From contig CM059432.1 in the NCBI GenBank assembly GCA_030390025.1, positions 67,458,001 through 67,522,000 on the forward strand: 64,000 nucleotides of DNA. Reading direction: 5' to 3'. The notes under the pieces were generated by a model that saw nothing but the letters and a program-made list of their open reading frames with translations, did not search any database and had not been told where the DNA came from. Positions within the stretch are counted from its first letter, which is position 1. Each line of letters starts with the position of its first letter. Origin of the DNA: Squalus acanthias (Eukaryota). Position numbers and translations under genes: made by a program. Shown piece after piece: positions 1-64,000 of this stretch.

Positions 1-1430
1 AATCTTCAGAGCTGCTGACATTTTCTTCCCCTTAATTTGATACAAATTAAATAAGTTTCAGGCTGAAGATATTAAGCTCATCTGATCCACTATTTGAATT
101 AGTTTGAAAGTGAACCCTGCCATCATGAGAAAATTCTAACATTTACTTAGTAAGATCAGGATATTTGACAATCGTATCTTCTGCAGAGCTGTTTCTTTCA
201 ACCTGAGGCAATTTCTATCTTTTTAATACTGTCTGTATCTTGCTTAGACGTATTCCTGTTGGAGATTTCTTCCACCCTCATTACCTACTCCTTGGCATTA
301 CCTGATTATTTTCAATGGGTCCCATATCACTTGATCTTTTTATCTAGGAGAGTAATATAGCCCAGGGAATCTCAGAGCAAAGTGATGTATTATCTTGAGA
401 AAGTGTTTTCAGTGAAATCCAGCAACTGGCAAAAAGGAATGAATTTATAAATCTCGACTTATTTTTCTGGAAAGTAACAGTGGATTATGTTCCAGTGGGT
501 GTTGGCGCTGAAGGGCAGAGCAATTATCTTTTTCTTTCATTTAAAAAAAAAATCTGCTGCTTTCATTTAACTGATCTTCCTGCTTGTATCACACATTATA
601 CGTAGGTTTCCAATGTTTTTGAAGACCACTTTGAGCTCCAGGGAGACGGTGGTATACCAATTAGTAATAAGAAGAATATTAAAATATAATGAGACTCTGT
701 TAAATACTGAGACAGATAGGAAAAACAAACCAGATCATATACAGTATTTTCACAGAAGTCAAAGATTATTGGCTTATGAAACATCTGAGGAGGGATAATT
801 CGCTGGATGTTATTTTAACGCTGACTTATTGCCATTTGGAAAATGCCATTATGTTGAACTTGGACAGTATTTACACCATTTCACAAATCCTGAGATAGGT
901 TTAACATAACAATAATTATTTTATGTCGCAGGAGCAAAAATAGTCATTTAACTAATTAATTCAGACAATATGGGGGGAATTTTAATCCTCCCATGAGGTT
1001 TGGGAGAAGGATGGGGTATATAAATTATTATTATTTTTTTTTATATCGCAAAACGCGACCCCAACCCACCGTGTACGTGCCAGGTGCCACTTTTACAATG
1101 GCAGATTATGTGACGTGTCTGTGTCCCACTCTCAAGAGGAGGGACACCTCATTATAATATTTAAATCAGGCTCCAACAGTGTACTTGAACACAAGAATAC
1201 AAGAAATAGGAGCAGGAGTAAGCCATTTTGCCCTTCGAGCCTGCTCTGCCATTCAATAAGATTATGGCTGATCTTCTAACTCAACTCCACCTTCCAGCGT
1301 TATCCCCATATCCCTTGATTGCCTTCGTATCCAAAAATCTATCGCTCTCTATCTTGAATATACTCAACGACTGAGCATCCACAGTTCTCTGGGGTAGAGA
1401 ATTCCAAAGATTCACAACCTTTTGAGTGAA

Positions 1431-1902
1431 AAGAAAGAAAATAAAATAAAGACTTGCATTTATATCGCACCTTTCACAACCACTGGATATCACAAAGCAC
1501 TTTACAGCCAATGAGGTAGTGCAGTCATTGTTGTAATGTAGGAAACGCAGCAGCCAATTTGTGTACAGCAAGCTCCCACAAACAGCAATGTGATAATAAG
1601 CAGATGATCTGTTTTAGTGATGTTAATTGAGAGATAAAAATTGACTAGGACACTGGGGCTAACCCCTCTGCTCTTCTTCGAAATTATGCCATAGGATCTT
1701 TCACATCCACCTGAGGGCAGACGTGGGCTCGGTTTAACATCTCATCCAAAAGATGGCCTCTCTGACAGTGCAGCACTCCCTCAGCACTGCACTGGAGTGT
1801 CAACCTAGATTTTTGTGCTCAAGTCTCTAGAGTGGGACTATGAACCCACAACCTTCTGCCTCAGAGGCTAGAGTGCAACCAACTGAGCCACGGCTGACAC
1901 CT
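1431..1902 (-). mobile_element. tRNA-derived DeuSINE (SacSINE1-like) with L2-type 3' tail
   Basis: Reverse complement has A box TGGCTCAGTTGG, a degenerate B box, a Deu-domain-like core (GATGTTAAACCGAG...GAAGAGCAG) and tail TGAAAGGTGCGATATAAATGCAAGT. Near-identical copy at 37085-37523. Confidence 0.8.
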
Positions 1903-2150
1903 ATGTGAAGAAATTTCTCCTCATCTCAGACCTAAATGGCTGACCCCTTATTCTGAGACTGTGACCCCTAGTTCTAGACGCTCCAGCAAGGGGAAACATC
2001 CTCCCAGCGTCTACCCTGTCAAGCGCCTTAAGAATTTTATATGTTTCAATGAAATCACCTCTCATTCTTCTAACTCTAGGGAATATAGGCCTAGTCTACT
2101 CAATCTCTCATCATAGGACAATCCCCTCAACTCAGGAATCAGTCTAGTGA

Positions 2151-2311
2151 CAAGCAAGATAATGCGGATGCTGGAGATCTAAAGTAAAAACAGAAAATGC
2201 TGGAAATACTGAGCAGGTCAGGCAGCATCTCTGGAGAGAGAAACAGAGTTAACGTTTCAGGCCAATGACCTGAACTCTGTTCTGATGAAAGGCCATCGAC
2301 CTGAAACATTA
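2151..2311 (-). mobile_element. Penelope-like element terminal fragment with short inverted pseudo-LTR piece
   Basis: 14-bp TSD AATCAGTCTAGTGA at 2137-2150 and 2312-2325. Matches the end of the PLE at 31747-32640. Inverted segment 2282-2310 carries CTGATGA...GAAAC. Confidence 0.8.
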
Positions 2312-2621
2312 AATCAGTCTAGTGAACTTTTGTAGCACTCCCTCTAAGACAAGTATATCCTTCCTTAGGTAAGGAGACCAAAACTGTACACAGTACTCCA
2401 CGTGTGGTCTTACCAAGTTCCTAAACAATTGTAGTAAAACTGCTTCAGCGAGAAATTCGGCTCTGCAGCGCCCGATTTTTCTGTGCTACGGGTGCCATTT
2501 TGTGTTGAAAATGGCGTCCATGCACTTGCGTGCGAACACCTCTGGCGCGGGTCGTGCTGGATGACATTTTGCTGAGGGCGGTAGGGCGGGCATTAGGAGC
2601 CTGCGCCGCAAGTATGTAGAG

Positions 2622-3470
2622 TGGAATATTTTGTATCGGTCTTCACAGTAGAAGACAGTAAAAGCATCCCAATAATAATTGAGGGAGGAACTTAAAACAA
2701 TCACTATCACTAGAGAAAAAGTACTAGGCAAACTAATGGGACTAAAGGCTGACAAGTCCCCAGGACCTGATTACCTACATCCTAGGGTCTTAAAAGAAGT
2801 GGCTGCAGAGATAGTGGATGTGTTGGTTGTAATCTACCAAAATTCCCTGGATTCAGGAGAGTCCCAGCAGATTGGAAAACCACAAATGTAAAGCCCCTAT
2901 TCAAGAAAGGAGGGAGGCAGAAAGCAGGAAACTATAGGCCAGTTAGCCTAACATCTGTCATTGGGAAAATGCTGGAATTCATTATTAAGGAAGTAATAGC
3001 AGGACATTTAGAATATCATAATACAATCAAGCAGAGTCAACATGGTTTTATGAAAGGGAAATCGTGTTTGACAAATTTACTAGAGTTCTTTGAAGATGCA
3101 ATGAGCAGGGTGGATAAAGGGGAACAAGTAGATGTCGTGTATTTGGATTTCCAGAAGGCATTCGATAAGGTGCCACATAAAAGGTTACTGCACAAGATCA
3201 GAACTCACGGGGTTGGGGGTAATATATTAGTATGGATAGAGGATTGGCTAACTAACAGAAAACAAAGAGTCGGGATAAATGGGTCATTTTCAGGTTGGCA
3301 AACTGTAACTAGTGGGGTGCCACAGGGATCAATGCTGGGGCCTCAACTATTTACAATCTATATTAATGACTTGGATGAGGCCAAGACCAGATCAGCAATG
3401 ATCTTATTGAATGGCAGGGCAGGCTTGAGGGGTCGAATGGCCTACTCCTGCTCTTATTTCTTATGTTCTT
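2622..3470 (+). mobile_element. CR1 LINE fragment, internally deleted
   Basis: [33 protein letters not shown] and SGVPQGS motifs. Jumps at ~3380 directly to the 3' UTR and tcttatttcttatgttctt tail. Confidence 0.9.
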
Positions 3471-3916
3471 ACCATGATGTCAATCAGCGTGCAATGCTGA
3501 TTTGACGCCAGCGCTGCTATTTTTGTCCTCAACACTGGAGCTAACACCATGTGTTAACCTCGCACAGCTGACCATGTGTTCAGCAGCAAGGACCACCAGT
3601 AACAAATTTTAAAGGGATCAGCAAGCACTCTCAGGTTACTTGCTGACTCGGTGTAAGTTTGTGGAAGTGTTTGGTGCTTTCCAGACTTGATTAAAGTTGA
3701 TGAGGTGCCAGGAAGTGGTGCTGCAAGTGGAGAAGGCCTTGCTTCTGACTTCAAGGATTCTGGTCAGACCACTTGCTCCCAGCCATGGGTGCTGTAGTTG
3801 TCATCCCCCTTGACCTGCAGCATGACAGGGAGATGGAGCAGAGGCAGTGAAGAAGATGACAAGCTGCTCGCAGAGGGAGGAGGAAGAGGGGAGAAGGGCT
3901 CTTAACCGGGAGCCAA

Positions 3917-4868
3917 TGTAGGTCAGCGAGCACAGGGGTGATGGACTAACGGGACGTGGTGCGAGTTAGGACACGGGCAGCCGAGGTTTGGATGAGCCTC
4001 AAGTTTGCATAGGGTGGAATGTGGGAGGCCAGCCAGGAGTGCATTGGAATAGTCAAGTCTAGAGGTAACAAACGCATGGATGAGGATTTCAGCAGTGGAT
4101 GGGCTGAGGCAAGGGCGGAGATGGGCGATGTTATGGAGGTGGAAGTAGGTGGTCTTTGTTATGCTGCGGATATGTGGTCAGAAGCTCATTTCAGGGTCAA
4201 ATATGACACCAAGGTTGTGAACAGTGTGGTTCAGCCTCAGACAGATGTTTGGGAGAGGGATGAAGTCAATGGCTAGGGAACGGAGTTTGTGGCGGGGACT
4301 GAAAACAATGGCTTTCGGTTTTCCCAATATTTAATTGGAGAAAATATTTGCTCATCCAGAACTGTTTGTCGAACAAGCAGTCTACAATTTAGACACTGTG
4401 GAGTGGTAGAGAGAAGAAGTAGTGAGGTAGAGCTGGGTGTCGTCAGCATACATGTGGAAGCTGACATTGTGTTTTCGGATGATGTCGCCAAGGGGCAACA
4501 TGTAGATGAGAAATAGGAGGGGGCCAAGGATAGATCCTTGGGGGACACCAGAGGTAACGATGCGGGAGCGGGAAGAGAAGCCATTGCAGGTGATTCTCTG
4601 GTTACGATTAGATAGATAAGAATGGAACCAGGCGAGTGCAGTCCCACCCAGCTGGACGACGGTGGAGAGGCGTTGGAGAAGGATGGAGTGGTCAACCATG
4701 TCAAAGGCTGCAGACAAGTCAAGAAGGACGAGGAGGGATAGTTTACCTTTGTCACAGTCACAAAGGATGTCATTTGTGACTTTGATGAGAGCCGTTTCGG
4801 TACTGTGGCAAGGGCGGAAACCTGATTGGAGGGATTCAAACATGGAATTGCAGGAAAGATGGGCACGG
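3917..4868 (-). mobile_element. L2-clade LINE reverse transcriptase fragment
   Basis: QSGFRPCHSTETALIKV, LLDLSAAFDMVDH, GVPQGSILGP and YADDTQLY are L2-type RT motifs. Confidence 0.9.
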
Positions 4869-6125
4869 ATAAAGACCTCTATTAGGTCACCCCTCAGCCA
4901 TCTTTTTTCCAAGAGAAAAGAGATCCAGCCAGTTCATCCTTTCCTGATATGTATACCCTTGTATTTCTGGTATCATCCTTGTAAATCTTCTCTTCACCCT
5001 CTCCAGTGCCTCTATATTCTTTTTATAATATGGCGACCAGAACTGTACGCCGAACTCTAAGTGTGGTCTAACCAAGGTTCGAGACAGGTTTAGCATAACT
5101 TCCCTACTTTTCAATTCTATCCCTCTAGAAATTTACCCTAGTGCTTGGTTTGCTTTTTTATGGCCTTGCTAACCTGTGTCGCAACTTTTAGTGATTTGTG
5201 TATTTGTACTCCTACATCCCCTTGTTCCTCCACCCCACCTAGACTCGCGCCCTCCAAGTGATAAGTGACCTCCCTATTCTTCCTACCAAAATGTAATACC
5301 TCACATTTATCTGTGTTGAACTTCATTTGCCAATTATATGCCCATTCTGCAAGTTTATTAATGTCCTCCTGTAGCTTGTTGCAGTTCTCCTCAGTATTGA
5401 CTATCCCCCCCAATTTGGTGTCATCCGCAAATTTAGAAATTGTGTTTTTGAGTCCTAAGTCTAAATCGTTAATGTAAATTGTGAACAGCAGTTGTCCCAG
5501 AACTGATCCTTGTGGAGCACCACTACCCACCTTCTGCCACTGTGAATAGCTATCCTTTACTCCTACTGTCTGCTTTCTGTCCTGAAGCCAGCCAGCAATC
5601 CATTCTACTACTTGTCCCCTGACTCCACATTCTCTGACCTTGTTCATCAGTCTATTATGGGGTACCTTATCGAAGGCCTTTTGAAAATCCAGATAAATTA
5701 CATCTACTGCATTACCATTGTCTACTCTCTCTGTTACCTCTTCAAAAAATTCGATAAGGTTGGTCAAGCAAGATTTTCCCTTTTGAAATCCATGTTGACT
5801 ATTCATTATTATATTTTTGGTTTCTAGATGTTCTTCCATTTTCTCCTTTAGTAGGGATTCCATTATTTTTCCTACCACCGATGTTAAGCTGACTGGTCTA
5901 TAATTCCCTGAACATGTTCTATCCCCCTACCTAAATATCAGTATTACGTTAGCTATCCACCAGTCCTCTGGCACTACACCCTTTTTCTAACGAATTATTA
6001 AATATGCGTAGTAATGCCTCTGCTATCTCTTCCCTAGATTATTTTAAAATGCATGGATGCAATCCATCCGGACCAGGTGTTTTATCCTCTTTGAGTTTGA
6101 TTAATTTATTTAATATATCCCCTTT
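4869..6125 (-). mobile_element. CR1 LINE RT fragment
   Basis: ORF 5138-5878 with [19 protein letters not shown] and KCEVLHFG; ORF 4887-5114 with LVRPHLE. Confidence 0.9.
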
Positions 6126-6674
6126 GGCTACTGCATAGCCAAGAGATTAGGCAATGGCTGCTCCAGTTTGATAAGAAAACAATGTATAAATGTAAGCTTT
6201 TTCCTTTGTTCAGGCAGCACAAAAAGACCCATGCTTAGGTTTACGTGGTCTATCTGTGACTATTCCGCTTGTAAATTGCTTTTTATGCTGAAGTTAAAGA
6301 ATAAAATGATTATAACCAGCAGTCTGAACTTGTTACTACTTATTGAACAAACAGAAGTATGTTTAAGACAACTGGCATATGGTAGCCAGCTGAGGAGGAG
6401 GAAGAGAGGGAAGAGAAAGAGGAGGAAGTGGAAGAGGAGGAGGCAACCCAGACAGCCCCTTTCTGCCCGGGCTGTCCTTGATCAACTCATGTGACTGTGG
6501 TACCAGTGAATGCAACCCCCATTCCCCATTCAGCAATAGTCCCACACCTTACCTTCCCTCTGTTACTGACCATCACAGTGTCCCCATGGCCACAATACTG
6601 AAATAAAAGCCACCACAAAAGAAACATTCTAATTCAACTTTATGCATCAATCCATCCTTACATAACAAAGTCAA

Positions 6675-8619
6675 CTAATCACCCTTGTGCATTCCCTTAG
6701 TGCCTGTCTGCAATGTGCCTTTGCCTGTCCTCATGCTCCTACGAAGTGTTACCCCAGCGGTTGCAGCACGGCTGGTGGAAGGTAGCTGACTTTCAGTGGG
6801 GGAGACTGCAGATGGGCTTGCAGGACGACCTCGAGCACCTCTGGGCCTATAAGGCTCGGTTTTAGACTGCACCACCTCGGTATGGGTGGCACCAGTCTGG
6901 GCTGGCTGACAAGCAACACAAGGGCACTGGCAAAGTGTCAGTGGTGGAAGGACGAATGCTGCCATCGTGAGAGAGGACAGCAGGTTCGTGCTCCATGGAG
7001 CCACTGGCAGTTCCCTGGGGCGGCGCCTCAGCATTCCTAGTAATCTGTTGGAGGACAGATTACTGGACTGCTGGGACACCCTGCAAGCCCCTTTCCACAC
7101 TGGTAATTGCAGGCCACGATGGCAGCAGTCTGAGTTTGCATGTCAGACATCTAAGTTTCCACTGCAGCACTCAGACATTGGGCGGCTTCTGTTTCTGCTG
7201 CAACATCGGCCATCAGATGCTGCATCGTGGTTGGGTGCCGATCTTGGAGCCCATGATTTCCAGAATGGAAGTGATGGGCAACTCCATTAGCACACTCCAC
7301 AAGTGCACTAATGGAGTTGTCCATCACTTCCATCCTGGAAATCCTGAGTTCCAAGATCTGCACAAAGCCTTGTGCAAGGTTGGTGCCCGACTCCTCCATG
7401 CTCCTCGAGATTGCACTCAGGCTTTCTGGCAGGCCTGCCAATGCACCAAGCATTTCATTGTGCATACCCATCAGCATTCTTCTGTAGGCCTCCCCCAACT
7501 GAAGTCCTCATCTGAGTCCTCTGCAGTAGAACCCATGTGCGACCTCGCCAGCAGAAGCTGGCACCTGCGCTACCCTTTCCCCTGCCCTGGCTGCAGGCAT
7601 CTCGTGCCCGGTGTCTCACCACGTGCAGGTCTCACGTCTAATCTATCCTCTAAAGTACATGGAGTGTCATATCTGAGCTGATGGCTGCGAGTGTGAAATC
7701 AAGTGACGGTGCTGTATCTTCCTTATCAGTGTCTTGGTGCTCTTCTATTCCATGCTCCTCCACCAGTGCCTGGCGAGGTGTTAGTTCTTGGCTATTCAAA
7801 AGGAGAAAGGCACAAGGGTAAGGTTGTGGTAAAGGGAGGGGTGAAAAGCAAGAGGTGCATGCTTACACCACGCGAAGCATATAAATCAGAAGAGATTGTG
7901 AAATGAGGAGGGATGTGGGATGTGAAAAGGAGGATTACTTATGAGGATACTATCATCTTGTATTGTTTCAGCTCCGCCGCTGGCTACAGGCTCAGCAATG
8001 GCCCTTCCAATAATGGCCAGCACCGTCTCTTCCATCAGGGTCATATTATGCAGGCGTGCCTGTACCCCACCAGTTAGTAGCTCCCGCTGCCTCCGATTGT
8101 GAGCCGCCTTGTCCTGCAAGAGAAAGGGAAGTGTCTCTGAGTGTGGTGCAATGTGTTTTGGTTATATGCCGGTCATGTTTGAATAGCTGGCAGTGTGTGC
8201 AAGCTCTGATATGTGGGTGTGAGGCTTGCAGCATTGCTAACTGTGTGAGGGTGAGGTGAAGCTATGAATGTAAGGTATAAGTTGTGTTTGGCAGTGATTG
8301 TTGATAGGCGAGTGATGGAGTGTGGTGCATTGAGCAGTGTATGGTGCAGATGGTGGGATTTGGCATTTGAAGATGAATTCACTGACCTTGAGCACTCGTG
8401 TGAGATCATTAAACTTCTTCCTGCACTACGCCCACATTCTCAGGGCTATACTGCTGGCATTCATCAGGATAGCTGTCTGCTCCCAATGCCTTTTGCACAT
8501 TTGCTTGGAGGGCTGGCCTCTGTGGAAACAGGACCTCTTCTCATTTTTACCTCCTGCACCAAGACCTCCAGTGCTGCAGCAGAGAACATTGGAGCATGCT
8601 CTCTCCTCTGTTGTGACAT
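6675..8619 (-). pseudogene. Harbinger Myb/SANT-like DNA-binding gene, 3 exons (~8619-8387, 8113-7951, ~7791-6675), frameshifted
   Basis: MSQQRREHAPMFSAAALEVLVQEV... with an RKKFNDL motif, then a GTCAGT donor. Exon 2 reads DKAAHNRRQRELLTGG. The C-terminus has RGRP. Same layout as the other copies. Confidence 0.8.
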
Positions 8620-9637
8620 TAGTAATTTTTTTTTGCTGCTCTGACTCTGTTCCCCAGCCAGTTCAATCATCTGCTGCAGGCAGAATGCACCTCCCTTTTA
8701 AGAGGTGCAGACTGCCTTTAAGAAGTGCCGTCCAGCTTTAATTGGTGCTAGCCTAACACGAACTTGGGCCCCCTGCTGAGCGTTCAGCCACTCAGCAACG
8801 CATTCAGCACTGGGCTGAATGGTACAATCATTTCAATCAGCAGGCAACACAAAGTTAGCGGGCTGCCTGCATTAACTTGAATGGGCATGGGTTGATCTCA
8901 CATTGCAATCCCCGTGATCGTTTTTGGGTGGAAACCAATTTCTAGCTGCTGTATTCTTATACTCTAATGCCTTTGTAATAAAGCCTAACATACCATTTGC
9001 TTTCCTAATTGCTTGCTGTACCTGCATATTAACTTTCTGTAATTCATGTACAAGGACACCCAGGTCCCTCTGAATACTAACATTTCCCAGGCTCTCACCA
9101 TTTGAAAAATATTTTGCTTTCTGATTTTTCCTACCAAAGTGGATAACTTCACACTTCTTCACATTATTTTCCATCTGCCATGTTCTTGCCCACTCAATTA
9201 ACCTGTCTATATCCCTTTGCAGCTCCTTGCGTCCTCCTCACAGCTTACTTTCCCACCTACCTTTGTATCATCAGCAAACTTAGATACATTACACTCGATC
9301 CACTAATCAAAGTAATTGACATCGATCGTAAATAGCTGAGGCCCAAGCACTGATCCTTGCGGTACCTCACTAGTTACAGCCTGCCAACCCAAAAATGACC
9401 AGTTTATTCCTACTCTCTGTTTTCTGTCCGTTAACCAATCCTCAATCCATGCTAATATATTACCCCAATCCCATGAGCTCTAATTTTGTGCAATAACCTC
9501 TTGTGTGGCACATTGTCAAATGCTTTGAAAATCCAAATTCACTACACACACTGGTTCCTCCTTATCTACCCTACTAGTTACAGCCTCAAAAAACTCAGGT
9601 AACAGGTTAGTCAAACATGATTTCCCTTTCATGAATC

Positions 9638-10225
9638 CGTGTTGACTCACCTCCTGACTCCCCAAAGCCGTTCCGCCATCTACAAGGCACAAGTCAGGAC
9701 TGTGATGGAATGGTCTCCACTTGCCTGGATGAGTGCAGCTCCAACAACACTCAAGAAACTCAACACCATCCAGGACAAAGCAGCCCGCTTGATTGGCACC
9801 CCATCCACCACCTTAAACATTCACTCCCTCCACCACCGGCGTACCGTGGCTGCAGTGTGTACCATCTACAAGATGCACTGCAGCAACTCACCAAGGCTTC
9901 TTCAGCAGCACCTCCCAAACCCGCGATCTCTTTCACCTAGAAGGACAAGGGCAGCAGATGCATGGGAACACCACCACCTCCAATTTCCCCTCCAAGTCCC
10001 ACACCATCCTGACTTGGAAGTATATCACCGTTCATTCATCGTCGCTGGGTCAAAATCCTGGAACTCCCTCCCTAACAGCACTGTGGGTATACCTTCACCC
10101 CTCGGACTGCAGCAGTTCAAGAAGGTGGCTCACCACCACCTTCTCAAGAGCAATTAGGGATGGGCAATAAATGCTGGCCTTGCCAGCGATGCCCACATCG
10201 CAGAAATGAACGACTGAAAAAAAAA
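9638..10225 (+). mobile_element. 5'-truncated copy of the tRNA-headed LINE family (CR1/Zenon-like RT C-terminus)
   Basis: IYKAQVR..MEWSPLAWMSAAPTTL...SLHHRRTVAA; 3' UTR gcaattagggatgggcaataaatgctggcc plus poly(A). Matches 26365-26919. Confidence 0.9.
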
Positions 10226-10315
10226 ATTTCCTTACGACTGAGGTCAGGCTAACTGGCCTTTCATTCCCAGTTTTCTCTCTGACTATTTTCTTGAATAATG
10301 GGGTTATGTTTGCTA

Positions 10316-10457
10316 CAATATTCCCTCTAATTTTTTTTTGTTCGCGGTCCCTTTATATTTGCTGTGCGGTATCTTCCAGCGGCAACAACTTGGGAGTGGC
10401 CTCCGCGGGACTTCCCGATTGATGCGTACCCACGCGCCCGCACGCCTTAGGGAACCT
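10316..10457. mobile_element. Short MITE-like insertion (possibly hAT-type)
   Basis: Ends CAATATTCCCTCTAA ... TTAGGGAAC are inversely related. It interrupts CR1 between tttgctac and cttccaatc. Confidence 0.45.
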
Positions 10458-10929
10458 TCCAATCTCTGGAGACTGTTCTAGAATCTAGGGAATTCTGGAA
10501 GATCAAAACCAATTCATCCACTATCTCTGTAGCCATCTCATCCTATCTAGGATCTAGGCCATCAGGTCCAGGGGATTTATCGACTTCTAGTCCCAGCACT
10601 TTCTCCAGTACGATTTCTTTACTAATACTCATTTCTTTAAGTTTCCCATTCTCTCTGGACCCTTGGTTCCCCACTATTTCCAGATCGTTATTTGTGTCTT
10701 CTACCATGAAGGCAGATACAAAGTTAATACTTGTATTTTAGAAAGAATTATGCTTAAACCAAACAAATGTTTAAAAATAGACTGAAGCTGGATTTAGAGA
10801 AGGGAAAAATTACCCAGGTTTTCTGCTCAGTGGCTCCTGCTAGAAAGCCTGTGTGTGTGGACGTCAGGTTAGCAATTAAATGAGCTCTGTTGTGATGAGG
10901 CCCTCCATAGTTGAATTGCCGTATAAAGC

Positions 10930-11902
10930 TACCGAGATCCTGATTTAAATTTAATGCTGGTCAGCCGGGTTTCCCAGGGCTTGGGAAACTTGGCAGTGGA
11001 ATGGAGGCGGGAGCAGTTGGATCAAGCAGGTAAGTGCTTTTTATAGCAGTGCTTGTGGGACAGGAGGAGGGAGGAGCAGGAGTGCTCCCCCCGGCCTCTC
11101 AAGCAAGTCTTCTGCTGCTATTGGCCAACCTTCCAAACCCACAATCTCTCCCACCCGATTGGCGGTCTGACACCTCCCTTCTGCCCCAACAGTCCTTGGC
11201 TGCTGCCTTCTGTCACTGGTTTTCCTCCTGGCAGCTAGTCAGCCTGTCAGTCTGGCTGGCTGCCAAGCGGGAAACGGAATAACAACATTTTTTTTTTTAT
11301 TCGTTCATGTGATGTGGGAGTCACTGACAAGGCCAGCCTCGACCATCCCTAATTGCCCTAGAGAAGGTGGTGGTGAGCCGCCTTCTTGAACCGCTGCATT
11401 CCGTGTGGTGAAGGTATTCCCATCGTGCTGTTATACTTCTTTGTAGCGTTTTGGTACAACTGAGTGGCTTGCTCGGCCATTTCAGAGGGCAGTTAAGAGT
11501 CAACCACATTGCTGTGGGTCTGGAGTCACATAAAGGTCAGACCAGATAAGAATGACAGATTTCCTTCCCTAAAGGACCTCAGTGAACTAGATGGGTTTTA
11601 TGACAATCCAATAGTTTCATGGTCACCATTACTGACACTAGCTTTTTATTCCAGATTTATTTAATTAGCTGGATTTAAATTCCCCAGTTGCCGTAGTGGG
11701 ATTTGAACTCACGTCTCACCAGATCATTAGTCCAGTCCTCTGATTACTGGTCCAGTAACATAACCACTATGCTACCGTAATGAGGTCTTGCCGTTAGATT
11801 CGGCAACACCTCTCTGTTCCCCCCCACGATGGGCAGGAGAGGGGGTTTTCCCAGGTTTTTTTTGCTATAACTTTGGTGGATGACTGGTGAAACCCCGGCC
11901 AA
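10930..11902. mobile_element. Non-autonomous Harbinger-like element interrupted by a SINE
   Basis: Shares the block gggtttcccagggc..gggaaac..ggcag...ggagcaggagtg with 55500-55650 and, inverted, with 14400-14470. Ends in aaaccccggcc. Confidence 0.45.
11288..11778 (-). mobile_element. tRNA-derived SINE, internal-deletion derivative of the LINE at 23937-26919
   Basis: A box TAGCATAGTGG and B box GAGTTCAAATCCC. Body matches 23937-24235, including ATG GCC GAG CAA. Joins the LINE 3' end at ~11433 and ends in a poly(A) tail. Confidence 0.9.
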
Positions 11903-12056
11903 AGTTATGGCATGAAATCAGGAGAACTCCTGTAGAAATTCAGGCCCATGGCAATTTGCCCATGGAAATTGCTTCTCTCATGCATTTTCATAACTCTGCT
12001 ATTTCTCTAATAATACCTTACTTACTACCTTCCTCTTCACTTTTCTCTTTCAGTCA

Positions 12057-13716
12057 TGTAGAATTCGCAAAATTATCGCGATTTTATAAAATAAGAAGGA
12101 GACATAAAGTTTCGTACAAACAGCTTTATTTCAGCAGAATGCTGTCAGGTTTCAAAGCGGACACAAACAGCCTGTAAAATGGCCGCCACGCCTCATGGCA
12201 GAACGTTCTAGACTTTCAATGGGCAGACAAGATGGCGTTCCAATAAACATTTGTGCAAGATCGTACAGGACTCAGCACATTTGAGATAATTGACAAGACA
12301 TGATGGGTTTGCATTTTATACATAAATACTGGAATCGGTCTCCCAGGTGCGAATAAGGGCTATTGTACCGAGCGATCAAGAACCCATCCAAAGACATTAA
12401 TATGCAAAATCCCCATGAGTCTACGATGAGAGAGCCGTTTGCGGGTAGTTACAGAAAGCACTTGGAAGCCCCAAAACCCCTCCAGGGAGACTACTAGCCG
12501 GTTCCACAATGGGAGAAGTATTAACGGGTACTCAGACAGTTAAAAGTATCACCGAAACCCATTAAAAACGGAGATCACCCTATACAAGAAGTTTGAGCGC
12601 CAAAACCCTGACAAAAGATAGACATTAAGATTGGGCGGGAAAAGAAGGAATTACAGCACTATAACTGTAAGGTACAACCGTCCATCTTTCTCTCTTCGCT
12701 TGCTACTCTTGCTGCTGACTGCTGTCTCTGTTTTTTTTTGCACTTGCTGCTTTGACTCGCTGGAAGACTGTTGAACTTTTATTCTCTTGCCTGACGGCTC
12801 TGGACTCTGATCCGCTAGGATCAACCTCGTGGCTTGCCGCGAAGATCTGTGTAGAACTGGGCTGTGAGGCCTTGAAACGGGCAGACCATCCCGAGAAGTC
12901 GGTAAACGGTGTTGGAACCGAAGCCCCGAGAGGAGATGAGATGAGATGAGATGAGATGAGAAGAGAAGAAGACGACAATACGTATCGCCACGGTCAGTAA
13001 GCCCCGACCGTGCCTGTAAGTCGAATAAACACTTCCTTGCCCAGGAAGACTTTTCTTTGAATTTTACAAACTGGTGAGGGCACAGGAAGACTCTTCTTCG
13101 AGTAGTATCGGAACTCCGAGGACAACACAGATCTTCATGACAGCAGACGGTCCAGCCTGCTAGCCGGAGCAGAAACGAGTAAACAAGTGGGGTACAGAGA
13201 CCCCTGATCAACACGTGGATAGTCAGGTGCTGCGGTAAAAACATCCGAGCAGAGTTTCGGAATTCTCCGAGTTATCACGAGTGGTGAGCATGAGTCTCGA
13301 TCCTACAAATCTAGATTAGGACAGGTATTGATAGGGGAGGGTTTAAGTTTTAAGGATAAGTATAATGTGTGTCCCTTTTTACGATGTGTCATGCGCTCCT
13401 CGTTTCCCTAAAATTAGTTACATAACTGTGTAAGATTGTACTGTCATTAATCTGTGCTTATGACATGTATCTCGTAATCTTGAATAATATGCAATAAAGA
13501 TTTTCCATTTCGCACTATTCAACCGGGTCTACCTGAGTTTTTCTCTGCATTATTGCTCTCGCACCTAAGTCCAGTGTCAGAACCGTAAGGGCGAGTGGGT
13601 CGAACCACTCACAGGTGTCTAGTGTTACCAGGCTGGCTGGAGACCAGAACAGGCAACAAGGCCTAACCTCGCACTAGCACCCAGGCTAAGCACAGAGCCG
13701 CAGGTCACCCCTTACA
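12057..13716 (+). mobile_element. Solo LTR, family A (1660 bp)
   Basis: TGTA...TACA termini. 4-bp TSD GTCA at 12053-12056 and 13717-13720. GC box plus CTATAA at ~12633-12664 and AATAAA at ~13493. Homologous to 58099-59747. Confidence 0.9.
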
Positions 13717-13919
13717 GTCAACCTTTCTTTTGCATATATCTTTTACAAGTATAGCTTTCTATCATGTCCATATATGTCCTGTGCTTCTATTTTACAGTAA
13801 AATTCATGTTTTACTTCTGTGTTTTTTTTTAAAGTCATGCAACATCTTGCTCACTGTGCCCAACACAGCTGGGTGTACTGGACTGTAAAATCCAACAACA
13901 ATCGGTTATGGAAGATTGG

Positions 13920-14745
13920 TGCCAAATTCCTGCCCAGGTGGGTCTAGAGCGGGCATTGGAAGAATCGCTCTAATGTAGGTGGGAGTTTCATTCGGATATC
14001 CAAAAGGGGCAGGGAAGGGCTTGCTCCATTTTGCAGTTAATGGCATGCTGGAAATCAATGAGCCCCAATTTTATCAGGAATCAGGCAAGAAGGGCGTGAG
14101 GCAAGCACCATTTCCTCTGACCTTGGCAGCATGAGGCTCGGGCAATTTTAACGCCTGGTACTCATTTGCATGCTGCCATTCAGCTGCCCACCTGAAACAG
14201 GCAGGGAGCAGCAGCTAGCTGGCAGGCGGGAGTGGAATTTCAGGCTGCAAGAGGTCCCTGGCCGGTACCAAAGGAATGGTCGCCGGCTACAAAGTAAGTT
14301 GCAGGGACGGCATTTGGGAGGGTTTCAATGGAGGGAAGGGTGGGGAGGTGTGGGGTGGGGGGCGGGTGGAGGTAGAGGGGTAGGGAGCCTGCGAAAGGGG
14401 AGGCCTAAAATTTCTTTGTGGGGCCTGGAGGAGGACTCCTGTTCCTCCTGGTCCCACAAGCAAAGTAAAAAAGTTTACAAAACATCTATTTAAGCCGCTT
14501 TTGGCCCTGGATCCACTTCCCGCTGTCTACACCTGTGCCACAGCCACAGTTAAAATGGCAGTCAGGGCCGGATTCCATCATCAGACCTGAATCTGCATAT
14601 TTACAGAAGGACCAGCTTCAGACAGTCGCCTGCTTAGAAAAGCAGGTTAAAAATAAAGATGGCATGATTGGTGCGGGACGTTGACAGGTAAGTCTACCAG
14701 CTGATTTTAACTGACCGCCCCCTTGGCTTCTGCTCAGCGAGGGGT
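13920..14745. mobile_element. Non-autonomous Harbinger-like element remnant(s)
   Basis: GC-rich, with patches shared with 10930-11280, 49230-49700 and 55298-55967. Ends are not resolved. Confidence 0.35.
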
Positions 14746-15683
14746 AGAAACATAGAAGCATAGAAGATAGGAGCAGGAGTAGGCCATTTGGCCCCTCGAG
14801 CCTGCTCCGCCATTCGATGAGATCATGGCTGATCATCCAAACTCAGTACCCTGTACCTGCCTTCTCCCCATATCCCTTGATACCTTTAGCTTTAAGAAAT
14901 ATATTTAACTCCTTCTTGAATATATTTACTGACTTGGCCTCAACTACCTTCTGTGGTAGAGAATTCCACAGGTTCACCACTCTCTGGGTGAAGAAATTCT
15001 TCCTCATTTCTGTCCTAAATGGCTTACCCCTTATCCTTAGATTATGACCCCTGGTTCTGGACACTCCGACCATCGGGAACATTCTTCCTGCATCTAGTTT
15101 GTCCAGACCTGCCAGAATTTTATATGTTTCGATGAGATCCCCTCTCATTCTTCTATACTCCAGCGAGTATAAGCCCAATCGACCCAATCTCTCCTCATAT
15201 GTCATTCCTGCCATCCCAGGTATCAGCCTTGTGAATCTTCGCTGAACTCCTTCCATGGCAAGAACATCCTTCCTCAGATAAGGTGACCAAAACTGCACAC
15301 AGTACTCAAGGTGTGGTCTCACCAAGGCCCTGTACAACTGCAGCAGGACATCCCTGTTCCTATACTCAAACCCTTTCGCTATGAAGGCCAACATACCATT
15401 TGCCTTCTTCACCGCCTGCTGCACCTGCATGCTTACCTTCAGCGACTGGTGTACAAGGACACCCAGGTCTCGTTGCACTTCCCCTTCTCCCAATCTATTG
15501 CCATTCAGATAATAGTCTGCCTTTCTGTTTTTGACACCAAAGTGGATAACCTCGCATTTATCCACGTTATATTGCATCTGCCACGCTTCTGCCCACTCAC
15601 CCAACCTGTCCAAATCATCCTGGAGTTTCTCAGTATCCTCCTCGGAGCACACACGCCCACCCAGCTTTGTGTGTCATCTGCAA
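14746..15683 (-). mobile_element. 5'-truncated young CR1 LINE with uninterrupted ORF2 C-terminus
   Basis: ORF 14843-15652 (269 aa) runs from just after the FADD region to the natural stop without a break. 3' tail (tatgcttc/tatgtttc) at ~14746-14765. Confidence 0.92.
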
Positions 15684-15899
15684 ATGGTGATTGTTAACCC
15701 CACTCAAGTCCATAGCACACCAACAAAACCTGGAAAGAAGGGGTTTTTGAGCAGACCTTTCAGCCCTGCAGTGGCTCAGGTAAGTGCTGTTAGACTATTT
15801 CTGGGTCCTCAGTGTTATCCTTTTTTTCTTTATTTCCCATTGGGGCTTTAGCTTCATGAGCCTTTGTGCTACTTTTTATTGTCCCAGATTTTGTTGTTG

Positions 15900-18437
15900 C
15901 AAGGCATCTAACATTGTCTGCTGGTAGTTAGACTTGCCCTTGCACGTTTAGGTTTTTAAATTTTTTAGTGTGGCAAGTTTCTGAAAGTGTGAGCTGATAA
16001 TGGCACAGCGAGGGAAGCAGGGCATCTGGGACCTGAGTGAACAGGGCAAGCAACTGTGTATCTCCTTAACCAATCAGATTGAGGGATTGAGAAGTAAATA
16101 GTGCAAGGACTGAGAAGGAAGTGTAAATTAGAGTGGGTAAACTCAATGTCAAATTAGGTACAGAAAGAGGAATAAAGAGAGGGAAAGAAAAATTGGATTA
16201 AGAGAGAGAAAAAAAAGACAGAAAGAAAAAGTAAAACATTTGCTAAAATTTTAAATTTGACATTTTTTAAATCTCCAACAACAATTAATACCTGAAGGAA
16301 TGAGAATCTACAATTGTTCATTTTCAGTGCCAGAGAGGTTGATTGGCAATAATTAAGGCTACGATTTCGCATACCTCGGTGGGTCCGGTGCAGCCAGGGT
16401 GCGACCCCGCTGCTGGCTCCAGCCCGCTGTGTAGAGTGATCTTACATTGATTGGGCTCATTAAGCCCGCCCAGCGCGTTTGCCGGCCAATTGAAGGAAGC
16501 GGGTCTGATGACGTCATTTGATGACACGTCATCAGCCGGTTTCCTGAAAGGGACCATGTGCAAATTGATTTTGACAGTTGTGCTGTCAGTGCTCTACAGC
16601 ATTGAGGTGCTGCAAACACTGTCAAGCACTGCATAAAGGTGGACGGCTGCACCCAGGCTCTCCCATGACTCCCTCCATATGCTTATAGAGGGAGTCACAG
16701 CATGCAGGGAGGTTCTCTTCCCTTATCATGGGTGGAAGAGACCTCCCCAGGAGATCAGCACAGCCTTGTTGCACAGGAGGACGCAAGCAGGGATGTCGTC
16801 AGGAGGACCAGGCTGCAGTGGCACAAACCTTTTAATGATCTCAGTAAATCACAAAATGTTACTGCAAAGCCACACTCAGCCTCATCCTGCTGTGCCACTC
16901 ATCACATCCCTATCACTCTGCCTTCCCTACCCTACTCCTGCACATCCTTACTCACATCAACTTACCTTGCACCTCCACCCATCCCTCTCTATCTACATTA
17001 GAACTTCCCCATCTCACTAGCCACCCCTCACACTCACCCTCATCCTAGTCCAATCATACCAACTAACAACACAGAAAGATAGACACTTGGGTGTTTTAGC
17101 CAATGTTCATGTGAAGTTTCTGTTAATGTGCTGTCAAACATTGAAATCTTTATTTTTAACACTTTGCATTCTTGGACAGATTTGTGTGCACCTTTGGAAG
17201 TGGCTTAGTGAGTTGCAGTGAATGGTGAGACATAAGGGTACTCCCCCACCCCTGCAATGGTGATGAGTGTGAAAGGAATGGCTTGGGCATTGTAGGGATG
17301 CTTTATGGTGTTGGTGTGGCGTGGTGCCAACCTGGCGCCTCCTGTGGCAGCCAGGGTGTACAGCATCAAGTGAAGCAAATCTGGCCATGGTGAGGCCATC
17401 CCTGGCGTCCCGGGCAACGTGGTCGGGTATTGATGCTCTGTGTCCTGTGCAGCATCAGGTGATTGCGAAGAAGGTTGGTGTTGTTGTCGGTGCTGCTGGT
17501 GTGCCTGGTGCTGCTGGTGTTGGGGCTGATCGTGGTGGGATTCTGAGGACCAAGGTGAGATTGTTTCAAGGCCACCAATGCTGATGTAATAGATGGCAGA
17601 TGAGGTTGAGATGACAGAAGCAAATCTGTCAATGGTCAGAGAGGTTGTTCCAATGAGGTGGCACTGGATAGAGAGTTGGCTCCAAACACTTGCAAGCTGC
17701 ATAAAGCTCAATCTGTCTTCCAAATGCAGTAAGCAATAGTTTGAGCTTGGAAAGTGAATAGCTGTGAGATGGGAGCTTTTATATCACTTTTGCAGCTGTC
17801 AAGTAATCAGATAATTCAGTGCTGAATTCACTCACGACCTGCTGAGTTGACGTGATTGCCAAGCAGCATATAACCCATGGGAGAACTCGTAAAATTGAAA
17901 GGTAAGCTTAAAATAGTATTTAAGTGCCTCTTAACAATCTCTTAATGATGATCTAAATTCCCTCCCCCGCCTCTTGGTGTCAGGTCTGTTCAGCAATGAC
18001 AGACCTGACATCTTGGAGACTAGCGTGGAGGCGGGTTGACAGCGGGTTCCCTACCTGGTCCCCAAAAAAAATTCCCACCCAACCCGCCACCGATCGCTCA
18101 TGCTGACCCCCCTGAAAAATTGCCCCTAACAGTTATCACATCATTAAAAGGTTACTTATGCTTGTAATGACAAATTTTAACTTATTGTGGCAAGTTTAGT
18201 TTGTATCTACCACACAAATACAGAACCTTCACACCAGTCAATGCATTTCAATGGTGAGGTAGACAGCAAAATGCCATTTGTGAACTAACTGCACAGTGGC
18301 ACAACGCGGATAGCAACATTTGGGCATTGGCATTTAACAGCTCATCTGCCTCACGCCTGAAGTTGCTGTACCATTTACACTTAAATAATGGTGAGCGCCA
18401 TTAGCCTCACCATTATTTGACAGCAAAATCTCGGCCA
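15900..18437. mobile_element. Non-autonomous DNA element hosting Harbinger 2 (pieces ~15900-16356 and 18127-18437)
   Basis: Homologous to the uninterrupted copy at ~32890-33437 (cagtgccagagaggtt..ggca.taattaa; end gcaaaatc..ggcc). Confidence 0.6.
16357..18126. mobile_element. Harbinger 2, internally deleted derivative
   Basis: TAA TSD at 16354-16356 and 18127-18129. Myb exon-1 remnant on + (~16640-16845: LIEGVTACREVLFP...FNDL). On -, a Q-rich transposase N-terminus is fused to a C-terminal ARDARDGL..ARF motif with no catalytic core. Confidence 0.75.
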
Positions 18438-20478
18438 ATTAGTTATTTTGTGCTACCAGCTCCTTTTTCTGGCACCTATGGATTTTGCCAATGGGAATCC
18501 ATGTTGACATATTTGGAAATGAAGAACCTGTGGAGATATGCCAGGCTGGTCCTGTTGCCCAAGAGGTGCTCTATCTCATCAACACCTGTACCCTCGCATC
18601 TGCAGATGGATGAAATGAGATCACTTTGCCAGCCATAGTGACGGGCGCGGATGGGGGTCAAGGTGTGCATGAGCTACACCATGACTATATAGGACAGACT
18701 TGATTGACCAGCTGGTCTTTTCTTGTATGTTCGTATGTAAACAGGGCTTTGGGTTCTCTGTCACTTGTCTGCAGATCCCGAGGGCTGCACATATGGTTCC
18801 CTTTCCCTTCATGTTTGCCTGCCGCTTCTTAATCCCCTGCCCCTTCAGCTAGGCAAAGGCTGATGATAGGTTGAGATGCCTTTTAAGGCTCTCCAAAGCT
18901 TACTGAAATCTCCTCCATCCCCGTTCTATTGTGACACTCCTTTTTACTTGTCCTGTCCCTTTAAATTTTACTTGTACACAATTTACCTATCCATTTGGCT
19001 AGACCCATTTTGTGCTGTAAATAATTATGCAAATGAGCTTATATTGATTACTATTTGCACTTCACCCTTTGGGTGAGATTTGCACCAGTTCTAAATAACT
19101 TATGGGGTGCCTTTCAGCAGTTGTCCTGCTCGTCTGCTGTAACTTCAGTGGAACAGCCGCAGAAACCCTGGAGAAAATTACAATCTTTACACGGCTTTTC
19201 TGTAACTCTTCCACCAAAGTTATGGCAGATAAATGGGAGAACACCCACAGAAATGTATCCTCTTCGATTTGAAGACAAAACTTGTCCCTCCCAAGTATTT
19301 AAGATGTTGAGATGTACATGCTGTAATCTGTTTTCTTTTAAACAATTGAGTTACCATAGTTTCTGTAAGATTGTCATAGTTACACAACTGCGATTTTGCA
19401 AGTCTCTGTCACAGATGATATATCTTTCAGCAATGGAATAAAAACCCACAGTACTGTATAAGGAACTGAATTTCAGCAGCTACCATAAATGTCAAATGTG
19501 TTTTCAAATTTGGTTTTAATGTATTAATTAATAAACTGTTCTGATATCATATATTCATTGATCTTGATGCTTCTCTTTTCAGAGCAATCATAATTTGACT
19601 GGTACTTGTCATGATCAGTACTAGCATGATATTGGTCATGGTGAGTCTGGCGGGGGCAGGGGGGTAGGTCAGGGCCAAAATCTTGCTCAATGAAGTGTTT
19701 GTTGGGGGGGAGGGGTGGGGCTCAGAGCTGAAATCTTGCTCAGTGAGGGGGTGTAAGAGATCGGTGCAGGGGGAGAGTGGGGGAGGTGGAATCCTGAGGT
19801 ACAAAATAGGGGAGGGGTGCTTTTATTCCCCTCACAAGGGATTTGAAAAAAAAATTGTAAACAATCTTCCCAGGCAGTGGAATAAATGGCTCGGATTTTG
19901 TGGTCAGCGGCGAACGAACAGCACTAACCATTCATTACACTTGCCCATAGATTTTCTATGGGTTTTTGCCTTCGAAGTTGTGGTGATTAGAAATCTATTT
20001 CAGCGCGCGCCTTTCAAAATGGGCGTGCAATTGGCAAATGAACTTCAATAAAGATAAGTGCGAGGTGGTACATTTTGGTAGGAAGAATAAGGAGGCCACA
20101 TACTCCTTAGAAAATAAGGGGGAAAAATTGGGTATCGTCCATTTTGGAACGCTAATATCGGCCGGGCGCAAAGTTTAGCACCCGGTGCTAATTATCGCCT
20201 CAGACTGCAAAATTTACTTCTATCACCCCTGGAGATGATTTGAGCACTAAATCAGGCCCTACATATCTCTCTTAAGGCGCAAACGTCGGGGAGCGAGGCG
20301 CTAACTCAGACACTATCGAAGCTCAGGCGATGTCAGTTACAATGGAAGCCAGACAGACTGGCACCGTCCAGTTCTTAAAGGGGAGGGGCCATCTTGCTGG
20401 CCAGCCACTCCCTGCTCATTGCAGCCTTGAATCTGGACCTGGACAGACCTGTGTTTAAATTGTCTCTTACAAGCAGTA

Positions 20479-22316
20479 ATGGAGAGGCCCAGAGAAAGAG
20501 CTAGGCGCTTCAGTGACGAGGCATTGGTGGCTATGGTTGGCGCTGTGGAACTGCGACGGGCAGTGCTGTTCCCTGAGAGTGGCAGGAGGCCATTGCCCCG
20601 GGAGTTCAGAAGGGTGTGGAGGGAGGTGGCTCAGCACGTCTCCTCCAGGAGCATGGTGCCAAGGACCCACATCCAATGTCGGAAGAAGTTCAATGACCTC
20701 ACTCGGGTGGTCAGGGTGAGTACCTGCTTTTCAATACCTCTACATCCCTCCCTCTCAACTTCACTCTGTGCCCAGACGGTTTAAAACCCCAAATGCCCAA
20801 AACTCATCCAAGTCATAAAACTCACATGCAGATCCCACACCTTGCACACATTAATGGCTATTCAACTATGGTAGGCACATCTGCCAAACACATGGCTGCA
20901 CAGTCACTCACACGCTGTCCTTTTTCTTGCAGGCCAATCTCTCTCATAACAGATGGGAGCAGCAACGCACGGGAGGAGGACCGGTGGATCTATACCCCCT
21001 GAGTGAGTTGGAGGACAGCGTGCACAGGATCGTTGCCAGCCAGGCCATAGATGCCGTGGCCGCTGGAGAGGTCGACCCCCTTGGGGACAGCAATGGTATG
21101 TTCATCAGCTTTCTCTCCTCTCTCACACCACTTCCCCCTCACAACATCAGCCTTTTACACTTTCAATCCAACTAACTGTCTCCAGTTGTTGCTCCCTTCC
21201 TGCCCCCCTGCCCTCACTCTAAAGCCACTCTTGAACCTTCCTGCTTTCAGATAGTGAACCACCAGCTGACCAGCCTGTCCCTCAGCCTGCCAGTGGCAGC
21301 GACGCGCCAGACGAGCAGGAAGAGGAAGTCGCAGCCTCACCGCCTGCGTCTCCCGAGGGTGACACATCAGACACTGGGGCCACGCCTTCCCTGGAGGGGA
21401 GCAGGGGGTTAGGGTCTGATGAGGGTGAAGCTCCTGGACCCAGCGGGCTGCAGCACGCCATGGGGGTAGGGAAGCTCGGGGGCCATCTCCCCGGAGGGTG
21501 AGTTGACGCGTGAGTTCTGCTGCACAGGACTCGAATGAGGACCTCGACATCACGGCCGTGAATACCCAAGCCTTGAGCATGCATACGGAGCTCATGGGTG
21601 CAATGGCAAGGGTGCCCGACAGCATGGATGCACTGGCTAGGAGCGTGGAGGAGTCCTCCGCCAGCACAGCTGTCATCTGTGTGCAAACCCTTGAACCCAT
21701 CCATGCCTCGTTGCAGAGGATGGTTGAATTGTAGGGAGACCGTGGTGAACCAGAGCCCATGCTGCGTGTAATGGGTGAGGTGGCAGCATCTATTGCAGCA
21801 CAGGCTGACACAACGCAATGGCTTAGTGCTGCAATCGAGTCATTGGCTGGTGCCATCCAGTCTCAGACTGCTCTCATGCAGTCTCAGATTGATGTCACGC
21901 AAGCACTGACTGCTGCCATCCTCGCTGGGTCGCCCACAGTCCCCCGGGGATCTCACGGTGCTGCAACAGGCCAGCAATCTGTGCTCGAGCAGATTGCTTC
22001 GGATGCTGAGGTTCTGCCCCGGGGGAATGGCAGTGTGTCAGTCGAGCAGGAAGGTGCTGTCCTCTCTCAGGATGACAGCATTCCTGCTCCCACCACTGCC
22101 ACTTCCCCATTGCACTTGCCACAGCCTGTAACACAGCCAGCCCAGACTGCTGTCGCCCATGCAGAGTTGGTGCAGTCTGCAGCCGGGCCCTCCAGGCCCA
22201 GAACTGGTCGAGGGCGTCCTTCAAGGCCATCTGCAGTCTCTGGATCCAGCATTCAGCAGCCTTCCACCAGCCTTGCTGCAGCCACTGGGGCCACATTATG
22301 GAGAGCAGTAGGGTGA
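20479..22316 (+). pseudogene. Harbinger Myb/SANT-like gene, exons 20479-20715, 20933-21095, 21251-22316
   Basis: MERPRERARRFSDEALVAMV...WREVA...QCRKKFNDL, then GTGAGT. Acceptor tttttcttgcag before ANLSHN..RTGGG, donor GTATGT, acceptor ctttcag. Exon 3 has a frameshift near 21480, in-frame stops and a GRGRP motif. Confidence 0.88.
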
Positions 22317-22675
22317 GAAGGGGGGAAGTGCTAAGGGGAGGGAGATCATCCTCGAAGGCCCAACAGTAGAATCTGTAAATAAATGGGGGGAATGTTTGTG
22401 GGAAAGTGCGATGTTGTTGTTATTATATTTGTTTACTGTTTTGCCGTTTATCTCCATGTTGTGAGAACGAGTTTTGTTAGTTCATGAATTGTTGGGTTTG
22501 TTTCTAATTGTTTGTCCTGAATAAATGACAGAGTTTGTAATATAAATAAAAATGTTTATTGTTACTTTACATCTTTGCTGATTTGACTCATTGCAGCTTT
22601 GCTCGGCAATAGGAGGTGCGGGATGCTTGCGATGATGTGCTTCTTCATCCCAGAAGCCATCTTCTCTGTAAAGGG

Positions 22676-23823
22676 TTAGAAGTTGTGTCTTACGAGCAGT
22701 TCACAGACGGCCCTTGCAGTGGCAACATTGTGCGCCTCCCTCCCACGTTGGTGCTGCTGATCCTCTTCCTCCTCCTCTCCCTCTTCCTCCTCCTCCTCCT
22801 CAGGTGGTCCACCAATCCCTGGTGGCAATGGCTGGGTCCTCATGATTACAATGTTATGAAGCATGGAGCACACAACAATGAAAAGTGAGACTCGCTCGGG
22901 AGAGTACTGCAGGGCTCCTCCTGAGAGGTCCAGACACCGGAACCGTTGTTTCAAGACGCTGATAGTCTGCTCTATGAGGTTCCTGGTAGCGCTATGGCTC
23001 TTATTGTATTGCAGCTCGGCAGGGGTGCTGGGGTTACGGAGCGGTGTCATCAGCCAGGTGCAGAGTGGATAACCTTTGTCCCCGAGAAGCCATCCACGAG
23101 GTTGAAGTGGTGGTTGGAAGAGGTCTGTGACAGCAGTCTGGCGCAAGATAAAAGCAACATGGCTGCTGCCAGGATAGAGGGCATTGACGGCGAGGATGAG
23201 CTGTCTGTGGTTACAGACCAACTGTACATTCAGAGAGTGGAAGCCCTTGCGGTTTCGGAACACCTCTGCATTCTCATGAGCTGCCCACAATGCCACATGC
23301 GTGCTGTCAATGGCGCCCTGAACCATGGGGATGCCCGCTATCCTAGCAAAGCCACATGCGCATTCGTGCTATTTGCCCCGGGTCATGGGGAAAGAGATGT
23401 ACTGGCGTCTCCTTTTATTAAAAGCATTTGTCACCTCCCGGATGCAACAATGAACAGCGAACTGGGAGATATTCGCTATGTCCCAAGTTGAAGCCTGGAA
23501 GGAGCCACTGGCATAGAAATTCAGAGCCACCGTCACCTTCACTGCCACCGACAGAGATGTCCTGAGGCTGCAGATCTGGTTGCAGGAGGTGGCAGAGCTC
23601 AGTGACCACCTCCTGGCTGAAGCGGAGCCTTCTGAAACACTGCTCCTCAGACAAATGAATATAGGAGAATTGCTCCCGGAATACCCTGGGAGGGTAAGGT
23701 CTCCTGTGCAGAGGCCTGTTGGCCCTCCTTCCTCTGGCCACATTTGCCACTCTCTCTCTGCGCCTCTGCTGCCTCTGAAGGTGAAGCTGGAGGACGACGC
23801 CCCGAGTTAGTGCAACCCCAATA
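22676..23823 (-). pseudogene. Harbinger DDE transposase (HARBI1-like family), frameshifted
   Basis: VKVTVALNFYASGSFQ, AIDSTHV, NRKGFHSLNVQLVC, PGSSHVAFIL (D to V relative to PGSxHD), [24 protein letters not shown] and CSMLHN motifs, plus an acidic tail. Confidence 0.92.
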
Positions 23824-23936
23824 CAAGCTTCTAAATATGGTAAATATGAAGGTCAAATAAATATGAACCTCAAAAGTGGTGCTCACGAACCAAAACTCCT
23901 TAGGATAGCGTCAACTCTCTCCAGACATCTCTCAAC

Positions 23937-26919
23937 GGGAACGGTAGCATAGTGGTAATGTCACTGGACTAGGAATCCTGAGGCCGGGACTAATGATCCA
24001 GAGACATGAGTTCAAATCCCACCTAGGGAATTTAAATTCAATTAAATAAATCTGGAATAAAAAGCTAGTATCAGTAGTAGTGGTGACCATGAAATCCATC
24101 TGGTTTACTAATGTCCTTTAGGGAAGGAAATCTGCCATCCTTATCTGATCTGGCCTATATGTGATTCCAGACCCACAGCAATGTAGTTGACTCTTAACTG
24201 CCCACTGAAATGGCCGAGCAAACTGTTACAAGAAACAATAATAAGAATAAAACCAGATGGACCACCTGGCATCGACCTCGGCACCGGACACGGCAACGGT
24301 ATACTCAGCCCAGTCGACCCTGCAAAGTCCTCCTCACCAACATCTGGGGACTTGTGCCAAATTGGGAGTCCCACAGACTAGTCATACTCACAGAATCATA
24401 CCTTTCAGCCAATGTCCCAAACTCATGCACCAGCAGGACAGACCCACCAGGGTTGGTGGCACAGTGATATACAATCAGGAAGGAGTGGCCCTGGCAGTCC
24501 TCAACATTGACTCTGGACCCCATGAAGTCTCATGGCTTCAGGTCAAGCATGGGCAAGGAAACCTCCTGCTGATTACCACCTACCACCCTCCCTCAGCTGA
24601 TGAATCAGTACTCCTCCATGTTGAACACCACTTGGAAAAGTAGCAAGTGCACAGAATGTACTCTGGGCGCGGGACTTCAATGTCCATCACCATGAGTGGC
24701 TTGGTAGCACCACTGCTGGTCGAGTCCTGAAGGACCCAGCTGCAAGTCTGGGCCTGCGACAGGTGGTGAGAGAACCAACATGAGGGAAAAACCTACTTGA
24801 CCTCATCCTCACCAATCTACCTGTGCACGACAGCATTGGTAGCAGTGGACAACGCACAGTCCTTGTGGAGATGAAGTCCCGTCCTCGCATTGAGAATACC
24901 CTCCATCGTGTTGTGTGGCACTACCACCGTGCTAAATGGGATAGATTCAGAACAGATCTAGCAGCTCAAAATTAGGCATCCATGAGGTGCTGTGGGCCAG
25001 CAGCAGAAGTGTATTCCACCATGGCCTGGCATATCCCTCACACCATCAAGCCAGGGGACCAACCCTGGTTCAATAAACTGTCCAAGAGCAGCACCAGGCA
25101 TATCTAAAAATGAGGTGCCAATCTGGGGAAGCTGCAACACATGCATGCTAAAAAGCGGAGGCAGCATGATATAGATAGGGCTAAGTGATCCCACAATCAA
25201 CGGAGCAGATCAAAGCTATCCAGTTGTGAATGGTGGTGGACAATTAAACAACTAACGGGAGGAGGAGGCTCCATAAATATCCCCATCCTCAATGATGGTG
25301 GAGCCCAGCACGTGAGTGCAAAAGACAAGGCTGAAGCGTTTTCAGCCAGAAGTGCCGAGTGGATGACCTCCTGAGGTCTCCACCATCATAGAAGCCAATC
25401 TTCAGCCAATTCGATTCACTCCACGTGATATCAAGAAACGGCTGAGCGCAGTGAATACAGCAAAGGCTATGGGCCCCGACAACGTGCTGAAGACTTGTGC
25501 TCCAGAACTAGCTGCACCTCTAGCCAAATTGTTGCAGTACAGCTACAACACTGGCATCTATCTGACAATGTGGAAAACTGCCCAGGTATATCCTGTCCAC
25601 AAAAAGCAGGACAAATCCAACCCGGCCAATTACCGCCCCATCATTCTACCCTCAATCATCAGAAAAGTGATGGAAGGTGTCATTGACAGTGCTATCAAGC
25701 GGCACCTACTCACTGATGCCCAGTTTGGGTTCTTGCCAAGACCACTCGGCTCCCGACCTCATTACAGCCTTGGTCCAAACATATACAAAGGAGCTGAATT
25801 CCTGAGGTGAGAGTGACTGCCCTTGACCGAGTGTGGTATCAAGGAGCCCTAGTAAAACTAAAGTCAATGGGAATCGGGGGGGTAAACGCTCCACTGGCTG
25901 GAGTCATACCTAGCACAAAAGAAGATGGTTGTGATGGTTGAAGGTCAATCATCACAGCCCCAGGACATCGCTGCAGGAGTTCCTCAGGGCAGTGTCCTAG
26001 GCCGAACGAGCTTCATCAATGACCTTCCCTCCAACATAAGGTCAGAAATGAGGATGTTCGCTGATGACTGCACAGTGTTCAGCGCCATTCACAACTCCTC
26101 AAATAATGAAGCAGTCCAGGCCCGCATGCAACAAGACTTGGACGCTTGGGCTGATAAGTGGCAGGTAACATTCACGCCAGGCAATGACTATCTCCAACAA
26201 GCGAGAGTCTAACCACCTCCCCTTGACATTTAACGGCATTACCATCGCCGAATACCCCACCATCAACATCCTGGGGGTCACCATTGACCAGAAACTTAAC
26301 TGGACCAGCCACATAAATACTGTGGCAACAAGAGCAGGTCAGAGGCTAGGTATTCTGCGGCGAGTGTCTCACCTCCTGACTCCCCAAAGCCTTTCTACCA
26401 TCTACAAGGCACAAGCAAGGAGTGTGATGGAATACTCACCACTTGCCTGGATGAGTGCAGCTCCAACAACACTCAAGAAGCTCGACACCATCCAGGACAA
26501 AGCAGCCCGCTTGATTGGCACCCCATCCACCACCTTAAGCATTCACTCCCTCCACCACTGGTGTACCGTGGCTGCAGTGTGTACCATCTACAAGATGCAC
26601 TGCAGCAACTCGCCAAGGCTTCTTCTGCAGCCCCTCCCAAACCCGCGACCTCTTCCACCTAGTAGGGCAAGGGTAGCAGACGCATGGGAACACCACCTCC
26701 TCCAAGTTCCCCTCCAAGTCACACACCATCCTGACTTAGAAGTATATCGCCGATCCTTCATCGTCGCTGGGTCAAAATCCTGGAACTCCCTACCTAACAG
26801 CACTGTGTGGGAGTACCTTCACCACACGGACTGCAGCGGTTCAAGAAGGCGGCTCACCACCATCTTCTCAAAGGCAATTAGGGATGGGCAATAAATGCTG
26901 GCCTTGCCAGCAACGCCCA
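23937..26919 (+). mobile_element. Apparently full-length single-ORF LINE (APE + RT, CR1/Zenon-like) with tRNA-derived 5' head
   Basis: tRNA-like head at 23937-24025 and ATG at 24210. APE motifs LLTNIWGL, ILTESYL, GGTVIY, GDFNVHH and LLDLILTN. RT motifs KAMGPD, NYRPI, GVPQGSVLG and FADD. 3' UTR shared with the SINEs. Many small deletions and stops. Confidence 0.88.
23945..24020 (+). promoter_or_regulatory. RNA Pol III type-2 internal promoter (A and B boxes)
   Basis: A box TAGCATAGTGG at 23945-23955 and B box GAGTTCAAATCCC at 24008-24020. Confidence 0.75.
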
Positions 26920-27931
26920 TGTGGGATCGCAAATTAGGCCTGTGAAACGAAACCTATATCCCCTAGTCTTTAAATATATATTAACCAAGGCTGTAGGGCA
27001 GTAATATTAGAAATCATGTTTAAAGGATAGTTAATTCACTTATAGAGAGATATCAACACGTACATATAGCTTTTAGATAGTTGTAAAGCATGATGGACTA
27101 TTTGGTTCATTATATTAACCCTTTTAAATAATACTGAAAGAAGTGTTGCTCCCTGCAGCCAGATTGTCGGATTCATAGCTTACTTTCTAGGCATTTTAGA
27201 AGGTCATTATCAGTGCTACAGAAGCAGTGTTTATACGTAGTTGGCCTTTGGAAGAGATAAGGGAAACTGAACTGTACAGGGAGTCGACCATTTCTCGCTT
27301 GGTCTCAAACACCTTATCTCCCTTTGGAGCGGACCTTGTTTATCATAATAAGCTTCTCTCGAGAATTAACGAAGTATTGGTTAGATACAACAATATGGGA
27401 AAGGAAAGATAAGCGTGGTACGACCTTGTTTAAGAGACAAGATGGAGTCTGGTAGACCTCGCTCCCAGAGACTAGATGAAGGCCCCATGTATAACAACTA
27501 TGTGTTATGTTTAATGTCACAGAACATTTCAGGGCGGCTCCCAACATTGAGTGACTGATCATTAGCCAATAAGGGAGCAATGGTAGCGAAGCTGTTTGTA
27601 TGTGTACGCCCACTTTTGTAACCTGTGGGTGTTGCCTATCGAAAGGTATATCAATGCTTGTATGTAGTTTTTCCTTTGAGAGTTGGGTTCGAGTCTGAGG
27701 AGATCAACCTCTCTCCCTTTGTGCACAAAGCCTTCTGGCTAGTTTCTAATAAACTTTTACTTTGTCTTCAGTTCCGTCTCCGTCTGGTTTTGCTCCAAAA
27801 TTCGATGTAACAGTAAGGCTCGTTGGTGAGTAATTGGGATGCCGGGAGCGGGGGTGACCTCTTAGGACTTTAATTAGTCCCGGTGGACTCGAATTGGGCC
27901 CCTGTGAAAAAGTCCCAATTCTGATCTAACA
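26920..27931 (+). mobile_element. 5' LTR of an ERV-like element (~1.0 kb)
   Basis: TG...CA ends, TATA-like element at ~27645 and AATAAA at ~27748. Followed 2 bp later by a PBS. Confidence 0.8.
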
Positions 27932-27933
27932 GT

Positions 27934-27951
27934 TGGTGCCAGAAGTGGGAT
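27934..27951 (+). other. Primer binding site complementary to tRNA-Leu 3' end
   Basis: TGGTGCCAGAAGTGGGAT versus the tRNA-Leu complement TGGTGTCAGAAGTGGGAT (1 mismatch), immediately after the LTR. Confidence 0.8.
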
Positions 27952-28799
27952 ACTGGACTGGAATGTTGGGTGCGGTGGTTGAGGGTCACTCCTTAAGAGA
28001 ATTGTTGGAGTTGGGCTTTTCCTGGACTCCCTGTTGCCAATCCCTCGTGGCGAGTCGCGCTCGCAAAATAAGCACCAGCCAGGCACAGTATTAAATTATC
28101 CACGTAGTTAAATTACTCCTCACGGAGACTCACGGGTTGACGGAATTGACTAGACCTAACTGTGTGTATTCCGATTTAAAGTATAAGTGTTTGTCATTGT
28201 TCTGCTTGAGTGTTTGTCATTGTTGAGAGTCACGGGTGATCGACACGGACAAGGGTGGTTGGTTGTCTATCTCAAACACCTAGCCTGAGCCTGAATTAAG
28301 AGGACGTAGTCCCACGTGATGGCCAGGATCAAGTAGGTGTAGGGAACTTCGAACACACCACAGGATCGTGATCCCGTGACGAGTAAGAGGGAAAAAAAAG
28401 ATAGAGCATAAGGTGATACGTTTGTGCCGATTAAAGTATAAGATTAGACTAAAGTAAGTTAAAGTATAAGATAAAGCATAAGGATATACGTGATTATAGG
28501 TATGAGTGACGAGGGGAAACCCCTTTCACTGGACGTTCCGGCTATGGCCACCAGTGTCACTGTTGTTAAGCGGGTCCAAGAGGCTAATCTGAAATACCAG
28601 AGTGAGATGTACCAACTGCGGTCGCTTCGGACACACTCGGGCTGCTTGTTTCAAAAAGGGTGGGGGAAGGGAGGGACAGGGACCCCGAAAACTTGGATCA
28701 CAGGGACCACAAAGGGGGGTGCTGTCTGACTGAGAGTTGGAAGGACTACGGGCCCTCCTCCTCCCGCCACCAGCTCCTCACCACGATTAGGATACCCCG

Positions 28800-29198
28800 G
28801 TCTCCTCTGTCGGAGGACCAGGGGCCACCCGCCCGTGTCTAAATGTACTGTTAGGAGGCCGGCAGTATTGTGCTCTTATAGACACGGGAGCCTCGGTGTC
28901 GATAACCGACTCGAAATTCCCTACAATAGATCAAACCATCCAAGTAAGCGGGGTTAGTGGAGAAAGTGTGATCCTCCATCGGAGTGTTCCGATTCCATTG
29001 CAATTATCCCCAGAAAGCCGAACCTGGTGGGTCACTCTTTGGGTAGGTCCCATCAGTGAGGGCCTGATTTTAGGTATGGATGTCTTGCACCAGATAGAGG
29101 CAAACCTGCTCTTAAGTGACCACCTATTGGAAATAGTAGGACCAGATGGTGGGAGATTTCCCTTCCTGGAAAATCAGGCCAATAAATTTCAGGGTTAA
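28800..29198 (+). pseudogene. pro: Retroviral aspartic protease
   Basis: In frame upstream of ORF 28896: RPCLNVLLGGRQYCALIDTGASVS, then VSGVSG (flap) and ILGMDVL. Confidence 0.85.
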
Positions 29199-29249
29199 AT
29201 ATCTACAGGAGGCACAGGATGATAAAAGAATGGAGGGAGTTTGGAAAAT

Positions 29250-29420
29250 ACCACCTAGTGTGGGACAGTGGGTGATGGTTCAGCGACCGGTTCGAGGTAC
29301 GTTTGAGCCACGGTGGGATGGACCTTTCCAGATCCTCCTTAGTACAGGAACCTCCGTTTGCCTGCAAGAAAAATTAGATGTAAGGTGGAGACACTGGAGC
29401 CAGACTAAGCCAGTGATGGC
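29250..29420 (+). pseudogene. Retroviral integrase C-terminal (GPY/F) fragment
   Basis: VGQWVMVQRPVRGTFEPRWDGPFQILLSTGTSV...WRHWSQTKP. Confidence 0.8.
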
Positions 29421-29553
29421 GCCCGGGGAAGGAATTTCCCCGACCCTCAGGACCCCTAGGGCTGAGGAAAAAAAAACCCTGCAGACTGGATTCTGTCATT
29501 TTCAGTGTACTGTCACTTTAAAAGCCTGTGCTTTCCTTCTCAAGGTCACAGGC

Positions 29554-29557
<4 letters not shown>

Positions 29558-29585
<28 letters not shown>
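29558..29585. repeat. (CT)n microsatellite
   Basis: Visible directly in the sequence. Confidence 0.9.
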
Positions 29586-29588
<3 letters not shown>

Positions 29589-29892
29589 GAAGAGTGTTGT
29601 TGCTACATAAAAAAAATCTGATTGAAGTGAATGGAATGTATGTGCCTGTCAGCTGAGGCAATGAATTATCAAATGATTATTAATAATGCGAATAACTTTA
29701 TTTTCCTCCAAGTGTTTGATTAGGACCAAGTCCGGAAAATTACGTAGAGTCCTCGAGTTGTTATTTGCCTTGTGTTTTTCTTACAGACGTTCCACCCGGC
29801 CTCAGTACTGTTACCACTTCTGGGGATACCGACCCTCCAACAACGCAAAGTATTCTCCCCTTCGACTTGAAGTGGTATTATATTAAACACTA

Positions 29893-30256
29893 TGGCATGG
29901 CCAGCATTTATTGCCCAACCCTAATTGCCCTCGAGAAGGTGGTGGTGAGCTACCATTTCAGAGGGCAGTTAAGAGTCAATCATATTGTGGGTTTTGAGTC
30001 ACATATAGGCCAGACTGGGTAAGGACGGCAGATTTCCTTCCCTAAAGGACATCAGTGAACCAGATGGGTTTTTATGACAATCCGGTAGTTTCATGGTCAC
30101 CATTATTGATAATAGCTTTTTATTCCAAATTTTTTTAATTAACTGAATTTAAATTCTCCAGCTGGTATGGTGAGATTTAAACTCACATCTCTGGATAATT
30201 AGTCTAAACCTCTGGATTACTAGTCCAGTAACATAACCACTATGCTACCGTTCCCC
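29893..30256 (-). mobile_element. tRNA-derived SINE, second internal-deletion derivative of the tRNA-headed LINE
   Basis: Same head and body. Junction ctgaaatgg|tagctcaccaccacc at ~29952 differs from the 11433 junction. Confidence 0.88.
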
Positions 30257-30656
30257 CTTTCATATCCCTTTCTTTCGTCTTTCAGGGCCTTCACGCATAC
30301 ACCAAGTGTCACAGAACATCCATGAGGATGATTCCTCAGAGGACCTCATTCCTTCTGAGGAGGCACAGTCACAGGACATACTGCCATGCACCAGCACAGA
30401 TACTCTCACTTCGGTGGGTCCACTTAGACAGATAGTTGGGTTTTTACCTGGTAATTCACACCTCACAAGTGAACACGAGCAGACACTGATGGCTCTGCTC
30501 AGCTGGACACAGGTACTGAAGCCTATCATTGAGAAGGAGAATGCTGGAGGTGCATCAGCAAATTCACCAGGTACTGACAGATGTGCCATGCACACTCTAT
30601 AGCGGAGAGGATGGAGGAGTCCAATTTGATGGCTAATGGATTGGTGGCGCAGGGAA

Positions 30657-31587
30657 TTTTTTTTTAATTCGTTTATGGGATGTGGGCATCGCTGGCAGGG
30701 CCAGCATTTATTGGCCATCCCTAATTGCCCTTGAGAAGGTGGTGGTGAGCCACCTTCTTGCCCCACAGTGCTGTTAGGGAGGGAGTTCCAGGATTTTTCC
30801 CCAGTGACGATGAAGGATCGGCGCTATACTTCTAAGTCAGGATGGTGTGTGACTTGGAGGGGAACTTGGAGGTGGTGGTGTTCCCATGCGTCTGCTGCGC
30901 TTGTCCTTCTAGGTGGAAGAGGTTGCGGGTTTGGGAGGGGCAGCAGAAGAAGCCTTAGCGCGTTGCTGTAGTGCATCTTGTAGATGGTACACACTGCAGC
31001 CACGGTGCGCCGGTGGTGGAGAGAATGAATGTTTAAGGTAGTGGATGGGCTGCCAATCAAGTGGGCTGCTTTGTCCTGGATGGTGTCGAGCTTCTTGAGT
31101 GTTGTTGGAGCTGCACTCATCCAGGCAAGTGGAGAGTATTCCATCACAATCCTTACTTGTGCCTTGTAGATGGTGGAAAAGCTTTGAGGAGTCAGGAGGT
31201 GAGACACTCGCCGCAGAATACCTAGCCTCTGACCTGCTCTTGTTGCCACAGTATTTATGTGGCTGGTCCAGTTAAGTTTCTGGTTAATGGTGACCCCCAG
31301 GATGTTGATAGTGGGAGATTCAGCGATGGTAATGCCATTGAATGTCAAGGGGCAGTGGTTAGACTCTCGCTTGTTGGAGATAGTCATTGCCTGGCACTTC
31401 TGTGGCGCGAATGTTACCTGCCACTTATCAGCCCAAGCCTGAACGTCATCCAGGTCTTGTTACATGCGGGCATGGACTGCTTCGTTATCTGAGGAGTTGT
31501 GAATGGTGCTGAACACTGTGCAGTCATCAGCAAACATCCCCATTTCTGACCTTATGTTGGAGGGAAGGTCATTGATGAAGCAGCTGA
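30657..31587 (-). mobile_element. 5'-truncated copy of the tRNA-headed LINE family
   Basis: ORF 30824-31387 is nearly identical to 26184-26894. The 3' UTR and poly(A) are at 30657-30760. Confidence 0.9.
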
Positions 31588-31746
31588 GACAGCAGCTGCA
31601 ATAAGTGAGCTTCTATTCAGATGGGACAATGACAAGTTTAAATACCCACCTGACCTGCTATTCAAATTCGCCTCCTTTTCCAAGCCCTGGGAAACCCATG
31701 TTGCTCAAGTAAAATTTGGAGCCAAGTTAAAAACAATTTAAAATAC

Positions 31747-32640
31747 AAAAGCAAAATACTGCGGATGCTGGAAATCTGAAATAAAAACAGAAAATGCTGG
31801 AAATACTCAGCAGGACAGGAAGCATCTGTGGAGAGAGAAACAGAGTTAACGTTTCAGGTCGATGACCCTTCGTTAGAACTGGAAAAAGTTGGAGATGGAA
31901 CAGGTTTTTAAGCAAGTGTAGGAGCAGGGAAAGGGGGGAGGGGAGGAAAGAACAAAAGGGAAGGTCAGTGATAGGATGGAAGGCAGGAGAGATTAAGAGA
32001 CAAAAGGGATGATGGTGCAAGGCAAAAGGAGATGGTAATGGGACAAGTTAAGAAACAAAAGATTACTCTAGATGAAGTGTAAATGGCAATGGCAGAATGA
32101 TCGACAGCTGATATGTGAGAGAGAAAAATAATGATAGGGGCCGAGGTTATGGTCTGAAATTGTTGAGTCCAGAAGGTTGTAAAGTGCCTAATCGAAAGAT
32201 GAGGTGCTGTTCCTCGAGCTTACGTTGAGCTTCATTGGAGCAGTGTAAGAGGCCGAGGACAGAGAGGTCAGAGTGGGAGTGGAGCGGAGAATTAAAGTGA
32301 CGGGCGACCGGAAGCTCGGGGTCACCCTTACAGATTCAACGGAGGTGTTCTGCAAAGCGGTCACCCAATCTGCATTTGGTCTCCCCAATGTAGAGGAGAC
32401 CGCATCGTGAGCAGTGAATACAGTATACTAAATTGCAAGAAGTACAAGTAAATCACTGTTTCACCTGGAAGGAGTGTTCGGGGCCCTGGACAGTGGGAAG
32501 GGAGGACGTAAAAGGGCATGTGTTGCATCTCCTGCGCTTGCATGTGAAGGTGAGGGAAGGGTGGAAATTGGAAGCAAAGTGAATGAAATTTTCTAGTTCA
32601 GGGCGAGAGCAGGAAACGGCACCAATACAGTCATCAATGT
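31747..32640 (-). mobile_element. Penelope-like element, 3' part with GIY-YIG endonuclease remnant
   Basis: 15-bp TSD AACAATTTAAAATAC at 31732-31746 and 32641-32655. Minus strand ~32340-32470 reads FTCTSCNLVYCIHCSRCGLLYIGETKCRLGDRFAEHL. Degenerate hammerhead at ~31843-31882. Confidence 0.9.
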
Positions 32641-32889
32641 AACAATTTAAAATACCTCATTAATGTCTCCCAAGGACATTAATTGTGCAATAAGTACCCG
32701 CCCGTATCCCATTAGGAAATCCCCAACTTCGGTGTGTAGGTTTCTCGCCGGCAATTAAATGTGCCTCCGTTAAACACAGAAGTGGGTGCATTGGAGCCGG
32801 GTTGCGTTCCCGGTCTGAAAAATATCAACAAGTGTTACCCCCCCACCCGCTCCCAACCCACCTGTTCTTGGGGATTGAAATTCCCCCCG

Positions 32890-33437
32890 CAGCATCTGAA
32901 CCAGGAAATGTAAGTTAGAATAGTTAATTCAATGCCAAATCAGGTGTAGAAAGCAAAAAAAAGAGAGAGAAAGAAAGATGGGATTGAGAGAGATAAGAGA
33001 GAGAAAGTAAAAAAAAATTAACATTTTAAATTTAAAAAAAATCTCCAACAATAATAAAAATCTGAAGGAATGTGACTCCACGCTTGTAAAAGTTAATTTT
33101 CAGTGCCAGAGAGGTTGTTTGGCAGTAATTAAGACTTAGCACACCATTAAAAATATACTTACACTGGAATGGACAAGCCCTAACTTTTTCTGGTGAATTT
33201 AATGGATATTTATCACGCAAGTACTGCAACTTCATGCCATTCCATGTATTTGAATGCAACATCTTTTGGTGAGATATGGGATAGCGAAGCTTGTGGAGGA
33301 ACAGCGCAACTGACAGTAACGTCCTGATTTCCACGTTTAACTGCGCATGTGCGGTCGCCATAAGGTGCTGTCCGATTTATTCTTTAACAACGGTGAGCAC
33401 TGATAGCCTTAGTGTTATTTTAACGCAAAATCCAGGC
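32890..33437. mobile_element. Non-autonomous DNA element fragment (homolog of 15900-18437)
   Basis: Colinear with 16130-16356 plus 18130-18437. Ends gcaaaatccaggcc. Confidence 0.6.
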
Positions 33438-34450
33438 CAATATTTTTTGATTGGTTCCTGGAAAAAATTTAACTACTACTGTCTTTACCAGCAGAAGGTA
33501 GATAAATAAAGAAATGAGGGCCCTCACATACCACACGTAGATAATAAAATCTCTACTTATAATATGAGGGAACAGCTCTTTACTTTTGATGCCCAGATGT
33601 CAGCCCTGATCCCCCATACACCCTTGCTGAGCAAGATTTTGGCCCTCACCTCCTCCGAACAAGATTTAAACCCTCTCCCGCTCCAGCTAGCTGGAATTTC
33701 CATCCCATCCTAACCAAAAAGACTGGGAAATCCCATATCCTGGATGTGCACATGATGTATGATGTTGAGTGTCCATTTATACAGGCACATAGCAGTGATG
33801 TCATACTACTGTATTATCACAAATCAGCAAGGTATGTGGAGCTAGGAAGCCTCATTTCCATTTCCATGAAATTAGCACCTGTACTCAGAATTAGCCTTTT
33901 GCTCCACCAAGTTGGGAAATCCAGAGCCGTGCATTCACAGCACATTTTAAGCGCACAGCCTCTGATCACCATTCCCCCCACACACAGCTTTGCCACTGGC
34001 ACACAAGAGTGGAAATGACCTTATAGATGTATAGATAGATTGTTCTCAAGTACTATCACAATAGCCATAACAGTACAGTTTTATTTCTGTACTTATAGCA
34101 AAATGGAGGCGACAAAGTAGAAGAAAATGAAAAGAGAGAATGCTGGAGAAGAGATGATAAAGGAAAACTTTACCACAGCAGGGTGTGGGATAATTAAGGA
34201 TGATGAGGAATAATGTGTTCTGTTCTAGGTTTTAGTAATTTGTATCATTCATCAAACAGTCATGGGCTAACAGACTAACACAACTGAATGCTAGATTGTA
34301 ATTTGCAATTTGCTGTCTAGCTGTGCAATGCTGCTGGCATCAGTGATTGCACAGCTATTACCAGTTTTGCTTATTGGTATAATGATTACAAAGTAATTTT
34401 GTCTAGAAGTGTGATCTAGCCATTCTGAACAGTCTTGTGTGTAGATGAAA

Positions 34451-34781
34451 GGGTAGAAATTATTTTGGGCCTGTTTTCAGGCCTAGACTTGGCAAAGGAT
34501 GGGCAGCGCACGCCAGAACAGAGAGGCTGGCTTGAAATTAAGCCTTCGGGCCTCATCTAAATATTCTTGGCAAGTTGTCAGCACTTGTCGCATCTCCACA
34601 GTCAGCTTGCCCTTCAGGAGGATTGAATTTTGGATCACTTGCCTCGCTGGCAGTGACCACAGGTAAATCGGGGGGGTGGGTGTGGGGTAGGGCGAGATCG
34701 CGACGTTCAGCCCTGTAAAATTGTTGATTTTTGCACGTCTTCCGCCTGGAAAATGGATGCAACGATGCCCAATTTCTACCC
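34451..34781. mobile_element. Harbinger-type MITE
   Basis: TIR GGGTAGAAATT / AATTTCTACCC. Confidence 0.65.
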
Positions 34782-35119
34782 CAAACTATTTGCTGCAAAG
34801 ATTCCCTGTATTATGGAGGAGCTTATCAGATTGTCAATGCAATATGTGATTTCTGATATGAAATAGTTATACCTTGAAATTGTGCCATAATAATACTAAA
34901 CATGTCCATCTGGATTTCCTTTGTTATTTTAATTGGGTTAATATTTTAAATATTAGAGTGGATGAGGAAATCATACAGCACAATTTTAAGGCATTATTTC
35001 CTGCCAATGTTCTCTCCTCTCATGAAGACACTGCCGCCTTGCTGGAGTGTGGTTTTACAGGTGCCGGTTGTCCTCAGGTGACCATTCTGCACCTGTGAGC
35101 CTTGAATTTCAGGAACCTC

Positions 35120-35380
35120 TGACTGCAGTGGGAGTCTGATTCTGTCCTTACCCAACACCCACACACACAAACTTCCAGCAGGGGTCTCTGGATAGAGATC
35201 AGGAGTAGGAACCCTGGCTGATTTGCCATCCCTAATCCAATGTCACTCAAGCCCATTGTAGCATCCCTATCATTGTGCTGGCAAACAGCCAACTCAGTAT
35301 AGACCAGGGATCAAATCTGAATTTTTCTTTACTTGCTTGTCTTAGCTACTCACAGGGTAAACTCTCTCAACCATTGGGGA
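35120..35380 (-). repeat. Old SINE-like repeat (related fragment on + at ~10795-10925)
   Basis: Shares ccagggtt..ctgct...cctgctggaa.g..tgtgtgtgtgg with the 10815-10865 segment. Family not identified with certainty. Confidence 0.4.
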
Positions 35381-35479
35381 AACTCAAGACATCTTCTTAC
35401 ACAAAATATCTGCTATGTATGTTGTTGGATAATTCCTTCCTTATCCTTTAAATAGATTCGTACAACTGGAGACAGTAAT

Positions 35480-36160
35480 GGGCCTGAATTTGCAGTCGGA
35501 GGCTTCCGAACGGCAAAAAATCTACGAACCTACTTGATGGTCCTGGATCCACAGAGACCCGCGATCCTGGGCCTCTATGCGTAGAGGCCCACGTATCCCA
35601 GGAGCGCAGGCGGTTCGCAAGCACCCCGGGATCACATGGGCCGGCCCAACCAATGAAAGAAGGGGGATCCCCATTCATAGTTATGGGGATCCCCCATAAA
35701 TGAGGATCACATAAAAAACACATTTACATAACAAATACATTAAAAAATTACATTTAAAATTAAATAAAATACAATTTAATTAAACATTTAAAACAAACAT
35801 TTATTTTTTTGTAAAATAAATTTAAATGTTTTAAAAGGGCTAAAAATAACCTGAACTTATTTTACAGGTGTTTTAATGTTTAAATAATTGGAAAAAAATT
35901 TATTGATATATTCATTTAAACTCTTACGCTGGTAAAAGCAGGCCTTATACCTGCTTTTACCAGGCGTAAGAATTTCACTGGCATTCGCTGGGCAGTAGTT
36001 GGGCAAATAGCCCAAATCTCCACCCGCAGACGCCCTTTTCCCGGGGATGCGGATGATCTGTCAAGAAGATTCTTGACAGATCTCAAGTTCCGGGTTTTCG
36101 CGCATGTGCTTCACGTGCAAAAGCCTGGAACTTGCGGGGCCCTTACGGGTGCATACACAC
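35480..36160. mobile_element. Harbinger-type non-autonomous element, right end degraded
   Basis: Starts GGGCCTGAATTT. CpG-rich arms surround an AT-rich core. Internal palindromes at ~35928-35965 and 36057-36082. Confidence 0.5.
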
Positions 36161-36943
36161 CACTAATATGTTTGATAATTCACTTCATTTCTTATTGACA
36201 AAACATTTATCTTAACTACCCTAACCAATCAAAGAGTTGTGCCTATATCCAAAATCTTACTGTGCATAGATTTAATGATAAATCGTGAAGATGGCTCCTC
36301 CAAACCTGTTCACAGCCCCAGGGTCTCGAAGGCAGCTTTCTTTCCTTCTTTCTAACTGCGTGAAACATGCCGTCTGTCTTATAACCTTTCGGTTTATGGT
36401 TCTCTTCCTGCCGAATGCAAACCTGCCTCATGTTTTACAATCACCCATTTGTTTCAAATAGTTTGCCAAATAGAGATAAGAGGCCTCATACCCTTTTCAC
36501 ATCAGACTGTTACTTCCTATTTACTGCTTCCCTAAACCATCCTCTGATGTAAACCACCCTCTGATGTATGCACTCATGGCAGCCCCTGCTGTGATAAAAG
36601 CCGGTGTTTCAAAAGCTTTTCTTATCAGCAGCATTGAGAAGGGTTTTTGAGAACATGACAGGGAAAAGACAAGGGCCCCGACATTAACTTGCAGACGTGC
36701 TGGGAGCGGGGGAGCTTCGATATCACGTGGGAAACCCGGAAGTATGTTAAGCGTGTCTGTCAGTGACTTTTTAACCCAGCCACTTCATTATCATTTTACT
36801 TCCGGGTTTCCCGTCCAATCAGCGGCAGCGGGTGTGATGATGACCCACATGATGCGATCTCAACTGCAGTATTTAAAGGAACAATACAAAAATGCAATTT
36901 GGAGCTGTTTGGAGTTCTGGGGAAGTAAGGAGAAAGGAGAAAA

Positions 36944-38900
36944 ATGGAAAGGAGATGTGCAAAGGTTGCACCCCGGTTCAAAAAAAATGATGCCTCCCTG
37001 AATGTGTTGCTGGGGGCTGTGAGGAGTAGGAGGGACATACTATTCCCCTGCAATGGGAGGAGAAAACCTGTGTCAGAAACCAAGAAAGAAAGACTTGCAT
37101 TTATAGTCCCAAAGTGCTTTACAGCCAATTAAGTACTTTTTGAAGTGTAGTCGCTGTTGTACTGTAGGAAACACGGCAGCCAATTTGTACACAGCAAGCT
37201 CCCACAAAAAGCAATGTGATAATAACCAGATAATCTACTTTAGTGATGTTGATTGAGGGATAAATATTGGCCAGGACACCGGGGATAACGCCCCTGCTCT
37301 TCTTCGAAATAGTGCTATGGGATCTTTTATGTCCATCTGAGAGCAGATGGGGCCTCTGTTTAATGCTGCATTCGAAAGTCAGCACCTCCGACAGTGCAGC
37401 ACTCCCTCAGTACTGCACTGGGATGTCAGTCTAGATTTTTGTGCTCAAGTGTCTGGAGTGGGACTTGAACTCACAACCTTCTGACTCAGAGGTGAAAGTG
37501 CTACCCAGAGGCATGGCTGACACTGAAGGCATAATTGGAGGTGGCAGAGGAGGTTAGCAGCAGGAGCATAGTGCCACGCTCCTGTATGCAGTGCAGGAAG
37601 TGGTTTAATGACCTAAGCAGGTCAGGAAAGGTGAATGTAGTTGCACATTCACCTACATCCTACATCACCCCAACCCCCTCACTCCGCCTTCTCAAGTCTA
37701 CTCTAGCACATCACTCCTCACACCAACCTACCTTGCAGGTGCACCCATCCCACTCTGTCTCTGCACTTCCTCACATCCCCATCTATCTATTCATCACTGA
37801 CATTGACCCTCATCCTTATGCAATTGAATGCCTCTCCAACATAGTCACCCTCACCAAATGCACTCCAACCATCGGTTGGCCACATGCCATTACGCTCACT
37901 CATAGATCTGTCCTTTCCCTCCTTGCAGCAGAAGAAATCACAGAACACCAGGAAGAGGCACAGAACCGGAGGTGGCCCTCCACAGATCTCACAACTCACA
38001 AGTGCAGAGGAGGAAGCAATGGAGATCAGCAGAGTCTCGATATGCTTGGCTGTTGGAGATGGGGAGATGGGGGCCTCCCAGCTACCTGGTGACAGAATTA
38101 AATATCAGACAGCCACATGGCATACAACACTCACTCATGGTGACTTGATGTCAACAGCGAGTGAAATGTGATCATGTTCATAATGATAACTTCTAACATT
38201 CTTACCTTGACAGTACTCATTAATATATTTTATCTTCCACAGGCCCCTCGCGTGTGAAGCAGGAGTTGGTGGAGATTGCCGATGATTCTTCAGAGGAGCT
38301 CAGTCCCTCTGAGGGTGCACCGTCATAGGCCTCATGCAGACCATGCACCAGCTCAGATACTCACACTTCAGTGGAACAAGTTAGAGATAGTTGGGTTTTC
38401 ACCTGGTGACTCACACTTCACAAGTGAGCAAGAGCGGATGGTGGAGTCAGGGACAGCTGTGGATTCCGGGGCAGCTGTGGAGTCCACATCGGAGGGCGCA
38501 GGCCTCTCCAAGCTCTGCTCAACTGGACACAGATGCTCTATCCCGGTGGTCGTTGATGCAGCGGATAATCATTGACCAGCAGCAGAGAATGTGTGATGTA
38601 CTGACAGGCATTCCAAGCACACTGTCCACGATTGCAGAGAGATTGGAGGAGTCCACCTCAAGCATGAGTGGGTTCTTGTCGCAGGCCATTGTGATGATGT
38701 CTTCTTCCATGGCTAGAGTGGCCAAGTGCATGGAGCATCAAACACGGCAATCAAATTAACTTTGAACAAGGGCTTGCAGTCTCTGAATGCTACTTTAAAT
38801 GGGATGAATGATGCCCTAGCTTTGGCCTTGCAGAGCCGCACTGATCTGTATCCAGCACAGTGATAGCAGTGAAGTGCGGCTGGACCATGAGAGGGATGAA
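36944..38900 (+). pseudogene. Harbinger Myb/SANT-like gene (exon 1 36944-37630 split by SINE; exon 2 ~37929-38088; exon 3 from 38243, truncated)
   Basis: MERRCAKVAPRF..ASLNVLLGAVRSRRDILFP, then EVAEEVSSRS..QCRKWFNDL. Exon 2 reads KKSQNTRKRHRTGGGPP. Confidence 0.85.
37085..37523 (-). mobile_element. tRNA-derived DeuSINE (SacSINE1-like)
   Basis: Colinear with 1431-1902 and has a B box GAGTTCAAGTCCC. Inserted in Myb exon 1. Confidence 0.85.
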
Positions 38901-38984
38901 AGCATAATGGGGGACATGGCATGGCAATAAGTGGCTTTTGCATGTGGTTGTTAGATGGGTACACTGGTAGAATCTAAATGAACC

Positions 38985-40102
38985 TCGCAATAATCAGGGC
39001 ATCCCTGGCATCCCGTGCAGCAACATGAGCTGCTGGTGGTGCATTGCCCTCATCACCTTCCTCTTCCTCGTCTTCCTCTGGAGAGGCTTAGAGCCTTAGT
39101 CCTCCTGCTGGTCCAAAACTCATTGCTGGGCAATGTTGTACAGAGTTCAGCACACCACGACCATTCTGGAGACCCTGGTTGTGGGTACTGAAGGGGGCCT
39201 CCAGATCTGTCCAGGCACCTGAAGCGCATCCTTCAGCATTCCGATAGCTTGTTTGATGACACATCTGGTGGTGATATGGCATTAATTGCAGCATTCTTGG
39301 GCCTCATTCTTTGGGTTTCTGAGAGGTGTCATCAGCCACGTTTTCAGTGGGTATCCCTTGTCTCCCAGCAGCCAGCTGGCAACTCTGCTTCCAGGTGCGA
39401 AGAAGTCAGGGACTGCTGCAGGACGAAAGCTGCCCAGGAAGCTTGCACATACCTGCATAAAGATTTTTTTGTGGTTGCACACCAGCTGCACATAGATGGA
39501 GTGGAAACTCCTGGCTGATCTGTGGGTGCCCTAATTGCCACATGTGTGCAGTCGATAACACCCTGCACCTGTGGGAAGCCAACCAGAGGTGCAAACCTGA
39601 GCACCCGCTCATTCTGACTGGCATTATCGCAGTCAGAGTTGACATAATTGGCGACCCTGGCGAACAAGCCAGCAGTCACCTGTCTTATGCATTTGTGGGC
39701 AGCCAACTGGGAGATCCTGCAAATGTCTCTGGCAGAGCCCTGGAAGGAGCCAGAAGCAAAATTGTTGAGGGTGGTGGTGACTTTGGCAGCTACTGGTAAA
39801 GCATGACCACCAGGTCCAGCTGGCAGCAGATCTTGTTCCAGCAGACTGCAAATGTCTGCCAGCACCTGACGTGTCACCCTGAGCTTCCTAACACACTGCT
39901 GTTCAGACATATCAAGGAAGCTTATCCTTTGCCTTTTTACCCTGTGTGCCGGGTATGGCCTCATGTGAGGTGCACCTCTCTGCTGATCCCTTCTCTCTTG
40001 TGGAGCTACAGGTCTGTGACCAGCAGATTGTTGCTTGTGCTGCCGCTGGTCATCTTGGTCCTCATCTGAGGCCCAACCTAAGGCAGCATAAGCGGCACCC
40101 AT
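38985..40102 (-). pseudogene. Harbinger DDE transposase, with deletions and frameshifts
   Basis: MGAAYAAL...[32 protein letters not shown] and [21 protein letters not shown]. Confidence 0.9.
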
Positions 40103-41104
40103 CCTGATCTGGTAGATTAGACCTCCAAAGTGCAGATGAAACCTCCAAAATGTAGATCAGACCTCCAAAGTGTAGAAAGTAACCTCAGCAAAAGTACTGT
40201 GAACAAACCCTTACCCACTAGAGGCAAGAAAGCAGCTGTGAGTACTGAGGATTTATTGGCATATTTCCCCGATATTGATTCAGCCCCTCAATTACCATTG
40301 TGTACTCGCCTTGCTTTCACTGGCAAGGTCCAGGAAGCCCGGCAAACCTGTGGACCCGACATTAAGCACAATAATTTAGGTCAATATCGCGCTAATTGAG
40401 CGATTTACATATGTTGATTGGCAACCCGCCTCTCCTGAGGGGGTTGCATGCACGCAGCCGAATGCGCTCCAGTCAAATGTGGAAGTCGGCGGGTTGGAGC
40501 CGGCTTCCTGACATTGCCCCTTTTAACCCCCACCCGCACCCAAACCCACGCGCTCTTCCAGGTTAAAATTCCCCCCCACCCGCACCCAAACCCACGCGCT
40601 CTTCCAGGTTAAAATTCCCCCCCCCCCCACCCCAGGCTTTTTCGAGAACATGTTTTAAACAAATCCTTTCCGTCTTATAGTTTTGTCTCTATTAAAAGCA
40701 AAAGCAATGTAAAAACATATCAATATTCTTATATAGGTGGCTAGAGTTGGAAGTTCCCATTACCATAATATCCTGAAGACAGAGTTGTGGATGTAGCTCA
40801 TTCTTTGCAATGCTGAGTTTGTACCCAGTGTTTTCAATTAGCAGCATAACTCCAGTAAGTTCCACATAGGGCCTATTCACTGAAAGATCTGGGCATTGCT
40901 GAGTCAAGCACTGCCTTTATGGTGAAAATGTAAAGGGCTACATTGATGAGTCATTGATGAAAACTGCTATATTTTAAACAAAGCTGAATTTTCCTAAAAT
41001 ACTAAAATAATAGCCTTTCCAAGATAGTAATTTAAAAATAAACTTACATGTCATTTAATAGCAACCACTAAAAAATGAAAAATGGGCATGTTGTGACAAA
41101 ATGT

Positions 41105-41430
41105 CAGTTTGTCTCAGTTATAGTACCCTCTGAGTCATAAGGTTGTAGGTTGAAGCCCATCTTCAGGATTTGGCTGGATATTCTTGTGCAGTATGGAGGA
41201 AATGCTACAGTGTCATCACTCAGAGTGCCATGTCTCTAATGAGATGTTAAATTGAGGTCCTGTCCATCTGCATTGGTGGATGTTCAAGAACCTATGGTGG
41301 TATTTAAAGAAGAGTGGAGAGTTTCTTTGGTGTCCCAGCCAATCTTTCTCCTTTTACAAGAGCCATCAAACAAACAGATTAACTAGTCATTCATCTCATT
41401 GCTGTTAATAGAATCTTTCTGTGCACTTGA
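41105..41430 (+). mobile_element. Highly diverged DeuSINE (AmnSINE1/SacSINE-like)
   Basis: gagatgttaaattgaggtcctgtc...gaagagtggagagtt...cagattaactagtcattcatctcattgctgtt aligns by eye with the two younger DeuSINEs. Confidence 0.6.
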
Positions 41431-44399
41431 TCAAATCAAAACTTTAAAATACATGATTAAATCCATTCTTGTCTTTTACAAGGTAAAATGATATTAATGA
41501 AGTACTTAGGTATGCTACACAGACATGTTGAATAAATTGCCCTTATTTTGTGCAAATTATAGCTTCTATTTCTAGATTTAAACCGAATACCATTGAATAC
41601 GTTTTCCAGTGGCCATGGCATGCCAACACTTTTGTGATGAGTATCTTCTGGCAATCTCTGGCTTTAGTTATTGCATGAGTTTGGTACCCACAGTACTTCC
41701 CTTTACATAAACAATGGGAATTTTAAAATTACATTATATAAATGAGATAGATTCACATCCTTTTCCCAAATCCTCCTCCTTCTGTAGGGAGGAGATTAGG
41801 GAAAATATCCCCTATTTCCTATGTATAGTGAAACTGAAAAAATATTTATAAATAATGTATTAATGATTTGGCTACACACACACAGTGCACAGAGGAAATC
41901 TTCACACTTGGGGGAACCTACAGCTAAACTGTGCACACCAGAAGGGAAGAATTTACTTGGAAAAACAGACAGTAACTGCAGCGCAAATGCAGTTCTGTCA
42001 CTGAGAAGACAAGAGTTAAAATTTCCATTAAAGAATATTTTAAAATCAGTTAGAAAATAGATTCTTACTCACTAAGAATGTCCTTTATCTTGATCCTACA
42101 ATATAACTAAAACTAAAACCAAAACCAAATACACAACAGTGAAAAATTGGTTGTGACCTTGAGATGTCCTGAGGATATGAAAGATGCTATATAAATGCAA
42201 GATCTTGTTTTTCAAATGCTTATTATAAAATTCAATGCACACACAATTATGCACATTGATATATTCTGCAAAATTGCAAATGTTTTAGCCAGTAGTAAAT
42301 ACTTCTGCTCGAATTCCTAAATTACCCCATTGCAGCAGAATAAATGTTGATGCCAGTCATGTGCATTTGCGATGCTATGGTGCTAATTATCTTTGCTCCT
42401 ACTGAGAGGATGCAAAAGAATATTAATGGCCAAAGAGATCCAAGCATCAGGCGAACAGCAGGAATAACACCAGATCTCCATCACACTTAATTCACCAGAT
42501 GGGGATTGTGAATTAAGGGTCAGTAACACTGCTGAAAATCCCATATTGATCCGTCTGTCCGAAGCACACCCCAATGATTCCTTCTTTCTGATATTATTTG
42601 GGGTTAAAGGAGAATCGAAGCCTAGTGATAGCATCTGACCCCAGTCACATGGAGCATTCTGTTAATATCAGTTGTAGTATAGTAAAAAGTCAAACAATTT
42701 GCTGTATTTATATTGAGCAAAGATTCTGCTACAGAACTAATTTGGCAATATATGTAAACAAATTCTCTTTAAATTTCTCCTGTAATTTGCACAGTAACTG
42801 TTATCATCTCCCATAATATGGGAAAAAAATTCTACATCTTAATCTTTAAATCTAAATTCTACAGCTTAATCTCTAAATCTAAAAGATGTTCTGTGAAGAA
42901 ATGAGATAGGCCAACTTCTGGAGTGAGAATCTAACCAGCCCACCCTCCCCACCGCCTGTTTCAAAATGCTCATTAGTATTTTTGTAGCTTGTTATTTCCC
43001 TCACTAATAAATCATTATTAATGTTCAAACTAAGAAACTACTGAAAAATTGTCAGATTAGAAGGTTAAAGGGCAGTTATTTTTATCCCTTACATTCCTTG
43101 TAAAAATTCAAGAAGAAGACTGGAGTGTAAGAATAAAGAGAGGTATATAATGAGTGCTGTGTCTGTGTTCTCTTGGTTACAGTAGTGCTAGTCACTCCTG
43201 TGAGTGGCCCGAGCATCTTATGTTCAAGAGTGAGTCCATTCTGCCAATACCTAACTATACAACAGTGTAACAGTAGGAGCCCCCTTGTCATCTTAACTGG
43301 CCATTTTATCTTTCACACATGTTCTATCTTGTGTTTTTTCCCAAACTTTTTGAAGGTGGACTGAAACATTTAGTGAGACGGGACCAAATATGAATCATTA
43401 AGCTGCTTTATGTTACAAAGATCAAGTGAATGTATAGAGTAATAGATGCAATCAAATCTCACCTTGCCGCAAAAATCTCCTCAAACATAATAAAAATAAT
43501 AAAATTGCCAAATTATCCCCATTTGTGGGCTGATTTAACTTTTTACGGTCAGCATAGTGATCCTGACTGGCTTTGGACTTCAGATGAGCAAGCTTCCCCT
43601 CGCTATGCCCGGGTTCATACCCAGACTTAACTGGCTGAGTGAGTGCCCATGAGTCCCTTTGTCCTCGGTGTTCTCAGCCAGTGGCTGGGCTGTCCCTCTG
43701 ACTTCTCCATTCAGTGATGTGCTAGTAGACCCATCAATATAACCAGCTACCTCTCTTACCCCTTTGGGGTGCAAGTTTAAAGAAAACATCTTCTGCTATT
43801 TCCAAAATTAATAAGGGCCATTCTGGCTTAATGAGTTTGGGTTGGATTGATTGACTGTCCACTTGAAGTAAACAGTGGGCTGCTACATTTCACAGACTGG
43901 CTCATCTAGATTTAATCCACAACTTCAACACCTGCAGCCTGTGGCTCTTATATCAAATATGGACATAAGAACATAAGAACATAAGAAATAGGAACAGGAG
44001 TAGGCCATTTGGCCCTTCGAGCTTTCTCCGCCATTCAACGAGATCATGGCTGATCATCTGCCTCAATTCTATTCACCGGCCTTATCGCCATATTCCTTGA
44101 TGCCCTTACTAGTCAGAAATCTATCGACTTCTGTTTTGAATATACCCAATGACTGAGCCTCCACAGCCCTCTGGGGTATAGAATTCCAAAGATTCACCAC
44201 CCTCTGTGTGAAGAAATTTCTTCTCATCTCAGTCCTGAATGGCCTACCCTTTATCCTGAGGCTGTGGCCCCTGGTTCTAGACTCCCCAGCCAAGGGAAAC
44301 TTTCTCCCAGCATCCACCCTATCAAGCCCTGTAATAATTTTTTATGCTTCAATGAGATCCCCTCTCATTCTTCTGAATTCAAGAGAATTGGAGTAAGAC

Positions 44400-46357
44400 T
44401 GTAAAGGAATAGCCATATTTCAGAAAAATACACCATCCTATGAACAGAATTCTGACTTTATTAAAACATGACAAACTGGGGTTAAAAATCTAAAAGCCTC
44501 AACGACACAAGCTGTGAATACAGGCTTCTGAGATAAGATGAGTCACAAAGCTGTAAACATCATACAAGCTTTTGAAATGGGAATTGGTTGTAAATACTAA
44601 GACAATGGCCTCATTGAAACAGAGGGTTGGAGGTTCCAAGAAGTCTGCAGTTTGGAACCAACACAATAGCTATACCCAGTTTAAAGTTCGAACAGAAACA
44701 CAGAACATTAAAAAACCATGGGCTGGATTTTCAATGACCCGTGGAGTCGGGTTTGGAGGCGTGTGGGGGGTTAAAGTTGCGGGGTCGGGGGTCCCGACCC
44801 CATCCTGACTCCATCCCGCCTCCACGTAATTTTGACAAAATCAATCGCGGGGTTCCAGACTCCGTCCCGCCTCCAAGGGGCGGGAGAGGCCATTAAAGCC
44901 CTAAATTGGCTCTGTAATGCCATTTTGAAACGTTTAACTACTTTAACCCTTTTCCCACGTGCTGCTCATTTTGCATCCAGGTCCACTCACAGCAAAAGCC
45001 AGGCAGGTCCACTCACAGCAAAGGCCAAGCAATCTCTGAGACCAGGCAGTCTCTGCAATGATGACATCATCAGAGGCGACTTTCAGACTCAAACCACTAA
45101 TTGGTTCATGGGTTCCCACATGCTGGAACTCAATTGCCCAATTAAGTGAAAATTGCATCATTCATCCACATTAATCTGGAGTCAGGGGGGCAACACGAAA
45201 TGCGGATCACACGACCCCAACCCGACCCCAAGACAAAATCCAGCCCCATGTGTCTTTGTAAAAGTAACATCAAATGAAAGACAAGAAACATAAGTTTGTA
45301 ATACAACCAATTGAAGTAGCTAAGAAATGCATAGAACACCCTAGTGAAGTGTTTTTAATTTACATATTGTAAAAGGTACAAACAGAAGACTTTGTAAATA
45401 TTACATCAATAGATGCACCAAGCAATCACATTGTTTATGTGTTAAACTTGGAACACAAGGAGCCAGGAGTCTGTGTTACAACCAGCAGAGGTGATTTAAA
45501 AATTGAATGGAAGACCTTTGTAAGAATGGCATCAAATAAAAAACTACTGTCATATTGTTTTTTATGATAAGATTTGAACACCTAAACAGCAGACAGGATT
45601 CTGAAAGTTAACAGCTAAACTGACAATAAGATTAGAAAGAAGTCAACAGAAAATATGACTGGAGATAATTAGCTTACATCAGCAGAAAACTTCAAAGAAT
45701 ATACCACTGCAAAAAGAGTATAAAATATGGAGCTTTCAGATAGGAAGTCAGAAGTCGCTGGAAGGGTCAGAGCGATTCTCGCCTTCAGAACCACTCTGCA
45801 GGCCTACAACTCTTTGAGTCTCGGGTAATCAAGGTAGTTGATTTTGGTGGATATTCTGGATTATAAATAAGTACGAAGTGTGGAAATGTAACGAAGTTAA
45901 GATTTGAGAATAAGGATCTCTGATAAGAAATGTAAGCTATTTGTATTTTGAACTGTTAAAGTTGCGATTGAATCAACAACTGTTAGCTGCATTTCGGTTC
46001 TTTAATAAATCTATATATTTTTAGAATTGTCTCAGAGTAATTCTGTATCAAACTCGCAAACTCAATTTCTGTACACTCTTTTGTGAGGAGTTGCAGAATT
46101 CTGGGGGGGGGGGTTTTCTGGACCCTCATAATATCTGGAAGGTTACAGTCTAGTTAAACTTATTAAAAGTGCTATCTGGAGGACAGTAACATCTTCAAGC
46201 CGTTCCTTTCCTTTAGGGTGAGGTAGTCTGACCTTTAGACCCAATTAAGCGTCTCTAGGATTCGGCTATCTCTAACTTTAGTTGAAGGTGAACGTCTGGG
46301 GAATACGCCTGATCTGGGGTAGCCTGAAAAGGGCTAGGATTAGTAATTATCCCTTCA
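44400..46357 (+). mobile_element. Solo LTR, family B (~1.43 kb without the MITE)
   Basis: TG...CA ends (TGTAAAGG...CCCTTCA). TSD AGAC at 44396-44399 and 46358-46361. TATAAAA at ~45719 and AATAAA at ~46004. Confidence 0.8.
44720..45246 (+). mobile_element. Harbinger MITE
   Basis: TIR GGGCTGGATTTT / AAAATCCAGCCC and TSD CAT. Same family as 62314-62959 and 53709-54480. Confidence 0.9.
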
Positions 46358-47221
46358 AGACTTCTTTACTCCTGTACTCAAATCCTCTTGTAATGAAGGC
46401 CAGCATACCATTTGCCTTCCTAATGGCTTGCTGCACCTGCACATTCGCTTTCAGTGACTCATGTACAAGGACACCCAGGTACCTTTGAGCATCTGCATTC
46501 CCCAATCGTTCACCATTTAGGAAATACTCTGCCTTTCTGTTTTTTCTACCAAAGTGAATAACTTCACACTTATCCACATTATAATCCATCTGCCATGTTC
46601 TCGCCCACTTACTGAGCCTGTCGAGATCCCCTTGAAGCCTCTTCACATCCTCTTCGCAACTGACACTGCCACCTAGCTTTGTGTCATCAGCAAATTTGGA
46701 AATGTTACATTTAGTCCCCGCATCCAAATAATTGATATAGATTGTGAATAGCTGGGGCCCAAGCACCAATCTTTGCGGTACCCCACTAGTCACAGCTTGC
46801 CATCCTGAAAAAGACCCGTTTATCCCTACTCTTTGTTTTCTGTCTGTTAACCAATTCTCAATCCATGCTAGTATATTACCCCCAATTCCATGTGCCCTAA
46901 TTTTGTTCACCAACCTCTTGTGTGGGACCTTATCGGAGGCCTTCTGAAAATCCAAATACACCACATCTACTGGTTCCCCTTTGTCTACTCCACTAGTTAC
47001 ATCCTCAAAGAACTCCAATAGGTTTGTCAAAAACAGGACTTCCCTTTCATAAATCCATGTTGACTCTGCCCAATCTTACTATTAGTTTCTAAGTGCCCAG
47101 TTATTACATCCTTTATAATAGATTCCAGCATTTTCCCAACTACTGATGTGAGGCTAACAGGTCTACATCCTAAACTCTTTCTGTGAAGAAAAAACTAGAT
47201 CAATAATCCTGAAATGTGACC

Positions 47222-48670
47222 TAGGAACATAAGTAGGCCATTCAGCCCCTTGAGCATGTTCCACCATTCAAGTAGATCATGACTGATCTGTATCTTAACT
47301 CCATTTACCAGCCTTAGTTCCATAACCCTTAATACCCTTGCCTAACAAAAAATCTATCAATCTGAGTTTTTCAAATTTTCAATTGACCTAACCTCAACAG
47401 CTTTTTGGGGGAAGAGAGCTCTAAATTTTTACTAGCATTTTTGTGAAGAAGTGCTTTCTGACATCACCCGTGAACGACCTAGCTCTTATTTTAAGGTTAT
47501 GCCCTGTTGTTCTGGACTCTCAGCAAAGGAAATAGTTTCTGTCTATCTACCCTATCATCTCAAACACCTTAATTAGATCACCCCTCAATCTTCTATACTC
47601 AAGGGAATACAAGCCTAGTCTATGCAACCGGTCCTCATAATTTAACCCTTTTAGCCCCAGTATCCATCTGATGAATCTATGCTGCACCCCCTCCAAGGCC
47701 AATAGATCCTTCCTGAAATGCGGTGCCCAGAACTGAACACAATACTCCAGATGGGATCTAACCAGAGCTCTGTACAGCTGTAACATAACTTCCACCCCTT
47801 TGTATTCCAGCCCTCGAGATAAATGCCAACATTCCATTAGCCTTTTTTTAAGTATTCTTTGTACCTTTCCACTAGCTTTTAGTGATTTCTGTACTTGCAC
47901 CCTTAAATCCCTCTGCTTATCCACAGTTCCTAGCTTCTCACCATTTAGTAAATACACTGATCTATCTTTCTTAGGTACAAAATGGATGACCTCACACTTT
48001 CCCACATTGACCTCCTCTACCACAATTTTGTCCACTCACTTAATCTATCAATGTTCCCTTGCAACTTTCAGCTCCCATGTACACTATTTACTGTACCACC
48101 TAACTTAGTGTCATCAGCAAACTTAGAAATACGGCTCTCTATTCCTTCAGCCAAGTCATATATAAAATATAGTTAAAAGCTGTGGCCCTAGTATAGATCC
48201 CTGGGGGTCACCACTAGTCACATCCTGCCAATTTGAGTATTTACCTATTATCCCTACTCTCTGTCTCCTACCCCCTAACCAATTTCCAATCCAAGCCAAT
48301 AGGTTGACTCCAATTCCATGCGCTCTCATTTTTGTTAACAATCTCTTATGTGGAACCTTGTTGAATGCCCTCTGGAATACCATATAAATAATATACAAGG
48401 ACATTCCCTTATCTACCACGTTGGTTACCTCTTCAAAAAAATCAACCTGGTTCACCTTACCCTTTACAAATCCATGCTAGCTCTCTCTGATCAGCTCATA
48501 TTTGTCCAAATGCTCAGTCATTTTGCCCCAAATAACAGACTCTAGTAACTTCCCCACAATTGACGTTAGACCAATAGACCTTTCATTTCCTAGTTTATCT
48601 CTCTTCCCTTTCTTAAATAGTGGAGTGATATTGTCAATTTTCCAATCCAAGGGGACAATTTCTGAAACGA
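47222..48670 (-). mobile_element. Older CR1 LINE fragment
   Basis: Frameshifted ORFs 48477-48677, 48156-48455 and 47547-48035 with CR1 RT motifs. 3' UTR at ~47225. Confidence 0.88.
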
Positions 48671-49229
48671 GTGACATGGAGACTGCTGCTCATAATACTC
48701 TAGAAGCTAAATTTAATTAAGAGAGCAGCTGTGACAGATTGAAATTGCCACCAATAATCCAGTCACCACATAATTAATGTGAACAACAAATTAGCTTCTC
48801 TTCTGTACCATGTTGCTGTCTGTGCACAAACATGCAAAGAACTACCCTGGCTTCCATAAAAGCTCTGCTCAACTTTATATATTCCCTTTCAAAACTGTTT
48901 TACGACAGTAATAACAAGTTAACATTTAATAAATTAAATGTATAGATGATACGGATGATATATACAACTCTTGACAATAAGTCATATCATTAGTAAAAAG
49001 CACCAGATACAATAGAAGATTTTATCAAATTGTAAAAGTGGTACCAACAAGGAGGAAGTGGCATCATTCTGTAGGTTGTAAATTTGTATATGAGATTGAA
49101 ATTCAAATCCGAGACTTGGTCAATAGATACCTTATTATTAATTCACTTTTTGCAGGCTTCAGCATTTCTAAGTTCAAAGTTTCAAAGTTGGTGTTGATAA
49201 TTCACCTAATGATAATTACAGCGTTACTA

Positions 49230-49698
49230 GGAGGAATTTTCCAATTGCCAGGAAAGGAGTAGGGGAGCAATTAAAATGGAGCGGCACCATTTCCTGCTCC
49301 ATTCCTGCCCGTCGTCAATGTTAACACTGTTGGTTTTGGCAGTGGATGAGGCTTCCGCTGGACTCAGGTGGGAGCCTTACTAATACATGCAAATTGTGTT
49401 CCCATGACGTACATGGGACCCCGACCGCATTTTAACTCTCTCCTGAGCGGGTGTCTATCGTAGCCGCCCGGCCAGATGAAGCTGTTGGGAAGCCAGGAAG
49501 GCCACAATGAAATTTCAGCCATGGGACCCTCAGAACATCCCCGCCTTTCCGTGATTATCGTGCTGCTGGCAGCCTCATTTTCATGCTGGCAGGTGGTTTC
49601 CGGGCCGCCCAATATTTGTCACCTGCTCACTGGCCAGCTGTCAAAATCTGCCGGGCCTCCGACTCAAATTCCCACTGGCTTCGAGTTAAAATCAGCCC
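49230..49698. mobile_element. Harbinger-type MITE, diverged
   Basis: Starts ggaggaatttt and ends aaaatcagccc|taa. GC-rich island within AT-rich DNA. Confidence 0.45.
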
Positions 49699-51279
49699 TA
49701 ATAGTACAAAACTCTCTAAAGTCTGCTAATGTAAATATTTTCCCACCAATAATTATGATTGCAGAACAATTGTTTGCTCATTTATTCACAATAATGTCAA
49801 AAAGAATAAATAATTCAGGGAACGGCATCTTGCTTAGTCAATGAAAAGCTAACTTGGGATGTATAACAGGTGGCCGATCCTCAACCGATAATTCTCTACC
49901 CGCTCCCAAAATGAAAATTGCCCCCATGAAGTTGAAATGAGCTGTTAATCTACTCAGGCTACTTAAATACTAGGTACAGCATCCGGCGGGGGGGAGTGGC
50001 AGGGGGGTGGTCTCTACAATATAATTTGAATGTCAAGTTGTTAATTGCTTGAATTTCCATCCTTTTCCAATTGTCTCAGTTGTATTTCTCGATTACTTGA
50101 TAAAAGTGAACAGTATTTTGCTAATAATGAAATCTCCTTTGGTAAGGCAAAACATTCAGAAATACCAGAAAACTTTTAATAATGCATTAATTTTTAAAAA
50201 GTAAAATAAGAAAGCACTTTAAGGAAATGGTATTTTAATGAACCCAATTATTTTGAGCCTCACTCAGCAGCGAATTATACTTGCAGAACAATTATGGAGG
50301 CAATTTTTTTTATTGCAGTGCACTGAAGTACATCATTGTACTTCAATGGGTTCGAATAAATTGCACTTGGAGTGGCAGGTGAAGCATAAGATAGAAAAAA
50401 AGCACAATTTTTCACCTTGTTTCATTCTCTTCTGTAAACTTTCAGGAGGTTAGTTGTTCCTATTGTTTCGAGGGATGGCCAAGTATATTCACCATTACCC
50501 AACAAGATGTGTAAATAAATATTTCCCAGTCCTCTGCCAATCCAACTTATGTGCAGGCTGGTAGCAGACATGGGACAGTGGCATGGGTTGATTTATCATT
50601 CAATTTTCTTATCCTGCTTTTGGGAAAAATGCCTGGTCTTCACTTAGTAACTATCCTGATGATTTGCTATTGGGAACTCACCATGTGGAGAATTATAGAG
50701 GAGAAGCCATGCCATAAAACAGGGTGGCATGGAGTATCATTTCAATAATGCCCCTCACTACCAGGCCACTTTAAAGTCATCCTTATATACCAGATTAACC
50801 ACTGGTGAAAATTAACTTTTCCTAAATGTTGTACCTTTTCAGACAAGTACATATGTTTGTGTGTATCATTCTTTCCTTTTCCCCACACAAACGGCCTGCA
50901 CTTTCAGGGCACTGTCACTGTGAACAAAACACAGTGCCACTCCTGGACTCCTTCTCCCTCAGTGTCATTTCTGGTCTCCACCTCTATCAGCCCCACTCCT
51001 GGGCTCTCTACTCCACCACCCCCCCGCCCCCCCCCCCCCCATGCTACGGCACTGTTCTTGATTTAATACCTCCTGTTGCTGCTGCAAGGGACTGAATGGC
51101 ATTCCACTATATGAATGGCACTCTCATGAGATCAGGAAATCCATCCATGTAAATGGCCCTGAACAGGAATTCTGGATGATTGTGGGGCAATGCAGAAACA
51201 GTGCACTCAGGTTCACTGCTCCTGTGTGGCACCAGGGCGAGGGGTCTGGAAAATCTGCCCCTATGTCTACTAATTCCCC

Positions 51280-51610
51280 TAGATCTACTTCAACATCATC
51301 CGTAGGCATTTCAACTGCCCACACCTAGTTTGGTCTCGTCTGAACAACTGGTATTACTTCTGAATCCAAGTTGCAAATGTAAATTAGAAATGATAGAAGT
51401 CCCAGCATTCCACTCAACACTTTGCCCCCATCCTGGCATTACTTTGCTAATAAGCCCATGTTCCTTCCTTCTCCTTATACAGTATTTTACCCATTTTTTT
51501 GCCTTGAATCCCCACTGCATTAAGCTTAAGTAGACATAGTTCATGCAGAAGACTTTTTGGAAGTCAATACACATACCATATCATAGGGCTTTCCGTAGTT
51601 CACTTGGAAT
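51280..51610 (-). mobile_element. Ancient CR1 fragment
   Basis: CIDFQK.F and DETKLG remnants. Confidence 0.55.
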
Positions 51611-51879
51611 GGAACTTCCATTTAAACTGCACAGTGCTCTGGGCAAAAAAGTCAAGGAAGTCATGCAACTTTATGTCACCATTACTGATATTTATCTGAT
51701 GATTTGGGATGGATAAATATATTACATATAACTGACGTTAACTTTTACTGCACATTTTATATTTGAATATTTGCCATGTGTAGTTCTGTTTTTCAGGTAC
51801 CTTTACCTAAATGGGTAGAATGTTCTGAAGTCAGAGGTATAAGCATTCACCATAAATATGCTTAAGGCTTATTAAATTA

Positions 51880-53408
51880 ATGAATTCTATAGATTCTGGA
51901 ATGGTTCCTGCAGATTGGAGGATAGCAAATTTAACCCCGCTATTTAAGAAAGGAGGGAGAGAGAAAACGGGGAACTACAGACCTGTTAGCCTCACATCAG
52001 TAGTTGGGAAAATGCTGGAATCTATTATAAAGGATGCAATAACTGGATACTTAGAAACGTTTCTAAGTGCCCAGTTATTGCATCCTTTATAATAATAGCA
52101 AGATTGGGCAGAGTCAACATGGATTTATAAAAGGGAAATCCTGTTTAACAAACCTATTGGAGTTCTTTGAGATGTAACTAGTGGAGTAGACAAAGGAGAA
52201 CCGGTAGATGTGGTGTATTTGGATTTTCAGAAGGCCTTCGATAAGGTCCCACACAAGAGGTTGGTGAACAAAATTAGGGCACATGGACTTGGGGGTAATA
52301 TACTAGCATGGATTGAGAATTGGTTAACAGACAGAAAACAAAGAGTAGGGATAAACGGGTCTTTTTTGGGATGGCAGGCTGTGACTAGTGGGGTACCGCA
52401 AGGATCGGTGATTGGGCCCCAGCTATTCACAATCTATATCAATGATTTGGATGCGGGGACTAAATGTAACATTTCCAAATTTGCTGATGACACAAAGCTA
52501 GGTGGCAGTGTCAGTTGCGAAGAGGATGTGAAGAGGCTTCAAGGGGATCTCGACAGGCTCAGTGAGTGGACGAGAACATGGCAGATGGAATATAATGTGG
52601 ATAAATGTGAAGTTATCCACTTTGGTAGAAAAAACAGAAAGGCAGAGTATTTCCTAAATGGTGAAAGATTGGGGAATGTTGATGCTCAAAGGGGCCTGGG
52701 TGTCCTTGTACATGAGTCACTGAAAGTGAATGTGTAGGTGCAGCAAGCCATTAGGAAGGCAAATGGTATGCTGGCCTTCATTACAAGAGGATTTGAGTAC
52801 AGGATTAAAGAAGTCTTACTCCAATTATATAGGGCCTTGGTGAGACCACACCTGGAGTACTGTGTACAATTTTGGTCTCCTTACCTAAGGAAGGATATAC
52901 TTGCCATAGAGGGAGTGCAACGAAGGTTCACGAGATTGATTCCTGGGATGGCGGGACTGTCGCATGAGAAGAGATTGAGTAAACTAAGCCTGTATTCTCT
53001 TGAATTCAGAAGAATGAGAGGGGATCTCATTGAAGCATCCAAAATTATTACAGGGCTTGATAGGGTGAATGCTGGGAAAATGTTTCCCTTGGCTGGGGAG
53101 TCTAGAACCAGGGGCCACAGCCTCAGGATAAAGGGTCGGCCATTCAGGACTGAGATGAGAAGAAATTTCTTCACACAGAGGGTGGTGAATCTTTGGAATT
53201 CTCTACCCCAGAGGGCTGTGGAGGCTCAGTAATTGGGTATATTCAAAACAGAAGTCGATAGATTTCTGACTAGTAAGGGCATCAAGGGATATGGCAATAG
53301 GGCTGGTGAATGGAGTTGAGGCAGAAGATCAGCCATGATCTCACTGAATGGCGGAGTAGGCTCGAAGGGCTGAATGGCCTACTCCTGCTCCGATTTATTA
53401 TGTTCTTA
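51880..53408 (+). mobile_element. 5'-truncated CR1 LINE, few lesions
   Basis: ORFs 51880-52092, 52210-52737 and 52738-53232 together give RT and the C-terminus; 3' UTR and tail follow. Confidence 0.92.
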
Positions 53409-53708
53409 TTAAATAAAGGAATTGATCTGGGTTCTGCTAGCTTTTCTTCCACGTTATTTATATCCTGGATGTGGTGGGCACTTTTTAGGAACATTGGAAC
53501 ATAGGAGAGGAGTGGACCATCAGCTCCTCGAGCCTGGGTCCACCATTCTATTGGATCTGATCTGTATCTAAACTCCATTTACCTACATTTGCTTCCTTTC
53601 CCTTGATACCCTTACCAAGCAAAAATATAGATCACCATCCTGAAAATGTTAATTCACTCAGTATTCGCAGCCTTTTGGCGGAGAGAGTTCTAGATTTCCA
53701 CACTCATT

Positions 53709-54480
53709 GGGCTCGATTTTGTCATTGGGGCGGGCTGGGGTCGTGTCATTCGCTTTTCGTGTTAGCCACCCGACTCCAATTGGATGTGGGAGAATTATTC
53801 GATTTTCCCCTAATTGGGCAATTGAGTTCCAGCATGTGGGAACCCATGACCCAATTAGTTTTTTCAGTCTGAAAGTTGCCTCTGATGATGTCATCATTGC
53901 TGCTGCATTTAAGGTCTGCAAAGACTGGGAAGCTTTTGGTCTTTGCTGTGAGAGGGACCTGGAGGCAAAATGAGCAGCAGGAGACCTAAGTCTGCTCCCA
54001 GATTTTTTTTGTACCACCACCACCACCACTACTACTACTACTACTACTCCAGGCTCCAAAGTTCCACAACAATGGTTATGACTGCTAAAAGTTCCCCCAG
54101 AATGAAGATTGATCAAATCTCCTTCTTAATGGTGGACCTGCAGCTGATAGTCAGCAATCCAAGTGTGCTACCGCCAGGTTTCACCGTCGTGTTTCAGAGG
54201 AGGCGTGCATCACGTCGGAAAAGTGTTAAAATCAGAAAGGCCTCCCAAAATGGGATTATAGAGGCAATTAAGTGGTTGTTAAGGGCCTTAAGGGCCTATC
54301 CCCCCTCTTGGAGGCGGGACGGAGACGGGATCAGAAACCACGCATTTGGGAAAATTGCTCGGAGGCGGGATGGAGGCGGGGTCGGGTTCACAGATGTGAT
54401 TTCCAGTTTTTAAAAAAAAGTAAAAAGCTTAACTGCAGACTGCAGCATTTGACACGTTGGACCCCCTGTGACCCCACCTC
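53709..54480 (-). mobile_element. Harbinger MITE (inverted family member, one end lost) with (CAC)n(TAC)n expansion at ~54013-54047
   Basis: ATT|GGGCTCGATTTT start. Reverse complement of the 62314-62959 sequence. Confidence 0.8.
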
Positions 54481-54690
54481 ATTGTCTTAGCTGTATTCTG
54501 CTGTGTCTTTGATGTAATGCCTCCCTGACGGATTGTATCTCTGCAGACACATTGTTCTCTGTCTATATATGCTTTGTAACTGATTTGTATTCCCTCACTT
54601 TACCTGATGAAGGAGCAGCGCTCCGAAAGCTCGTAATTTCAAATAAAACTGTTGGACGATAACCTGGTGTTGTGCGACTTCTCATTTTTA
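54481..54690 (+). mobile_element. Penelope-like element terminal fragment, second family
   Basis: Hammerhead motif followed by AATAAA and ctgttggac.ataacctggtgttgtg, a typical PLE pseudo-LTR layout. Confidence 0.65.
54600..54636 (+). ncRNA. Minimal type I hammerhead ribozyme
   Basis: TTAC-CTGATGA-A-GGAGC(AGC)GCTCC-GAAA-GC-TC-GTAA. Stem I is TTAC/GTAA, stem II is GGAGC/GCTCC, the core is intact, and stem III is palindromic (AGCT). Confidence 0.75.
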
Positions 54691-55298
54691 CTTCTAAATG
54701 GCCTAGCTCTCATTTTAAGTTTATGCCCTCTTGTTCTGGATTCCTCACCAGAGGAAATTGTTTCTCTGTATTTACCTTATATAATCCTTTATCATTTTAA
54801 ATAACTTTGTTAGATCACCCCTTAATGTTCTAAACTCAAAATATACCCAGCACCAAAGGTGCTCTAGAACTTCTTTCTTTATTATCTGAAATGTTGCTGC
54901 AGTGACTGTTCCCAAACGTTATATTATATATTAACTAAGTGTATGATTTATGAACCCTGTTTGCTCAATTAGTTTACAGCAATTATTTGACTTTTGACTT
55001 TACTGCACTGCACTGCACCTAAATGCTTTTTGCCTGGCCTAATGTGCATGTAATTTCCAAAGTCGAAACTTCACAGCCATCTGAGTTGTTATTGATTATA
55101 TCCTAACCAGAGTTGAATACTACAAGGTTATGTTCAGAATAATTTAACCAGCATGGATTGCAATGACCTGATGATCGCTGAAAGGGAAGAATCTGTCCTC
55201 AACATAAAAGATAATTGGCTGCCGCGTTTCCTACATTACAACAGTGACTACACTTCAAATTGGAGTCTTGAATTAATGCCGAAGAAGAGCTGAGGCTT

Positions 55299-55967
55299 TG
55301 GGGTAATTTTAACTCCCAAAAACGTGTGGATTTGGGACATGTGGGAAGTTAAAATTTAAAAAGTTTCAAACCTGAACCCAAGCCGCCTCAAACCCGCCCA
55401 TTTCCCGTTTTAATGAAGGCAGGATGGGGGTCGGGCGACCAATCCGCTCTCAGGAAATCTTTTAAGGAGGCTGCGTGCAGCCATTTTAACAAGGTTTCTA
55501 TTTTTAAACTACTGTTGGCCTGGTTTCCCTGGGCTCGGGAAAACTGGCAGGGAAAAGAAGGCGAGAAGGGCCAGATCCATAAGGTCCATAAGCCTTTATA
55601 GCACTGCATGTGGACCAGGAGGAGCAGGAGTGTTTCCTCCAAGCCCAACAGACTATCCTGCAAAACCCCCACCTTCACGGTCTCCGACCTCCGATCTACC
55701 CCAACCCCCCTTTCCCCCGTGATCACCGACCCTCCCACTCCGCCCATGATCTCTCCCCTCCACCACCAGTAAACCTACCAGCTCCTGGGCTGTGCTCTTT
55801 TGCTGCAGCCTTCCCCACCTGACTGGCAGTGAAGCCAGTCAATCAGGCTGGCTGTCGGGCGGGAAATCTAAAAAAAAATTAAAACGCGCCCTGCAGTACT
55901 TCCGGGTTTCCCATTCATAACTCCTTCCCCCCCACTCTGAACGTACACCTCAGTAAACATCGGCACC
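55299..55967. mobile_element. Non-autonomous Harbinger-like element
   Basis: Starts GGGGTAATTTTAAC. Internal similarity to 10930-11280. Confidence 0.5.
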
Positions 55968-56949
55968 TTTATCTCTGCATTAGTACTTCCTGGAGTCTCT
56001 GGGGGTAATTTTGAGATTGACCGTGGGTGGAGAACTTGTGGATGTGGATTGGCTACCTGTTATGATTGGCTAATCATAATATGACTAGGCAGAGTCAACA
56101 TGGTTTTATGAAAGGGAAATCACGTTTAACACATTTATTAGAGTTTTTTGAGGATGTAACTAGCAGGGTAGAAAAAGGGGAACCAGTGGATGTAGTATAT
56201 TTGGATTTCCAAAAGGCATTCGATAAGGTGCCACATAAAAGGTTGCTACACAAAATAAGGGCTCATGGGGTTGTGGGTAATATATTAGCATGGATAGAAG
56301 ATTGGTTAACGGACAGAAAACAGAGAGTAGGGATAAACAGGTCGGGCTCAATTTTAATGGAGGAGGTGGGATGGAGTCGGGTTACTTGGTGGGCGGGTTC
56401 CAGTCCCTGCTGCTGGTTTAATCCGCTCCAGCTTTGCAATTTTAATTCAATTGGCCTATTAAGCCCCGGCGGGCACGTTGGCTGCTGCAATGAGTGGGAG
56501 CAGGTCTGTTGCTCTCCACTAATGAGGTCATTGCTGCAGTGGTTCTTAAGGGGCCCAGTTAGCCCCATCCTCTCATTTCTCCTTTTGGCTGCAGTTTGGA
56601 TGATCCCTGGCTGCAATGAGTGCTGGCAAATCAAAGGCTGCTCCCAGATTTGATGCGGACTCCCTCCAAGCTCTTGTGGAGGGAGTAAGAGGGCGCAGGG
56701 ACATCCTGTTCCCTTGGGATGGCCAGAGGAAGCCTCCTCAGCAAATAAGACAGCCTGGCTGCACATTGCTGAGGAGGTCAGCGCAAGGTCCGTTTGTTCA
56801 CGCACCTGGCTCCAGTGCCGGAAACGATTTAATGATCTTCTGCGATCATCAACAGTGAGTATCACATCACGCTTAACTTCACTCTGCTTCCCTCCTCTTC
56901 TCATCACCAGCACTCTGCTTTATAAGCCTGCTCCTCCACATCCTGGCTG

Positions 56950-57447
56950 CAGTAAGGATGTGATTGCATTGGAGAGGGTGCAGAGGAGATTCACCAGGAT
57001 GTTACCTGGGCTGGAGCGCTTCAGCTATGAAGAGAGACTGGACAGGCTGGGGTTGTTTTCCTTAGAGCAGAGAAGGCTGAGGGGGGACCTGATTGAGGTG
57101 TACAAAATTATGAGGGGCATAGATAGGGTAGATAGAAAGGAACTTTTCCCCTTAGTAGAGCAGGGGGCATAGTTTCAAGGTAAGGGGCAGGAGGTTTAGA
57201 GGGGATTTGAGAAAAAACTTTTTCACCCAGAGGGTGGTTGGAATCTGGAACTCACTGCCTGAAAGGGTGGTAGAGGCAGGAACCCTCACAACATTCAAGA
57301 AGCATTTAGATGAGCACTTGAAACGCCATAGTATACAAGGCTACGGACCAAGTGCTGGAAAATGGGATTAGAATTGATAGGGCTTGATGGCCAGCGCGGA
57401 CACGATGGGCCAAAGGGCCTCTTTCTGTGCTGTATAACTGACTCTAT
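56950..57447 (+). mobile_element. CR1 3' fragment in Myb intron 1
   Basis: KDVIALERVQRRFTRMLPG...RRLRGDLIEVYKIM followed by a 3' UTR. Confidence 0.88.
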
Positions 57448-58098
57448 CCCAACTTACCCTTACTTCCCTTGCTTACCTATCCATCTCTCTCTCTGTACTG
57501 AATCACTTAAACATCCTACTCTGCAGCCCTCACACTCGCTCTCATTGTTATGCAATCACAACAACTAACAACGCACAGGAAGGCTCGTTCCTCTTGCCAC
57601 CTCACTCCATCTTGGTCTCCCTCTAAGCTTCTATCTTCTGAATTCTTCACACTCACTCCATCACTCTTGCTGAAACTCCATTTGTGTCCCTCCTTGCAGG
57701 AAAAGATAGCCCACAATAAGAGGGAGAGATCCAAGACAGGAGGAGGCCCTCCATCCCTCGCTACACTTACATTGGCTGAGGAGGCTGCTCACAAAATCGT
57801 GGGAGGTGGCGAGGACCTGGAAGTGGGGGACGGAGAGACGGGTGCAGTGGAGGAATCTGGTGACAGATTTTCAATCCCTCCCATTAAGATTTCATGATTG
57901 ACTGCAATGGCATATGATCTTCATAGAGATTAACATCTGAGCATCTGCACAATAGGAAGTGTCTGCTACCTAAAAATCAGATGTCTAACTCATGCCTTTA
58001 CTCTCCCACAGGACCATCGAGAGCCCCCCTTCCCCACTGTCCAGGAGGAAGAGTCAGACGACTCCTCAGAGGAACCTCCAGCCTCTGAGGGAGCAGTG

Positions 58099-59747
58099 TG
58101 TAGAATTCGCAATATATCGCGATTTTATTAATAAGGAGAAAACACAAAGTTTCGTTCAAACAGCTTTTATTTCAGTAGAATGCTGGCAGGTTTAAAGTGG
58201 ACACAAGCAGCCTGTAAAATGGCCGCCGCACCTCGTGACAGAACATTCTAGACTTTTCAACAGGCAGACAAGATGGCGTTCCAATAAACATTTGTGCAAG
58301 ATCGATTAAGATTCAGCACAGTGAAGATAATACACGAGACATTATGGGTTTGCAGTATACACATAGATACTGAAATCGGTCTCCCAGGTACAAAGGAAAG
58401 CCATTGTACCGAGGAATCAAGGGCCCATCCAAAAGACATTAATATGTAAAATCCCAACGACTCTACGATGAGAGAGCCGTTAGCAGGTAGTTATACAGGA
58501 CACTTGGAAGCCCCAAACCCCTCCAGGGAGAACACCGACCGATTTAACAATGGGAGAAATATTAACAGGTACTCAGACATTTACGAGTAGCCCCGAAACC
58601 CATTAAGAACGGAGATCACCCATACAAGACATTTGAGCGCCAGACCTTAAACAAAAGAATGGACATTATAGTTGGGCGGGAAACGGAAGATTTTGCACTA
58701 TAATTGCAGGCTCCAAACCGTCCATTCTCTCTCTTGCTCCTGTGCTTTTATCCGGTCGATTCGTAACCTCGTGGCTGCTCCTGTGTACTCGTAGTTGGGC
58801 TCGCTCCTGCTTGCCTGTTGCCTCTTCTGAAAAGACTGTTGAACTTTCTGATCCGTTCGGATCTACCTCGTGTCGCGTAACGAAGACCTATGTTGGTAAC
58901 TGGCAGCGGAACCGAAGGCCCGAGATGAGATGAGATGAGATGAGATGAGATGAGAAGAGAGGAAGACCATATCCATCGCCACGGTCAGTAAATCCCGACC
59001 GCGCCTGTAGGTCGACTGTCCAAGTTTTCCTTGCTAGGAAGACTTCTTTGAACTTGCAAGGAAACATATCGTATCGACGATATCGACAACTGTGCTCGAA
59101 GAGTACCTGTTAAACCAACCAACACAGGTCTTCATCACAGCAGACGGTCCAGCCTGCTAGCCGGAGCAGCAGAAGCAAGTAAACAAGTGGGACCAGGAGA
59201 TCTCCTGACCGACACATGGGTGCTGCGGTGAAAAACATCCGATCAGCTATTCGGAATTTCTCCGAGTTATCACGAGTGGTGAGCATGAGTCTCGAAATCC
59301 TACGAATCTAGTTTAGGATAGATATTGATAGGGGAGGGTTTAAGGATTAAGGATATTTGTAATGTGTGCCCCTATTTATTTTGTGCCGTTCGTTCCTCGT
59401 TTCCCTAAGATCGACTATATAACTGTTTGTAAGATTGTACTGTCATTAATCTGTGCTTATGACATGTATTTCATAATCTTAAGTAACATGCAATAAAGAT
59501 TTTCCATTTCGTACCATTCAAACCAAGTCTACCTGAGTTTTATCTCCATTACTGCTCTCGCATCTAAGTCCAGTGTCTAGAACCGTAAGGGAGAGTGATT
59601 CGAACCACTCACAGGTGTGTCTAGTGTTCCCAGACTGGCTGGAGACCAGAACAGGCAGCAAGGCCTAGACCCGCACTGACATACAGGCTGCACAGAGCCG
59701 CGTGAACCTCACAGGCCACGAGACACGCAGGGTCAGAATCCCTTACA
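58099..59747 (+). mobile_element. Solo LTR, family A (1649 bp)
   Basis: TGTA...TACA termini. TSD AGTG at 58095-58098 and 59748-59751. (GAGAT)n at ~58922-58955 and AATAAA at ~59492. Confidence 0.9.
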
Positions 59748-61680
59748 AGTGTCACCAGGGCGCAGCGCACCCAGCACCAGTGCAGATACGCACACCTCGG
59801 TGGGTCCTTCGCGACATAGAGTAGTGTTGTTACCTGGTGTATCACAGCTCACAAGTGAGGATCAGCAGCTGGTGGAGACAGCGACAGCAGTGGAGAGTCC
59901 TTGTCGGAGGTCACAGGACACTCCTAGCTCTGCTCAGCTGCATGTAGACGCTATGCCCCTGGGGCCATCCAGAAAGAGTGTGGTGCTGGAGCTCCAGGAA
60001 CAAGTGCAGGAGTCTCTGACAGGGTTTGCATCCAGGGTAACTGCGCATGTGGAGAGAATGGAGGAGTCCATCTCTAACAAGAGCTCTGCCTTTGTGGAGG
60101 CAATGGCGCACGAATGTGCCGCCTTGGAGAGGGTGGCAACTTCCTTGGAGGACATAAGTCACCAGACACAACAGAGCATGGTGACTCTTCTAAATAGATG
60201 GTCAGCTATGGAGGATAGATGGACATCTATTGAGGAGAGACACCAGAGGTACATGGATGTTCCCGTTATGAGGACTGTCAGTACAGAGATGGGTCCTCCT
60301 GGCCCCACTGATGTGCAGCAAGGTGCTCTCCAGCCACTTGCTAGCAGTGAAGTGCGGGCGACCCATGAGAGGGATGTTGGTGGTCGACAACCAGGAAGTG
60401 TGGGCTTCTCTCCAAGCGCTCACACGACCATGCCATTGTGGAGCCCTCAGTCAGAGCCCCAGCTTCCTCACCCAACTGAGATGGCCAGTTCAGCCCCTGC
60501 ACAGCTGCAGGAAGAGCAGACTGTGGAGGAGCCCTCCCAGGCTCCCAAACCCAGAGGACGCCCGCCAAAGGTGTCTAAGAAGGCGCAGCATCAAATTGAG
60601 CAAGCGGCCTGTACATCTGCTGAAGCCACAGGGGAACCACCACATAGAAGCACGCGTAAGAGGAAGTTGAAACACAAATAGTCACAAGGGTAGTCACTTG
60701 GTTGGTTTGTTATATTGTTATCTTTACAATGTCATCCTTTTGTGATGTTATTAAACTAAAGTGATGGTAAAGAGTTGAAGTTCTGGCCTATGTGTTGTGG
60801 GAAGTGGAGGTTGTTTGCGCTCAGACAAAGTGACCAGAGGGTATTCCAAGGAGGTCACACTGTAAATGGTTTCCAGCTAGAAGATTCACAAGATTAGTAG
60901 AGCTGAAAAAGGCTTGGGCAAACCTCACACCACTAAGTTGTGGCATCTGAAACGCAGAGATGATACAGGAATGCTGTGTAGCTGCTCGAGCAGCTGACAA
61001 CAGTTCAAGCCCTTGCTGAACCCGGCTCGATTCAGCTGGCGTGTTTTTGTGAAGGTGGGCAGCATGCTGAAAAACCACCAAAATCGGAACAGGCAGTGAA
61101 AATAGGATTATCCAGGCAGTTAACAAGCTGTTAACTGCCTTAACTGCCTGTCCCGCCATTTGCTGTCAGGTCAGTTCGGGAGCGGGTGACCCGACACATG
61201 CGAAAATCACATGGAGGCAGGATGGAGGCTAGTTCGCATCCCACCGGCAGTTTTTCCGATTTTCGCGCCCAACCCACCTCCAGACCCGTCCGCTCAGCTG
61301 AATTAAAATCGAGCCCGTCATTTTCCGGTTGGCTAGTGGGGTGTCGCAGGGATCAGTGCTTGGGCCTCAGGTATTTACAATCTATATTAATGACTTAGAT
61401 GAAAGGACCAAGTGCAATGTATCCAAGTTTGCTGACGATGCAAAGCTAGGTGGGAAAGTAAGCTGTGAGGAGGACACAAAGAGCCTGCAAAGGGATATAG
61501 ACAGTTTAAGTGAGTGGGCAATAAGGTGGCAGATGGAGTATAATGTGAGGAAACGTGAGGTTATTCACTTTGGTAGGAAGAATAGAAAAACAGAATATTT
61601 TTTAAATGGCGAGAAACTATTAAATGTTGATGTTCAGTGAGATTTAGGTGTCGTCATACAGGAAACACAGAAAATTAGCA

Positions 61681-61799
61681 CAATAGCAAAATACTGCGGA
61701 TGCTGGAAATCTGAAATAACAACAGAAAATGCTGGAAACGCTCAGCAGGCCAGGCAGCATCCGTGGAGAGAGAAACAGAGTTAACGTTTCAGGTCTGTG
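61681..61799 (-). mobile_element. Penelope-like element terminal fragment
   Basis: 14-bp TSD ACAGAAAATTAGCA at 61667-61680 and 61800-61813. Matches 31750-31860. Confidence 0.85.
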
Positions 61800-62313
61800 A
61801 CAGAAAATTAGCATGTAGGTACAGCAAGCAATTAGGAAGGCAAGTGGCTTGTTGGCCTTTATTGCAAGGGGGTTAGAGCAGAAGAGTAAGGAAATCTTAC
61901 TACAGTTGTACAGGGCTTTGGTGAGACCACACCTGGAGTACTGAGCTCAGTTTTGTGCTCCTTATCTGAGAAAGAACATACATGCTTTAGAGACGGTGAA
62001 ATGAAGGTTCACTAGATTGATCCCTGGGATGAGAGGGTTATCCTATGAGGAGAGATTGAGTAGATTGGGCCTATACTCTCTGGAGTTTAGAAGAATGAGA
62101 GGTGATCTCATTGAAACATAAGATTCTGAAGGGGATTGACAGGGTAGATGCTGAGAGCTTGTTTCTCCTGGCTGGAGAGTCTAGAACTAGGGGGCGTAGT
62201 CTCAGGATAAGGGGTCGGTCATTTAAGACTGAGATGAGGATGAATTTCTTCACTCAGAGGGTTGTGAATCTTTGGAATTCTCTACCCAAAAAGGCTGTGG
62301 ATGCTGAGTCATT

Positions 62314-62959
62314 GGGCTGGATTTTCATTGACCCGTGGAGGTGGGTTTGGAGGCGTGTGGGGGGTTAAAATTGCAAAACTGGTGGGCGGGCACAAGCCCG
62401 CCTCCACGCAATTTTCATGAAATCGTGTCTGCTGGTCCCAACTCCGTCCCGCCTCTAAGAGGTGGGATAGGCTGTTAAGGGCCTTAACAAGCACTAAATT
62501 GCCTCTATAATGCTATTTTGAAAGGCCTTTGTGATTTTAACCCTTTTTCTACATGAAGCACGCCTGTTCTGAACGACGAATGTGAAACCTGGCGGGAGCA
62601 CATTTCGATGGCTGGCTGGCTATGGGGATGCATATATGGATGGATGCATATCTGGGAGTGGTGGTGTAAAAATATCTGGGAGCAGACTTAGGGTTGCTGC
62701 TGCTCATTTTGCATCTAGGTCCTCTCACAGCGAAGGCCAGGCAGTCTTTGAAGACCTTCAATGCAGCAGCAATGATGACATCATCAGAGGCGACTTTCAG
62801 ACTGAAAACACTAATTGGTTCATGGGTTACCACATGCTGGAACTCAATTGCCCAATTAGGTGAAAATTGCATCAATCTCCCACATCCAATTGCAGTCGGG
62901 TGGTAACACGAAAAGTGGATGACACGACCCCAACCCGCCCCAGTATCAAAATCCAGCCC
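62314..62959 (+). mobile_element. Harbinger MITE
   Basis: TIR GGGCTGGATTTT / AAAATCCAGCCC and TSD ATT. Confidence 0.9.
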
Positions 62960-64000
62960 ATTGAGTATATTCAAGACTGAGATAGATCGATTTTTGGACT
63001 GTAGGGGAATCAAAGGATATGAGGATTTGGCGGGAAAGTGGAGTTGAGGTCGAAGATCAGCCCTGATCTTATTGAACGGCAGAGCAGGCTCAAATGGCAT
63101 ATGGCCTACTCCTGCTCTTAATTCTTATGTTCTTATGGTCTTATACACACCACGCCCGATTTTCCTTTCCATTGACTTCTGTTGTCAATCCTCAACTGGC
63201 AGTTTTCTGACCACGCTCAAACTCTAATTTGCGCCCTCTTACTTGGTGTTCATAAATTCCTTCGATTGAATTGCTTACTCCCTAAATTCCTGGTCAACCA
63301 AAACCTCCCAACACCAGCTCCAGCCTGAGCACCACCCCACAGCACAGCTTCAGCCCAGGCTCCAGTCTAGCTTTAGCACTGAAGTATTTGTAGGGGTCTT
63401 ACTGAACTTTTGATGCATCTCTGATTGTAGAGTACACTTCATATCAGCTTAAGGGTTGGTAGACATTATAGAAGCAAAGACATTAGATGTTTTTTTCTTC
63501 ACTAGAAGGATTATCAATAATAATTTTCTTTGGCTCATTCTGTATTTACTTTTTATATAGTAATAGAAACTGACTACAACCTTTCATCAGAAATGTATAT
63601 ATGTGCTCATTTAGAAAGGGAACTCTCAAACTAAAGAATACTGAATCTGGATACACAAAAACATGTGTAGTATGGAGAAGAGTAAGCTTTGTAACATTTT
63701 TAACTTACTTTGTTTTTTATTGTATCTCTTGTCTTGCTAAATTATATACCAATTCTAAATAAGAGTTTAGTAGTGGCTATAGGATTAAATAAAGTTATTG
63801 GGAGTCTTTTTGAGCACTTCTATTTTGAAAACATCATTTGAATTCTGGGATGTTCTGGAAGAACAGCATCCACGAGACTGTTGATGCTTCCCATAAGTCA
63901 AATATGCAGAACAAATGGATTAAAATCTACCAGAATCACCAGGATCACCAACATCCCTGCTCTCTGGACAGGACATTTTTAATGCCTTTTACATTTTTAT

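Follow-up and report, generated by a model that had tools for sequence, protein, structure and literature searches.

The short interspersed element on the minus strand at 11778-11288 of this dogfish locus, which was studied within a window of 64,000 nucleotides, raises the question of whether its whole length, rather than its tail alone, derives from a partner LINE. The birth of a SINE is usually pictured as the fusion of a small-RNA head to LINE parts. In the available text of one comparative study the origin of SINE bodies is presented as an open question (PMC5786205). Comparison of the short element with the LINE copies of the window and with contigs from several runs suggests that it is probably an internally deleted derivative (SIDE) of a single-ORF, CR1-group-like LINE, the 5' UTR of which itself starts with a tRNA-derived head bearing A and B boxes.

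The short element is 491 nt long and can be divided into a succession of parts on the minus strand. It begins with a tRNA-like head (11693..11778), recognized by box matches and self-alignment, in which patterns of the two promoter boxes place the A box at 11774-11764 and the B box at 11708-11700. An anticodon-arm-like stretch with a unit of about 20 nt occurs twice in tandem within this head and lengthens the spacing between the boxes, which amounts to 55-56 nt in the three head-bearing copies of the window. The duplication is seen in all three of these copies (11716-11757, 23963-24004 and 30188-30229); as a derived mark common to the LINE and the short forms it could serve to date the union of head and LINE. 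The Rfam tRNA model gave 15 bits for the head of the short element and 20 bits (E 0.031) for that of the LINE copy (23944-24023), neither of them reaching the gathering score of 29, and ARAGORN called no tRNA gene on the short element, which is also without the first ~4 bases present in both other head-bearing copies. Downstream of the head lies the body (11481..11692), which alignment to 23941-24221 and 30251-29953 identifies as the remainder of the LINE 5' UTR, followed by an ATG with three further codons (11469..11480), a 35-nt stretch (11434..11468), a LINE tail comprising the ORF end and 3' UTR (11299..11433), recovered by blastn to 26795-26919 and 10073-10227 as well as by translation and tblastn, and a poly-A tail of eleven residues (A11; 11288..11298). 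The last 146 nt, including the terminal A11, are LINE tail, and this LINE recurs at three other places in the window (26795-26919, 10073-10227 and 30760-30657). An early stop (11360-11358) lies within the tail ORF in the frame of the ATG, and the open frame of the short element spans only 40 codons and is probably a by-product. The sense strand has no run of four T (0.7-1.1 expected), and a search for a target-site duplication found none, the best candidate being a 5-mer 30 nt away. Folding of the whole element is similar to that of shuffled sequences (z -0.13), and the tail, which folds strongly in the copy at 10073-10215 (z -2.8), does not do so in the short element (z 0.39). The element may bear some resemblance to LF-SINE. 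Under the definition of SINEs used in the available text of SINEBase (PMC3531059), the element is non-autonomous and below the limit of 700 bp, has a tRNA-derived head as judged by its A and B boxes with an Rfam score below gathering, and has a tail in common with a partner LINE (84% to 26795-26919).

An earlier sequence-only reading had proposed that the short element has the same head and body as the region 23937-24235, that it retains the LINE start ATG GCC GAG CAA with the ATG at 11480, and that at ~11433 it jumps to the LINE tail; each of these proposals is upheld by alignment. The head and body matched 23941-24221 in blastn at 79.6% over 314 columns (E 8e-79), with 27 substitutions in 277 aligned bases (9.7%), and matched a third copy at 30251-29953 with an E-value of 2e-92. 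The four codons are identical to 24210-24221, while the tail is 84% identical to 26795-26919 (E 3e-33) and 82% to 10073-10227, and the junction joins the ATG frame to the LINE C-terminus in frame, retaining the last 28 codons' worth of the ORF. In two respects the same reading needs correction: the region 23937-24235 belongs to a 3-kb LINE, whose 5' end it forms, and does not constitute a SINE of its own, and the homology stops at 24221 instead of reaching 24235. The short element differs by 9.7% from the LINE head and body, by 10.2% from the LINE tail and by 11.9% from the other short copy, with the LINE tails differing among themselves by 4.3-8.9%. There is no deep split between the short copies and the LINE head in this comparison of three copies, a number too small for a tree.

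The partner LINE is a decayed copy on the plus strand (23937..26919), 2,983 nt long with its deletions included, in which the head and body make up a 273-nt 5' UTR. A single ORF runs from the ATG at 24210 to the stop at 26879-26881 and encodes an endonuclease, an RT and a C-terminal part in that order, ORF1 being absent; the ATG is in frame with the start motif of the endonuclease 37 codons downstream, with zero stops between them. The RVT_1 profile matched a fragment of this LINE (E 0.019) and Exo_endo_phos matched P0005, a 78% relative (E 0.0014). A Pfam match of the RT fragment to Enterotoxin_a (E 0.051) lay below the cut-off and was taken as chance. The presence of a single endonuclease-RT ORF agrees with the CR1-Zenon group, with elements of about 3.3 kb, and the LINE may be akin to a Zenon.

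Relative to both short copies, the partner LINE lacks 8, 4 and about 16-19 nt of its 5' UTR, all within the 280 nt before the ATG, and relative to the copy at 31581-30675 it lacks a further 9 and 11 nt; contigs of four runs point to more missing letters near 24365, 24824, 25218, 25735 and 25811-25823. This copy is thus unusually rich in small losses, with eight or more private deletions, each some 4-20 nt long and several of them between short direct repeats, and its substitution is only modest. The last ~20 nt and the poly-A that most contigs possess beyond 26919 are also missing from it. Two 5'-truncated copies of the LINE with poly-A are found elsewhere in the window. One, on the plus strand (9643..10227; blastn 91.9% to 26365-26919), adjoins an opposite-strand fragment of another LINE family (window 9223-10227) in what is apparently a nested insertion, and the other, on the minus strand (30657..31581), has a 31-nt deletion in the stretch of the tail where the junctions of short forms fall. 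A second short copy on the minus strand (29893..30255), 400 nt from the latter truncated LINE and on the same strand, has four ORF-start bases joined in frame to the tail at ~26850 with a 2-nt overlap, and its 3' end is cut. Other RT-coding LINE fragments, belonging to one or more families, lie at 1187-3400, 3995-6100, 14750-15700, 43970-48700, 51889-53400, 56066-56371 and 61330-62316.

The 35-nt stretch that follows the fourth codon is the part of the short element whose assignment is least direct. The sequence-only reading had derived the ATG and ~12 more codons from the LINE; four codons do match exactly, but the further 12 (11468-11433) have no significant alignment. The best anchored match to 24222-24262 comprises 9/15 bases at an 18-nt offset and is equalled by 22% of 20,000 shuffles, and local alignment to the partner LINE, the sole full LINE copy used for this comparison, gave p 0.25 (3,000 shuffles). 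A source in the LINE sequence immediately preceding the 3' junction was rejected, the match there being only a 6-mer. The first 13-18 nt of the stretch recur by eye in 3 contig joints from runs X2 and X15, with 12/13 and 16/18 letters alike in the X15 and X2 joints, respectively; as this recurrence lies between the two sides of head-to-tail joints, these 13-18 nt are common to the family instead of being confined to a single copy. A putative 18-nt loss after codon 4 of the partner LINE would be in frame and is flanked by CAA repeats, and it is rendered plausible by the 8, 4 and ~16-19 nt that this LINE has lost before the ATG. Hence, the 35 nt probably correspond to codons 5-16 of the LINE ORF, partly lost from the LINE copy in the window. 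Among the contig rows listed there are no inserted letters at 24221 and no contig leads from the 35-nt segment into the endonuclease. Published SIDEs of the Persaeus type have, according to the available text, a central piece without clear LINE origin (PMC6740152), so that the 35 nt need not come from the LINE.

The positions of the junctions bear on whether such short forms are a recurrent class or isolated accidents. In the short element the break lies 47 nt past the A of the ATG and the LINE sequence is taken up again at 26795; in the copy at 30255-29893 only four bases precede the break, with re-entry at about 26850, and four contig joints lead from 24203-24218 to 26784, 26840, 26854 and 26879, giving six different breakpoints in six head-to-tail joints (two from the window and four from contigs). 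The contig figures refer to the rows listed, 15 joints from a total of 5,667 and 12 between-letter rows from a total of 643, which are biased towards unusual junctions, and to runs other than X19-X24, which have small shares. The short forms constitute a recurrent class, with breaks clustered just past the ATG on one side and within the final 130 nt on the other, and with no single fixed junction. One contig has 11 nt more tail than the short element, which thus is not the master of all short forms. Descent from one master with later deletions is possible only with a second deletion across the junction in all six joints; varied breakpoints can also stem from such a master in a deletion-prone genome. 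That both window copies are joined in frame, which has 1 chance in 9, was not taken as a sign of selection, since loss of the ATG, a codon-3 stop and a joint out of frame are all found among the contigs.

An alternative to a propagated short form is that the middle of a single LINE insertion disappeared while it integrated or later on, without the shortened state ever being copied, so that the likeness to a SINE is one of appearance. The private deletions abundant in the window copies, the internal joints spread all along the LINE in the contig table and the lack of a target-site duplication marking a fresh insertion fit such an accident, as does the observation that neither window junction, including that of the short element, is present among the contig rows listed. 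Yet the two short copies of the window each have one break close to the ATG and the other within the final 130 nt, and a similar clustering is seen in the joints >500 nt among the 15 listed, where 3/5 have their start at 24207-24218 and the end of every one of the five falls at 26777-26879. Two of the three head-bearing copies of the window are short forms broken <50 nt from the ATG, and by a hand estimate (n=2) the chance of obtaining breaks so close to it from one-off deletions over 2.6 kb is about 4e-4. The other deletions in the window measure 4-31 nt, against 2.6 kb for the middle of the LINE, and the depth of 374 of the X2 joint, versus 15.6-39.3 for eight listed pieces of the same run, hints at several copies, with the caveat that depth is no copy number. 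A one-off loss is an improbable account of the short element. Internal deletion of the LINE is the best supported origin, because both halves are ~10% divergent from the LINE, both breaks fall inside the ORF, and the six joints have six breakpoints. To this extent the proposal of the sequence-only reading that the whole SINE derives from the partner LINE stands, but its argument from the ATG is weaker than envisaged, with homology shown for only four codons.

The retained ATG also does not fix the direction of transfer, because a LINE that captured the 5' part of a SINE would likewise use an ATG from there. It is conceivable that an older tRNA SINE consisting of the head, body and post-ATG stretch came first and captured a LINE tail, swapping tails at several points, and that the LINE later took over the 5' part of the SINE with an ATG supplied by the body. 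Such an order would explain why homology to the LINE of the window ends after four codons and why the ATG frame is not kept in every short form, as seen in the contig with a stop at codon 3; the head must in any case derive from a tRNA gene, and module exchange among SINEs is described as common in the available texts of PMC5499810 and PMC7245038. Depth is ambivalent in this regard: in X15, an RNA-like run, the deepest bin of the body is 8.2x that of the endonuclease, but the corresponding ratios are 0.90, 0.81 and 1.63 in the DNA-like runs X1, X2 and X7, where body depth is near endonuclease depth, none of these values being a copy number. The three copies without a deep split between the short copies and the LINE head also speak against a SINE-first order. 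A predicted gene of the whale shark, P0013, has body-frame residues followed by the endonuclease in the same order as the LINE, which shows that the union of head and LINE is not private to one copy. Further, TTT is depleted on the LINE sense strand (9 versus 26.2 expected; Poisson 1e-4), with 106 versus 97.5 expected in the other LINEs of the window as control. With the protein held fixed, the three LINE frames have 2 instances versus 7.8 (P 0.013), and six frames of the other LINEs 69 versus 71.6. Runs of four T are not rarer in the LINE than in dinucleotide shuffles (1 versus 1.8, P 0.45) or under the protein-fixed null (P 0.33). An avoidance of T runs is consistent with a long history under a Pol III promoter, and from this sequence pattern the head-LINE union looks old. 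The ORF-wide avoidance and the whale shark gene model thus point away from a late recombinant, and a SINE-first history for the present copies appears unlikely. The LINE-to-SINE direction is favoured for these copies by four weaker lines, namely divergence, P0013, depth and T-run avoidance. A more ancient capture of a SINE by the LINE, followed by deletion from LINE to SINE, is compatible with the preferred origin by internal deletion, and under either direction the head ultimately goes back to a tRNA gene or to a tRNA SINE of greater age.

The common head, ATG and tail and the varied breakpoints, as read from the compared sequences, allow a potential mechanism for the internal deletion to be outlined. 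The RNA of the parent would start at the head, perhaps through transcription by Pol III, and its own protein would reverse-transcribe it from the tail. Loss of ~2.6 kb of the ORF, most likely by a template jump during reverse transcription or else by a deletion in DNA, would leave the head, the 5' UTR, the first and last codons, the 3' UTR and the poly-A. As the parent would already carry a Pol III-type promoter, the product would at once have what a SINE needs, i.e. an internal promoter and a tail. The resulting short RNA, carrying both, could then be copied in trans by the parental protein, as suggested by the common tail, and this might have applied to the exact junction of the short element. 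Short forms may have arisen more than once, or have been trimmed further, and then spread. A more far-reaching version, in which the shark LINE is transcribed by Pol III, has been purged of T runs and repeatedly yields ready SINEs by single internal deletions, such that one of the SINE populations of the genome is a swarm of independently shortened LINEs and its "body" of unknown origin is the LINE 5' UTR with the first codons, is put forward tentatively, as a scenario that we hold to be rather less than probable.

Among known systems the closest parallel is Persaeus, described in the available text as a SIDE of a single-ORF CR1-Zenon LINE in Lepidoptera that arose at least four times (PMC6740152). 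There too the parent is an endonuclease-RT LINE with one ORF and a length of about 3.3 kb, and the short form keeps the 5' UTR, ORF start, ORF end, 3' UTR and poly-A with variable breakpoints (PMC6740152). The shark element likewise combines a LINE 5' UTR and ORF start (four codons) with the ORF end, 3' UTR and poly-A. In contrast, Persaeus is reported in the available text to be without tRNA similarity or a Pol III promoter, features by which its authors separate it from SINEs (PMC6740152), whereas A and B boxes are present in the shark element, which is therefore Persaeus-like in origin yet not classed as a Persaeus-type SIDE. Short direct repeats at the breakpoints are a further trait of the Persaeus type, for which the 2-nt overlap in the second short copy is an ambiguous sign. 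CR1-Zenon-like LINEs have been reported in the whale shark in the available part of 10.1101/443036.

A second parallel is provided by bipartite SINEs such as Bov-tA/Bov-A/BovB, CoeSINE4/5 and SINE2-1_ACar, which owe their middle to the 5' part and their tail to the 3' part of the same LINE after internal deletion (PMC5786205). They differ in that a bipartite element made by Pol II later gains its small-RNA head through a template switch, and in that only RTE and Vingi are named in the available text as contributing, whereas in the window the autonomous LINE itself already possesses the head; in the supplement of that study none of four 10-mers of the short element was found (0/4). RTE-1_DAn and elements related to it resemble the shark LINE as autonomous LINEs with a tRNA-like sequence, but they belong to the RTE clade and appear in the available text only as the source of filtered-out matches, with no mention of where the tRNA-like sequence lies, of a role as promoter or of a SINE derived from them (PMC5786205). 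A combination of tRNA head, body and LINE-type tail is known in cartilaginous fishes or the coelacanth from HE1/HER1 (V-SINE), SacSINE1 and LmeSINE1 (Deu), CmiSINE (CORE) and LF-SINE (PMC3747384, PMC5499810, as far as available). For SacSINE1 and CmiSINE, compared here by description and not by consensus, similarity to the partner LINE is, by contrast, reported at the tail only in the available text, which also describes chondrichthyan SINEs with tail similarity to L2-2_CM (PMC5499810).

The sequence-only reading had considered the element to depart from the standard model of SINE origin. This goes too far in that SIDEs keeping the ORF start and SINEs with LINE 5' parts have been published (PMC6740152, PMC5786205, both in their available text), but it holds for the parent LINE being itself tRNA-headed, by virtue of which the short element would be a SIDE that is also a SINE. 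The unusual part is thus the tRNA head on an autonomous parent, the retention of an ORF start after internal deletion being already known from Persaeus and from the RTE and Vingi bipartite elements. In the literature search, none of the papers found printed any of four test motifs of the short element or described a shark LINE that bears a tRNA head and has given rise to SINEs; Repbase and Dfam lay outside this search, and the element may be catalogued there.

A LINE that already has a tRNA head would provide a one-step route to a SINE and make the origin of the whole body traceable. Where a genome contains many copies of both parent and derivative, breakpoints and trees can directly test which way the transfer went and how many times short forms originated. 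As a rule, autonomous non-LTR elements use Pol II according to the available text of PMC10886601; a parent that is in fact transcribed by Pol III would depart from this rule, and one would have to ask how translation of its RNA is achieved.

Searches beyond the window gave few relatives. Body DNA patterns had zero matches in viral, metagenome and prokaryote contigs, and no locus related to the RT piece was found in the same sets. Protein searches with the first 51 codons of the LINE and with the 40-codon frame of the short element returned no candidates, which are weak negatives, and atlas searches recovered eukaryote clusters without a name, together with a single RVT_1 cluster whose share was 10%. 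Searches for homologues of the LINE recovered exonised fragments and one LINE at 24%. Pieces of the LINE (26211-26878 and 9948-10154) are translated in isoforms of shark genes, namely CHST6 in Cetorhinus, procollagen galactosyltransferase in Chiloscyllium and KCNH2 in Heptranchias, reflecting either exonisation or annotation error.

Follow-up and report, generated by a model that had tools for sequence, protein, structure and literature searches.

At positions 23937 to 26919 of the 64,000-nt stretch of Squalus acanthias DNA that we analysed (the window; GCA_030390025.1, CM059432.1, positions 67,458,001–67,522,000, forward strand) lies a decayed LINE with a SINE-type, tRNA-like 5′ end (Table 1). 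Its head opens with GGGAAC, and its A and B boxes occur exactly where the original prediction had placed them; as was also claimed, no A-tail or TSD separates head, body and open reading frame (ORF) in this copy. Reverse transcriptase (RT) motifs and the LINE tail follow as predicted, although the 3′ UTR is just ~55 nt long because the ORF extends to the TAG at 26879–26881. The ORF of the window copy is not intact: relative to majority-filled alignment columns it carries 29 indels, of which 11 break the frame, and has lost 310 nt. It lacks its last ~20 nt and A-tail because an LTR-type element begins at 26920, with TG at the break, a PBS-like site near 27932, and retroviral protease (PF00077) and integrase C-terminal (PF18697) domains.

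Table 1 Features of the head-bearing LINE and its neighbours (window positions)
Feature	Position	Strand	Evidence
tRNA-derived head, 5′ end of the family, with ~21-nt anticodon-arm duplication inside	23937..24027	+	Sharp common 5′ boundary, flanks unrelated; Rfam tRNA
Pol III A box, TAGCATAGTGG	23945..23955	+	Sequence; motif in 39/44 LINE-type heads
Pol III B box, GAGTTCAAATCCC	24008..24020	+	Sequence; motif in 35/44 LINE-type heads
SINE-type body, common to short SINE copies, putatively Deu-domain-like	24028..24221	+	Matches to window SINEs; 33-nt motif
ATG, not the family start codon, in stem of predicted hairpin	24210..24212	+	Copy comparison
Leader, ~36 codons between conserved in-frame TAA and endonuclease; no conserved ATG	24222..24320	+	Copy comparison
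APE endonuclease domain, broken in window copy, end approximate	24321..24880	+	Hits to PF03372 and PF14529 in L082 and L088, two copies; motifs
Reverse transcriptase domain, broken in window copy, limits approximate; FADD at 26057–26068	25400..26300	+	PF00078 on L082 and L088
Stop codon TAG of the single ORF (…HHHLLKGN*)	26879..26881	+	C terminus identical in natural copies
Short 3′ UTR, AATAAA at 26890–26895, common to SINE tails, ends before A-tail	26882..26919	+	Copy comparison
Later LTR-type (retrovirus-like) insertion in tail, separate from LINE, far end approximate	26920..29800	+	TG start, PBS-like site, PF00077, PF18697
5′-truncated copy of the same LINE, A-tail	9643..10225	+	92% identical; C-terminal frame intact
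5′-truncated copy of the same LINE, A-tail	30657..31581	-	88% identical
Short SINE-type relative: head, body and ~25 nt of leader joined to the last ~140 nt of the LINE	11287..11778	-	
Short SINE-type relative with another junction to the tail	29893..30255	-	

The join between head and LINE is a trait of the family, not an accident. When the genome was searched with a 301-nt junction query, all 40 scored hits (of 6,767 candidates) spanned the junction, 39 reaching position 293–301 of the query and one reaching 265. Among 30 unselected copies of the endonuclease start, drawn from 2,796 exact genome matches, every one had tRNA-head/body sequence upstream; the junction is thus not unique to this locus, and none of the 30 has a different 5′ UTR or an ORF1 in its place. 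The 5′ ends of 16 of the 30 fall at reference position 1–8, and full-length copies, 3.1–3.3 kb long, are colinear on many contigs, with unrelated flanks beyond a common 5′ boundary. The family is abundant, with thousands of copies. At 85% likeness, the head, the junction and the ORF were all covered by contigs of four sequencing runs that carry four organism labels; among the matches listed, a contig bridging head and ORF occurred only in run X3, and no RNA run among the listed sequencing runs contained the element.

The Rfam tRNA model RF00005 scores the window head at 20 bits (E = 0.17), low because of the ~21-nt duplication in its anticodon arm, and ARAGORN called no tRNA there. The head of copy L085, which is free of the duplication, reaches 32.2 bits (E = 6e-5; gathering score, 29). 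The family has the tRNA-derived head with A and B boxes that characterizes SINE2/DeuSINE elements.

Downstream of the head, the copy alignment contains a single frame of 973 codon columns in which an internal stop is never the commonest codon. It encodes an APE endonuclease followed by RT (PF03372/PF14529 and PF00078 on L082 and L088); L1 ORF2p and R2 were the only structures found in a PDB search. Non-CpG variants present in three or more copies comprise 28 synonymous, 30 non-synonymous and no stop changes (pN/pS 0.33), whereas private variants have a pN/pS of 0.75 (Fisher p 0.003), a contrast indicating that the ORF is under purifying selection in the source elements. The linker on its own is not constrained (pN/pS 1.16 on 15 variants present in three or more copies; for the leader, 1.1 on few such variants). 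No intact young copy was seen among copies lying 2.8–6.1% from the column yardstick, and the longest natural frames have 693 codons, or 926 with one stop; an 874-aa frame in L081, considered as an alternative 5′ end, proved to be a fusion of a tandem repeat with a truncated copy. Together, the copies and the open frame support the predicted multi-copy, once-autonomous single-ORF LINE with a SINE-type tRNA head at its 5′ end. An ORF1 is indeed absent, as the ~430 nt separating 5′ end and endonuclease contain stops in all three frames, but this is nothing special: L201, the closest full-length relative, also has no visible ORF1 in the 750 nt upstream. An ORF1 ahead of the RT ORF is usual in CR1-group LINEs but not universal, and single-ORF members such as UnaL2/ZfL2-2 exist.

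The ATG at 24210 was proposed as the start of this ORF. It is in frame with the endonuclease N terminus CKVLLTNIWGL (TGC at 24321), and 42 of 45 copies retain the equivalent ATG, but it is open in only 3 of 42; the family frame stands and this ATG is not its start. A TAG follows it in 24 of 41 copies, and six codons further along 32 of 40 copies carry a stop, leaving an upstream ORF of 2 or 8 codons that ends 36 codons before the endonuclease. The window copy is open here because an 18-nt deletion removed the in-frame TAA. The copy alignment has no conserved in-frame ATG ahead of the endonuclease, which makes it likely that translation starts independently of AUG. Two other candidates fared no better: a +1-frame ATG at codon −27, which would need a frameshift to enter the ORF, is rejected because 22 of 49 copies read ATA there, and an ACG at codon −33, the sole near-cognate candidate, is ACA in 14 of 46 and is unsupported as a universal start. 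A hairpin is predicted around the 24210-type ATG in copy L128 (region z −0.9 to −1.0). Folding of head and body is not significantly stronger than that of shuffled sequence (z −0.6 to −1.6) and therefore lends no support to an IRES-like role for the body.

T-runs terminate RNA polymerase III (Pol III), which normally makes only short non-coding RNAs. On the sense strand of 21 copies, no T4 site is common to at least 5 copies, compared with 15 A4 sites, and 14 copies have no T4 at all (~4.3 expected per copy). T4 density in the ORF is 0.0 per kb (13 copies), against 2.49 and 2.62 in control elements of the same genome (10 each) that, from their motifs, we take to be CR1 and L2, respectively. 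In 22 headless related metagenome loci it is 1.15–10.4 per kb, with T3 z scores of −1.4 to +1.8; no B box was found upstream of these loci. Runs of T3 or longer are depleted relative to base shuffles (z −2.7 to −3.4; controls −1.2 to +1.5) and synonymous shuffles (z −2.4 to −2.6; controls −0.3 to +0.8). Against dinucleotide shuffles z is just −0.9 to −1.7, so the depletion partly reflects low T and TT content, for which a different cause is conceivable; the T content of the element is 20%. Depletion beyond z −2.5 affects T runs only, not A, C or G runs. The probability of having no T4 is 0.15 with the element's own codon usage and 0.005–0.01 only with CR1 or L2 usage, and phenylalanine makes up 1.7% of the element's protein compared with 3.1% in L201. 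Because all copies belong to one family, the T-run result amounts to one trial. Like SINE2/DeuSINEs, the family has no Pol III terminator common to its members inside the sense strand (21 copies). A tRNA-type promoter combined with the near-absence of T-runs is indirect evidence that makes it likely that the element is transcribed by Pol III from its tRNA-derived head.

The 3′ end resembles that of other LINEs in being fixed, with a simple tail, and 5′-truncated copies are present; AATAAA lies ~40 nt before the A-tail. The flanking TSDs that had been anticipated did not appear: in 14 copies the longest match was 0–3 nt, the same as for mismatched flanks, and one copy (L050) had a 6-nt TSD-like match. 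Absence of TSDs is common in L2-like elements.

A 33-nt motif of the body has 6,923 exact matches in the genome, and a sample of 30 divides evenly between 15 that lead on into the ORF and 15 that pass directly to the tail. Heads that jump straight to the LINE tail look like SacSINE1-like SINEs; they alone fit the short, non-coding format of SINEs (100–700 bp), which the LINE exceeds. We take the body to be a Deu-type domain, a resemblance that fits the accounts in PMC5499810 by description only. In a head/body tree of 44 LINE and 16 SINE copies (leaving out SINE L147, and L033 as a near-duplicate of L031), 3 of 57 branches are well supported and the labels intermingle, with 9 changes. We lean towards capture of the head and body by a single-ORF LINE from its own Deu-type SINE, with loss of the old 5′ UTR and start codon; this direction is favoured because L201 is headless and has a Met start. 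Some SINE forms were probably made by later internal deletions.

L201 is 41% identical to the element and encodes an APE-RT protein of ~940 aa, with Met where the element has Cys at the endonuclease start. It has 7 T4 runs, no tRNA hit and an (AAT)n tail, and DNA comparison of its 5′ region with the head and leader gave no significant match. Rfam detected no tRNA on 15 relative loci, and an initial scan of metagenomes, using the protein of the element itself, gave no hit. In an RT tree that contained no named Repbase references, the element groups with invertebrate proteins, apart from the classical CR1 and L2 of its genome, and so lies outside those two clades by RT grouping.

The explanation that we favour, with moderate confidence, is that the window holds a decayed member of a family of APE-RT LINEs, 3.3 kb long and with a single ORF, that begins with a SINE head and body and is likely transcribed by Pol III and likely translated without an AUG. 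TFIIIC would bind the A and B boxes and Pol III would initiate at the GGG; with no internal T4, it could traverse 3.3 kb and stop at a T-run in or past the tail. Translation of the uncapped RNA would need neither cap nor AUG and would begin in the leader downstream of the conserved TAA, perhaps aided by a structured body, and R2, which has no known AUG start, offers an analogy. Through target-primed reverse transcription of its own RNA, the APE-RT enzyme would generate full-length and 5′-truncated copies, A-tailed and with a TSD that is short or absent, and would also mobilize the short head-and-tail SINEs. ORF1p was dispensable for Pol III-made retrotransposon RNAs in the L1/Alu assay that PMC2666806 describes. 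Counting against a 3.3-kb Pol III transcript, one account ascribes the 100–700-bp length of SINEs to weak Pol III processivity (PMC10886601). We see an even balance for and against the fullest form of the proposal: an autonomous coding retrotransposon whose transcript would be a naturally occurring Pol III mRNA of 3.3 kb, translated with neither cap nor AUG, its coding sequence purged of T-runs through codon and amino-acid choice, with the Deu-type body as initiation element, and a missing link between SINEs and LINEs.

Two transcripts might instead share the work, Pol III RNA being copied while protein comes from a capped Pol II read-through RNA by reinitiation after the tiny 24210-type upstream ORF. 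This would account for the avoidance of T-runs and for the precise 5′ end with no need for an uncapped RNA to be translated, and it makes use of the retained ATG (42/45) and its ORF of 2 or 8 codons, which stops 36 codons short of the endonuclease. L1 and SART1 are described as reinitiating at ORF2 (PMC2881922). It would nevertheless require a non-AUG start, and selection along the copying lineage is simplest if the copied RNA is the translated RNA. The ATG also sits within the body that non-coding SINEs keep, so its conservation need not reflect translation, and we regard a division into two transcripts as unlikely. We think it improbable, too, that the element is an ordinary Pol II LINE with a captured SINE as 5′ UTR, vestigial boxes and a merely compositional scarcity of T-runs. 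Promoter replacement is frequent in LINEs, and the characterized cases use Pol II (PMC2881922); the AATAAA ~40 nt before the A-tail, the 20% T content and a T4 deficit that is weak against own-codon and dinucleotide nulls all agree with it. Yet the element begins precisely at the start of the tRNA-like head, the A box survives in 39 and the B box in 35 of 44 LINE-type heads, T4 runs persist in all 22 headless relatives and both Pol II controls, and depletion beyond z −2.5 is confined to T runs.

The missing start codon and the lack of an intact copy (693 codons, or 926 with one stop, at best) would also suit a non-autonomous giant SINE carrying LINE sequence, which a conventional LINE with a different 5′ end mobilizes in trans. 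That reading is very unlikely given that none of the 30 unselected endonuclease-start copies has another 5′ region, and given 973 open codon columns, purifying selection and no non-CpG stop among variants in three or more copies. Chance adjacency, or a one-off SINE–LINE recombination at this locus, might be suspected solely because both repeat types are dense in the window; 40 of 40 scored hits spanning the junction, colinear copies on many contigs and 30 of 30 copies with head/body refute it, and we give it virtually no weight.

LINEs are usually set apart as coding and Pol II-transcribed, SINEs as short, non-coding and Pol III-transcribed, in the accounts of PMC10886601 and PMC5786205. A SINE promoter joined to a selected APE-RT frame in thousands of copies would break this division and, if the favoured explanation is true, would provide a natural example of a multi-kilobase Pol III mRNA. 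Two questions become testable: the role of conserved SINE bodies, as the body here lies directly upstream of a putatively AUG-less ORF, and the birth of SINEs by simple internal deletion of a head-bearing LINE. A search confined to the published literature found no description of a head-bearing coding LINE.

The nearest described systems are SacSINE1, SacSINE1-CM and LmeSINE1, tRNA-headed DeuSINEs of sharks, chimaera and coelacanth with tails from an L2-2_CM or CR1-4_DR-like LINE (PMC5499810; PMC3747384). The short copies share the SacSINE1-type layout of tRNA head, conserved body and CR1-group LINE tail in a shark-like genome. In those accounts SINE–LINE homology is described at the tail only, whereas here the LINE carries head and body too; the element is set apart from SacSINE1 and L2-2_CM by their descriptions, not by sequence identity. 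Bipartite RTE/Vingi-derived SINEs (Kojima 2018, PMC5786205) likewise resemble a LINE minus its middle, but there the LINE is taken as Pol II-made and only the non-coding derivative bears a small-RNA head. According to that paper, no sequence resembling the conserved SINE bodies had come to light; in the present family a coding element bears both head and body. Invertebrate LINEs of the CR1 group with a single ORF, relatives of lancelet protein P0027 and of locus L201, share an RT-tree branch with the element, and L201 differs in its in-frame Met, (AAT)n tail, ordinary T-run density and lack of a tRNA head. R2, as described in PMC2881922, is a Pol I co-transcript with a single ORF and a proposed IRES; the likeness lies in the single ORF, the would-be uncapped RNA and the apparent lack of a conventional start, but R2 is site-specific, uses an endonuclease of the restriction-like type and brings no promoter with it, whereas this element has an APE, is dispersed and carries an internal promoter of Pol III type. 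Cassandra, Helenus and Ajax (TRIMp3), in the description of PMC10886601, are, like the element, non-SINE retroelements with a small-RNA-derived Pol III promoter; they are non-coding LTR elements of 0.3–1.3 kb, whereas the family described here is a coding, non-LTR element of 3.3 kb.

The union of a tRNA-derived head plus Deu-like body with a LINE is real and general in the genome of Squalus acanthias. In the window copy, the predicted tRNA-like head with its A and B boxes is present and passes into a body of ~190 nt, which is followed by the leader. The labels Deu, CR1 and L2 are applied to the sequences analysed here as presumptive names. The junction is not unique to this locus, as the original prediction had allowed that it might be. 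A 301-nt query over the body/ORF junction returned 6,767 candidates from the 3.7-Gb genome, and all 40 that were scored span the junction (39 extend to query position 293–301 and one to 265).

We fetched 20 of the junction matches and 40 of the 150 matches to an RT-linker protein query (the 20 with the longest frames and 20 that ranked highly). Many of these copies are colinear with the entire element over 3.1–3.3 kb. Full-length copies have a common 5′ boundary at GGGAACGG, outside which their flanks are unrelated, and they end 3′ in an A-rich tail. The target-site duplications (TSDs) looked for around head and tail are no commoner in 14 copies than in the control; L050 has one of 6 nt.

In a sample chosen independently of the head (a 32-nt motif from the beginning of the endonuclease has 2,796 exact matches, of which the first 30 were taken), head or body sequence lies upstream of the endonuclease start in every copy and an alternative 5′ region in none of the 30, contrary to the possibility that other copies carry a different 5′ UTR or an ORF1. 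Sixteen of these copies start at reference position 1–8 (one with a ~950-nt insertion) and one at 29; 11 are truncated within the body, and two have body sequence in the flank past a BLAST break. The truncation points of 7 of the 11 are clustered, at 261–262 (L172, L175 and L199) and at 193–204 (L189, L190, L196 and L197). A hairpin is predicted whose 3′ arm includes position 261, perhaps an RT stall site. From the body side, a 33-nt body motif has 6,923 exact matches; among the first 30, 14 continue into the ORF, 15 pass straight to the tail and one is a LINE with an internal deletion. Three loci are common to both samples.

Features of the window copy and its surroundings (window positions)
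Feature	Position	Strand	Basis or remark
tRNA-like head, body, leader and APE/RT motifs	23937-26919	+	sequence reading
A box	23945-23955	+	sequence
B box	24008-24020	+	sequence
Retrovirus-like LTR element in LINE tail	26920-~29800	+	retroviral protease and integrase C-terminal matches
Harbinger-type transposase remnant	22676-23852	-	PF13359; LINE just past its edge
Harbinger-type transposase remnant	39344-40156	-	no Pfam match
CR1-type/L2-type LINE fragments (used as controls)	46347-48444, 51883-53409, 14754-15685, 4382-4933		

The window copy itself is dead: 29 indels, 11 of them frame-breaking, have cost it 310 nt, its APE and RT motifs are scattered across several frames, and its tail is interrupted at 26920 by the LTR-type element. 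That element has a ~1-kb LTR-like start and a PBS-like site near 27932, with no second LTR in the window. Decay across all copies (for example, at window 24022-26175) consists mainly of 5–30-nt deletions, several of which recur in different copies at identical short direct repeats. A duplication within the anticodon arm leaves the window head with a weak match to the Rfam tRNA model (20 bits, E 0.17); the head of the L085 copy, which lacks this duplication, scores 32.2 bits, over the gathering score. The duplication, of a 21-nt unit, is also absent from L092; in L131 this unit forms a tandem array of ~18 copies, ~500 nt ahead of the body motif.

In a column-wise reading of an alignment of 21 copies, the family has a single frame of 2,922 majority-filled columns (973 codons and a stop), from a conserved TAA 36 codons upstream of the endonuclease N-terminus (CKVLL) to a TAG ~55 nt ahead of the A-tail. 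A stop is the commonest codon in none of the 973 codon columns, and Pfam places APE before RT. Among non-CpG variants, those confined to a single copy give a pN/pS of 0.75 and those common to at least three copies (28 synonymous, 30 non-synonymous, no stop) give 0.33 (Fisher p 0.003); therefore, the source elements used the family protein. By region, the shared variants give 0.28 (EN), 0.25 (RT), 0.07 (C-terminus), 1.16 (linker) and 1.1 (leader), all from small counts and with ~30 C-terminal codons read in the shifted frame of the L088 copy. In the Heptranchias gene model P0002, ~215 residues of the family ORF, 85% identical, lie in frame within an aldo-keto reductase model, through either exonisation or annotation error.

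The ATG at 24210 does not open this frame as had been proposed. It occurs in 42 of 45 copies; a TAG follows at a distance of two codons in 24 of 41, and six codons further on there is a stop in 32 of 40. It is open and in frame in only 3 of 42, always through a deletion (18 nt in the window copy). It lies inside a predicted hairpin; the body folds no better than shuffles. The first column in which ATG is commonest is 250 codons downstream of CKVLL, beyond the endonuclease, and the sole near-cognate candidate is an ACG at codon -33, with ACA in its place in 14 of 46. L201, the closest full-length relative (41% identical), has a Met exactly at the Cys of CKVLL. From these observations we infer an AUG-independent start.

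Vertebrate Pol III terminates at runs of at least four T, so a 3.3-kb Pol III RNA must be free of them. Outside the last 30 nt, T4 is absent from 14 of 21 copies, where base shuffling predicts ~4.3 per copy, and no T4 site is common to more than two copies; 15 A4 sites are common to at least five. Natural ORFs of 13 copies contain 0.0 T4 per kb, compared with 2.49 in CR1-type and 2.62 in L2-type elements of the same genome. Of 80 related metagenome loci, 22 were measured, comprising the four closest and 18 long ones; their T4 density is 1.15–10.4 per kb and their T3 runs are not depleted. No B box was found upstream of these 22, L201–L204 having just 0–750 nt of upstream sequence, and no Rfam tRNA in the 15 loci scanned. 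The family, unlike the controls, is depleted in runs of T3 or longer, with z of -2.7 to -3.4 relative to base shuffles and -2.4 to -2.6 relative to synonymous shuffles. Its Phe content is 1.7%, versus 3.1% in L201. Against a Pol III reading, the T3 deficit relative to dinucleotide shuffles is just z -0.9 to -1.7, the T-run result is one trial, as the copies form one family, and the probability of no T4 is 0.15 with the family's own codon usage and 0.005–0.01 with control usage. The A box is kept in 39 and the B box in 35 of 44 LINE-type heads. The best explanation of these sequence patterns is that the family is probably transcribed by Pol III. Right before the A-tail, ~35–40 nt past AATAAA, is a T-run of variable length (4–9 in L117, L119 and L045; 1–3 in most others), an arrangement reminiscent of polyadenylated Pol III SINEs (PMC8466645).

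We lean towards an origin in which a SINE head was captured by a LINE already without ORF1. In RT trees the family groups with invertebrate proteins, including the lancelet protein P0027, separately from the CR1-type and L2-type elements of the genome. L201 is ~3.3 kb long without a tRNA head, although its 5′ end may be incomplete, and the 750 nt upstream contain no frame of more than 113 codons. Published Deu SINEs (PMC3747384, PMC4824008) join their body to tRNA or 5S heads and to the tails of several LINEs. Together, the tree placement, the headless L201 and these mixed heads and tails favour capture. The short SINE-type copies have several head–tail junctions, some retaining 10–30 nt of LINE leader, which fits later internal deletion as their source. 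The alleles found in most SINE heads are the set of a single LINE subgroup, and few branches of the head tree are well supported.

No tRNA-headed coding LINE is described in what the literature searches returned, with Repbase, Dfam and most subscription journals outside reach. SacSINE1-type SINEs have their tail in common with L2-2_CM (PMC5499810), and a comparison of SINEs with LINEs across Repbase reports 5′ homology for RTE and Vingi only and nothing resembling conserved SINE bodies (PMC5786205). PMC10886601 assigns Pol II to non-LTR retrotransposons and Pol III to SINEs, and the Pol III LTR elements that it describes are non-coding. PMC2881922 treats promoter replacement, reinitiation and a proposed R2 IRES, and PMC2666806 reports that Pol III-made RNAs do not require ORF1p. 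Set beside these systems, the family is a departure within the LINEs and stands a fair chance of constituting a functional class of its own.
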